Part shown: one piece after another, positions 1-64,000 of the stretch | Numbering within the stretch: position 1 is the first letter of the stretch | Layout: each line of letters begins with the position of its first letter | The notes under the pieces: generated by a model | Told to the model about the DNA's origin: nothing | Database searches by the model: none | What the model saw: only the letters and a program-made list of their open reading frames with translations | Position numbers and translations under genes: made by a program | Assembly: GCA_050084515.1 (NCBI GenBank) | Contig: CM114271.1 | Location: 46,810,001-46,874,000, forward strand | Origin: Blasia pusilla | Lineage: Eukaryota | Length of the DNA: 64,000 nucleotides | Reading direction: 5' to 3'

Positions 1-955
1 ATATGGAGAGAGGAGAAAAAAATCCTTTGACGCATCACTTCTAAGATCATGTCTAGTGAAGAGTGTCACATCTTATTTTGATGTAGATAGAGTTCTATCG
101 CGTCGACGACATTGAGAATTAGCGGGCTATTGGGGTGTAACTTCGTCTCGCGATGTCGGATGAGGTTGGCGACACGTCTGTTGAGTCGGGAACGTCGTTT
201 ATGGTGATTTCCCTATTTTGGTTTTAGGCTTTCAGGTGACCCATCGGGTAACCTGTACACGCAGGTTACCGTTTGGAGGGCTATTTTTGGGGGAAGAGCC
301 TTTTGGCTCTTCCCAAAGGTATAAGAGTGAGAGAGATGGCTTTCTCAAGCCATCTTTCTCATGTTGAGCCTTAGGAGCGCCTCTCTTGCATAGACGTATG
401 TGGGTGTGTAGGAGTTAGGGTGGTAGCGTCTGGATTTCCTCATAGCATAGGGTGGATGTGGTTTGATATGCCAATGTAGATTCATGAGTGGAGTCTTAGG
501 CCGGGTAAGCGGTTTCTACTACTCTTGATTTTACATGAGAAAGATGTCAAGGGGCTGATGGGAATTTTTTGTTTGCAGTCAGGCAAGCGAGTTGCCTCGA
601 TTGGAGAGCCCTGGAGACGTACTTGTGGCATTTTGTGTGTTGTTTTCTATTCAGAAGGTTTTGCGCGGAAGCACTTTCCGTTTATCTCAAATCTTGTTGG
701 TGCGGGTTGACGGGGGACAAAAATAGAGCGTAACGTCTAGTGGGACGGCAAGTACACGCGAGTCAGCATTTTCGGGAAATGGCAAGAGTATCGGGAAAGA
801 GGAAGAGAAGGCTAGGGCAAGACCATGGTAGCTGCCATGAGAGCTAGGTCGCAGCCGTCGGTCTTGGGTTAGGTTAGGTCAAACGTACGTGGTATGTAGT
901 ATAGTCGAGGGTGGGGTCCCGGGGAGTGTGCAGACTAGGGCTAAGTGGGATGAGG
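1..955 (+). repeat. Left arm of a large inverted duplication (partner 5932-6797); contains an LTR-A-like start TGTCACATC at 64
   Basis: 1-955 is the reverse complement of 6797-5932 (ATATGGAGAGAGG... vs ...CTCTCTCCATAT). The twin ORFs 525..710(+) and 6088..6273(-) are near-identical. About 100 bp (711-809) is absent from the right arm. Confidence 0.95.
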
Positions 956-1055
956 TCCTATAACTCCTTAGGAACTTATGTATTCGACGCCGCTCTCCTC
1001 CTGTCAACTTAGGGCCCATATCTAGCTCCCAAGTCTCCATCGTGACTACGTAAGA

Positions 1056-1549
1056 TCCAATCTCTCTCTACACCATCCCACACCATAGCTCTCAAAGTTG
1101 TGCACTCTCTCTCTCTCTCATGTCAAACCAAACCCACTCTCCTAATGAGAGGTTTGGGTTACACTCACAAGGCAAGGAACCATAGCTCCGCCGCCTCATG
1201 ACAAGAGGTTCAACGAAGAGAGAATGAGCTCTCAAGCTCTCTCTCCTTGAGATATACCCCTCCCCTCTCCCAAACTCTCTCCATGGTAACCTATTCTCCT
1301 TGGTTCTTGACCTTATGTAGGAGGTCAAGGTCCACTTGCCAAAAATAGAAAGTTGATCATATACTCAAAATGGTACTTGCCTAAAATAGTAAGTTCCTCA
1401 ATATGGCTCCAAATGAGCCGAAACGAAGGGAAAACCTGCTCTCTCAGGTTTCCCAGGGCCTCAGCATGTCATCCTCAATCTATTGAGTGTGTCCTCCACT
1501 ACTCACAAAGATGCTCTACTAGATCTCACCGATCTATCCTAAAAGATGT
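1056..1549 (-). mobile_element. LTR family B fragment (3'-truncated), fused to protease coding sequence
   Basis: Reverse complement matches solo LTR 14497-15120 (TTTAGGATAGATCGGTGAGATCTAGTAGAG...GAGAGCTCATTCTCT...). It joins the PR frame at a TCAC microhomology near 1549. Confidence 0.85.
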
Positions 1550-4500
1550 GAGAGTGATCAACGTATCCCCACGTGGTCGACCACCACTACTCCCTGCAAA
1601 CTGCACCGGTAGATGGCTCACCCTTCCATCACCTGATCGCCAGTATGGCCGATAAGAAACCGTCTCCTCCCAAAAATCCAGAATGAAACCTAGAGGGTAC
1701 AACATCGTACTCCCTACCAACCCATCATACGACTCTGCCGATGTCATAATCGCCCGAGTGCGCACCATTGCACTATCCGTCTCATGCTCTAGCTGAAGTC
1801 TAATCACTAACTTTTACAGAGTCATGTATTGCGTGGATGATACGCCCTCAATAGAGGTCTGTATCTGAAAGGGACAGCGCTCAATGTCGCCTTTCCGTAA
1901 ATCCAACGCCAAACACGCCGCCTTCCCTAACATCAAGGGTTGGGCTCCTGAATCAAGTAGAACGGACTACGGATGGTACACTGTACCTCTAGGACTAACC
2001 AAGCGAAACACTCCTACTCGGTTATCCAACAATACCACACCTGGTGTGATCATGGCTCGCTCTATCGCTCGCCTAGCTGGCATATCTACCAACTTTGCCG
2101 CCGCCGCATGCCATGAGGGTAAGTCCACCATCTCCTAAACCACCTCTGAATGAGAGGCAATCACCTCTCCACGCCCACATAACGTGGCGGCCAGCTGGAA
2201 CACCTCCGTTGGTCCAACTCCCAAAGTCTCCAACTCCATGGCGGAAAACAACGGAGCCTAGCTCACCCTAGTGGCCACCTCCAACAACGTGGTTGACATT
2301 GGCTCCTCCCGAGCCGGCATAGGAGCAGACTCTCTAACTCCTCGTGACGTCGACCAACCTGCCTGACCTGTAGGCACCGCTGGTTGTCGAGGCACCATCA
2401 ATGGTATGTGTAGTGCCTCGGACAATGTGAATAATTGTGGAATCCTGGCCTATTGCCCATCAGTCCCCTCCTGTGGGTCAATCTCAACCCCAACTCTTTG
2501 TGGCTCGGTCACTCTTGCAGCACCCCGAGTCACCACCGCAATAGTCTCAACCTGAGCCGCACTGCACATAAACCTCAACCCCATATAGTCCTCCCCCGTA
2601 GCCTGATACGATGTGGAGGCTTGCGCCACACTAGCTACTCTGGGCTCTGTGCCTATCACTGCCTGCATCATCATCATGGCAAGAATCATGTGCTCTAATT
2701 GATCGATGCGAGTGAGGAGCATTGCATCGTGTGCACATCCTCCATCTCCTGTGACTAGTGATGGCACTCTATCACCACAATCATCAACTCCTCCATCTCC
2801 ACCAACTCTCTCGCCCTAGGCCCTCTGCCTACCTTTGGACATATCCTTCGGCGAAGATCAAAACACCTATCTCTTGTGTGACCATATCGATGACAATGAT
2901 CACACTGCAACTATGGTCGGGCTATCCTCTGTGGCTCCTGAGCAATCGGAGGCGCCCGTGGCCCTCTCCCATGCTGTGGGCAGTCCCTCTGCCTATGTGG
3001 CCCACCACACGTCCAACAAGCCAACCTTGGTCCCTGCTGGGAAACACATGTCAATACGGGTCGTTGCCTCATCGTCTCACGATACCCGCCCTGTTCTCAG
3101 GGCTCACCGGCCTGCTTCTGTGATACTAGTGCATGATCAGATACCTGTGGGTCTACTCCTACTTGACAACCCGTCGAATCTCGCAAAAATCCCGCGGTCA
3201 CCACCTACTCCTCACTCATATTGAGCTCTACTCGCTCAGACAACTCAAAGGCCACCTTCAATGTGGGCTTCGCCGTGTGAAGCAACATTGCATCCCGAAC
3301 TCTCCTCCATACCTCCTCGTCTAGCACCCCATACCAATATTGCACTGACTGCGCCTCAGTCACCCCATATGTGGCAATGATCAATCGTCGCATGCGCGTG
3401 GACACCTCCCTCAAACTCTCACCCGATCTCCACTGAAAATCATGTAGACTCTTTAGCTTGTCGGTCCGCACACCCTGGTAGCTCCTCCCCAACTGTCGGA
3501 AGAACTCTACTGTAGGACTGAAACTCGGTGGTCCTCTACCACGAGATTTCTCTGCCACCTCACCACTCTCACTACCATCCTCTCCATCTAGTCCACGGGC
3601 TGATGGTGAAGGTCTCTCCGCTCTCACTATCCCATCATACGCCTCCCGACCACTAGTGAACACATATCCTGGAGCCCAATACACCCTCCAGGCATCAATC
3701 TCTACAGAGTATAGAGATGGGAACTCCATGTAATCATCCATCGGCGAACCCTCCAAGTGTTGGAACAACCCCTTCCAAGCCATAAAAGAGTTGAACCGCG
3801 TAGGGGTCTGTATCTCCTGGAAGTCACAACACATATCAAACTCCTGGATGAAATCATCTAGATCTATGGTGCCTACCGCACCCAAGAAATGACGCAGCCC
3901 CAGTGGCCCATGTCATCCATCTCTCCCCACATGATACTGTCCCCGTCTACAATCTTGTCACCAGACCCATTGTCCAGTGATGATGATCCAAGCACGGATG
4001 GAAGTCAAGGTGGCTCCTCACTCGTAACTCCTCGGTATCGCAATCCATTCCATGTCACACCACCACTACTACTCGAACTACCCCGTTCTTCCCAACCCTG
4101 GAAGAACGCCGTAAAGATCACCCTATCTCATCCACTCAACACTCACACTCACCAAGAGTCTCCCATGCTCCGCACTAGCTCACCTATGCTAATGGTAACC
4201 CCGTGATGACACACCCAGCCTCACACACACTCAATACTCCGGCTCACCATGAGCCTCTCGACTATCTCACCTAATCACCAACATACGGTTGGGTCATACA
4301 CTCGACCCCTAATCGGAAACCACCGTGTAAAACATACTACATATGCAAGAAGTCTACACTCGTCACCATAACTGAACCCATCTATTACCTGCTACTTCCC
4401 GATCCAGCACTCTCACTGACACGAGACAAGTGCGGGAAAAAGGGACTCAAATGGGTAACCTAAACATGCCCTCCAACCAACTGCACCGTCAACACCAACT

Positions 4501-4830
4501 CCTCCATGTGATATGGCAACCTCAGCAGCACGACACTCTCCTCCACCAAAACGTCAAACCTCCCATCATCACGTGCAGACATCCGTCAGCATCGGTACGT
4601 GCGTCTCCATCACAATTCTCCATCCCAACCTCTCGACGCAGATTATCCATCCCGCTTGCAGTCAGGAACGACAAATACACTTGCCTCATAAATCCTACTT
4701 CCTGCTCTAACACCACCTCCACCAAAATCCCTGCTACCATGTCGACTTCCCAACCATGTTCAGCTTGACCATTTAGTTGCTCAACTGCATCAAGGATCCT
4801 ACCACATACTCCAGCATTACCTTGGCCCAA
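1550..4830 (-). pseudogene. Ty3/gypsy gag-protease remnant (same family as the pol at 37857-40940)
   Basis: Gag-like ORF 3205..3885; CCHC zinc knuckle CDHCHRYGHTRDRC at 2863-2904; aspartic protease motif VLLDSGAQPLMLG near 1925-1963; PR tail YRPYWRSGDGRVSHLPVQF matches YRPGWQSSDGRLSSLPVRF in ORF 40295..40837. Several stops and frameshifts. Confidence 0.85.
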
Positions 4831-5931
4831 TCCTAGCCCCGTCTCGCGAATACTACGTCCGCTTCTCCAACCCCGTTTCTCATTTCGACCATGTGCGTTC
4901 TACCAGGGGGGTTTTAAATGCAGGGTTTGGGGGGCATGCCCGTGCCCTTATGCGAGACGGACCATCTTAAATGCGGGGAAGAGGGCCCTGACCTGCACCC
5001 CTATGCGGCCGTTCTCCATTCCTCCCCCACCCGTGACTCACACCTCCCTTCCCTCATCCCAACCAATGTCCGGGGTTACGTGTTGACCTAGTCGGAAGAA
5101 ATTTAGAATTTCCAATTCATTTTGCAAATCAACGGCCAAAACCGGCAGAATACAAAGTTCTCCTTTGTATTTGTATCTCTTTAGCCAGCCGGATTCAGGA
5201 AAATATCAAAAATTACCGTTCTCGTCTGTAGAGACCGGAAATGTACCGGTTCTCGCCAAAAAACTACCCGGACCCTGACCCCAACACACTCCTTCCTCCT
5301 TACACTCTCCTCCCTCCATGTTCCGCCTTGGCCTAAACTCCCCGTGCCTCTGGAGTGTGAACTCCTCCACCGCATTAACTCACACTCCCCCCATTCTCGG
5401 GGCTCCGGCAAAGGAGTCCTTCCTTCTTATGGGCACGCGGCCCTATGTGCGGCTATCCGGCCCTCCACTGCCACCTGGCTGAGCCCGGCTCCGTCGAGTC
5501 CGCCAGCGTGTAGCCCTGACCGGACTCCCTCCTTAACTCTATGCGGGTCCGCTGCCCTATGCAGCCCCGCTCACGCTCTCCCACCTTAACTCCGGTCATG
5601 GCTTGCATACCCTAGCCAAACTGGCCACTGTCCGAACCTCATAGCTCCACAACTCGCGGCTCTTCCCGTGACTAGACCTCACCTTGTGCACGCGCACAAT
5701 TCCTTATGGAGTCCTTCCGTCCTTTCCGAACGCCGCTTGCCCAGCTCTATTCCCAACTCTTACCTCCCATTGGACATCGTGCCATGTCACCACTCCCAAC
5801 TTAACTCCCCGATTTACCTCCCATGTACCTTAGTCGTGTTTCCCGTCCCTGACCTTGTCTACTGCTTTAGCCCCGCAAGACTTCCCCGCTTCACGGCTCC
5901 CAACCTTGCTCTCCACGTAAGTTGGGATGAT

Positions 5932-6797
5932 CCTCATCCCACTTAGCCCCTGTCTGCACACTCTCCTGGACCCCACCCTTGACTATACTACATACCACGT
6001 ACGTTTGACCTAACCTAACCCGAGACCGGCGGCTGCGACCTAGCTCTCATGGAAGCTACCATGGCCCCTGCCCTAGCCATGGTCTTGTTAACCCGCACCA
6101 ACAAGATCTGAGAAAAACGGACAGTGCTTCCGTGCAAAACCTTCTAAATAGAAAACAACAGAAAAAATGCCACAAATACGTCTCCAGGGCTCTCCAACCA
6201 AGGCAAATCGCTTGCCTACCTGAAAATAACAAATTCTCATCAGCCTCTTGACATCTTTCTCATGTAAAATCAAGAGTACTAGAAACGGCTTACCCGGCCT
6301 AAGACTCCACTCATGAATCTACATGGGCATATCAAACCACATCCACCCTCTACTATGAGGAAATCCGGACCCTACCACCCTAACTCCTACACACCCACAG
6401 TCTTCTATGCAAGAGAGGCGCTCCTAAGGCTCAACATGAGAAAGATGGCTTGAGAAAGCCATCTCTCTCACTTTTATACCTTTGGGAAGAGCCAAAAGGC
6501 TCTTCCCCCAAAAATAGCCCTCCAAACGGTAACCTGCGTGTACAGGTTACCCGGTGGGTCACCTGAAAGCCTAAAACCAAAATAGGGAAATCGCCATAAA
6601 CGACATTCCCGACTCAAGAGACGTGTTGCCAACCTCATCCGACATCCCGAGACGAAGTTACACCCGAATAGCCCGCTAATTCTCAATGTCGTCGACGCGA
6701 TAGAACTCTACCTACATCAAAATAAGATGTGACACTCTTCACTAGACATGATCTTAGAAGTGATGCGTCAAAGGATTTTTTTCTCCTCTCTCCATAT
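5932..6797 (-). repeat. Right arm of the inverted duplication; LTR-A-like start at 6734 reading minus
   Basis: Reverse complement of 1-955, including 63 bp of non-LTR flank (6735-6797). Confidence 0.95.
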
Positions 6798-8683
6798 GAC
6801 AAAAGTCAAGCCGAACTTTAAACTGATGGGTTGTAGGAGCTTCCAACCAACCGATTAGTTTAAAGCCTCCTTCGGAGAATTGGAACAACAAAACTCCCAA
6901 GAGTGATTGGTCGTATGACATTTCAGATGGATGGATTTAGAGTGCTTGAGAATGATCACATATCCCTCTAATTTTTTCTCCATTACTCAAACAAACTACC
7001 CGTCATTTAAATGGTTTTGAATGACGATGTCAAAATTAATTTCACACCAAAGGCTTCATTTTTACTCCATAAAATATGGTTGGGTAACATTTCTTTTGGA
7101 AAATCCAAAGAATCATCATAGCTACATTCAAACCCTAAGGAACCACTCAAAGAAATATTAGACATCTCCATACAACACCGTATAATTTGAAGATTGGCTC
7201 CTTTGTCACATCTTATTTTGACATAGGTAGAGTTATATCGCGTCGACGGCATAGAAAGCCAGCGGGCTATTTGGGTGTAACTTTGTCTCGAGATGTCGGA
7301 TGAGGTTGGCGACAGATCTGTTGTGTCAAGTGTATCATTTATGACCATTTCACTTTTTTGGTTTTAGTCGGGAAAGTGCCTCGTTGACCGAGTCAACAGT
7401 CACCCGGTAACCTGTGCACGAAGGTTACCGTTGGTAGGGCTATTTTTGGGGGAAGAGCGTTTTGGCTCTTCACAAGGGCATAAGAGTGAGGAAGATGGCT
7501 TTCCCAAGCCATATTTCTCATGTTGAGCCTTAGGAGCGCCTCTCTTGCCTAGACGTGTGTGGATGTGTAAGAGTTAGCACTAGTAGAAAAATAGGTCATT
7601 TTAAACCCACACGTTTGTGACGTGTGTTACTAAGAGTCATTTGAATTACACTTAGTTACTCCAAAATCGATCTAATGATTCAAGAATTACTCACGTGATG
7701 GCTTAGTGATATTAAGTGACTAAACCATCACTTAGAGAGGGGGAAGATAACTAATAATAATATTTTTTATTATATATAATTTCCCTTCCAAACTTGACTT
7801 TAAATTTAATTTTTTAGTGTTTAAAATAACTTTTTGAAAAATAAATTTTTAGAATGGAAATTCAATAGAACATGAAAGAGAATCAAAATTTCTTCATAAA
7901 AATTATTTTTTTAATAATATAATTACTAAAACCTCTTTTCTATTAGATTTGCATAGACAAAATTTAAAGAGTCATAAGGTTTCACACGTGGCGTTCATCA
8001 GGAGCGTCTTAAGAGTATGATTTAGGTTTTACTTTGCTTTGTTTTCCCATGAGCATATTATATGCCAATACGAGCATTTTGGAGCCCATTGAGCTTTGGC
8101 GGGAGAGGTGCGGAGGATAGGAAGTGGGCTCTAGCCCCCAAGAGTGAGCATTGTGGAGGAGGTCAACTCAGATTTTGGGAAGGTCTCTCTCTCACAATCG
8201 GAAGTTGATCGTTGCGCACGAGGAAAGGGTTGGATTCCAGGCTCTCTGAAGAAGAAAGGCCTCTATGTCCTTTTCGGACTCGGAAAGGACATAGAGGCCA
8301 TTCTTAGGCATGGTTTAGGGCGAGTGGTATATTCTTTCCTGCGTAGCATATGCTAAAAAGGCAAACATGCAGGCATAAAGCATGGAACTCCAAGGGAAGG
8401 GTTTCGATCATAACATTCCTCTCCGCTTATTTTGGACTAAGGGCACAATTTTTTTATGTAGTCTGATTTCCCTTTCCGTCCCTTACCCTCTTTGTCTCGC
8501 TCTCTCGTTTCTCTTTGTATTTCCCTCTCCCTTGGTTGAGCTTATATTGTCGAGTGGCTCCAAACTTTGCATTCGCGCACTTATTGGAAAGGCTTGCAAT
8601 ATTGTTTGCTTTGAGCCCTAAATAGCAAATACCTCCTTGTACTTCAAAACATTGGACCAGTATACAATGCCTTCTATCGAATG

Positions 8684-8787
<104 letters not shown>

Positions 8788-9779
8788 GAGATTTTCGATC
8801 AAATTCAATTGAAGACGAGACATTTCCGTGACTCCTTCAGGATTTCATGTCTATGTATATAGCAAGGCTCCAAATTTGCGCATCAATACATCGTTCATTC
8901 ACTGCTACGACCACATACCTAGCAATATTGCTATAATTTTTGGGCGACGCCCCCAAAGGAAAATCATCCGATTGATAGAGAGAGATACGCTGATATTTTG
9001 TTCTTTCGTATTAAAGAAAATAGGAGACTCAAAGGGTGGAAGAACGTTGCATGATACAAATTTCATGGTGTGTAACCTACAAGGAGTTGAGAGAGGCGGG
9101 GTGGATTTTGGCTATGTTATAGAACACACTTTGTGGCTAGGAATCAAGGTGTTGTGGTTGGTCTATAGGTTTTGCACTTCATTTTACTAAGCCATTTCAA
9201 AATTCTTCAAAGGGGTTTATTTTGCGTTGGAGCCCTGTCCTCGTGGTTCAGAGGATCCAAAAATTTGTGTGCACAGATGGGATGAGTGATTCCTTCAACT
9301 AGAAAAATATCCCCGTTGGTTTTTCTTCTTGGTTCGAGTTGGTTGTGATTTTCAACGCGATATAGCTAGGTGATTTACTTCAGACTCGGAATGAATCACC
9401 CAACTCAGATTCAGATCAAAGGTATCACCTTTCCGATCTTCTAGGTTGTTGAGTCCTCCCACTAGAATTGCAGTGCCCTCAAAAATTTTGATCGCTTAGT
9501 TGTATAAGCAATCATGGTATATGTCTCTCACTCTGTGAATGTTCTGGTTCTAGGGGTTCTGTTCTGGGGCGCGAGTCAAATACGGTGTGTTTTGTTTCCT
9601 GATTGCGGGTTCATGCTTCTTTCATCTTACCTCAGTTTGTGATTCACGTTGTCAAATGGCGTGAAGATTTGTGGTATGAAGTGCATGAGTCTTCAAGTAG
9701 TCATATAAGTAGCCTTGCCTCATGTTATAGGCAGGTGTTGAAACTCACGCTGGCTATAAGTTTCAGCTATAAGTGCAAG

Positions 9780-10470
9780 CATCCAAGCTCCCAGAAGGGC
9801 CTGAACTGTGGGAGCAAGATGAGAATGCATTTGTGGATACCATAAGCAAGACGCTCATAGCAGAATTGCACGGAGGAAGCCATGAAAATTTTTGGCCTCT
9901 CTCTTTTGACGATATATCCTGAGAAGGCATAACTAAAGAACTATTTGCGGGAAACCCCTTGCTTTGGAACCCAGCTCAAGTTCAAGTTCAGGACGTGGGC
10001 AATCCCCTTGAACCATATATAAGAAAACCAGGATGGTAACACAACTAAACTCTTGCGCCTTGTGTGATGATGGGGATGAAACCTCTAGTCACTACTTGGT
10101 CTTCTGCGCAAAATTCACAACACACAGAGCAAGAGCATATGTTGATATTGCTAAGAAGGTAACACCAGAATTTTTCAACACATTCAATAGCCTTGATTTA
10201 TTGCCCAAAGTTGTTGCACTAGTAAGTAATGTCTATTGGGGATCCCAATCAGGTGAAGTAGATAGTGTGGTGAAGAGTTTCTTGGTTGACACTTGGAAGC
10301 TCCTCACAAACACGTTGTTTGGTCAGCACTCACACTATATGAGAGTGTCTCCCTCCTCTCATATGGTACCTTCTTCACTTGCTCCTCTCTCTACACCCAT
10401 CCAAGTCTAAAGCACCGTCAAACCAAGGCGCGAGGTCTATGGTCACAAGACTACGATAGGCACTACTTAA
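9780..10470 (+). mobile_element. 5'-truncated non-LTR retrotransposon (LINE ORF2 C-terminus) inside the CACTA
   Basis: GTQLKFKFRTWAIPL followed by CALCDDGDETSSHYLVFC, the C-x2-C...ET-x2-H-x4-C zinc-binding motif typical of LINE ORF2 ends. Stops and frameshifts present; boundaries approximate. Confidence 0.7.
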
Positions 10471-12494
10471 TGAGTACAGTCTCTCTCACTCAAGGTTGCA
10501 AGGTTGCGACAAGCACTACTTACTGAGTAGAGTCTCTCTCTGTGGAAACTCGTCAACTCTCAAGTGTCAATGATTTGGCTTATGCTCTACGGTGGCTGTG
10601 CTTTGCTTGGTTCCGAGCCTCTTTCCTTTGTTAGAGTGGTGTGGTGAGGAGAAGCTGCATGGGAAATTGCAAAAATTCTACGGAAGCAGCGAGGTCTCAA
10701 TGTAAGTCTCGTGTGGTGTGTGTAGTACTTCTTTGAACGTATTTAGGATTATCATCGTATGTGTCCCACATGGTCGAGCAATGAAATAATACATAATTTG
10801 TTGTGTTGTACTCCAATTGGAGTAAAGGTATCAAAGCAACCTGATATAAATGGCAAGACTACACGAGTATGAGTAGATAAATTTTTATTTTTATAGAGTC
10901 TATCTTTTCTAGAGTTGCTTCAAAAAAGTCATCCGGCCATTAGCTGAGGAGATTATTGAAGGTAGTTAGAGCTACAGTGATGCGCTTATATATAGTATAA
11001 ACTCGTCAATATCGTAGTGGATCACACAATCTAGGATGCAAAATAGGAGAATGGCAAAGTTTAGAGGGGATGGAGTTCCCTTGGGAGGAGAGGATCTGCC
11101 ACTATTGCAAGGAGAAGCATAGTGGGCATATAATAAGAAGATGAAAGTCTTGCAATATTCCTCTGCCTTTTGTATTACAGAATAAGGTTGGACCTTTTGT
11201 TGTGTACTCTCTTGTCTCTGGTTTGTCTGTACCTTGGCCCTTGATCTTTGTTGAAGCTCAAGTGAATTACATACGTTTCAGTTCTCCTTCTTATACTCAT
11301 CAGAGATGGAGATATTACTTTTCCATGTGCATGTAGCATGCACAGAGCCTCTATGAATTGGTTTTGAAACTCTGATTGCACATTACCCTAAAAGTTGGCT
11401 CAACATAATTTCCTGGGAAGTTAACATGGATGTTTTTTATGGTGATGAAATCATCTAGAACCTTTATAATTGAAGATATTGATCGTTCTCAAGTATGTGC
11501 ACCCCTTAGATGTACATCATGCTCTCTGATATTCTAATATTCGATGAGCTATGAGCCGGAATGTTAATTTCATTACGATGCCTTCTGCAAGTCATTCGGC
11601 TTGTCAAGAAAGGGGGATCCAACAGAACATGGGAAGAAGAAGAGAATGAAGAAGAGGTAACACTTGCATTCTTACAAAATTTCCAATAGCTACTGAGTTT
11701 TGTGGGTCTTATTGTTGATCTTGAGAGTTGGAAAATCACTACATTTTGCACAGAAGGAATAGTAAAATGGCCGTGGAACTTCTTTCATGCATTTCAATTA
11801 TTTTTCTTAGAGTTGAAGCAATCCTGCTGCATCAGTATGGCTATGTAAGAAAATGAGGAGAAATGTATAATCTCGTCAATTGTGTAGTTGGCTAGAATTC
11901 TCTCCTAGGAGATATTGTTTTGTTGGAAAAGCACTCCGTTGGTGGCTTTGAATGGAGCAAGTTGGCTCTCACTACTCATTCTTGGTCATGGCAGGAAAAA
12001 ATTGAGCAAGCCAAGATCTTGTGCTTACACGTGAGGGAAAAAGTGGCATAGATGGAAATGAACAGGATTCTTGTGGTTCAGTGGGAAATGTAATCTATAA
12101 TAGCATGTAGGTGCTACACTATACTAGTTTCTTGATAGATCGGTATCTTCTTGATATAGTTTCATGATAGATCCTAGATCTTGATAGATCGGACTCAAGT
12201 TCTTGTTGAAAAAAAATTTTGAACAGCCGCCACCCAAGGTCTGTGTGTTCATGTCCAGTGAGCTGCCTATGGTGCTTAGGCTTCCTTGGGGACCACCCGT
12301 TTGCTACACTTTGATGTGGTTGTCGAGGGAAGGTGTCTTAAGCCAATGAAGGAGTAGGCATCTTGAGGAGTCTAGAGACATTCACGAAATGGAAAATTTG
12401 TCATTTTGGTGTTGATTTCCTTTAGGATCCAGGGCTTCGAGAACCCACTTGTTGCCTTGCATGTGAATGTAGACTGAATTTTGGCTTATGGTGA

Positions 12495-12715
12495 TGCGTT
12501 TAAGGTGGGTGCATGGGGAATGTGTTGTTGGAGTCAAGACATAATGCATATGCATTTCTCATGTCAAGATTTACAATCTGCCATTCTGGAATTGCTTGTG
12601 GGCTTTAGGCATTCAAGGTGGGTCCATGGGGGATTTGTCTTGGAGTCTAGACAAAGTTCATATGCATCTCATAATATTCACATTCTGCCATTCTGCAATT
12701 GGTTGAGGGTTTTGG
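12495..12715. repeat. Two diverged tandem copies of a unit of about 110 bp
   Basis: AAGGTGGGT(G/C)CATGGGG...TTGGAGTC...CATATGCAT...TCTGCCATTCTG occurs twice in tandem. Confidence 0.7.
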
Positions 12716-14496
12716 GACGGGCAGTTGTGAGGATTGACCCTCTCTTTGTTTTCTAATGTGAATGTTGAGTGAAGGTAGGCTTGTGGCGGGAACTTCGAGG
12801 TGAGGAAGGGAAATTTGTGCTTTGACGAGAACTAGGAATCCACACGAATGGCTTGAATGATTCTACACGGTGTTGGTAGCATTAGGACTTAGTGAACGGT
12901 TCTCTTTTCTTGGATGTAAGAGAGAAGCCAACCACCAAGTCATTGATATGTAGGAAGGAGTCATTCGGATGTAGGGGTTATCATGGATACAAAATGGACT
13001 CTAAATGCCGATGTGATGTAAATACTTTTGTCAACAATAATGCAACCTTGTAATACACGAAAGATTAAGTTCTTTTGTGTTACTTATTTTGCATATTGTT
13101 TATCATATAATAGGATTGTAAATGATATGGACAAGTCATTTTCATTGACCCATAGTCATTCTTTTGTGACTCGTCAAGTAATTATTTATTACTTAGAGTA
13201 GTCATTCAAAGTCATTCTTTATGACTCATCGAGTCATTCTTTAAGACTTGTGGAGTCATTTTCTATGACTCGTTCAGTCACTCTTAATGATTCGTCTAGT
13301 CACATTTTATGACTAGACAAGTCATTTTTTATCACTTCACCTAGTCATAAACAATGACTAGGGGAAGTTGTATTTAGTGACTATGTTGAGTATCAAAAAA
13401 GAGACTCATATATAATCGGTTTCAGTTACAACTTATACGACTAGGAGTAATTTTTATGACTATAGTCTGGTTAAGTAATTACTGAGTCTCATAGCCCCGA
13501 TTTGAGTAACATCCACTCATTTTTTGAGTCAATCAGAGGGGGGTTTTCTACTAGTGTAGGGTAGTAGCGTCCGGATTCTCTTGTAACGGAGGGTGGATGT
13601 GGTTCGATATGCCGATGTAGATTCATTAGTGGAATTTTATGCCATGTGAGCCGTGTTTACTACTTTTGATTTTGTTGTAGGGTCTTGGTATATATGCGTG
13701 AGTGTATTTCATTTATGTATGGATCTACCCGTATATTGGGGTAGATCGTGTTATGTGGTATGTAGATGTGAGCAGAAATGTGGGTTTTATAACAATGTAT
13801 ATGCGCATGATATCCTTCTAACCTCAACACGACTCATGAAATATGACGCCTATATACCAAACATAACACCAACAATTTGGTTGGGCCCCCAAGTGTGTTG
13901 TATTAGCTAGAGTGTATACTCTTGAATTTCAAACCACATCACTTGTTGTTGGGTTGAGTAGCATTCTTAGGATTGGGATTACGGAAGTCCGAGTTGCAGA
14001 GGTTTTTGTTTCAAGTTCAAACAACACTTGTTTTTTCTAGTGCACCGGAATTCATGACTTGGTAGGAGTTGATGATGAGGTGGAACCAAAGTACCCTACA
14101 TATGGTTCAATGGTGAGAGCTTTGGAAATGTTTATTAGTGATAGGTCCTACGATGCATTTGTTAGTAGTGTGGTTCGTATCCCATACGTTCACGTTGGGC
14201 TATAATTTATAAAGAAGATTCAACCTCTTATCAACCGGATTGGAAATTATGTATTGCTCATGTCAATCATTTTGTAGTATATGTGGTTAGTAATGTTATT
14301 GGTATGTACTCGGATACAATGATTGGCGTAGCGTACTCTTCGCGGATGGTGAATGAGGTTGATTACTTGTGGGAGGAGCAAGAAGTGTTGGATGATATGT
14401 TGGGTGGAAAGGACCATATTATGCAAGCGGTACCAATGGGTGTCATATAATGGGGACCGATTGTGGGACCATGTGAGTTATTTTAGTGTAGTGTGG

Positions 14497-15120
14497 TGTC
14501 ACGTCCTTTAGGATAGATCGGTCAGATCTAGTAGAGCGTCTTCAAGAGTAGTGGAGGACACGCCTACGAGGTCGATGATGACCTGCTGAGGCCCTGGGAA
14601 ACCTGAGAGAGCAGGTTTCCCCTTCGTTTTGGCTCATTTGGAGCCATATTGAGGAACTTATTATTTTAGGTAAGTGCCATTTTGAGTATATGATCGATTT
14701 TCTAATTTTGGTAAGTGGCCCTTGACCTCCTACATCAGGTCAAGAGCCAAGAAGGTGACTTGGGAGAATAGGTTACCATGGAGAGAGCTTGGGAGAGGGA
14801 AGGGGTATATATCCCAAGGAGAGAGAGCTTGAGAGCTCATTCTCTCTTTGTTGAACCTCTTGGCATGAGGCGGCGGAGCTATGGTCCCTTGCCTTGTGAG
14901 TGTAACCCTAGCCTTTCATTAGGAGAGTGGGTTTGGTTTGACATGAGAAACAGTGCACATCTTTGAGAGCTATGGTTTGAGATTGTGTAGAGAGAGATTG
15001 GAGATATTTTGGTACTTCTTGTCTCATTGTTTGGATGCCATGAGTTAGCATGGGATCGTGCGTGTTTGTGTGTGTGTTCGGTGACAACGATGTTGTGTAG
15101 CGATGTGTATGCGCACGACA
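14497..15120 (+). mobile_element. Solo LTR family B
   Basis: TGTCACGTCC...TATGCGCACGACA with 4-bp TSD GTGG on both sides; related copies at 1056, 29589, 46389 and 46695. Confidence 0.92.
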
Positions 15121-15188
15121 GTGGAACAATATGTCCATCAAGATTGGATTTAGACCTTTATGGAGAGGTGTGACGGGATCATTGTGGA

Positions 15189-15920
15189 TGTCATAGTAGA
15201 TGAGGTGTAGGGCAAGATATTATCGAAGCCTTAGAGAGATCTTGTACTTCCCTATTTTGAGAGGTCATATAGACTCATATGTGATCTGCTCTTAGGAAAT
15301 GACCTACCAATGTAGGTCGTCCTTCTATTTATGACGAGTGGCAATCTTCGAGAGGTTGACCTTCCCAACCATGTATGATTCCACCTGGAGCTATAGGGTC
15401 GAGGGTTAGTTGGTAGTTGATCTCATGAGATGACCGCATATGTAGTTGTTGAGAGTTAGTACTTGTGTACTACAAGTTGGTAGGAACCTGCTAGGAGGGA
15501 GGTGACTTGTATGTACAAGTCACTTATGGAGGTGCCCAAGAGGATATACCTCGGAGGAAGCTCATTTTGAGCTCATCTTCCCTAGAATCATACTCATGTT
15601 GGGATTCGTGACACAATGCAGCTTGCATGTATTCAGTTTGGATTCTCTCTTGAAGAATGGGCTAGGATTGATCAAAGATCACACACATTTTGGGAGTCCT
15701 TTGTACACTTTCTTCTACTATTACATTAGTGTATCTGATTCATGGATATGGCTGCTTAGATTAAGCATGGATAATTGCAGATTTCATCAGAGTTTACGAT
15801 TTATATTCAACTTTATATTGGGGTTGTCTAGTTGTTCATTTGTAGATATATTAGGATTCATTTGTACATGGATCTTAGACATATATGTGCATGACAGCCG
15901 ATGTATATTGGCAACGATAT
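15189..15920 (+). mobile_element. LTR family C, short form lacking the 1.57-kb interior
   Basis: TGTCATAGTAGATGAGG start; colinear with both ends of the reverse complement of 32711-35649 but without 33450-35021. No TSD found. Confidence 0.75.
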
Positions 15921-18817
15921 GGGCTATTGACACAAGTGCCCTTTGATGTGTGGAAGTCTTCAATAGGTATTCAAAAGCTTGGTATGGGTGTGGTGGTAGA
16001 ATTTCCACCAACGATATGTATGTTACGATCAGTTGGCCTGGAGGAAACTAAGATAATGGGGTTGGACTCTTCTCCCTATTGTGGTCAATTTTGGAAATAT
16101 TCAATGTTGGTAGAGTGTGGCTCGACACAAGAATTTATGGGTAACATATGATGAGTGGAGATACATGACCCTGGTGGATGTGTGTGCCAACGATGGCGGT
16201 GTGCATTGGTGGTTTAAGAGGATGGTGTATGGTATGCATAACCCCACCCATGGATATGTTTTCTCTAGGATGATGGTTATGTTATGAGTAGTGTGTGATA
16301 ATTGAGAATGATATGGATTGGATAGGGGCAACTAACGATGGTACGAGTAAGCACTTGGCCTCTTGATCTTAGCACCAAAAAGATGCATGTTACTTTGTTG
16401 GTTACTTTCCACATAATGGTTGATTGTCTTGGGTTGGAGGGACATAATTATAGACTAGGAGGAGATTTATGTAACCTCTTTCCAAAACATGCAAATGGAT
16501 ATTTACATGTGATACATATAATTTATATTATGTTGGTATTATGTCAGTGTATGTTACTATATGCATGATAATGATATATGTTGTGTAACAATATATATCC
16601 CCACAATAAGATAAACGCTTAAAGTTCTAGATGTTTCCTGGCTTGTCCTTCAAAGCCCCTAGTACCTCCTCCCCTATCCCTCAAAGAATTCTATATGAAG
16701 ATTGAATACATACAACATTCATTAAGTACCTCCATCCGCACTCTTATTAACAATATTTCCTAGCCCTCCATACAATCGAGATGAGTCGGCACCTCTATCC
16801 ACTCTGAGTTATACCTTTCTCCAAGTCGTACCCACCTAGTTTGGAATATCTATACAAAGTCTATGAGAGGGAGATTAGAAACTAAGTACTTCCGTTCATA
16901 AATCCTATCACAACATAGAAGTGGTTCATTTCTTAAGGTCAATCCATCATTTCGCATCAATAGTATTGTAAATTGTGAAACTACACACTTCATTTCCAAA
17001 ATTATTGTGGTATCTTGATTTATATCAGTACTAGTGAAGATTACATATCAAATTATAAGCATCCAAGCCTAGATCATAACCTATAATCAATAATTATTAC
17101 ATACATATTTTGTATTTTTACTACATTGTATGTGGTTGGTACCAATAGGATGCATTCCAATACCAAAACAAACAAATATAGAAACCTTTTTTATATGAAT
17201 CCAATTTTCATTGCTCTCTTTAACATTAATTCTATATGAGTTGAATTGAAAGGGAGAGGTGAAGTCAATCTTCTAGTTGCGCATTGCCTACAACATAGCC
17301 AATCAAATTATCATGAAAGGAATATATATATATTTAGTTAGATAGGTGGAATATGGATTGACTCATAGAATACTACTAGCCGTTGAGACTACTCCCTCCT
17401 TATTTTATACCCCATAAACAATAATAGAACCTTACGCGGAGTCCATAAAGCCATGAAATCTTGCTAGCAAGAATCAGACTGGTGCATGAACTTGTAGCTT
17501 GCAAATATATATGTTATGTGTTGCTTATAAGGATGTCGTTGTACATGTGTCACATCATCATTTTCTTTTAAAAATTAAAGGAATGCGCACAGTGTCACTG
17601 GCCCTGGCCATTTTGGTTTAGGGGAGATCCTAGGTTATGAGTAAAGCTAGCCAATTAAGATAGAATTTTTTTTTAGTTGTGAAGTCGCCCAGCAAACACA
17701 AGTTGGATTTGTGTAGGTTTTTTTAACATCGTATTTGAAAACAGGTTGAAGTACTGGGATTACTACTTCCAAGAGGAAGTTCACGGCAATGTACCAAGTC
17801 CCACGGAAACGCTTCCCACGCCAGATAACTATTTGCATGGACCCCAAACTTCATATGAACGCTTCCATCAAAATGTCAAAACCAGATTTTTGCCCCCATG
17901 AACCGGCGAGTAGGGAGGTTTAATGCAGAATTCGCACCTTTTTCAGTTGTCCGTATGTGCATACAATATCTCCGGTGCGTATACCCGTTTATTACACCAA
18001 GTTCAAAGGAAGTTCAGAATCTTGGGCTTGTTTTCCTCACAGAGATTCTTAACGCGGGAAAATTATGATTATCACCCCCAGCTGTTCTTGGAGAAGTAAG
18101 TCTCTCCATAACTTCGACTCATCTATTAAGCATGGTATTAGTGGCATTATCAATTTTTCTACATAGCATGAACCCTTAGCAAATTGAAGAATTGGAAGTC
18201 TCAAACACATGAAAACCTCATTGGTAGTAGAACCTAACCTGAGGGAATGTTTGGACTGCAAATTTTATCATCATGAGCACAACCCATAGGCAATAAAGCT
18301 TACATACGTGAATCCTTCATGAGGAGAATAGGTATTTGAGAGAGCAGAGTAGCCATTAGGAGGAAAAACAGAAAGTTTGAAGTATGTGAACCCGAAAGGG
18401 AAAACACGACTAGAGTATGAAATTTCAATAACATTTTCTTTACATTTAATTACTACATTTGCAATTTAAATGCATTGTGAAACAAGCTAGGGAGACAACA
18501 AAGCGAACCAATGACATCGAAGTAATTATGTATCATAATTCACATCTGCTATTTCAAGGAAAATTGAATTTAAATTGGACAGGTCTTTTATTTAATTGAA
18601 ACGATTTTGAATGAAAGAGGGAAAAAACCAAATTAAAGAGGATTTAAGTGGGAGGAGAGATGGTTTAAAATTTTATGACGAGGTGAGATAATTTCAAAAT
18701 GTGGGACATTACTTAGCCTATAATCGAGGAATACAATACAGTTATTTTTCAAATTTAAGAAATAAGCTAATATTTTAACTTTTAAGAAGATTATTTCTAT
18801 ACTACTTGCACCATTTT

Positions 18818-18845
18818 CGTGCTCATGCACGGGCATGCTTACTAG
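18818..18845 (+). mobile_element. Helitron 3' terminus (5' end not located)
   Basis: Hairpin CGTGC-TCAT-GCACG followed by GGCATGCTTA-CTAG|T; nearly the same as the terminus at 27895-27923. Confidence 0.7.
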
Positions 18846-19393
18846 TTGTATTATGGCATACGCATATATAAGTAGGAGAAGAATGTTGTGAAACTTTGGG
18901 ACAAATGGATGACTCTGAATATTTGAACGAAGGCTTTGAAATGCACATGACTGAAGAGAGTATCGTTGAATGTTAGGAGGCAATTGCACATCCCTCAATC
19001 CGAGCCCATATGTCAGCAGACAGTTCCACTTCCTCAATAGGAGACATCTGCTTTCTAGCGTGGAATGACGTGCGGATGGTTCTACTCCTACATCTCTCGA
19101 TTTAATTGAGAGATGATTGAGAGTGCCATGCAACTGCAGTAAGGAATTGCGATCAAACCTAACAAACTTGTTGCGGAGATATGCTGAGAGCTTCATTCAT
19201 GGGAATTCAGTCCAGCGCCGGCGCACATGAGGCCAAAATGAGAGGAATCGAATCCCAATTGAAGCTCGAAACTCACTCCGAATCGCATGCAGAGAGACCT
19301 AAAAGCGGATTTCACTACTTTCACTGAATGTACAGGTTTGGCGTCTGCAAGCTCTACTAGAAAGTAAAATGCCCGTGGTTGTAAGGAGAATAT

Positions 19394-21344
19394 TTATGCC
19401 CTAGAACAAAATGCACCTGCAGACGGCCAACTGATAGTGTGCGCTTGCAGATCAAAGAAGAGCACGAATGAGAAAATACTCCCCTGCGTGTTGGGTGAAT
19501 AAAGGTCTGGAAAAATGCCCAGATTGAGGGCGTAGCTCTCGCAGCCGGGCCCACTGTTGATCCAAAACGACCTTTCTGTTGCGTTTTTCAGCAGTAAGGT
19601 ACTGTCGAGGTCGACAGAGATGGTTTGTCCATCCTCCAGCATAGAAACGTTTACCTTAGCCAGTAGTCCCAAGGTTGGCGAGGAGCTGACACTGATACTG
19701 CCTCCCAAGATTTGAAGCGTTTTGTTCAGGGTTGGCCCTTCTACTGGCGGAGTAGGCTTGCAGATGTACACACCTGCATAAGCAGCTGCGATGATGTTGT
19801 TGTTGAGCGCTTCCAGTGCTGTTATGAGAGTGCTGAGGATGGAGTTGCCCAACACAATGGGCGCCGATGCACTGGCGTTCGCGTGCCGCGCCGAAGTTAG
19901 AACGGAGATGCCCAGCTGCGTGGTGGGGTCGAACGCTAGATATGAGTTGAAACCACCGATGATGCCCGACTTGGACATGATAAAGGAAGGAGAGTCGACA
20001 GTCAGCTTTACCAGCTCCCACGGAAGAGCGAATCCCGCCTCGTCGTCCGGAAACAGTACTACGGGGTGCATCCATTCGCGCATCGTTATGGTTGAGATGA
20101 GCGGGGGCTTGGCTGTCAGGAGGAACGCTAGGAGTTTGGCGAGGTCATCCGATGTTGAATACCTGCGCAAGCAAGGTGTGCTCTGACTCAGCTGCTAGTC
20201 CATTCCCGGCTTCCAAGAACTGGTGTAGGGACTGATAAGGACGACAACTACAGTCGGCTGCGAACTCATGTGCACACCTACATTACATTCCGAGAGAATT
20301 GTCGGGAATTGTAGAAGCTATGTCGATTCGCACATTCGCTACTCTGTTCTCAGCATGCGACTGAGGGTGGAAGATGGTGACAAAACTGACGTGCACGGAT
20401 TACGACTATTTGACCTGACCACCTACATCTTGCGAAAAAAATGGTAACCTTGACGAGTAACGAAGGCGATCAGGACAGAAGCAGAAATCAGTAACGATCA
20501 TGTCTACTACAGTCACACTATGTAAGAAACGCTCGAATTGTACAGGTGAAGATGTCAGGACTTACATTTCTCCGGCAGGTGCAATCCAACCAATCGGCTC
20601 TGCTGGGAAGACAGCGGGAGCCAAAATCACGTTCGAAACGTTCGTCCCGGTGCTATCCATCCCCAGAGGCTTTACGATTTCGTCCATGACCCAATGTGCC
20701 CAAGACTTGGTGGGACTCGTGACCTTCTCCCAAGCGTGCCCTAAAAGAGCGTAGCCCAAGTTCGAGTAAGCGGGCATATTGCTCCAGGGAGGTGTCGTAA
20801 GCTGCATGTGAGAGACCAGCTCCAGAATTTCAGATTCCTCCGTTGCGCATTCGCTGAAGTAGTTGCAGAGATCGCGAGGCAAGCCGGAGACATGCCCCAT
20901 AAGCTCTCGCAGTGTGATGTCATGTTCTCCATACGGATTGATGATAGAAAACTTTGGCAAAAACTTCTTCACAGGATCCTCCAGAGAGAGCTGACCCCTC
21001 TCACGGAGAATCAAGGAACCTAGAGATGTGAAGATTTTCGTGAGGGAGCCAATGCGAAACCGAGTGGTTGTCAGGCCGGTAGTGTAGATAGTTCGGTCTC
21101 TATGAACTATAGACACTGCGTAGGAAGCAATGTCGTTGTTTTTTACAAACGTTGGAATGGACTCATCCAGATGCTGGAAAATCTCTACGAAGGGTGAGGC
21201 AGAGTAATCGTAGGTAATGGACTTGAAGACGTCTGACGGTGCTAGAATCGCCGGACATTGTTGCGCAGAAGCTAACCCTGTAAAGCAGAGAGACAGAGCG
21301 AAGGCTAAGGACAAACGAAGGTGTTGGGGCCCTGGAGTTTCCAT
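19394..21344 (-). CDS. Secreted beta-lactamase-family (class C/AmpC-like fold) serine hydrolase, 515 aa, two exons: 21344-20566 and 20162-19394
   Basis: Hydrophobic signal-peptide-like N-terminus (LRLSLAFALSLCFTGLASA); SxxK motif FRIGSLTK; YxN motif AYSNLGYALLG; KSG triad (MSKSGIIGGF). The GT-AG intron 20565-20163 (AT|GTAAGT ... TTGCGCAG|G) splices in frame to give the family motif PAGEMYSTSDDLAK. No stops. Confidence 0.9.
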
Positions 21345-23662
21345 TGACAGAGGTGAAGAGGTTCTGTCGTAGAGGACTTAAAGGACCTCCACTGGCGCCT
21401 TCATCTGTTCAGTCCCGTGACTCCTGGGAATCTACAACGAAGTGATGCAGGTTTAAACATGCATTTGCAAGAGAGAGGATAGGCTGGATGATCGCCAGAC
21501 GGAATGATACTAACACGGATGCGCAAAGCAGGAATGTCTCCTGCTCGCGCGAAACGCTAGAGCTACAGCCGAAGATACAACGTCTCGATGGGACGAGTAT
21601 CCTGAGATTTTTACCGCCCATGCGTTGACTGATGAACTGCAGATGGCTCAACGACCTTGCTTACTACCTACTTTAGTTTCCTCTCAACGCGAGCGTTGCG
21701 GCTTGCGGAATTTCTTCCTCTCGGTTCCATTCCTGTCAGACAAGGGGTGAGACGGATCCTGCAGAGCCATCAAAATTGTTTCGCGCCCCTCTATGTTTAT
21801 ATGGGCGCCTACGCCGCTAGTCTTCCCAGAACCAGATCTCCCTCAATTTTCAAAAGTGAGGTAAGGAATCTAACAACTCTGGGTGTTCATTACTTTCACG
21901 AACATCGTGGTCTCTCTGGGTTGTACCTTCCTGTCCGTGCAGGTCCCCCCTACTCACACTGCTGACTGCTCGCGGTCTGTTCAAAGCTTCAAGCGAGTGG
22001 GACCCCTTTGGCATTACTGTTGGAGAGCTGTGTCACAATCTGGGGCGTTGAAATCATTACTCATTACTCACATGAGCGAACTGTCGCCTCTCTGTAGTCA
22101 TAATTTCTTTCCTGCGTCCCAATGAAGGGAACTGAGAAAGTGAGACGGGCTACTGCATCCCGGACCCCCGGTCACTATCTGGGGAGTTGAAATCAATCTC
22201 TCACATGAGGGAACTATTTTCTGTGTCCAGTCAGAGAGCGTCTGCTGCGGATCTGCACCTCCGTGAGTAAATGTAGTTCTTTCGTGCTTTCTGCTGAGGC
22301 GTGGATCAGGGACGTACGACGCCTTCAGATGCCTTTCACTGGTGTGTCCGATGCGATTCCGGCATGCCACAAAACACAACGCCGCCTGGACGCGAAATTG
22401 GCATAATGCCTTCACATGTATAGATCCAACCGCTCACCGAACCATTATGATGGCGTTTCTCATTTAATGCCGCCTCGACCAATAGGCACGCGGAGAGACT
22501 CCAAACTCTTAAGCTGCGAACCTCGATCAAAGAGCCGAGAAACATACAGAAACGCGCGTTCTACCGGCATTCTTTGTAACCCCAGCCGGTAAAATCTAAG
22601 AATTTCCGATCCAACGACCAAAAGTTCGGGAACAACCGACCAGGGAAACGAGGATCCTGTAGAAAAAAATTGAGAAAAACCGGCAAATATTTGGATATTC
22701 CCGATCAGACGCTTTTGAGTGTCGGGAAAAACCGACCAGGTCGGAAACTCTATGCGCCCCCTATTATCTACAGCTCGTGATATTTCCCGACAGTCAAATC
22801 GTCTGCGGATCAGACGGCTCCGATGGGCGGAACGCCGATTTTGCTCGTCAAAACCTTGTCAGGAGTGAACCTCATCGTCCGTGCACACCGGTGAGCCCTG
22901 CAACGTTTCGTCTGATCACATGAACCACCTTCCGTAACTCACGGACCTACAGCTGCATGAGGAAAGGGACGGTCACCTGCAGGCTGCAGTGGCACCGAAT
23001 CACCGATGTGACGAGTACGACGACCATAAGAAACGGGATTATTAAAAAGAAGAAAAGGGATTGTAGAGGGATTATAAGTGCTTTCACGGAGGTGCGTTCG
23101 CAGTCAAGTGGATACCACATGACTTCGACTTTCATTACACTGGGGGGATCGCCCGTGTAATTTGTACTTTCATAACGACTTTCCAATCCTCTTAATCTAC
23201 CCGAGGAGTAGGTGTGAATTGCACGAGAACAGGGAATCGTTAACATATTCAAACTTCGATCCCCGCTCACATTTTCTCATTTCAGGGAAGGATTATTGCG
23301 TCGGACAAAATTCATGTCGCTAGAAGAGACGGAGATTAAGCCCCGTCGAATGCAGACTCCTACCTAACTCGTCGCTCTCGTAACTTTTCTTCGCATCTTC
23401 CAAACGCGCGAGGTTTGTAAGGTGACCTTGAAATGATTGATTCGTTCGAATCCTCGTTTGGTTTTGAGTGGTCGCGCTGCTTAAAATTACGGGGACAAGG
23501 AAGCGATGTCCGACGACTCCAGATCCTTGTTTGCATGTTGACGAGCTATCGTTACGTCGTACCCACTTCGGATCAAACTTGACAGGCTAAGGCAGCCATC
23601 GAAATCCCGTCCAATTACATGGCTCGACACAATCGCGGTCCAGCTCAGATCTGTTTGAAACT

Positions 23663-25170
23663 ATGACCTAGGACGTTGAAGACGACGTTTTCATGAACTT
23701 TATCACCGCCTGGTCAAAATAGACAATTGCCTTCAGGCCCTCTACCTATCTCTTCAACGACCGGAAAGATGGACGTTCGTGCCTCCACTCCAATCTGAGA
23801 ACAATTCCAGAGACCAGAGCTCTTCTCGTCCGCGCGCTCTTCAGGTTCCTCACCATGTAGAGACTTCCTGTAACAACAGTCATCCACAATATATCTCTCC
23901 GGCTGAATAGGCAGATCTCTCACCACTAGTAGAAAATCTTAGAGCTTCTCACGTTCTTCACTGACGATGAGGAAGCTCTTCCGACAAGCGTCAGCGTTGA
24001 TGTTGCGACTGAATGGCGACACAAACGAGAAAGCATGCGCTCGACATTTGAAGCTCACCTTGGGCAGGGAACATGAGCAAGAATCTATGGCTCTCATCAC
24101 ACACACCCCAAGTACGATAGGGAAAAGGTGTGGACCTTCTAGGACAACCCCTACCATCACGAATGGTGATGAAAGAATATTACCAGAATGCCCGCCCTGC
24201 CTCACTGGGCACTTCCTTAGTAAACTGCAGTTCACGTCTTTTGGAGGGATTGAAGGGCTACACGGCACTGTATCTTGCACTGTTCGACGACTAATCTAAC
24301 TCACCAGATTTGAGTCCAGAGGAATCCTATCTTGTTGAACCACAGCACTCCCGACCTCGAAAGGAAAAGAGGAAGACGCAAAAGCAAAGAAGTAAGCAGA
24401 TGAAGCACCCAACAGACAATGACGAGGCTCCCACGACAACACGCGTGAGCTCGAAAGTGAAATCGGTCACAGTTTGCCTCCACAGACATGACGAAATCGG
24501 TCACAGTTTGCCTCCATAGACTTTAAAGTACATATTCAGTCGTCCTCACGTAGGAGCCTCTCCTAATCGACTTGATCTGTATCAGACACACCTCAGAGGG
24601 AAGATTACGATCTCTTTCGTGTGTCTGAAAGCCATCACGAAAGCTAGACAAGGCAGTTGACGGCTTTTCCAAACATGGACAAACCACAAGTCTTCTCTAT
24701 TTGCGTGTAGCCGACGAGACTGTTCTCCAACAGAGAAAATATAGAACGGTAGAAGAAACACCTCAAACGTCAAAACGAAGACAGATTCCTATGGGTCGAG
24801 AAAGCCGAACCCACCCCGCATGCGACGAGAAGAGGAGGAGGACCACAGTTCCAGTGCCGCGGCGAAGTACAAGGAAGCTCTCTTAACCTTTCTAGACTCA
24901 ACCCGACGCTCGGAAACGAAGCGTTCGGAAGAAGATTCTGGAGGCGTAACGAGATGGGAGTTTGAAGAGACAAGATAAAGGATAGTGACTAGCCCACCGT
25001 TCTGCTGAGCAACTGAAGCGGAAACAAGCTGTGTACAGACTCGGAGTTGGGTGACAGACACGGACATCCAAGCGCTAGTCACGAGGGCCGAGGTAAAGGA
25101 AGACTGCCGAGGAATGGTGGGGGAAAGTCTCTGACATATACAACTCTTCACTGTAAGAGCACATAATCTT
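23663..25170 (+). pseudogene. Degenerate ORF of unknown product, probably TE-associated
   Basis: The frame from ATG 23663 reads protein-like (MT*DVEDDVFMNFITAWSK*TIAFRP...KILELLTFFTDDEEALP...), with stops mostly TAG/TGA, compatible with CAG/CGA/TGG decay. A charged segment follows at 24820-25170. Confidence 0.35.
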
Positions 25171-25309
25171 CCGAATTCGAATCCTTCTCACCGCCGAATA
25201 TACAAACTACGGTGAAACGTTCGGGTTATGTATGACAACGTTTTGTTCAGGGGGCAATTGTATTACCTGCCGCCGACTTCCAAACCAGACTAATACACAA
25301 GAATCCCCT

Positions 25310-25390
25310 CCATGGTGCGGGGAGTTTCAAGTCGAAAGCAGTATTTCCCAGCTGTTTATGTATATGAGAATAGTTTCCCACCTTTGAATC
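25310..25390 (-). pseudogene. Ty3/gypsy integrase C-terminal (GPY/F region) fragment
   Basis: GNYSHIHKQLGNTAFDLKLPAPWR resembles the G-P-(F/Y)...G..AY.L.LP..W.IH segment of gypsy integrases. Confidence 0.5.
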
Positions 25391-25532
25391 GTCGTTCTTC
25401 TGTAGAAAATTATCCGATATTCTCTTTTTCTCTTGACCTTCCAAGTCGTGATGAAAGTTTGGACCGGATAACTCTGCCCGTTACTCTCCACGCTACTAGG
25501 TCCAGTCGGGTCTCTCTACTCGAGAAACCATA

Positions 25533-27923
25533 TCTATATTATAATGAGAGGAGGGAGTTACTTCTTTTGGTAACTCCCCCCTCCCAAAGAAGAAAGAAGT
25601 AATGTGAAAACGTCTCTTTTGAAAAAAAATTGAAAATTTTATGGGGACTAATTTTTGAAGCAAAGTTCCATTTTTCTTAGAAAACTTTAACACTCTCCAT
25701 CAGCCTTATGTTTGAACGAGGTGGCGTTTCCTTCCACATGCGAACTATTTTCTTCCACAGGCTTATTTTTGAACCATATGTGATTTAATTCCAACCTGAT
25801 GGGATTTTATTCCATGGTCTTATAATAGAGGAATTCTTTCACTGGTCATAAGACACCTGTTAGCTAGGCAGCTTTAGAATTGTAAATAAATTAGCCTCTC
25901 TCTAAGTTGGAGCATACTCGAAGTTGAAGCAGGTGGCGCAGACAACTTGGAGCAAACCCGAAGGAACCGAAGAAGGTGGACTTATCGTCAGATTTATGAG
26001 GTGAGGAAATTCGTCGGGCACCGAGCAAGAAATGATGAGCATCGAGTGCTTGCCATTGTGAGCATCCAGTTCTCAGGCAAGGAACTCCTTACAACACTTC
26101 TTGGGAGAGGTCCTCATTGTCATCAAAGAGAGAGTAGTGGTCATGTGATTACTTTGTGATTCACGCATTGTAGCTCCAGTTCATTTTTTCTGGATCTAAC
26201 GAGATCCGTGTGGTAGCGGTCAGCCCCATAGCCATTCGCATCGTCGAATCCTCGCTCCCGTTCTAATTACGTCATGAGAAACATAAACCTGATTGAGTTG
26301 GAACGAGCCTGCCCATTGACTATGGATTTAGTTCCGAATTGAATTCACCCGCTGGATTCATTTGGCCGGATTCTTGAGATAGCCGATCTTGTCACTGAGC
26401 ATTGCGACCATCATGTAATGAATCTTTGTTGGGTTTGGTTGGGTACCAAAAGCAAACATCCTTGAACTTTTGTGTCTGCCCTTCAGTCCAACCGAGATGC
26501 CTCCCCAAACCACAACTGCTTATTTTGTTTCTAAGAGATCGATTCTGCACCTAGAAGGGATAGATAGTCCGTTTTCCAATTTTGTCAGTGAGAAAATTTC
26601 GGGACTGTGCGTAGGGAAATTTGAGAAACGAACATAGAAGCAGATTCCAAGCTATTTGATAAGAATTTTTATGTCAATGTCAATTTTCCTGACAACCATG
26701 ATCCAAAGTTGTGTTTGTAGAGGAATATAGCTCATAGAGCTGAGCTTTACGACAATGTTGATCATATCCTAGTGTTTTCCAATCGTGGAAGACACCTGCG
26801 GCAGTTATAAAAACCCTCTAAGGAATCCATAGACCCATTCCCTTAGACCTATTGATAGAAGTTGTCTAGCTCGCACGAAAGGTTGAGTTGATTACGCTGA
26901 AGTCACCTGTTGGGGGCCATGTCCAACCAATGCAATAGCTTCAACATGTTTATACATAGCCAGTCGTTAATCCCAAACATTTTGAAAAAAATAGCATTCG
27001 TATGGAATTTCTCAGTTATTAAAAGTCAAAGCCGACAGATTGTCTAACGGAAAAAGAGAGCATTGAATCCCGGAGTTTCTTGTGAGTTGAGCTATATTCC
27101 TTGATTGGATTTAGTGCATGGCCTGTAGATCACCAACAGCATTGAGGTCTGTTCAGAACTCAAGACACGCTTCAGCTCTTTACGGTTTCATTTTTACTTG
27201 CGTTACTGTGCTGCAGTTCGATTCCTTTGAATTGGAATCCTGTACAGATCACCAAAATTTGTGAGCTTCAGTTCACAATTCAAAAAAAATTTGAGCACTA
27301 GGGTTTCAGAATCATACAAATCACTACGTTGTTGTTTTATTCCTCTCCATTTGAATGCTCTGCAAACCACTTAAACCCGTGAGCTTCTCTTCAAAACTCA
27401 GCACGAGCTTCAACGTTGGGGTTTCAAAGATACCTTGTGGGGTGCCAAGAGAGATTCACTCTCTCCCTTGCTCCCCTTACACTCCACCCTGCCCTCTACC
27501 CATCACTTCCTATGGCTGGGTTCCGCTAGAGGCCGGGAGGATAGTTTTTCTGCAAAACCTTACTGCACCCATGGCTCCCTCCGAAATCAAACCGCCAACC
27601 TACATGCACTACATTGGTGGCTCTAACCAGTTTCCCAAACTCTCCACCACGTTCAGATTCGTATGTGTAAACTTTTTGAATTACACAATTTACGTTTGTT
27701 GAGAGAGTTGACATGTCGTAGGTTAGGACTAGGAAAGTTGTATATAACGAGGTGCTAAATTAAAATTATAATAATATTACATATGTGAAATTTTCTATGT
27801 GAAATTTTATATTTCTATGATTTTTTAGACTACGATTGAAAATAATCATTGGTATGGATAATATATTAATTTTTTTATATGCTAAATTTTGATGCCGAAG
27901 CAACGCACGGGCATTCTTACTAG
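25533..27923 (+). mobile_element. Non-autonomous Helitron, 2.4 kb
   Basis: A|TCTATATTATAAT 5' end at 25533; 3' end GCCGAAGCAACGCACGGGCATTCTTA-CTAG|T at 27923; inserted between A and T with no TSD. Pairing these two ends is an inference. Confidence 0.75.
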
Positions 27924-28826
27924 TTGTGGATTAAGGTGACTAGTTTTTATCTGAGGAACCTGGGATGGAATGGCATGGATGGAGCACGCATACTACTCAC
28001 GAAAAAAGTCGGTGTATATGGAAACTAGTGTCCAACCTTCTCATGGGCCGGGAAATTCCATGCCCTAAATTTTGCTAGAATTAGAGTGGTAGGAGCTTTT
28101 TCTTCTAAAAATATATAAATTTGATATTTTTAGAATCAAATGTGGTGTTGGTTATGTGAGAGCTCGTTCCTTCTTAAGAGGTGTTTTGGCACGACTGAAA
28201 AATATTATTAAAAAATCACACTAAATTTTGGGCGGAAAAAAAATACACTCAGGTTCTCTTCCTTTAGTCGAGTATCTCGCTTTATGGAAAAAAAAATACA
28301 CTCCGGATCTCTCCCTTTGATAGAGTGTCTCGCTTTGGTGGACCTTCTCTCTCTCTTTGCGGATGTCTTCTCTTCTCCTTCTAGCACTCTAGCATGAAAT
28401 AGTGAAGCCATTTTCACCTTGTGGAGCCTTCTTTATCAACCCTTCTTTATGAACTCTTCTTCATCACCCATATCATCTAGTTCAAAAATTCTTTCACATT
28501 TAATTGTACCACTTGAGACCTATTCAGGGCATCTCCGCCATGAGGCCCTCTAATGGGATACTTAATTAGAGAGCATCAAGTCACGCAAACCTAGTAGGCC
28601 CGGCCGTATTTTTCATTTTCCAAAGGAAGCCCAAATACGACCTTGGTAAACTTGCTCTCGGACCCAAAACCACAACGAACTAATGGTGATTCACCACCCT
28701 ACTTGATATGGTCGAAGCTTAAAGCGGGACTCCCCGGCTCCTCTCACATGCCATCCTACATTCAAAACCTCACCAAGAGCGAAGATTTTATATGTATCTA
28801 TTTTAATGTTTGATTTTCATTTGCAA

Positions 28827-28934
28827 CTAGTCAGGATCCATGCAATGCATGAGATTAAAATCATGGGGAAATTTTGAACTACGTACCATTTCAAGATTTA
28901 GGGAAAAAGGGGGGTTCTACGATTATAATATAGA
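28827..28934 (-). mobile_element. Miniature Helitron, 108 bp
   Basis: Minus strand reads A|TCTATATTATAATC ... CTCATGCATTGCATGGATCCTGA-CTAG|T. It has the same 5' 13-mer as 25533 and a CpG-decayed 3' hairpin. Confidence 0.7.
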
Positions 28935-29319
28935 TTTCCTTGTTGATTTGACACCTCCCCTTTTCAAGAGCTTCTTGAAATAATTTCCCCCTCTATTTCT
29001 ATCGTAGATTTATGGGAGAATTGGGACAAATTTGCTTGATAAATGGGGGCAGATTTCTTGGTTGGAGATTCTTGGTCTTATTTTATCTCATTGCTTGTTG
29101 AGGATATCTCCGCCACATCAACCCATATTTCCCATTCTCTTACAATCCTCATAGTCAAATGTGCGCTGATGCGGAGCATCACCAATCTAGTGGGCTCACA
29201 CGAGGATGGAAGCACGTCGGAATCTCTTAGATGAGACATGAGTTGCATGTAGAAGCAAGACACGAGCCTTGTTGGGCATCTCAAGTGATGATAGTTGTGA
29301 CCTAGTAGAACAAGAACAA

Positions 29320-29588
29320 ATGTCAAGGAGGACTTGAGAGGAGCTCAAGTCCCATAAGAGTAGGACATGGGGGGATTGCAGCCTGACTTGGAACTTGCCT
29401 AAAAGTCTAGGGCTTCTCCGTGTTTGAGATCATAACTACTAGATCCTAGATGCGTTTGGAATGAAAAAGGTGGCGTTGGAAATCTTATGAGAAGATGATT
29501 CTAACGCACTAAAGATCTAGACAAACACATGGGTAGAGATTGAGAAATCATCCCTAAGCTATCATAACGATAGTTGGGTTGCGGGCCA
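29320..29588 (+). mobile_element. LTR family D fragment
   Basis: GCGTTGGAAATCTTATG...ACGCACTAAAGATCTA...GTTGGGTT...GGGCCA matches 44770-45030. Confidence 0.65.
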
Positions 29589-30095
29589 TGTCATGCCTTT
29601 TAGCATAGATCGGTGAGATCTAGTATAGCCTCTTCTTGAGTAGTGGAGGATAAGCTCAGTAGGTCGAGGATGACCTGCTGAGGCCCCGAGAGCCATATTG
29701 AGGAACTTGCTATTTTAGGTTAGTACCATTTTGAGTATATGATCGACTTTCTATTTTGTTTTAGTGGCCCTTGATCTCCTACATCAGGTCAAGAGCCAAG
29801 GAGGTGACTTGGGAGCATAGGTTACCATGGAGAGAGCTTGGAAGAGGGGAGAGGTATACCTCAAGGAGAGAGAGCTTGAGAGCTGATTCTATTTTTGTTG
29901 AACCTCTTGGCATGAGGCGGCGGAGCTATGGTCTTACTTGCTTTGTGTGTGTTACCCAAGCCTCTCATTAGGAGAGTGGGTTTGGTTTGACATTGAGAGA
30001 GATATGTGAGAATGCACACATGTGAGAATTATGTTGTTGTGAAAGAAATTGGATCTTATTTTACAAAAAGGGAATAAGTGAGTGAGAGAGCTTCA
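29589..30095 (+). mobile_element. LTR family B variant, 3'-truncated
   Basis: TGTCATGCCTTTTAGCATAGATCGG start; colinear with 14497 and 46695. Confidence 0.85.
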
Positions 30096-30099
30096 TTGT

Positions 30100-30449
30100 A
30101 ACTCTCCAACTCACGGAACCACTCTAGAGTTGCTCAAATGTAGAATGCCCTCAAGGCCTCTCCTCTTCCTTTATATACTTAGAGATAGGTACAATGAAGA
30201 AAAATTAGCTCTACCTATCCTTATGCCACATGTCTTACTCTCATAGCATGAGAGGATCTCCTTTGGAGTCTAATGTCTCAACCTCATCTTCCTCAACCTT
30301 ATCCTTATCTTCCTTTTTACCAACCTATGGCCCCACTCTCATCTTTATCTCATGTATCTCGTCTTTTCTCTTTTTGTTTGATTCTTTCCCACTTATGCGG
30401 TTCATGTCATAGACTCTACTTAACTATGATTAACAAAGGATGGTTAAAT
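30100..30449 (-). mobile_element. LTR family E fragment
   Basis: Reverse complement resembles 50716-51085 (GAGCTAATTT.TCTTCATTGTAC.TATCTCTAAGTA...GGCCT.GAG.GCATT). Confidence 0.65.
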
Positions 30450-31590
30450 TCATGGGGGCGAGAGTTTTGGACTTAAGGAGCATCATGTCGAGTGCCTCGG
30501 GTTATCTAGCGACGTCAAAGGCAAATTTGAAGAAGTTTCTTTGCATGATTGTGCAATATATGTGCAAGCAAAGCATGCTTTTGTGTGATGTATGGATGGA
30601 CCAACCAAGATAAATTACAAGCTCATCCGAAATGCCATTATGATAGAGTTTCGTAATGGAGCTACGATAATTTGGAGTACATGCAAATAATGACTGGCGA
30701 GTTTACTTTTGATTTTTGTCATTGCATGACAATAATGACCTGCAATATAGTGCATGGGGATTTTGAGTTAGAGAGGAGGAGCATGAGGCATGGGTATCGG
30801 CTACATATACACCAACTACAATTGAGCTTCATAGATATCTATCCAATGGAGGGATTTGGCACCAGATGGAAACACGTGGAGAGAATAGGTGGATTGACAT
30901 ATGTTGGTGGTCTGGTGGAGGCGTGGCGTTGACCTTAGACACGAAAGGAAGCACATTCCTTCAAGTGGGGAGGAGATCTAGATGAGGCATTTTGACATGC
31001 CTTTGTAAGTATCTCTTACTTGTAGTCTTCACTTGGATGCACTCCCGACTTTGAGCTTTGCAAGTAGAAGACTTAGATTGAGTCCTAGATACTCAACAAG
31101 TTGTGCATTCCGTAAATATCCAAGAAGCTTCCAAGTGATCATTTAATCAAGTCTCCCAAAATGCATATAATCTCCCAAGGAAGCCTCTTCCCCAAGCCTT
31201 GACCAATATCCTTAGGTGGCTTGCCTAACCCGGAGTGTATCGGTTCATTCCTTAAGGTATGTCACTTAGCTCAAACTTGAAACACTACCAAATACGCATC
31301 ATAGTTAGTTCATGGTTGAAGGGCTTGAGTGGATATAGAAGGAGAGTGCCCCCTATAGGTACTTCAAGGATTCTTGGGGGAAATCCACCTTCCCCATTAT
31401 TCACCTTAAGCCTAAACATGGTTGGCAACCCTCGGACCAGCGTTTGCCTAATTATCCAACAAGATGGTTTGTAGAGGCTTCTTGTAGCTTATGCAACTCT
31501 GGGCCCCCCAAATGCATCTGGGATCTTGGACCCATGTTTCGTGTGTCTCATGACTAGCGCCCATCTTGATTCCCCATCTGGCATCCCATG

Positions 31591-32193
31591 TGTCACATAT
31601 TAGTTTGACGTAGATAGAGTTCTATCGCGTCGACGACATAGAGATTCAATGGGCTTTTCAGGTGTAACTTTGTCCTGAGAAGTCGGATGAGGTTGGCAAT
31701 AGATCTATTATGTCGAGAATGTCGTTTATGGCAATTTCCGTGTTTTTTTGTTAGTCCGTCAGATGACCCGTTGATTGAGTCAGCAGTCATCCAGTAACCT
31801 ATGCGAGCGTTGGGGGAAGAGCCTTTTGGCTCTTCCCAAGGGTATAAGAGTGAGAGAGATGGCTTTCTCAAGCCACCTTTCTCATGTTGAGCCTTTGGAG
31901 CACCTCTTTTGCATAGACGTGTGTGGGTGTGGAGGAGTTAGGATGCTAGCATCCAGATTCTCTCATAGCAGAGGGTGGATGTGATTTGATATACCGATAT
32001 AGATTCATAGTGGAGTTTTAGGCCATGTGAGCCATTTTTACTACTTAGATTTGTTTGTGGGATCTCGGTGTATATGCCTGAGTAAATTTCATTTATGTGT
32101 GGATCTACCTGTATGTTGGGGAAGATCGGTGTTGTGTGGTGTGTAGATATGACTAGAAATGTGGGTTGTGTAGTGATGTGTATGCGCATGACA
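31591..32193 (+). mobile_element. Solo LTR family A
   Basis: TGTCACAT...GTATGCGCATGACA with 4-bp TSD CATG. Confidence 0.92.
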
Positions 32194-32710
32194 CATGGTT
32201 GTCTTGCCGCTTGTTATGTTTTGTGACTAGTCTCGTGGCGTCTCGCCCATCTTAACTACTCACTTGTTCCTTGCTTCTCACCATTGACTTGGTACTTGGC
32301 TGCAAAGTCTCAAACCTTGTTTGCCTTGCATTTTTTCCAACAAGTAGCTATCCCCTTTCTCACTTAAGGCTAGTCATAAGACACATGCGCGTCTCACCTA
32401 GCGATAGTTCGGTGGCTCGTTCCGCCATCTTTCCCAGTATCATGACTAGAGTTCTTGAAACTTTAGTGGTGATTCTTATATAGTGCCTTAAAAAATATTA
32501 TTTTCAAAAAAGGTACTAACTCCATTTTTCATTTATGGTGCAACATGATATGGCGCATCTTGATGATGGCAAGGTGGATGAGGACCAATGATAAATGTGT
32601 GTGCCAAAGTCAAGTGGCTTGAATCCATACATAGGAATGGATCGGGTTGTTGGCCATGGAGAGGACTATTCAAATGATGGCTCCTATAGCAAGAAGGAGG
32701 ATGAGGACGA

Positions 32711-35649
32711 TGTCGTGCGAATTGTCACATCTGAGTAGCCGATAGGCCGAGATCTATCGTGGATAAGGCGTAGGAGCCAGCGGACTATCTTGAGTATAAC
32801 TTTTTCCCACAGTGTCGGATGAGGTTGAGGATAGGCCCATTGTGTCAGGAACGTCGTTTCTGACGACTTTCATGTTGAGGTCTTTTACAGTCGGATGACT
32901 TGTTGACCAGGTCATCTGCCCCTGGTAACTTGTGCGCGCAGGTTACCAAGGGAAGGGCTATTTTTAGGAGAAGAGCCTTTTGGCTCTTCCCAACCTATAT
33001 AAGAGAGGAAGATGGCTTTCCTAAGCCATCTTTCTCATGTTGGGCCGTTGGAGCACCTCCCTTGTATGTGTGTGAGCTAGGACTAGGGTGCTAGCGTCCG
33101 GATTCCTTGATAGCACAGGGTGGACGAGGCTCGATATGCCGATGTAGATTGAGGAGTGGAGTTTTAGGCCGGGTGTGCCGTTTTTACTACTCTTTATTTT
33201 TGTTGAGTGATCTCCATGTATATGTATGAGTTCATTTTTGTACATGTGTGGATCGACCCGTGTGTGGGGAAGATCGGTGTTGTGTGGTGTAGATGTGACG
33301 AGCGATGTATGTTGTGTAGCGATATGTATGCGCACGACAGAATACACATTTCTGCCAACATACATCGATTGTCATGCACACACATGTCTAAGATCCATCT
33401 AGCTATGAATCCTAACATCTCTACATATGAACAACTGGACAACCCCAATTTCAGTTCCAATTTCTCACTCCTCCCTCTCTACTTCAGACGCCGCGCCGCG
33501 CCTGATAGAAAGAGTTGCGCCCACTTAAACAAGCCGCGGAATAGGAACCACAGTTCTGATTCTTCCTCCTTCCACTCGCCACGCCCCACTTGAGAATCTG
33601 CGGAATGGGAACTTGAGTTCGGATTCTTCTCTCCTTCCTCTGGACGCCATGCTGAAATAGAGAGTGTTGGCAACCTCACTTCTGGGGTCCATGCCAAAAG
33701 GGATGAGAACTTCACTTCCGATTGCTTTCACTATCCTCTCCATCTGCCTGTAGAGAGAACCCAACACAACTGAGGAGCGGAATGGGAACTAGAGTTCCCA
33801 TAGCCTCCTTCCTATCCTTCCCACCTTCTTGTAGAGAAGACCCACAAGCGAAGAACGGAATGGGAACTGAAGTTCCAATTGCCTCACTTCACTTCCCTAC
33901 GCCGCCGCACTGTGCCATGCCATAGTAATCAACTGCAGTTGAGACACCCCACTGTTCTCCAACTAAGAGAGAATTGGAACTGGACTTCCAAATCCTCCTT
34001 GTTACTCCCGCCGTGCCAATCTTTGCTACGTCTTTGAGATGACCACCATGCAGTTCAACCACGCCTCCGCTCAACTGTGCTCGAAATGGAACTTGAGTTC
34101 CAAATCCCTTTTGCAACTCCTTGTTACCCTTGCCGCGCTGTGTCGTGTCGTGCCCTTCTGATGACTCATCCCTTGTTGCTAAATCAGAACTTCAGTTCCG
34201 ATTCCCACTTTGCGGCTCTGCTCCAAACTGCCTCTTGGGAGGGCTCTCTTGAATTGGAACTTAAGTTCTCATGCCTCCCTCAACTCCACCAACTCCTTCT
34301 CAACCTCCTCACTCCTTCTCACTTTCCAAACAAGGGCTAAGTATTGATGCCTCGCACAACAGCTCCAGCGTTGCTCGCTTGCCCTTTCCACATCGGTGAT
34401 CCACTCATCTCAAAGAATCTATGCGCTTGTAGGGAATCTTTCTCAAATCCGCTCCATTTTTTGTCTGGTTTTCACAATTGGACTAAGTTTTTTGCGAGCT
34501 TTCCAATGGCAAATTCAGATCTCACAAAATCTTGCTCAATCAAACACCATTGTGCCCTCCTTACATTTTCTTCTTGCTTGATTTTCCTCCTACCCAAAAT
34601 TCATCCGATTTGGTTTAGAATCAAACACACGTCACTCAAAATCAGCAACAAAGTGCCCATGCACTTGCTGATTTGCCCACACTCAATCAAGTCACAATTG
34701 ACACTGATTTCCTCACCAAAATTGTCTCAAGAACTCCATGCCTACAGTTTGATCCTTAATTGCTCCATTCTTGAGCAACTCCACCAGGATTGAGAAGCCT
34801 CCCCCTCTTCAAATCCTGTCAAATCTGTCACATTGCACTGATTTCTCAATTTTGAACATCTCACTTCGATTTCAGTAATTCTTTTGCCCCATGTCCTCCA
34901 ACACGGTCAAGATACACTAGCTTGCAATTCCTACAAACCCCACAGCACCACAATTGTGCTCTACATCACAAATTGAGTCCGGGTTTCTCTTCTATTGAGA
35001 ACCAGCGTGCATCTCCTTAGGATATAAAGTTGAATACGTACTGTAAGCTCTGATGAAATCTGCAATGAACTGTGCTTCATCCAAACAACCATATTCGTGA
35101 ATCAGATACACATTGGTATAACAACAAGAGAAAGTATACACAAGGATTTCCAAAATATGTGATCTTCTTATTGATCACTCCTAGCACACTCTTCAAGAGA
35201 GAATCCAGGCTCAATATATGCAAGCCGCGCTATATCACAAATCCCAACAAGGGTCTGCAGTACTAAGGAGATGAGCTCCAAATGAGCCTGATCCAAGGTA
35301 TAACCCCTTGGGCCCCTCTATGGGTGACCTGTACACACAAGTCACCTCCCTCTTAGCACGTCACTACCCACCTGTAGTACACACCTACTAGCTCCTTAAC
35401 AAATATACATGTGGTCCCCTAATGAGACCAACTACCAACTAACCCACGATCCTATAATCCAAATGGAGCCATACATGGTTGGGAAGGTCAACCTTTCCAA
35501 GGTTGCCACTCCTCATAAAAAGTATGGGTGACCTATACTCGTAGGTCACCTCCTAAGAGCACGTCACGTATGACCTCTCAAAATAGGGAAGTACAAGACC
35601 CCTCTAAGGCCTTGATATTATCTCGCCCTACGCCTCATCTACCATGACA
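32711..35649 (-). mobile_element. Long solo LTR family C (about 2.3 kb net of the nested insertion)
   Basis: Minus strand starts TGTCATGGTAGATGAGG at 35649 and ends ...TTCGCACGACA at 32711; 4-bp TSD ACGA (32707-32710 and 35650-35653). Confidence 0.85.
32723..33339 (+). mobile_element. Solo LTR family A variant nested 12 bp inside the end of LTR-C
   Basis: TGTCACATC...TATGCGCACGACA with 4-bp TSD GAAT. Confidence 0.92.
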
Positions 35650-36923
35650 ACGAAGACGAGGATGATGCGGAGATCCCACTTACAAAGCGTCTAGCGACTC
35701 TAAGGCATAGTATGAGGCCCTTATAAAATAGTGCACCAAATGGATGCTTGGAGCCTAATATCTATAGCATAATAGGTGTCGCCACATCAAATCCGGAAAA
35801 AACTCTATTAAGGCAACTATTAGAAGTGGCCAAATGTAAGTGACGGAGGCATGCTTCCATTAGGACTTCTTCGAGTGCTAGACCTTCTACAAGTCTAGCA
35901 CAACCCCGCATGTGTGGTAGATTAGGTGCATCCAACAACAGAGATATGATTTGTGACATGAGGGTCACATTTGTACAAAATTTGCTTATAAATATGTATA
36001 GACAAATATCTCCATTCTTGCATCATTAGGCTTGTGTTATTGGAATGTTGACGAGAATGGTGAATGAATGGAATGGGGTTTAATAAATTTCTATTGCATT
36101 TAATTTAGATGAGTTAGAAAATTCAGAAATTTATAAAATTGATGTATTTTGGAAAATGAAAATTTGTAGATACATCGTGGTTGAATTATGAGTTACACTT
36201 GAGATTTAGTTGCATTGTTTACGAATCCAATCAAGTTCATTGTGGCTTGATTGCATACCAACTACGAGCTAATTGTAAGTTATTGGAAGTGTTATAAAAT
36301 ATAAGTTTGGAGCCGCAAATTAAACTATGAGTTGGATTTAGAGTTTTGAGAATCAATTACGAGTGCGGCATTTGCAACATTTTGGCTCTTGGGACTTGCA
36401 AAATCGCTCCAAAGGTAGTAGTGAAATCCACCCTCAATGTGAGGGAATCCTGTCCTAATGCACTTCAGGAACACCCTGCCCAAGCGCATACTTGGAAGGC
36501 TCACTTGTGGAAAGATGAGCCTCTCCAAGTTGGAATACTCATCAAAGGTTTGAGGCTCTTCCGTATCAAACACATATCCTCATTTTCAACTTCTTCATGT
36601 TCAAAGTCTTCCCTTTGTGTGCTCCCTATCAAGGTTATCCCAATGTACCCAACCATAGGTGTTATTTGATGTTTCTAGAGGAACAATAGCCATCATTCAA
36701 CCTTCATTTGGTGCATGCATGGGCGAGTACACACCTCTTACCAAAGGAACCAATAAAAATGGAACCTCTTGCACCTCATTAAATTCCCAAGTAGAGTCAT
36801 CCTTATTGTACCCAATCATGTATCCCTCTTAAATCTAAAGGTACTCTCTATCTCCCTTGTCATCCAACAAGATCACCAACATAAAATGAGGCCCTCAACT
36901 TTCTAAGGACTCTCTAAGAAATG

Positions 36924-37200
36924 TGTCGTGCGCCCATTCCTCTTGAACGTTGCTCTTATATATATTGTAGAAGCTTACATTTATTAGGTCATGCTCTGCT
37001 TACTGATCTACACCTAAACATACTCACATTAGCCAGTTTTTGGATCAACCAATCTTACATCTCCCAAATTGTGGATTCAGACTATCCTTCAAGATCAACA
37101 AATGTAAGCGTGATCAAATACACACCTAACTCTTCTCTCCCTAATACAAGCAAGTCCTTCAAGTCTTGGGACATACTTCCTTGATAGTCTAGGAACCTAA
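36924..37200 (-). mobile_element. LTR family D fragment
   Basis: TGTCGTGCGCCCATTCCTCTTGAACGT resembles the end of the LTR at 48469; diverged and truncated. Confidence 0.6.
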
Positions 37201-37516
37201 AACAACGTTAACACGCATGGCGGTCCCAACTTTATGATGTACCTCGAATGAGTCTCTAGTTGGGACCCAATAGTTGAGTCATGGGTCAAGGTCCAAGATT
37301 GATATCCGTAATCCATCCCCTTGGACTTGGCTTGGTATCCACACCCTCTAGCCAACCTTTTGATCTACCTTGTGCCATTGGTTTACCCTCACGATTCCCC
37401 AAGGCGGGGATTGGGTTCTAGACTCCCTTGGAGACCCTTCCCCTTATATATAGTTCTTGTGGTCTCCACCCCCTCCCTACCTTTCGGGAAAGTTCTTTTG
37501 GGCCGCTCCTTGTGGC

Positions 37517-37590
37517 TATCGTGCGCATACCTATCGCTACACATACATCGCTCTCACCAAACATACACACAAACACGCATGATCCCATGC
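37517..37590 (-). mobile_element. 3' end of LTR family B closing the gypsy pol element
   Basis: Minus strand GCATGGGATCATGCGTGTTTGTG...GTATGCGCACGATA matches 15048-15120. Confidence 0.85.
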
Positions 37591-37856
37591 ATCCTCAGAC
37601 AACTTTGCTCAGCTACTCCTAAGGTGAAAATCCATGTCAAGCATTTCAGGTCCATCGCCTGACCCAAGACATGACGTCGTGATGCCTCTGATAGTAACGG
37701 TACTGCCATCACTCCTGTGGGGAATCCCATTGGGCGCTCTTGCTCATCAGCGTTGGGCTCCACCAACCTTTGTACTTGGTAATCCCAAACCAAGCGAGGT
37801 CCGATCTCCTTGAATGCATAGGAAGCGAGAAAACTCACCAATGTGGGAAAGGTTGC
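37591..37856 (-). pseudogene. C-terminal fragment of a C5 cytosine DNA methyltransferase (DNMT3/DRM-like motifs IX-X) within the retrotransposon
   Basis: ATFPTLVSFLASYAF...LVWD...RLVEPNADEQERPMGFPTGVMAVPLLSEASRRHVLGQAMDLKCLTW shows the E.E..(M/L)GFP...(T)...S...R...LG.(A/S) spacing of motifs IX and X. Recognised by eye only. Confidence 0.72.
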
Positions 37857-40800
37857 CCATGGCCTGCAGTCATATCCAATGTTGTGGGTGCCGTCTGCTG
37901 CAAGTAGACATAGTCTCCCTGATAAAACCTACGGATAGTAGATCGATAACCACCTCCCCGAATAGTCGCATACCTCAACGTATCCCGATGTGCGCAATTG
38001 CCAACTTCTTAAACGTCATGGACATCACTCTCTGAAATAACTGAGACCTCTGAGAACATGCTCGCATCCATACATCAAGTTCATCAAGTTTCAACACCTC
38101 ACCAACATCTCGATGAATGGACGGAGGTAAATCTAGCTCTCGGCCATACAAAAGCAAGTACGGTGAGAAAGACGCTAAGGATACTTGTCTGCTGAATATG
38201 TATCCCATCGCCAACCATGGCAATTGGAGGTCCCAATCTCCTAGGTGACCTCTTTGCAAGCCATGCTTGCGTAATCCTCTCTTTACTGTCTACAAAACCC
38301 TCTCCACTAGTCCATCAGCTTCAGGGTGATCTCGTGAAGTGGTGCGGTGGTCGATTAGTGCCTTCTCACACAAGGCCTGAAACTCCCCATAAAACTCTGT
38401 ACCCTGGTATATCAACATCTCAGCTGGTGCACTGTAATGACTCAACACTTGATCTAGGAAGGCATACGCTACTCCCTCACTCACTTTGTCATGCAATATA
38501 ACCAACTCTATGCACTTCGAGAAGTGCTCGACCATCACCAACACATAACAACTATGGCGCTCCGTCAAAGGCAAAGGTCCTGCAAAATCCAAACTCCATC
38601 TATTACCTAAATCCATGATCGGAAGTAGATGAAACTGTGGATTCGGAGCATTGAATGATGCTCGGACTCAATCACACACCATGCATTTGGCAACAAACTG
38701 TTGAACGTCAGTCTGCATGCCTCGCCACCAATACTAAATCTGGAGCAAGCTGTACGTCCGCTTCACTCCAAAATGACCCAACTCCTTGTGGGCATGACGC
38801 ACCAAACGTGCTCTTTGCAAAGGATGAGGCACTACACGCACTCTACCATCCTCCCACACTCGCAACACATGTGTGCCCTCCCACCAAAACCATCTAAGTC
38901 GTTGTAGGATCCGATCCCGCTCTCTAGCACTCACTGTGCTCGCGACGCTGCCAGTATGCAAGTACTCCAAGATCACTCCATCATCGTGAATGTCTCGGCC
39001 ACCTGTCGTCTCCTCACCGGCCTCTGGATCTAAGAACTCCATCAGACCTCGCTATCGAAGTCTCAGAAATCTGGCTCACCATAGCCAACAAGCCCAAATA
39101 GGCTGATGCATGCCATCCTAGCACCAACTCCTCATCACTCTCACCATGCCAACGAGCTCCAATCACATCGCGCTGACTCGGGCCTGGATTACGACTCAAA
39201 CCATATGCATCCAAGTTTAGCATCCCAGATCTATGCACCACCTGGAAGTCATACTCCTGCAACAAAAGAGCCCATCTTGCAAGCTTCCCTGTAAGCTTGT
39301 CAAACTTTATCAACCACTTAAGTGGCTGATGATTATTAATATTGGTAAAGGGATTGCCAAATAGATAACATCTGAAATGTGCAATAGCCCAAACTGCAAC
39401 CAAGCACTCACCCTCATACAAGCTATAATTCGCCTCTGCATCGTTGTTTGAGCGACTAGCGTAAGCCACCATGAACTCTCTACCATCATCTTCATGTTGG
39501 GTGAGCATGGCTCCAAGCCCCAACATGCTCTAATCGGTATGCAACTCGAAAGGATGCCCCATAATCGGTCTCCTCAATATGGGCGCAGATGTCAATCTGC
39601 CCTTGTGCATGTGAAATGCTCTCTCTTGCTCATCCTCCCAGTGCCACTCCTGATCCATCTTGATCATCAAGGTTAGTGGCGTCGCAATCGAAGTGAAACC
39701 CTTGACGTACCGTCCATAGAAGTTTGCCAATCCCATGAATGCACAAACTCGACTCACACCTATAGGGTGTGGAATGCGTGAAATAGCCTCTACCTTCGTT
39801 TGTTGCACACCAAGGCCCCCTGGGTATATCGTATGACCCAAGTACTCTATCTGGCCGTAGAAGAACTTGCACTTGCCTAGATGTAGCTTCAGCCCATGTA
39901 ACTGCAATCGTCGAAACACCTCCTCTAGATGTCGCTCATGCTCCTCAACCGTGGCGCTAAAGACTATGATGTCATCAATATAATACCTAGCAAAATCCAG
40001 ACCTGCCAAGATCTTATCCATGACCCTCTGAAATTCAACGGGGCATTCTTTAACCCGAATGGTAAGAACCGCCATTGGTACAAACAATCCTTCCCGTCAG
40101 GATTGATGCCCCAAAATATCATCTTCTGCTTGTCCTCCAATCTAATAGGCAGTTGATGGTATCTGGCTCGCAAATCCAATGAATTGAAGACCTTTGCATG
40201 CACAATCGCATCAAAGCTCTCCTCAGGGATAGAAATGGCATACCTATCAAACTTCGTTTTCCGATTGATAGGTCGGTAATTTTCACACATCCGCCTATCC
40301 GTCTAGTTGCCATGCACATCCTTCTTGGCGGGCATGATAGTGGCAGATGCATACTGACCCGTCACACTCTGATGCAAACGTCTCGCTCCACGTGGTCTGC
40401 ACATGCTCAGTGGCTAAGCGTCGGAGCTCCTCAGTCGAGCCCCAAAGCGGCGCCTCTCCTCCACGGACTGATGCGGCTACCATGACATTCCTCTCCATAG
40501 AAATGTCAGGAACGGGAGTATCCTCTACATGGACATGTCCCTCAATCAAATCACTAGGCCAAGTGATGGCACTACTAAATGATGCTAAGGTCACCATCTC
40601 TCCCGGCCGTCGCTCGATCAGTGCACCTGTAAATCGAACAGGTAATGAGCTAAGGCGCCCATCACTTGATTGCCATCCTGGTCTATAGGACGCTGACTCC
40701 TCCCAGTATTCCAGGGAAAATCTCATCGGATATAACACTGCTCCACCAACCAAGATATCGTAGGACTCTACATCAATCACTATCGCCTTGGCTCGCACCA

Positions 40801-40940
40801 CGGACTCATCTGTAGGATGTCCTGACCGAATCCTCACAACGACCTCCAGTCAGGTGATATACTATGTGGTACTCACTTCACCCAAGGATTTGTGTATTTG
40901 GAATGGACAATGCTCCGCATTGGCTCCAATCCTCTGAATG
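37857..40940 (-). pseudogene. Ty3/gypsy pol remnant: PR-RT-RNaseH-INT
   Basis: PR tail (40295..40837); RT LDLRARYHQL, LPFGLKNAP and YIDDIIVFS; RNase H FELHTD and YASRSNNDAEANYSLYEGECL; integrase HKELGHFG, RWSLDFAGPLP and HPEADGLVER; tail LAIA..HRDTLRYATIRGGGY. Gypsy domain order; multiple frameshifts. Confidence 0.95.
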
Positions 40941-40969
40941 ACGCTGTCGTATAGTAAAATCAGGCAATG

Positions 40970-42040
40970 TGTAAACTCCTTCCTCGTTAAGTGTTAGATA
41001 GAGTTTTATTAGTATTAAGTAAATTAGCTTAGGAAAAGGAAATCCCCATGTTTAAACCTCTTTATGGTGCCTCTTTTATGCGGGCCCAACTTTAGAAAAG
41101 AGGTAATAAATAAAAGATAACTTTATAAAAGTAAAGTAGTGAGGTTGGTGCTTTAATGAAACGCAAAAGTAGGCTTGGTTGGTGGCTATGTTAGTTGGGG
41201 TAATTTGGAAAATATCAAGTGGATAAAAGAGGATATTTTGGAAGAGATAAGAGGGAATCTACTTGTGTCAAAATATGATTGGCTAAGCCTTGAGAGGAAG
41301 CCATATGGCACAAGATAAGATTAGCTCTATTTCGTACTCTTGTGGGTCTCTTGTGAGTATATAAAGAGGAGGGACCTTCAAGGGTTCATTACCTTCTATT
41401 CCACATCTTGAGTATTTCGTGTCACTCTTGAGTGTATGACTTTGGGATTGCTTGCTCTTCCAATGAGAGTGGATCACCCTCTTGGGAGAGTAACTTGACC
41501 ATGGTCTATTCTCCGAGAGGTTTCTAGAGTGTGGTGTGTGTGTGGAGATGAGAGGTTTGTCACCTTAGAGGAGTTTAGTCATACTAAAATAGTGAATGTT
41601 TTGGCTTGTTATTTCCCCAATGAGAGTGGATTATCCTTCTTGGGAGAATAACTCCGCCAAAACCCATTCTTGAGGAGAGAAGAGAATGTCTGTCAAGCAT
41701 GGATAGGGGTGGAGCACGAGTTGTGCCCGACTTTCCTTTCCTTAATCCATACCATGTCAAGATACTCTTTGTAGATAGGCACTAGTTCACTCGCTATTTA
41801 GTTTATCACTTTGGGGAGGCGTTCATGAACCAGGTCATTCAATCTCCAACTCCGGTGATCCTTCCTATCGTCACATATGGAAGGACATGGGATTGTATTT
41901 TGTATGTCCTTATATAGCAATCCATGGACGTCAATAGGCTTGCTCAAGTAGGGTTTAATACTAGTTGTGCTATCTTTCTCGTATACAAGCGTAAAATAGA
42001 TTATAGGGATTTTATAGTTAGGAATTTCGGGGTCCGATGT
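40970..42040 (+). mobile_element. Probable LTR distantly related to family E
   Basis: TGTAAAC start, TATATAAAGAGG box near 41358, internal direct repeat CCAATGAGAGTGGAT...CTTGGGAGA (41460 and 41617). No TSD found. Confidence 0.45.
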
Positions 42041-42332
42041 TACGAAGAAGTGATCGCATCGGCACTTCCATTTGTGGTACCTGTCGTGAGAGAATGGAGA
42101 GTATACATAATAATTTTATATTGAAAAAGAAGATCTTCTAAGAGAATTCATCTTGCATCGACCGCGTCTGCCGCAGCTAGAAGGTCTGCCCTTACTCCAA
42201 TAAAGGCTCTCGACACCACAACGCTTTCCCCAACATCAGTCGTTGCGCTCCTAAATCCAACGAGACGCGCTGCGAACTAAAAGCTCTACCTCTAGGACTC
42301 ACCAACTAGAAGACCTCTCCATGGTTATCCAA

Positions 42333-43302
42333 CATTGCGGAAGCGTACGTTCAGTAGGTCACGATCTCATCGCCGATCTGCACCCAAACACGCACTCTCG
42401 TTAGTCGGGTCTGGGCCAACCAGCGTTCCAACCCCATCGAGTTCTCAACTCGGCGTCTCATCAAGCTCAACCTTCCTTAGTTCCTAGTTTCCAAAAGACG
42501 GCAAGTCCTTCAAGACTTGGAACAGACTTCCTGGTTAGTCTAGGGATCTGAAACGGCACTTGCGCGCCTAGCAATCCCAACTGTTCAACAGACCTTGTGT
42601 GAGTTCCAAAACGAGACCCAAGTAATTGAGTCGCGGGGTGAAATCCAAGAGGGATGTCTAAAATCGCCTCAATAGACTTGGTGCAGGTTTTCCAACCCAC
42701 TCCCAAACTCGCGTTCCGTTCCATGCCCTTGAGCCGCCCCGCGGCGCCCAAAGTGGGGTTCGGGTTCCAAGCACTCTGGAAGACCTTCCCCCTTACTAGT
42801 ACTTCTGGGGTTCTCCAATAACACCCCCCCCCCCTTTGGAAAAGGAGGGTCGGGCCCTTCATTGTGGCCCTCAACCCGACTATTTTTACACTCGTTTCCG
42901 GGTTGTTTCTCAGCCGCTGCTGAAGAATTTGCAAAGATCTTTAGTGCGTTTGAACCGACTTTCCATAAGCTTTCTAATGCACCCTTATTTAATCCAAACG
43001 CATCTTGGTGCTAAAAGTTATGGCCATAAATATAGTCAGAAACTCTCAAACGCTAGTGGCGTTCCAAATCCGGATTCTTCCTTTGGCAACCCACTTCCTA
43101 GACTCGACTTCTTTCAAGTCTCATTCCGCATTTGGTCCAGGTTTCTCGGTCGCGACCACAACATCTGAAACGCGACGTCTCGCTCGCGTCTCGTCTCTTG
43201 TCTCCTCTTTGAGACTAATCCAACGCGCAAACCATCTTAGCGTGAGCCCGCTAATGTTTCGATGTTCCGCTTGGCACTCGTTTGGTCATGAGGGTCGCGA
43301 CA
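42333..43302 (-). mobile_element. LTR family D copy, one end truncated
   Basis: Colinear with 48469-49487 and reverse-complementary to 44588-45589; ends GAGGGTCGCGACA. Confidence 0.85.
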
Positions 43303-44587
43303 GTGATAGTAGAGTCGCCATGCCTCAATCTCCTGGGCATATTTGTGGGAGAACTCATGGTAATAGGCGCCTCCTCTAAATGCTAGAACATATCGTTCCA
43401 TATTGTAAACGGGTTGAACTCTCTAGAGTACCTAGCCCGTTGTGAGTCACACCAACTCCTAAACTCCACAATGAAGTCCTGTAGCTCTATAGTGCCTACA
43501 TCACGTTAAAACCTACGCGGTCCTCTATCTCGGTCGTCCATCTTGTACGCCCAACTTGTAGGACCACTCAATGTATACAGTGGATCACTAACACACTCCT
43601 CTACACGCTCCCCCTCGTCTGAAGATGACACTGAAGGAGATCGAGGTGGTCTCTCACGTGGAGACCCTTGAAACCTCGCACCACTCCAGGTAAACCCTCC
43701 AGAGCTACTCTCAGGTCCACTACCTTGCCTCTCAAAATCCCAAAAAGACGCCGTGATGGCCTTGGTGCCCCTCTTACATGATCACTCTCAATCTTGCGAT
43801 TAAACCCTTATTCACTCAAACTAAACATGCGGCACTCAATCTACACTCTCTCATTGAGATGTGTGCTGTGGCGCAACAAGCAGCGTGGTGCAGCAACTTA
43901 ACTGATCTATCATCTCATCGACAAACCATCCTTAACTCTGGACATCCCACACAGGTCTATGTCCCCTAAACCCATACATTATTTATGCTCCAAGCATCAG
44001 CACGAAACCCAATATCCCAAATAACTTCCCAATACCCGAAAATCCCTCACACGTGCAAGGTAAGAGACCAGAATGGGTAACCTGACAATAATGTCAATGT
44101 CGCTCCTCGGCAATTACAAATCTTGACCCCAACTCAGTCGTGGAGACAACTCCTCCAATCAGCAAGTCGTACTCCTCTCGTACTGACGCTGCTCAAACCT
44201 CCTTGATGTGCGGTGCACGTCCAGCGGTCTGGTGCGGCACTGGCGGCACGGAATGGCTACAAACGGCATGGCACTCAGGAATGGGATGCGGCACTCGGTG
44301 GCATACCTTCCTTGATAAAAAATTCACAGATTGTGCTGCTTAGTGAAGAGCGGCTCCGCGACCAAGATGGTGCGGTGCGGCCATGAACGGCATGGCGAGG
44401 CAATCGGCAACGCGTTGCGGCTACGAGCGTCGCGTCACGGCACGGTACTGGATTTTTGTCGAGCGACTACCAATCATAACATAGCAACATGAAATGAAAA
44501 CTCAAAGACCATAACTCGAGGTCACCTACCATGACTCGTTGATGACGAAACTATAATGATGGTGGCGGTGGAACCAAAGTACGTGGT
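43303..44587 (-). pseudogene. Highly decayed gag/leader remnant similar to 3900-4500
   Basis: Short matches such as AATGGGTAACCT.ACAT (44072 vs 4450) and GATC/GTC.AGGTGG.CT (43638 vs 4004). Confidence 0.4.
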
Positions 44588-45589
44588 TGTCGCGACCCTC
44601 TTGACCAAACGAGTGCCAAAGCAGAACATCAGAACACTAGCGGGCTCATGCTAAGATGGTTTTTGCATTGGAGTGGTCTTAGAGAAGAGACAAGAGACGA
44701 GACGCAAGCAAGCCTTCGCGTTTCATATGTTGTGGTCGCGACTGAGAAACCTGGACTAAACGCGGATCAAGACTTGAGAGGAGTCAAGTCTAGGAAGTGG
44801 GTTGCCAAAGGAAGGAATCCGGATTTGGGACGCCACTAGCGTTTGAGAGTTTTCGACTGTATTTATGGCCATAAATTTTAGTGCCAAGATTCATTTGGGA
44901 CAAGTAAGAATGCGTTGGAAATCTTATGGAAAGCCGGTTCAGACGCACTAAAGATCTATGCAAACGCACAAGTAGCGGCTGAGAAACGACCCAAAAATTA
45001 TTGTAAGTAGAGTTGGGTTAAGGGCCACAATGAAGGGCCCGACCATCCTTTTCCAAAGGTGGGAGGTTAGTGGAGATCCCCAGAAGTACTAGTAAGGGGG
45101 AAGGTCTCCAAGGGTGCTTGCGACTCAAACCCCACTTTGGGCGCCACGGGGCGGCTCAAGGGCATGGAACGGATCGGGAGCTTGGAGTTGGGCTTGAAAA
45201 TCTGAACCAAGTCTATTGAGGTGAATTTTAGAGATCCCTCTTGGATTCCAACCCGCAACTTGATTACTTGGGTCCCGGTTAGGAACCCGCACGAGGTTCG
45301 TTGAACAATTGGGACTGCTAGGCGCGCAAGTGCCGTTTCAGGTTCCTAGACTAACCAGAAAGTGTGTTCCAAGTCTTGAAGGACTTGTCGTGTTGGGAAC
45401 CTAGGAATGAGGGAAGGGTGAGCTTGATGAGATTCCGAGTTGAGGACTCGATGGGTTGGCAGGCCGCTTGACCCAAAGCCAGACTAACGTGAGTGCCTTT
45501 GGGTACATGTTGACTATGAGAGTGTGTCCTACTGAACGTACGCTTCCGCAACACTAAGATTGACGTTCAAGGAGAGTAGGCGCACGATA
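44588..45589 (+). mobile_element. Solo LTR family D
   Basis: TGTCGCGACCC...GTAGGCGCACGATA; flanks GTGGT and GTGAT (5-bp TSD with one transition). Confidence 0.88.
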
Positions 45590-45719
45590 GTGATGGCGAC
45601 ACAAGTTAGAGAATCAACGGTCATCATGGAAGACTCTCCACTCCGTAATAGTGGCTATGGCAATCAAGGGTGGATAACGGCCAAACGCGGCTCTGAGCAG
45701 CGCTAGGCGGCGGCGGCGG

Positions 45720-45845
45720 ATTGTTGACGGTGACGGTTGACCGTTGATGGTGAAAATTGACTATTTTTGGTGATGGCTGACCATTGACAATGACGGTTGA
45801 CCATTGATGGTGATGGCGGACCATTGACGGTGACTATGACGGTCG
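45720..45845. repeat. Degenerate TGACGG/TGATGG/TGACCA low-complexity repeat
   Basis: TTGACGGTGACGGTTGACCGTTGATGGTGA...ACCATTGACGGTGACTATGACGG. Confidence 0.8.
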
Positions 45846-46388
45846 CGGCTGGTTTAGGGTTTGAACAATTTAACCCTAAAAATTGCCTAGCAATGGTAGT
45901 TTTGCAAGATTGACCATAATATTTTGCTCGCAACTTCAAATTACGTACCGTTTGTTGCACAACGTGCATAGCTTTACTATCTACAACAAGATCAAAAAAT
46001 ATTTTCAATCAGAAATTCCAGTAAAAAAAATGGAGATTGTCGTTAAGCCCAATGTCTCTTTCTCCTACACAAAATTCGGTAGCGCTTTTGCGTTGATTTC
46101 TCCCAACAAAAATGTAAAACCTGTGAGACCACAAATCAGCAAGCTACATGGTGCTCCCAAGAGCATCGACATGGAGCAATCCGCTTCCATACTCAATTCC
46201 TATCGAAAATTGGGCAACGCTTCCGCTTGCCACTCTCCCGTACAAAAAATTAGCAAAGCAAAACAGCAAACTCGCATGGCTCTTGCTCCGGTAAGCACTC
46301 CCACGAGCCATGAAGCGGGGAACACGGTCCCCCAACCTATTGTATTTTACAAAGAGATAATTGAGTGAGTGAGAGAGCTCCCCCATCA

Positions 46389-47593
46389 AGCTCTCTCACT
46401 CACTTAATTATCTCTTTGTAAAATACGATCCAATCTCTCTCACAACACCATAGTTCTCACATGTTTCTCTCAATGTCAAACCAAACCCACTCTCCTAATG
46501 AGAGGCTTGGATTATACACACAAGGCAAGCAAGACCATAGCTCTGCCGCCTCATGCCAAGAGGTTCAACAAAGAGAGAATGAGCTCTCAAGCTCTCTCTC
46601 TTTGTTGGAGAGCTTGAGAGAGAGCTTGAGAGCTCATTATCTCTTTGAGGTATACCCCTTCCCTCTCCCAAGCTCTTTCCATGGTAACTTATGTTGTCAC
46701 GTCTTTTAGGATAGATCGATGAGATCTAGTAGAGTGTCTTTGTGAGTAGTGTAGGACATACTCACTGAGTATGTCATGTTGAGGCCCCGGGAAACATGAG
46801 AGAGCAGGATTTCCCTTCGTTTCGGCTCATTTGGAGCCATATTGAGGAACTTACTATTTTAGATAAGTGTCATTTTAAGTATATGATCGAGTTTCTATTT
46901 TTGGTAAATGGCCCTTGACATCCTACATCTGGTCAAGAGCCAAGGAGGTGACTTGGGAGCATAGGTTATCATGGAGAGAGCTTGGGAGAGAGGAGGAGTA
47001 TACCTCAAGGAGAGAGAGCTTGAGAGCTCATTCTCTCTTTGTTGAACCTCTTGGCATGAGGCGGCGGAGCTATGGTCTTGCTTGCCTTGTGTGTGTAACC
47101 CAAACCTCTCATTAGGAGAGTGGGTTTGGTTTGACATTGAGAGACACATGTGAGAACTATAGTGTTGTGAGAGAGATTTGGTCTTATTTTAATTGGAGAT
47201 ATTTTGGTACTTCTTGTCTCGTTGTTTGGATGCCATGAGTTAGCATGGGATCGTGCGTGTTTGTATGTGTGTGTTCGGTGACAACGATGTATGTTGTGTA
47301 GCAATGTGTATGTGCACGACAATGCTCCCAAGTCACCTCCTTGGCTCTTGACATGATGTAGGAGGTCAAGGGACACTTACCAAAAAAGAAAGTCGATCAT
47401 AGACTCAAAATGGTACTTATCTAAAATAGTAATTTTCTCAACATGGCTCCAAATGAGCCGAAACGAAGGGCAAACTTACTCTCTCAACTTTCTCGGGGCC
47501 TCAATAGGTCATCCTCGACCTATTGAGCCTATCCTCCACTACTATTGAAGGCGTTCTACTAGATCTCACCGACCTATCCTAAAAGTCGTGACA
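46389..47593 (-). mobile_element. LTR family B variant, host of a nested opposite-strand LTR-B
   Basis: Minus strand starts TGTCACGACTTTTAGGATAG at 47593; pieces 47322-47593 and 46389-46694 are contiguous in the LTR-B sequence. Confidence 0.88.
46695..47321 (+). mobile_element. Solo LTR family B nested in LTR-B
   Basis: TGTCACGTC...TGTGCACGACA; flanks ATGT and ATGC (4-bp TSD with one C>T). Confidence 0.9.
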
Positions 47594-48468
47594 TGTAACC
47601 CTCGACAATGTTACTTTGACTTAGGGTCAAAGTGACATCCCGCCCTAGGCCTACAAGGACAACTACAATGGGAGGCAATACTTGCCCATCCGATAGTCCT
47701 TCCCAACCACTAACAAACCCCCCCTCCCCCCTTTATCATCTACTCCCATGCCAAAAGAGAAAAATAATAGAAAATAATTGAGAGGAAACATCAAGGAGTT
47801 TTCCGCAATTGAGGGGAAGAAGATTTGTTGATTGACTGACTATTGGCAGAATCGTGGCGTAAATAGTTGGAAAGAAGGAAAAATTTATAGGGCTGCATGG
47901 GGCAAGTGATTTTGATTTGGGTTTGTGAGTCAATATGCAAGTCCCATCACTCACAAATTTTTTCTTCAGCAACTCTTGATACTGCAAACCCATACATTGT
48001 GAGATTTAAGACTCGCAAGTTGCCTTTATGTGAGTCCCAAGGCTCACAAAGCACTCGCAATCGTTAGGTTTGCAACTATAGTTCGAGTCTTTGAAGCCAC
48101 AAAGTACTCAAAATGAAGCTATGAAGGGTGTAATTTGACCTAGGGACAAGCATATATGTCTCAATCTTCCCCCATCTCCACATTTTTCTTACTTTCCCGT
48201 ATCTCCTTGATAAGTTTTCCTACTTTGAGTATTTAGTGGTACCCACTATCATTGCCAACAAAAAAGAGGAAAGTGGAGGCGTTATGGAGGCCTCTCATAT
48301 TATCTCTTGATTGTTAGAGGATCCTTAATTGAGAGCATGTCTAAGAGGCTAGACAATTACGCTAAAATAAGCCATTGCATCGTATTTAGAAAGCACGCAA
48401 GTCTCGTAGGCCCACTGAGGTGAGTGTTGGAGAATCCTCAAAAAGGAAGGTGTTGTGCCCATACAATA

Positions 48469-49487
48469 TGTCGTGCGCCTACTCTCCTTGAACGTAAATC
48501 TTTAGTGTTGCGGAAGGGTGCATTTAGAAGGACACGCTCTCAATGTTGATCTGCACCCAAACCCGCACTTACGTCAGTCGGGTCTAGGTCAATCAGCACT
48601 CTAACTCACCAAATTCTCAACTCGGCCTCTCATCAAGCTCAACCTTCCTAGTTTCTTGCTTGACAACACAGGCAAGTCTCTCAAGACTTGGGATAGACTT
48701 TCTGGTCAGTTCAGGAACCTCAAAGGGCTTTTGCACGCTTGGCCATCCCAACTGTCTAATGGACCTCCAATGGGTCCCTAACCGAGACTCAAAAAAATGA
48801 TTCGTGGATTGGAATCCAACTTTGGCTTCCGAAATCTACTCCCTTGGATCATATTTGGGTTTCGAGTCCCAACGTCAAGCTTCTGTTCCATCCCCTGCCC
48901 TTGAGCCGCCCTTTGGCGCCCAAAGTAGGGTTTGGGTCCCAAGAATCCTCTAAGACACTCCCCCTTACTAGTACTTTTGGGAATCACCACCCTCCCCCTA
49001 ACTTTGGGAAAGACAATCGGTCCCTTCATTTTGGCCCTCAACCCAACTCCACATATAGTCATTTTTGGCAAATATCTCAACCTCTACTTGTGCGTTTGCT
49101 AAGATCATTAGTGCGTTGGAACTAAATTTGCATAAGCTTTCCAACGCCACCTTACTTGTCCCAAATTAATATTGGGACTTAACGTTGTGGTCCAAGACAC
49201 AGTCAAAACCCCAAATGTTAGTCGCGTTCCAAGTCGGGTTCTCACCTCTTTGGCAACCAACCTTCCTAGACTCAACTCATCTTAAGATAGTCTTGGTTCA
49301 CGTTTGGTGAAGGTTTCTTGGTCGCGAAAAACTGTATTAAAAAACTTTCTAATGCAAAAACTCTATTCGCGTGTTTCGTCTCTTGGACTCTACCAAGAGA
49401 CCTCTCCAAAGCGCAACCATCATAGCAAAAGCCCCCAAACATTCTGATGTTCCGCTTGGCGCTCGTTTGGTTATGAGGGTTGCGACA
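48469..49487 (-). mobile_element. Solo LTR family D inserted in a chromovirus pol remnant
   Basis: Plus strand TGTCGTGCGCC...GAGGGTTGCGACA; flanks CAATA and CAATC. Confidence 0.85.
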
Positions 49488-50715
49488 CAATCCTTCATAA
49501 ATTTACTAGAAAAAAAGAAAAAATGGAATTGGGATACATCACAAGAGACTACTTTCCAAGCATTAAAGGATATCTTAATCAATGCTCTTATTTTAAAGTG
49601 ATAGGATCATAATCAACCTATCAAGTTGGCCATTGATGCATCAAGTACTACCATTGGAGTAGTATTAGAATAAGAATGGAAGGATGGATGACATCCGAGA
49701 TATCAAAAATAAAAAATACTCCATTGTAGTATTTGTGGATGGATTAAGCAAGATGATACATCCGCGTCTAACCAAGAAGATCGTTACCGCCCTATAGTTG
49801 GCGAGAATCTACGTCAAGAAAATCTTTGTTCTTTATGATATTTCTAATAGAGAAATCTACTTCACAAGTCTATTTTGGAAGGCCTTCTTTAGATTGCTCT
49901 AAATTAAAATAGTCATATCTACAACTTATCACCCTCAAACCGATGGGCAGACTAAAAGAGTCAATTGTACCATTGAGGATATGCTACATGCCTTGATATT
50001 GGAGGATCAACAAAGATGAGACTAATTGTTATCATTGGTAGAGTTCTCATACAATAACTTTATGAACTTTATTTACTCTTCAACCCTTCCTTTCACCCGA
50101 ATAGGAAAACTTCCAATAGAATCTACAAAGGTGCGTACTAGCAGTTAATAAGTATGGGGATACGATTCAAAAAGGAGTTCAACTTGCTAAGGAGTAGTTT
50201 CCTATTGCCAAAAATCGACAAAAGGATATACAAATCCATGTCGTTGAGAGTTAGAGTTTTATGGCGGGAATAAAGTTTGGTTAGCAACAACCAATTCATC
50301 ATTAGTAGGTGTGCATAAGCTAATTCCTTGCTATATTAGGCCTTTTGCCATTCTATAATATATGGATGTCATGATGTACAAGCTAGATCTACCAACTCTA
50401 CCAACGCATATGAAAATTTATCAGATATTCCATGTTTATCTTCTTTGATTGTTTATTCCCTATCCCAAAATATTTACCCTCCATCACTACCTCAAATGGT
50501 AGGAGATTATGAAGAATTTGAAGTGGAACGCATCTTGAAGAAACCCACTCAAAGAGCACATCACCAACGAGTTTAATACTTGGTCTAATGGAAAGGATAT
50601 CTGTTATTTGAGGCCACATGAGAACCTACAGCCAACTTGGCCAATACGCCATGGATAGTGCAATACTTTGAAAGTTCTCACAACGTGAATATTGTGCCTT
50701 AAATGGAGGGAGGTT
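49488..50715 (+). pseudogene. Chromovirus-type Ty3/gypsy pol remnant (RNase H, integrase, chromodomain) with PPT
   Basis: [76 protein letters not shown]...YLV*WKGYL; purine tract AAATGGAGGGAGG before TGTAAC at 50716. Many stops. Confidence 0.88.
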
Positions 50716-51085
50716 TGTAACCATATTTTGTTAGTCATGGTTAAGTTAGAATCTATATCATGTAGCGCATAAGTGAGAAAGAACCAACCAATAAAAGAAA
50801 GGATAAATAACATGCAATAATGATCAGAGTGGGCTCGTAGGTTCGTAAAAAGTAAGACAAGGATTAGATCATGGATAGATATGATAAGATGAGATAAGCA
50901 CACTAAAATCCAAAGCAGATCGTCTTGTGCCAGGAGATCGAAGAGGCTACGTGGGATAAGAATGGGTGGAGCTAATTTATCTTCATTGTACGTATCTCTA
51001 AGTAGAGAAAAGAAGAGAAGGGGCCTCGAGAGGCATTATACTTTTGTGCAATTCTAGTGTGGGCTTATGAGCTTAAGAGTTTCAA
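50716..51085 (+). mobile_element. LTR family E, 3' LTR of the chromovirus remnant, truncated
   Basis: TG start immediately after the PPT; homologous to 30100-30449. Confidence 0.7.
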
Positions 51086-51089
51086 CAAG

Positions 51090-51600
51090 AGACACTTTGC
51101 AATAAACTCTAAATGTGTGATCTCTAATCAATCCTAGCCCATTCTACAAGGGAGAATCCATACTCTATACATGCAAGCTGCATTGTATCACAAATTGTAA
51201 TATAGGTATGGTCTAAGGAAGATGAGTTCCAAACGAGATTCATCCAAGGTATATCCCCATGGGTGACATGTACACATAGGTAACCTCCTCCTAGCAAGTC
51301 ACAAGCAACCTGGAGTACACATTGTACTAGTTCCCTACTAACTCTACACACGGTCCTCTCACAAGAGAACACCACTCAATGCCAATTAACCCTTGAGCCC
51401 TATATGCCCAAGTGCTTCCACACAAAGAATGAGAGGGTCAACTTCTCCATGGTTGCCATTCCTTAGTAAGGGAAGGGTGACCTATGCTCGTTGGTCATCG
51501 TCTAAGAGCAAGTTACATACGACCTCTAGAAAATGGAGAAGTGCAAGACCCCTCTATGAATAGGCCCACTTCCTCTAATACATCTACTATCTTGCCATGC
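51090..51600 (-). mobile_element. Diverged LTR family C fragment (another at about 53160-53420)
   Basis: Reverse complement resembles 15200-15700 (CAAGACCCCTCTA, GGTGACCTA, CATGCAAGCTGCATTGT.TCAC.AAT). Confidence 0.6.
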
Positions 51601-52579
51601 CTTAGATATGCTAGTTCCCTGACGATGCATATCTTGTGCTTGTTTGAATCATACTCCTTATCATCCTTCTTGATGTAGAAGGCATCATGCTCATTGAAAA
51701 TGGGGAGATCCGATCCAAGTAATGTAGGCACGTGTTCATTGGGATGAGGCATGTCATGCTGCACAATAGGCCTCACTAAGTTTTACTAGTATTAAAAATC
51801 TGAAAGTTACTTGAATGTAAAAGAAAACATAAGTATTATAGTGGTAGGAACTTATGAAGGATGCTATCACATCTTGGTTGGCAAAGACCACTACTTGGGT
51901 CTTCTTGCCACACATCATCTGTGATTTGGGGAGTTGATTACTTACCCATACTTTGTAAGTTGTACAAGGCACCCTTGTAGTCAAATAAACCTCCTATAAT
52001 GTGAACTAACTATCCATATATTCTAAGATTGCTAGAAGGTAAGAGATGTTCACAAAGGCATATCGAAAGGCCTCATTTTCTCCCTAGGAGATGAAGTGCG
52101 TCCCCTTTGGCTTATGAGGTGAAGGTTGCGCCTCTAGCAAACTTTGTTTGTCCATCCGATCTTTCCGTAGGTCTCCAACTAGTGCTTACTCCCTTTGAAG
52201 AATTGCCACTCATGGAGCTCGATGGTAGTTGGCGGATGTTTTTGACTCCAACACCCACATTAATCACTCTTTTGCTCACTCTAAAAGCCCCTGCACCGCT
52301 GTAGTTGTGAAGTGATTACAATTCAAGGTATATCTAGAGATTGTATTTTGGATGCACTCCAAAGATATCATTGTGCCATTCCAAAATTTTTGAGAATGAT
52401 GTTCAAGATGTGTTGACAATATACAGGTGGCTTTTCCACTCACACGTCACATACATGCATATGCTACTCACACATATATCGCACGTTGTGACGAAGAAAC
52501 CTTTTTGTCTAATCCTTAGCTAGAAACTGTGAGGTGCTCAACAAAAGGCTTCTCAAGGCTATGAATCTCACATGTCCCA

Positions 52580-53010
52580 TGTCACATCTTAGTTAGCTAG
52601 TAGGTAGAGTTATGTCGTGTTAACAATATGGAGGGTTAGCGGGCTCTTTGAGTATAACTTCTTGAGGTGTCGGTTGAGACAAAAACTCCATTAGGAGGGA
52701 TTGTTGTTTAGGAAAAGTCCCCTATTTTGGGCTAGGTGACATGTTGATTAAGTCAAAATTCATCCAATAATCGATTTGCGTAGGTTATCGATTTAGGGCT
52801 ATTTTTAGGGGAGGTGCCTTCCCAAGGGTATAAATTTTAGGGAGAGGGCCTTCACAACCCATCTTTCTTATGTTCAGCCTTTGGACTCTTGGAGCACTAG
52901 GGTTTATGATTTGGGTTTTTAGGGTTTTCTAGAAGCTTAGGTGCTAGAGTCCGGATTCCCTTATGGTGGAGGGTGGATGTATCTTGATATGCTAGGCATA
53001 GATTTAGGAG
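52580..53010 (+). mobile_element. Diverged LTR family A fragment
   Basis: TGTCACATCTTAG start; AGGGCTATTTTT.GGG, CCATCTTTCT and GGAGGGTGGATGT blocks occur in family order. Confidence 0.7.
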
Positions 53011-54939
53011 TGAGTGGCTCCCTATCCAAAGGAATCTCCAAACAGTTCTTGGAAGGATCTCTCCTGCTAGATCGTTCTTCATAGAAATTTTTGATCTCCC
53101 TCAAGAAAGATCTTTGAAGTACAATTGATATACTTTGTGGTAGCAACAAGAGATATGAAACAATTTGCAATAAACTCTAAATGTGTGATCATTGGTCAAT
53201 TGTAGCTTGGCTTTACTCAAGAGAACTAGGCTCAATACAACAACATAGTTGCAATATATCATAGATCCCAACCAGGTCAGATCTAAAGAGGATGGGCTCA
53301 AAATGAGCCTCCTCAAGGATATACTCCCCACGAGCACTCCATGGTAGCGTGTGTGCACAAGTTACCACTCCATAGCATGTCACTATCAACTTGGAATACA
53401 GAACTGGCTCGCACTCCACATAACTCTACACCTAATCCCTTGATCAAAAGTGAATATGCATAATCAATACAGAAAGGCCTCTCCTAGGAGGTCAATCTCT
53501 CTAATCTTACCCTTCTTGAGCCTTATAGGCTCAAGTGGAACTACTTAAGCATGAAACACACTAATGTGCCAACTAACACGAAAGGAAAGGGTGATCTGTA
53601 CATACAGGTGAACTCTAAGGTAGCAAATTACCACAACACACCCAAAATGAGCATAAAAAAGGACTCCTTTAAGTCTCAATGTAATCCCATCTACCTCCTT
53701 ACAGTCATGAGAAATTCAACCACTAGGAACTTACCCAACTCAAGTCTTCCACCTCCTTTTCAGGATCACGCATTCTTGGTGTCTTGTCGAAGAAAAAACT
53801 TCAAAGGCAAGGGGCATGTGAGGGTAGAGCAATGTGAGGATGATTGAGTTCCATATGGCGCACTCATATTGGATCCATACCCATGGGAGGGAGTTTTATT
53901 ATGCCCACAATGGAGGTACCACCGAAAATATTTACTCAAGTCCTTGGAACATGGATTCTGGTAGTGGTCATAGGTTTTGTCGATGATGAAGAACCTTGGG
54001 TCCCCTAAGAAGGCTAAAGTTTATTCCTTTGCATCTCTTTGCGACCTCCAAATAAAACTCTTTTTTTTTCTTCTTCTTCATTCAACCATCCACGTGAATT
54101 CCTTTATAAATGCACCACTCACAACTCACCGTCTCTTCCCACACGAATTCCTTCCCCTCTCAAAGCTGTCGGATACCACATATCTCACAACATAATGTTT
54201 GCATTGGTTGTATTTCTTTTCCAAGACCACGTAATACCACAAGGGGTATCTACGACCTCTCCATAGACTTTTCCCAAGTAGGAAAACAGTTTTGCTTGTA
54301 GCAAGAATCCGATGACCACCCATAAAGGGAATGAATTTTGTTCGAAATCCGCATAAATCAAAACAGGGCATTTATTTATGAGCTTAAGTCAACTAAGCAC
54401 CTAGTCATCGCATATCGAGGAAACTATTTCCTTGGGAAGTACTTCTTCGAGTACCCGATTCTTTTGATATGTTGAAGATTATGCTCTACTCAAAATCTTT
54501 GATACCCCCTACTATGTAGCTATGGATCATCCTCCACCACGTTCTACCCAAGTGTTCGTTCTACACTTCACAATCTAGTTTTGTTCGTTAACATGCATCG
54601 ATTTGTGCTTCCTCGAAAAAACAAAAATAAATATGTTCTGATTATTCGCCACCCCACTGCTCGGGCACTGCCCCTACTATTTCCTGTCCTTTCCCCTCGT
54701 TTGCGAAGTCATCCATGAATGCATTCTACGCGAGGAATGTTCCTTACAGAATATGACCCTTAGAATACTCCAATAGCGCTCCCATATGACGCCCCCTCAT
54801 GGAGCCAAGGACTCGACGATTTTTCGCGATCTCCGAGTTGTAGTCGAGATCGTCGTTTTCTTCATTTTGATTTTCTCGGAACGGGGAAAACATAGGAAGG
54901 ATCGATCGATGACGAGTCGCATTATTATTTCGTTCCGTT

Positions 54940-55548
54940 TGGTCCCCTACACCTTCGGCGGGGGCGGGGGCGGGCGGGGCAGGGCAGGTGAGATGATCGA
55001 CGAATGTGCGGTTAAGAATATCTGAGAACGCAAGGACCGTATTGCAACCATATCATGGACGTGGGGTGGGGTCGCGCGACATGATGCTGTCCAGATAGGA
55101 GGGGTAGGAAACGGATGCAAATCTGGAAGACTCGACGGAGAAGGTGCAGACGTCTAGACGCCAATTGGATCCCGCGAGGCGGAAGCGATAGGAAAAAGGA
55201 CAGCTCCCGTCCGTCCGCGGGTTCGGAGCCCCGGTCGCTGGTACAGGCCACGTCAGGAGTTGTGGATACCGCCGCGGACACCGGAACAGTGGTGGTTTTG
55301 TAATCTTGCGCGAGAGCGGTTCCGAAAATTGTAGGCGCGGGCAGCAAGGAGCGTGGGGAAAAAGAAAAGGTGGAGGAGGTGAAAGAGAGGGAAGGACAGG
55401 GGTTCGCTCTTCTGTGGTGTCGGACGGTGTTGTGCGGCAACAGACAGCTTTTGCCCTTCAGTCCTCCCTCGCCTTCCCCAAGCTGCTTGTCCAAGCCCCG
55501 CTGCTAAGCGCTAAGAGCTAAATAATCGCCCTTTAGTAGTGACGAGCC
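54940..55548 (+). promoter_or_regulatory. GC-rich, CpG-retaining putative promoter region of PgiC
   Basis: Abrupt switch from TE debris to CpG-rich DNA; GGGGCGGGGGCGGGCGGGGC at 54961-54980; directly upstream of the first candidate exon. Confidence 0.45.
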
Positions 55549-56879
55549 ATGCAAGCAGCACCCACCCCACCCGCCTTACGGCATCGGCTACTTCCGAGTG
55601 GCCAGCAGCGCCGTGATTACCGTCTGCGTTCGGTTACCACATCCGCCTCCCGATTGCGGACACCTGCTACTCCTGCCATCTGCGGATCGCGCGTGTGCTT
55701 CCGCCCGTCGTCTCTCGGGTAGGCTTGCGATCTGAGTTTGGAGCTCGGCGTTTGTTCTCCGTGTAGGCTGTGATGGTAATGAGGTTTCCAAGGTTGTGGG
55801 ATTTGATGTCGAACGCGGGAGCCTTGCCAGAGTAGCGGATTGCATTCTCTGGTGTGGAGGTGGCGTGCAAGCAAATCTGTATGTTGATTCTATGTCTCGG
55901 ATAGGCGTTTAGAAATGCTTCATTTTGAGGACTCGGTGCGTGAGTCTCGTGCGGCATGGCATGTTGGTGATTTCGAAAGTTTTGATGGACGAATTGGTTG
56001 ATGCCTAGAGTTCACTGCGAAATTTTCGTGGTGTCTACGCGCCTCCGATCTTGCTTTGAATAGCGAGCTCAACGCTCATCTCGCTAGAAGGGCCTTTCAA
56101 GGTTTTTCAGATCGCATCGTCTGCGTAGATGTAGAAAAGTAGATTCGTTTTCTTCCGCTGCTTGGACGAAGAGTCTAGAAACGTTTCGTTTCAACGATGA
56201 AACGAGCGAGCGTGGCTAGGCATGATATTTGTTTAATTTAATCCCCAACCAAAGAATTAGGCAACGTAGATTGTGAAATTCGGAATTGCTCTAGATTGGT
56301 CTCCGTCTGCTACACGAGCTCAAGTTTCCCTTGAGGGGCATCCCTTTGTAATTTGTTTCTTTGCATCCTGCGTCATGGCCTCGTGTGGAGGCGGGAGACA
56401 AAGCTGTTTCTGCCTTCGTCCCGGATGATCTTGAAGAAAAATTGCAAGTCGATGACTAGTTGCGTATGGCGATTTGTTGATGTGTGTTTTGAAAGCAAGA
56501 ATTGGCCGAAGTTGATAGTAAAGTACTGAGTCGGACCTTTGTCGATCTGCATTTAGCATAAGTGTGACAGACAAAACTGCATTTAGAGGTGAGCTGCACG
56601 ACTTGTTTGAATTGGGATTCGGCGTCCAATTCAGAGATTCCAATCCTCAAGGGACTTGAAATCGTCTTCATGAAAAGAAGCGTCGCAGATGCACAGACGA
56701 GAGAGTTACATTACACTTGCGAAGAAGATGAGGATAGTTTTGCGATTTAGTTTTGTCCTAATCCATTCGCTAAATGTGCTTCTTATGACGGTTGGTGCCA
56801 GTACAGAAGGATCAGGTTTCGCACCAATCAAGCGGCGCAACAACCACTCTTTATTACTCATCGCCGCACTGAGGCCATG
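55549..56879 (+). CDS. Candidate 5' exons of PgiC: 55549-55718 and 56807(or 56802)-56879, the latter ending in GCCATG|GT
   Basis: The first conserved exon (57622) has no ATG and starts in phase 0. Exon 56807-56879 supplies ATG|GTACTT. An ATG at 55549 with donor GG|GTAGGC splices in frame to 56807. Confidence 0.45.
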
Positions 56880-57621
56880 GTACTTCACATTCGCTTGATT
56901 GGAAGCAAAATCCTCTTTTCTAATTCGCGTAGCTCAAATTGAAAGAAAGGATTTCTTGAAGGCAGTCGGGACAGAAAAACACATGAGAGGAAAGACAAGT
57001 TCCGAAACATTCATTACGTGGAAGTTGTGAGGTAATATGGAGCAAGATGAGTTGTCTTTTAAACTGGAAGAAATACCTTGAGTAGTGAATGGATTAGATG
57101 CGCTTTCGTGCCGATGGCCTAACAATTTAGGTGAAGGTAGGATTCGGGCACACGTGCAGTCTCCCTAATGGACAGGTTGACATCCATAGCTTAAAAATGC
57201 CTTGTAATCATCAGGTGCCGGGCGGTGCCAACAGTGAATGAGTCACAAGAGTCAAGATGTTGAGAATAATCAAATGGAATGTTATGTGGCCGAGTGTGTG
57301 TGGTTGCATTCACATGGAGTGCTTATGCGTAGAATATCTCACGGAGACTCGCAACTGTTGAATGTGAGAATACTCAGAGGACGATGTGGCTGAGATGTGG
57401 TGTTTTGGAATGTGTTCTGAGGTATTATCATGAATGACATCAAGAACGTCAAATGGGTTTCCTGGCATACTGTGCATCGACCTGTAATAAATTGTTACCT
57501 CAAGGACTTCATTATATCTGCCTAGCAACGGCCCGAATAAATTAACATGTAATTATCCATTGTGCATGGAGATATCCAGTTAAGAGCAATTGCGATCTAA
57601 ACTGGTCGTTCATGCATGCAG

Positions 57622-64000
<6,379 letters not shown>

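Follow-up and report, generated by a model that had tools for sequence, protein, structure and literature searches.

Retrotransposon-borne cytosine DNA methyltransferases (DNMTs) have been reported from dinoflagellates and from the charophyte Klebsormidium (PMC5890265). The KnitGypsy-Dnmt3 elements of Klebsormidium nitens, as characterized there, combine a gypsy-type pol with a non-rearranged DNMT3-type domain in a polyprotein, and their repeats are termed DIRS-like (de Mendoza et al. 2018, PMC5890265), A-coding-B-A-B being the repeat layout that the same account gives for the DIRS elements of Symbiodinium. For the elements of both hosts, it has been proposed that the enzymes methylate cytosines of element cDNA or of host DNA (PMC5890265). 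A 2025 survey names 'streptophytes' in one sentence on retrotransposon-borne DNMTs (PMC12344493), and a literature search confined to main texts found no paper describing such enzymes in bryophytes.

A fragment of a domain of this type is present in the window, the whole 64,000 nucleotide stretch of DNA analysed here. At 37593..37865 on the minus strand, phmmer, tblastn and DNA identity point to an ectopic C-terminal fragment of a DNMT3-type methyltransferase, ~91 codons (273 bp) long, comprising the end of the target-recognition region, motif IX (EQERPMGFP) and motif X (LGQAMD). The peptide had previously been noticed in a reading of the bare letters (the sequence-only reading), and translation of the stop-to-stop frame 37554-37928 (-) gives it exactly as quoted there. 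When compared by phmmer with 1.84 billion representatives, it matches 310 proteins at E <= 1e-3, of which 54 reach E <= 1e-10, with a best value of 1.2e-25; as judged by these values the homology is real and far beyond chance. The long matches are Ty3/gypsy polyproteins whose Pfam DNA_methylase domain ends in the matched stretch, and PF00145 was found just upstream of that stretch in 10 of 15 long, 6 of 20 mid-length and 13 of 16 bryophyte-type matches.

Direct searches were empty, with no Pfam family for the frame 37554-37928 at E <= 1 and no PDB sequence matching the peptide at E <= 10, so that the case for a DNMT is one of transitive homology. The profile check suggested by the sequence-only reading thus gave no Pfam match for the peptide, a result overridden by the behaviour of its homologues. 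An open reading frame at the related locus L002 (here and below, L and P numbers denote related loci and related proteins), the C-terminus of which is 70% identical to the window peptide, aligns to residues 7-267 of the 285 of DNMT3A (E 5.4e-11), and the L002 counterpart of the window piece aligns to DNMT3A 236-267, corresponding to motifs IX-X, inside this whole-domain match. Similarly, a family profile (alignment A4) matches DNMT3A (E 1.3e-23) ahead of DRM (3e-13) and M.HhaI (2e-8), in three collinear stretches; a profile of the C-terminal part only (A1) has DNMT3A as its top eight matches, but at E 0.43, which is non-significant alone. The original call is accordingly upheld: the peptide is the C-terminal part, with motifs IX and X, of a C5 methyltransferase of the DNMT3 type. 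Motifs I (FxGxG), IV (PCQ), VI (ENV) and VIII are absent from the window copy, tblastn with full DNMT-bearing proteins finding only 37593-37865 in the 64 kb, and the piece is without the catalytic half of the enzyme.

In tblastn, the peptide is 56-69% identical to DNMT-gypsy proteins of Marchantia, Calypogeia and Sphagnum (63% to P0166 from Marchantia), and the piece has 69-75% DNA identity to L002 10001-10257. As the domain is DNMT3-type, the element might have captured part of a DNMT3 or DRM gene from its host on a single occasion. Such an origin is highly improbable, however, given that the piece is 56-70% identical to DNMTs of retroelements from bryophytes and from metagenome loci, that a tree confined to related elements places it among those with the DNMT between protease and reverse transcriptase (PR-DNMT-RT), and that the family profile reaches DNMT3A at remote-homology level only (the E of 1.3e-23 given above).

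Judged from the sequences of its relatives, the order of the family is gag-PR-DNMT-RT-RH-INT, where RH and INT are RNase H and integrase. Among 113 related proteins, 46 have the DNMT between protease and RT, and a further 39 clear and 11 probable cases have it between RNase H and integrase. P0061 has the complete gag-PR-DNMT-RT-RH-INT series, the Marchantia protein P0166 is PR-DNMT-RT-RH, and L054 contains a 1369-aa open reading frame encoding gag-PR-DNMT. RT is downstream of the DNMT C-terminus at 56 of the 80 related loci, which were retrieved with the 10-row alignment A3; L021 is the only one to have an integrase upstream, and there it belongs to a second truncated element abutting the protease. 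The sequence-only reading had placed the DNMT of this family downstream of the integrase, an order found in none of the 113 proteins and, as one element, at none of the 80 loci. Chromoviruses are gypsy elements with a chromodomain after the integrase, and thus carry an accessory chromatin-related domain at the very position that had been proposed for the DNMT; by contrast, no intact relative of the window family has an accessory domain there.

The existence of two architectures among the relatives suggests at least one shift of the DNMT module within polyproteins. The catalytic PCQ cysteine is kept in 110 of 114 relatives' domains and the ENV glutamate in all 114. Estimates of dN/dS on the DNMT, available for three pairs drawn from the four loci, among the 80, where the domain is uninterrupted, are mixed: 0.14 for L052/L054, 0.23 for L002/L052 (with dS saturated) and 0.96 for L002/L010. 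Fifteen of the 62 cluster representatives returned bear a Marchantia name, some of which may be one locus, since three annotation sets contribute.

In the window copy, the minus-strand order RT-RH-INT described by the sequence-only reading is confirmed by Pfam, with RVT_1, RT_RNaseH, Integrase_H2C2 and rve all between 40302 and 38290, and tblastn to gypsy polyproteins gives a concordant order. The reverse transcriptase and RNase H (39128..40359, -; Pfam RVT_1 and RT_RNaseH) are degenerate and 64.7% identical in amino acids to P0166, a DNMT-gypsy protein from Marchantia; at the DNA level, this region aligns over 2.5 kb to 18 loci at ~71% identity. The integrase (37861..39030, -) consists of an H2C2 zinc finger (Integrase_H2C2, E 2.7e-4), an rve core (E 6.9e-9) and a C-terminal part cut after GDYVYL...TAG, is interrupted by stops and frameshifts, and has ~70% DNA identity to L002 12963-13300. 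On the other side of the RT, tblastn identifies the C-terminal part of the protease and the post-protease linker (40382..40960, -), which lead straight into the RT with the DNMT module missing: query positions 662-859 of P0160 align to 40915-40343 and 1301-1333 of P0159 to 40359-40261, and the whole module is gone from its normal site, at a junction around 40343-40359. The protease is itself split by a 1.26 kb insert (40961..42221), its homology ending at 42222 and restarting at 40960. The N-terminal piece, including the active-site region (LDLGAQ), lies at 42222..42338 (-; tblastn, P0160 query 611-648, 55% identity), and a gag N-terminal fragment collinear with the protease pieces at 43306..43526 (-; tblastn, P0160 query 9-84, 53-58% identity), so that the element continues past the bound of 40940 first given to it. 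In all, the coding region contains five frame changes and at least three in-frame stops.

Integrase homology runs to 37865, from which point DNMT homology begins, which shifts the junction from the 37857 originally proposed to 37861-37865. The frame changes between the integrase and DNMT parts, so that no open reading frame runs from INT into the DNMT. Nor does the arrangement fit the straightforward loss of motifs I-VIII at this junction that was previously envisaged: the module as a whole is missing between protease and RT, and the 273 bp piece is ectopic.

Next to the DNMT piece is the last 75 bp of a terminal repeat (37516..37590, -), belonging to the B part of the repeat LTR-B and ending in GCACGATA; it is 88% identical to 15048-15121 (alignment A2), in keeping with the LTR-B 3' end recognized here before. 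The tail also matches the B1 repeat of L002 at 13826-13891 (75% over 68 bp, E 6e-5), and it ends in the motif that also terminates the B repeats at L020 and L022. A solo copy of LTR-B, consisting of A and B parts totalling 624 bp, is found at 14497..15120 on the plus strand (TGTCACG...GCACGACA; read directly, and alignment A2), flanked by the 4 bp target duplication GTGG. Besides the tail, six pieces of LTR-B, the number counted by the sequence-only reading, could be located at 1051-1551, 14497-15120, 29589-30063, 46424-46604, 46692-47324 and 47322-47593; the first of these includes ~505 bp of the A part from the terminus (1056..1551, -; blastn, 87.6% to 14499-15002; alignment A2). Among ten long related loci self-compared, three (L020, L022 and L029) have repeats arranged as A1...B1-A2-B2, L020 ending in TGTCATG...GACA with a CATA duplication, and self-comparison of L002 and L037 revealed the A pair only. 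No significant similarity was found between the A part of LTR-B and the A repeat of L020. An origin of LTR-B in another element family was considered, and is countered by the shared ends, the 4 bp duplication and the similarity to the relatives' B repeat. One tblastn alignment (P0158) crosses the 75 bp tail, as if this were a coding linker after the DNMT, but there is no real residue similarity past ~37590 and the tail matches the B repeat.

The piece lies inside the element and on the same strand, with the integrase on one side and the terminal-repeat end on the other, a position that could also be explained if there were a gypsy subfamily in which the DNMT truly follows the integrase, and of which this copy had lost motifs I-VIII by one deletion; a shift of the module within polyproteins, as the two architectures suggest, would be compatible with this. 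Nevertheless, the explanation is very unlikely. The order is without precedent as one element in the 113 proteins and 80 loci, the integrase is cut in its C-terminal domain and in a different frame, the linker is fused straight to the RT at the point where relatives carry the DNMT, and the terminal repeat lacks ~555 bp on the far side of the piece. Furthermore, in 21 whole-genome shotgun (WGS) reads matching the DNMT piece, the sequence upstream of 37852 is that of a canonical DNMT rather than integrase.

Neither junction, at 37861-37865 or at 37590, is bridged by a read or contig in four public runs. About 1/100 of the WGS run was examined, a depth at which a single-copy junction is covered less than once, so that the lack of bridging reads is expected. 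Of the WGS reads placed on the region, 97% continue into unlike sequence. The same is true of all 28 RNA reads on 37606-38013, which must therefore originate from other copies. The multi-copy family sequence of which the region consists, the divergence of the reads and the absence of any listed bridging record would all be anticipated were the mosaic an assembly artefact in which repeats of the family had been wrongly joined. This is nonetheless unlikely: bridging reads would be lacking at the sampled depth in any case, the junctions are sharp and without filler, and the piece and its flanks are equally diverged from L002, fitting an old genomic copy.

The most probable reading, to which a likelihood of roughly 85% can be attached on the strength of these comparisons, is that 37593-37865 (-) is what remains, displaced and without function, of the DNMT3-type domain belonging to the Ty3/gypsy family itself, lying in a rearranged mosaic copy. 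Going by their like identities to P0166 and L002, the RT-RH, integrase, DNMT piece and B tail are of the same family. Intact relatives run from an A repeat through gag, protease, DNMT, RT, RNase H and integrase to a B-A-B series; their ends are TG...CA, with a target duplication of 4 bp, and the DNMT domain keeps all catalytic motifs. The window copy has lost the whole DNMT module between protease and RT, and its integrase, cut mid-domain, is joined out of frame to the last ~91 DNMT codons of the same family, followed by the final 75 bp of the repeat. Such a mosaic may have arisen through rearrangement within the family, either by RT template switching or by illegitimate recombination or repair between copies; nested insertion plus deletions and break repair with filler are further candidate mechanisms. 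As its sequence reads, the copy is dead, a rearranged mosaic of three pieces. In intact elements, the DNMT would presumably be released from the polyprotein and methylate cytosines of element cDNA or host DNA.

A second copy of the family in the window, at 1541..3921 on the minus strand, retains gag and protease before being broken (tblastn, P0160 query 2-774, 45-46% identity). The gag-PR that had been assigned to 1550-4830 is thus substantiated as a related gag-PR at 3921-1541 (-), its upper limit of 4830 being without homology support. The LTR-B A part at 1056..1551 is joined to the protease linker of this copy, and at 954..1049 (-) is a fragment of the linker that precedes the RT, ETWELDMGPKLTGGERRR, which follows the DNMT in relatives and matches P0173 (query 954-996, E 2e-8), P0162 (1144-1178) and P0166 (696-722) in tblastn. 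Together, the homologues and repeat pieces support the proposal of a DNMT-carrying gypsy family, abundant in the window, in a land-plant-like genome.

Compared by published description, the family resembles KnitGypsy-Dnmt3 in having a DNMT3-type domain within a gypsy polyprotein, with key catalytic residues kept, and in the A-coding-B-A-B arrangement found in its relatives; it differs in its hosts, which are bryophytes and the land-plant-like genome of the window instead of a charophyte, and in that the window copy is a broken mosaic. No Klebsormidium-named protein is present in the name lists of the relatives returned. The SymbioDIRS-Dnmt3 retroelements of Symbiodinium (PMC5890265) likewise encode a DNMT3-type domain within their polyprotein, have A-coding-B-A-B repeats, and also occur in two coexisting domain orders, but these elements use a tyrosine recombinase, whereas the integrase of the window family is of the rve type and has an H2C2 finger, the element ends are TG...CA and the target duplication is 4 bp long. 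Of the enzymes with solved structures, DNMT3A, 3B and 3C are the top PDB matches to the family across the whole catalytic domain, and motifs I, IV, VI, VIII, IX and X are in canonical order in family relatives; the differences are that motif X is LGQAMD in the family versus LGRSWS, and that the family domain sits inside a gag-pol polyprotein. Neither PWWP nor ADD domains were detected by Pfam in the scanned proteins of the PR-DNMT-RT type. The plant DRM enzymes, streptophyte relatives of DNMT3, form the second-best PDB group for the family profile (E 3e-13), but have a rearranged motif order, in contrast to the canonical one of the family relatives, in which the DRM-type circular permutation (VI-X before I-V) is absent.

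The A-coding-B-A-B DNMT3-gypsy lineage may so far have been described only from Klebsormidium; the related sequences here are gene models of Marchantia, Calypogeia and Sphagnum and 304 metagenome stretches. A tentative proposal, to be held at somewhat less than even odds, is that this is an old streptophyte lineage, multi-copy in bryophytes and with intact, transcribed copies, the DNMT3 module of which has moved between PR-DNMT-RT and RH-DNMT-INT-PHD arrangements, and which would supply a de novo cytosine methyltransferase in land-plant cells. The window piece itself is inert; it matters because it leads to a gypsy family that carries, in land plants and among them the liverwort model Marchantia, a DNMT3-type enzyme that looks intact. 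Should they be active, such enzymes would be encoded by transposons and would write the same mark with which plants silence transposons, in host organisms open to genetic testing of them.

The peptide that the sequence-only reading quoted as the end of a cytosine DNA methyltransferase (DNMT) is identical to the translation of the minus-strand stop-to-stop frame 37554-37928. Used directly, this stretch of ~91 codons (37593-37865) matched nothing in Pfam at E ≤ 1, nor any PDB chain at E ≤ 10 using phmmer. A phmmer search of 1.84 billion representative proteins returned 310 at E ≤ 1e-3, including 54 at E ≤ 1e-10 (best 1.2e-25), and the long matches were gypsy polyproteins. Pfam scans of hits placed a DNA_methylase domain (PF00145) just before the matched segment in 10 of 15 long proteins, 6 of 20 of middle length and 13 of 16 of the bryophyte type. 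The ORF of the related metagenome locus L002, with a C-terminus 70% identical to the peptide, aligns to human DNMT3A (E = 5.4e-11) from residue 7 to residue 267 of a catalytic chain 285 residues long, its window-homologous part falling on motifs IX and X. A profile of 25 family domains matched DNMT3A (1.3e-23), DRM (3e-13) and M.HhaI (2e-8) in three collinear stretches, which cover motif I, motifs IV-VIII and motifs IX-X. When the profile was built from the C-terminal region only, its eight best matches were to motifs IX-X of DNMT3A, but with an E value of 0.43. Because of this transitive homology, through PF00145-bearing polyproteins, the L002 ORF and the family profile, there is strong evidence that the peptide is the C-terminal end of a DNMT3-type domain. 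The proposed methyltransferase identity is therefore upheld, through the match of its relatives' domain to DNMT3A and not through a direct Pfam or PDB match.

Named relatives include Marchantia polymorpha gene models (e.g. Mp_4g09160, Mp_8g17980 and MARPO_0091s0058), with others from Calypogeia fissa, Sphagnum fallax and S. troendelagicum, and one Spirogloea muscicola model. When protease, reverse transcriptase (RT), RNase H and integrase were mapped around 113 full-length DNMT domains excised from the collected proteins, the DNMT followed the protease and/or preceded RT in 46, followed RT or RNase H in 39 (29 with the full order RT-RNase H-DNMT-integrase), preceded only an integrase in 11, which are probably of the same type as the previous group, and stood alone in 17. 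A scan of JGI metagenome contigs found 304 related stretches, from which 80 loci were kept; RT lies downstream of the DNMT C-terminus in 56, integrase is the sole downstream domain in two, and 22 lack any flanking domain. The claim that the DNMT follows integrase is not supported, as this order occurs in none of the 113 proteins and its sole case among the 80 loci, L021, consists of two elements, the integrase belonging to a second, truncated one. In that locus, a truncated RT-RNase H-integrase copy (L021:1-2152) directly adjoins the protease piece of the one that carries the DNMT, so that family fragments lying head-to-tail or nested are seen beyond the window as well. In a FastTree phylogeny of DNMT domains, the window piece falls among the protease-DNMT-RT type, its neighbours being P0163, L002, L010 and P0173, a Sphagnum model. 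At least 39 metagenome proteins (P0110, P0130, P0140, P0194, P0199, P0215 and others) show a second architecture, with the order RT-RNase H-DNMT-integrase-PHD finger, one additionally carrying a Tudor domain. Their DNMT domains share 32-40% identity with those of the bryophyte type, so the module either moved within the polyprotein or was captured twice.

Sequence comparison identifies the window copy as a member of this DNMT-gypsy family, but a rearranged one. Its RT-RNase H and DNMT pieces are 64.7% and 63% identical to the Marchantia protein P0166, and over the 2.5 kb of 37861-40359 its DNA is ~69-71% identical to that of 18 loci, where the counterpart begins ~530 bp past the DNMT C-terminus. 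Relative to L002, the 3' end is a three-piece mosaic of integrase (up to L002 position 13300; 70% identity), DNMT C-terminus (10001-10257; 69-75%) and the end of the B repeat (13826-13891; 75%, E = 6e-5). Integrase homology stops at 37861-37865 and DNMT homology starts at 37865, an overlap of five bases at most. At the normal DNMT site, the post-protease linker (aligned to the related protein P0160 up to q859, window 40343) leads directly into RT (from 40359), the ~445-codon module being absent; the 64 kb window contains no DNMT sequence besides the 37593-37865 piece. The equal divergence of all three mosaic pieces from L002 and the lack of the module at its own position in this copy both point to rearrangement within the family, for which template switches during reverse transcription and recombination or repair between copies are candidate sources.

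The coding region is badly decayed. Pfam domains run from 40302 to 38290 on the minus strand in the order RVT_1, RT_RNaseH, Integrase_H2C2 and rve, and between protease and peptide frame translation revealed five frame changes and at least three in-frame stops between same-frame pieces. The integrase C-terminal frame (from 38008 down) differs from that of the peptide (from 37928 down), so integrase does not read through into it. Lacking motifs I-VIII and any start in frame with anything upstream, the DNMT piece is unable to act. The copy extends 5' of the limit of 40940 originally assigned, with collinear minus-strand pieces of protease (42338-42222) and gag (43526-43306). The protease is interrupted by a 1.26 kb insert (40961-42221, 40% G+C), whose first seven bases, GTTGTGG, are also those of the B repeat of locus L020; it showed neither a terminal inverted repeat nor a match elsewhere in the window. 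A ~970 bp repeat is present in three copies, 71-84% identical (42335-43302, 44588-45551, inverted, and 48508-49487), one sitting between the gag and protease pieces and another followed by an RNase H-like fragment (49503-49676).

Three metagenome loci, L020, L022 and L029, have an A-coding-B-A-B layout, in which the 5' terminus is formed by A1 (~337 bp) and the 3' terminus by B1-A2-B2 (B ~115 bp). L020 runs from TGTCATG to GACA between two copies of CATA (a 4 bp duplication), and a purine run precedes its B1. They resemble KnitGypsy-Dnmt3 in this, as de Mendoza et al. (2018, PMC5890265) give the layout for DIRS elements and state that it holds for KnitGypsy-Dnmt3 too. The window repeat LTR-B begins TGTCACG and ends GCACGACA, its last ~75 bp are similar to the B repeat, and its copy at 14497-15120 has GTGG on either side; on these grounds, LTR-B is identified by sequence as the A+B terminal unit of the same family, and the peptide does lie inside the element, as proposed. 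A second copy (3921-1541, gag-protease) meets the very start of an LTR-B at 1551, which after ~505 bp gives way to the pre-RT linker usually found behind the DNMT; this arrangement is taken to reflect the insertion, into an older element, of one that carries an internal deletion. An inverted repeat pair, 93-95% identical, lies on both sides of this copy (1-711 with 6797-6087; 810-955 with 6078-5932), spanning 1-955 and 5932-6797, the left arm extending to the window edge. The solo LTR-B at 14497-15120 is preceded, at a distance of ~310 bp, by another degenerate protease piece of the family (13874-14184, plus strand), and just past this LTR-B begins one member of a separate repeat family (15189-15818, 35022-35649 and 51114-51556; 71-79% identical). 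A ~470 bp family of at least seven pieces, 65-81% identical (63-531, 6267-6735, 7204-7577, 31590-32052, 32779-33200, 52580-53012 and 13557-13810), is possibly the terminal repeat of some other element.

Four public sequencing runs were aligned to 37300-38300, nearly all aligned records coming from other family copies. On the repeat tail, 57 WGS reads carry on at 37590 with LTR-B sequence, and 21 reads on the DNMT piece carry on past 37852 into what translates as canonical upstream DNMT (VNRIGMPRA), indicating fuller DNMT copies under the same species label. No record of any run bridged the window junctions; of the WGS run ~1/100 was sampled, a depth at which no such read is expected. Reads of RNA run X19, with the same species label, cover the integrase C-terminal region 37878-38013 (depth up to 19 in a 6/100 sample); as all pass into unlike sequence at 37991, other family copies appear to be transcribed.

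Judged by sequence, catalytic motifs are retained across 114 DNMT domains of relatives: the second glycine of motif I in 112, the PCQ cysteine of motif IV in 110, the first and second arginines of motif VIII in 110 and 113, and the ENV glutamate of motif VI and the glutamate of motif IX in all. The domain is uninterrupted in only 4/80 loci, and dN/dS across it is 0.14 for L052/L054, 0.23 for L002/L052 (dS saturated) and 0.96 for L002/L010, a pattern which, over the three pairs compared, suggests a domain held under constraint over the long term, its recent copies decaying neutrally. A literature search found no paper describing DNMT-carrying retroelements in liverworts or mosses, lists of which supplements may hold. 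DNMTs in retroelements are a known kind (PMC5890265), to which the window family is rated as adding another member. In intact members, the DNMT would be made as part of a gag-PR-DNMT(-RT-RH-INT) polyprotein (PR, protease; RH, RNase H; INT, integrase) and might methylate cytosines of cDNA or host DNA, two possibilities that de Mendoza et al. (PMC5890265) consider.
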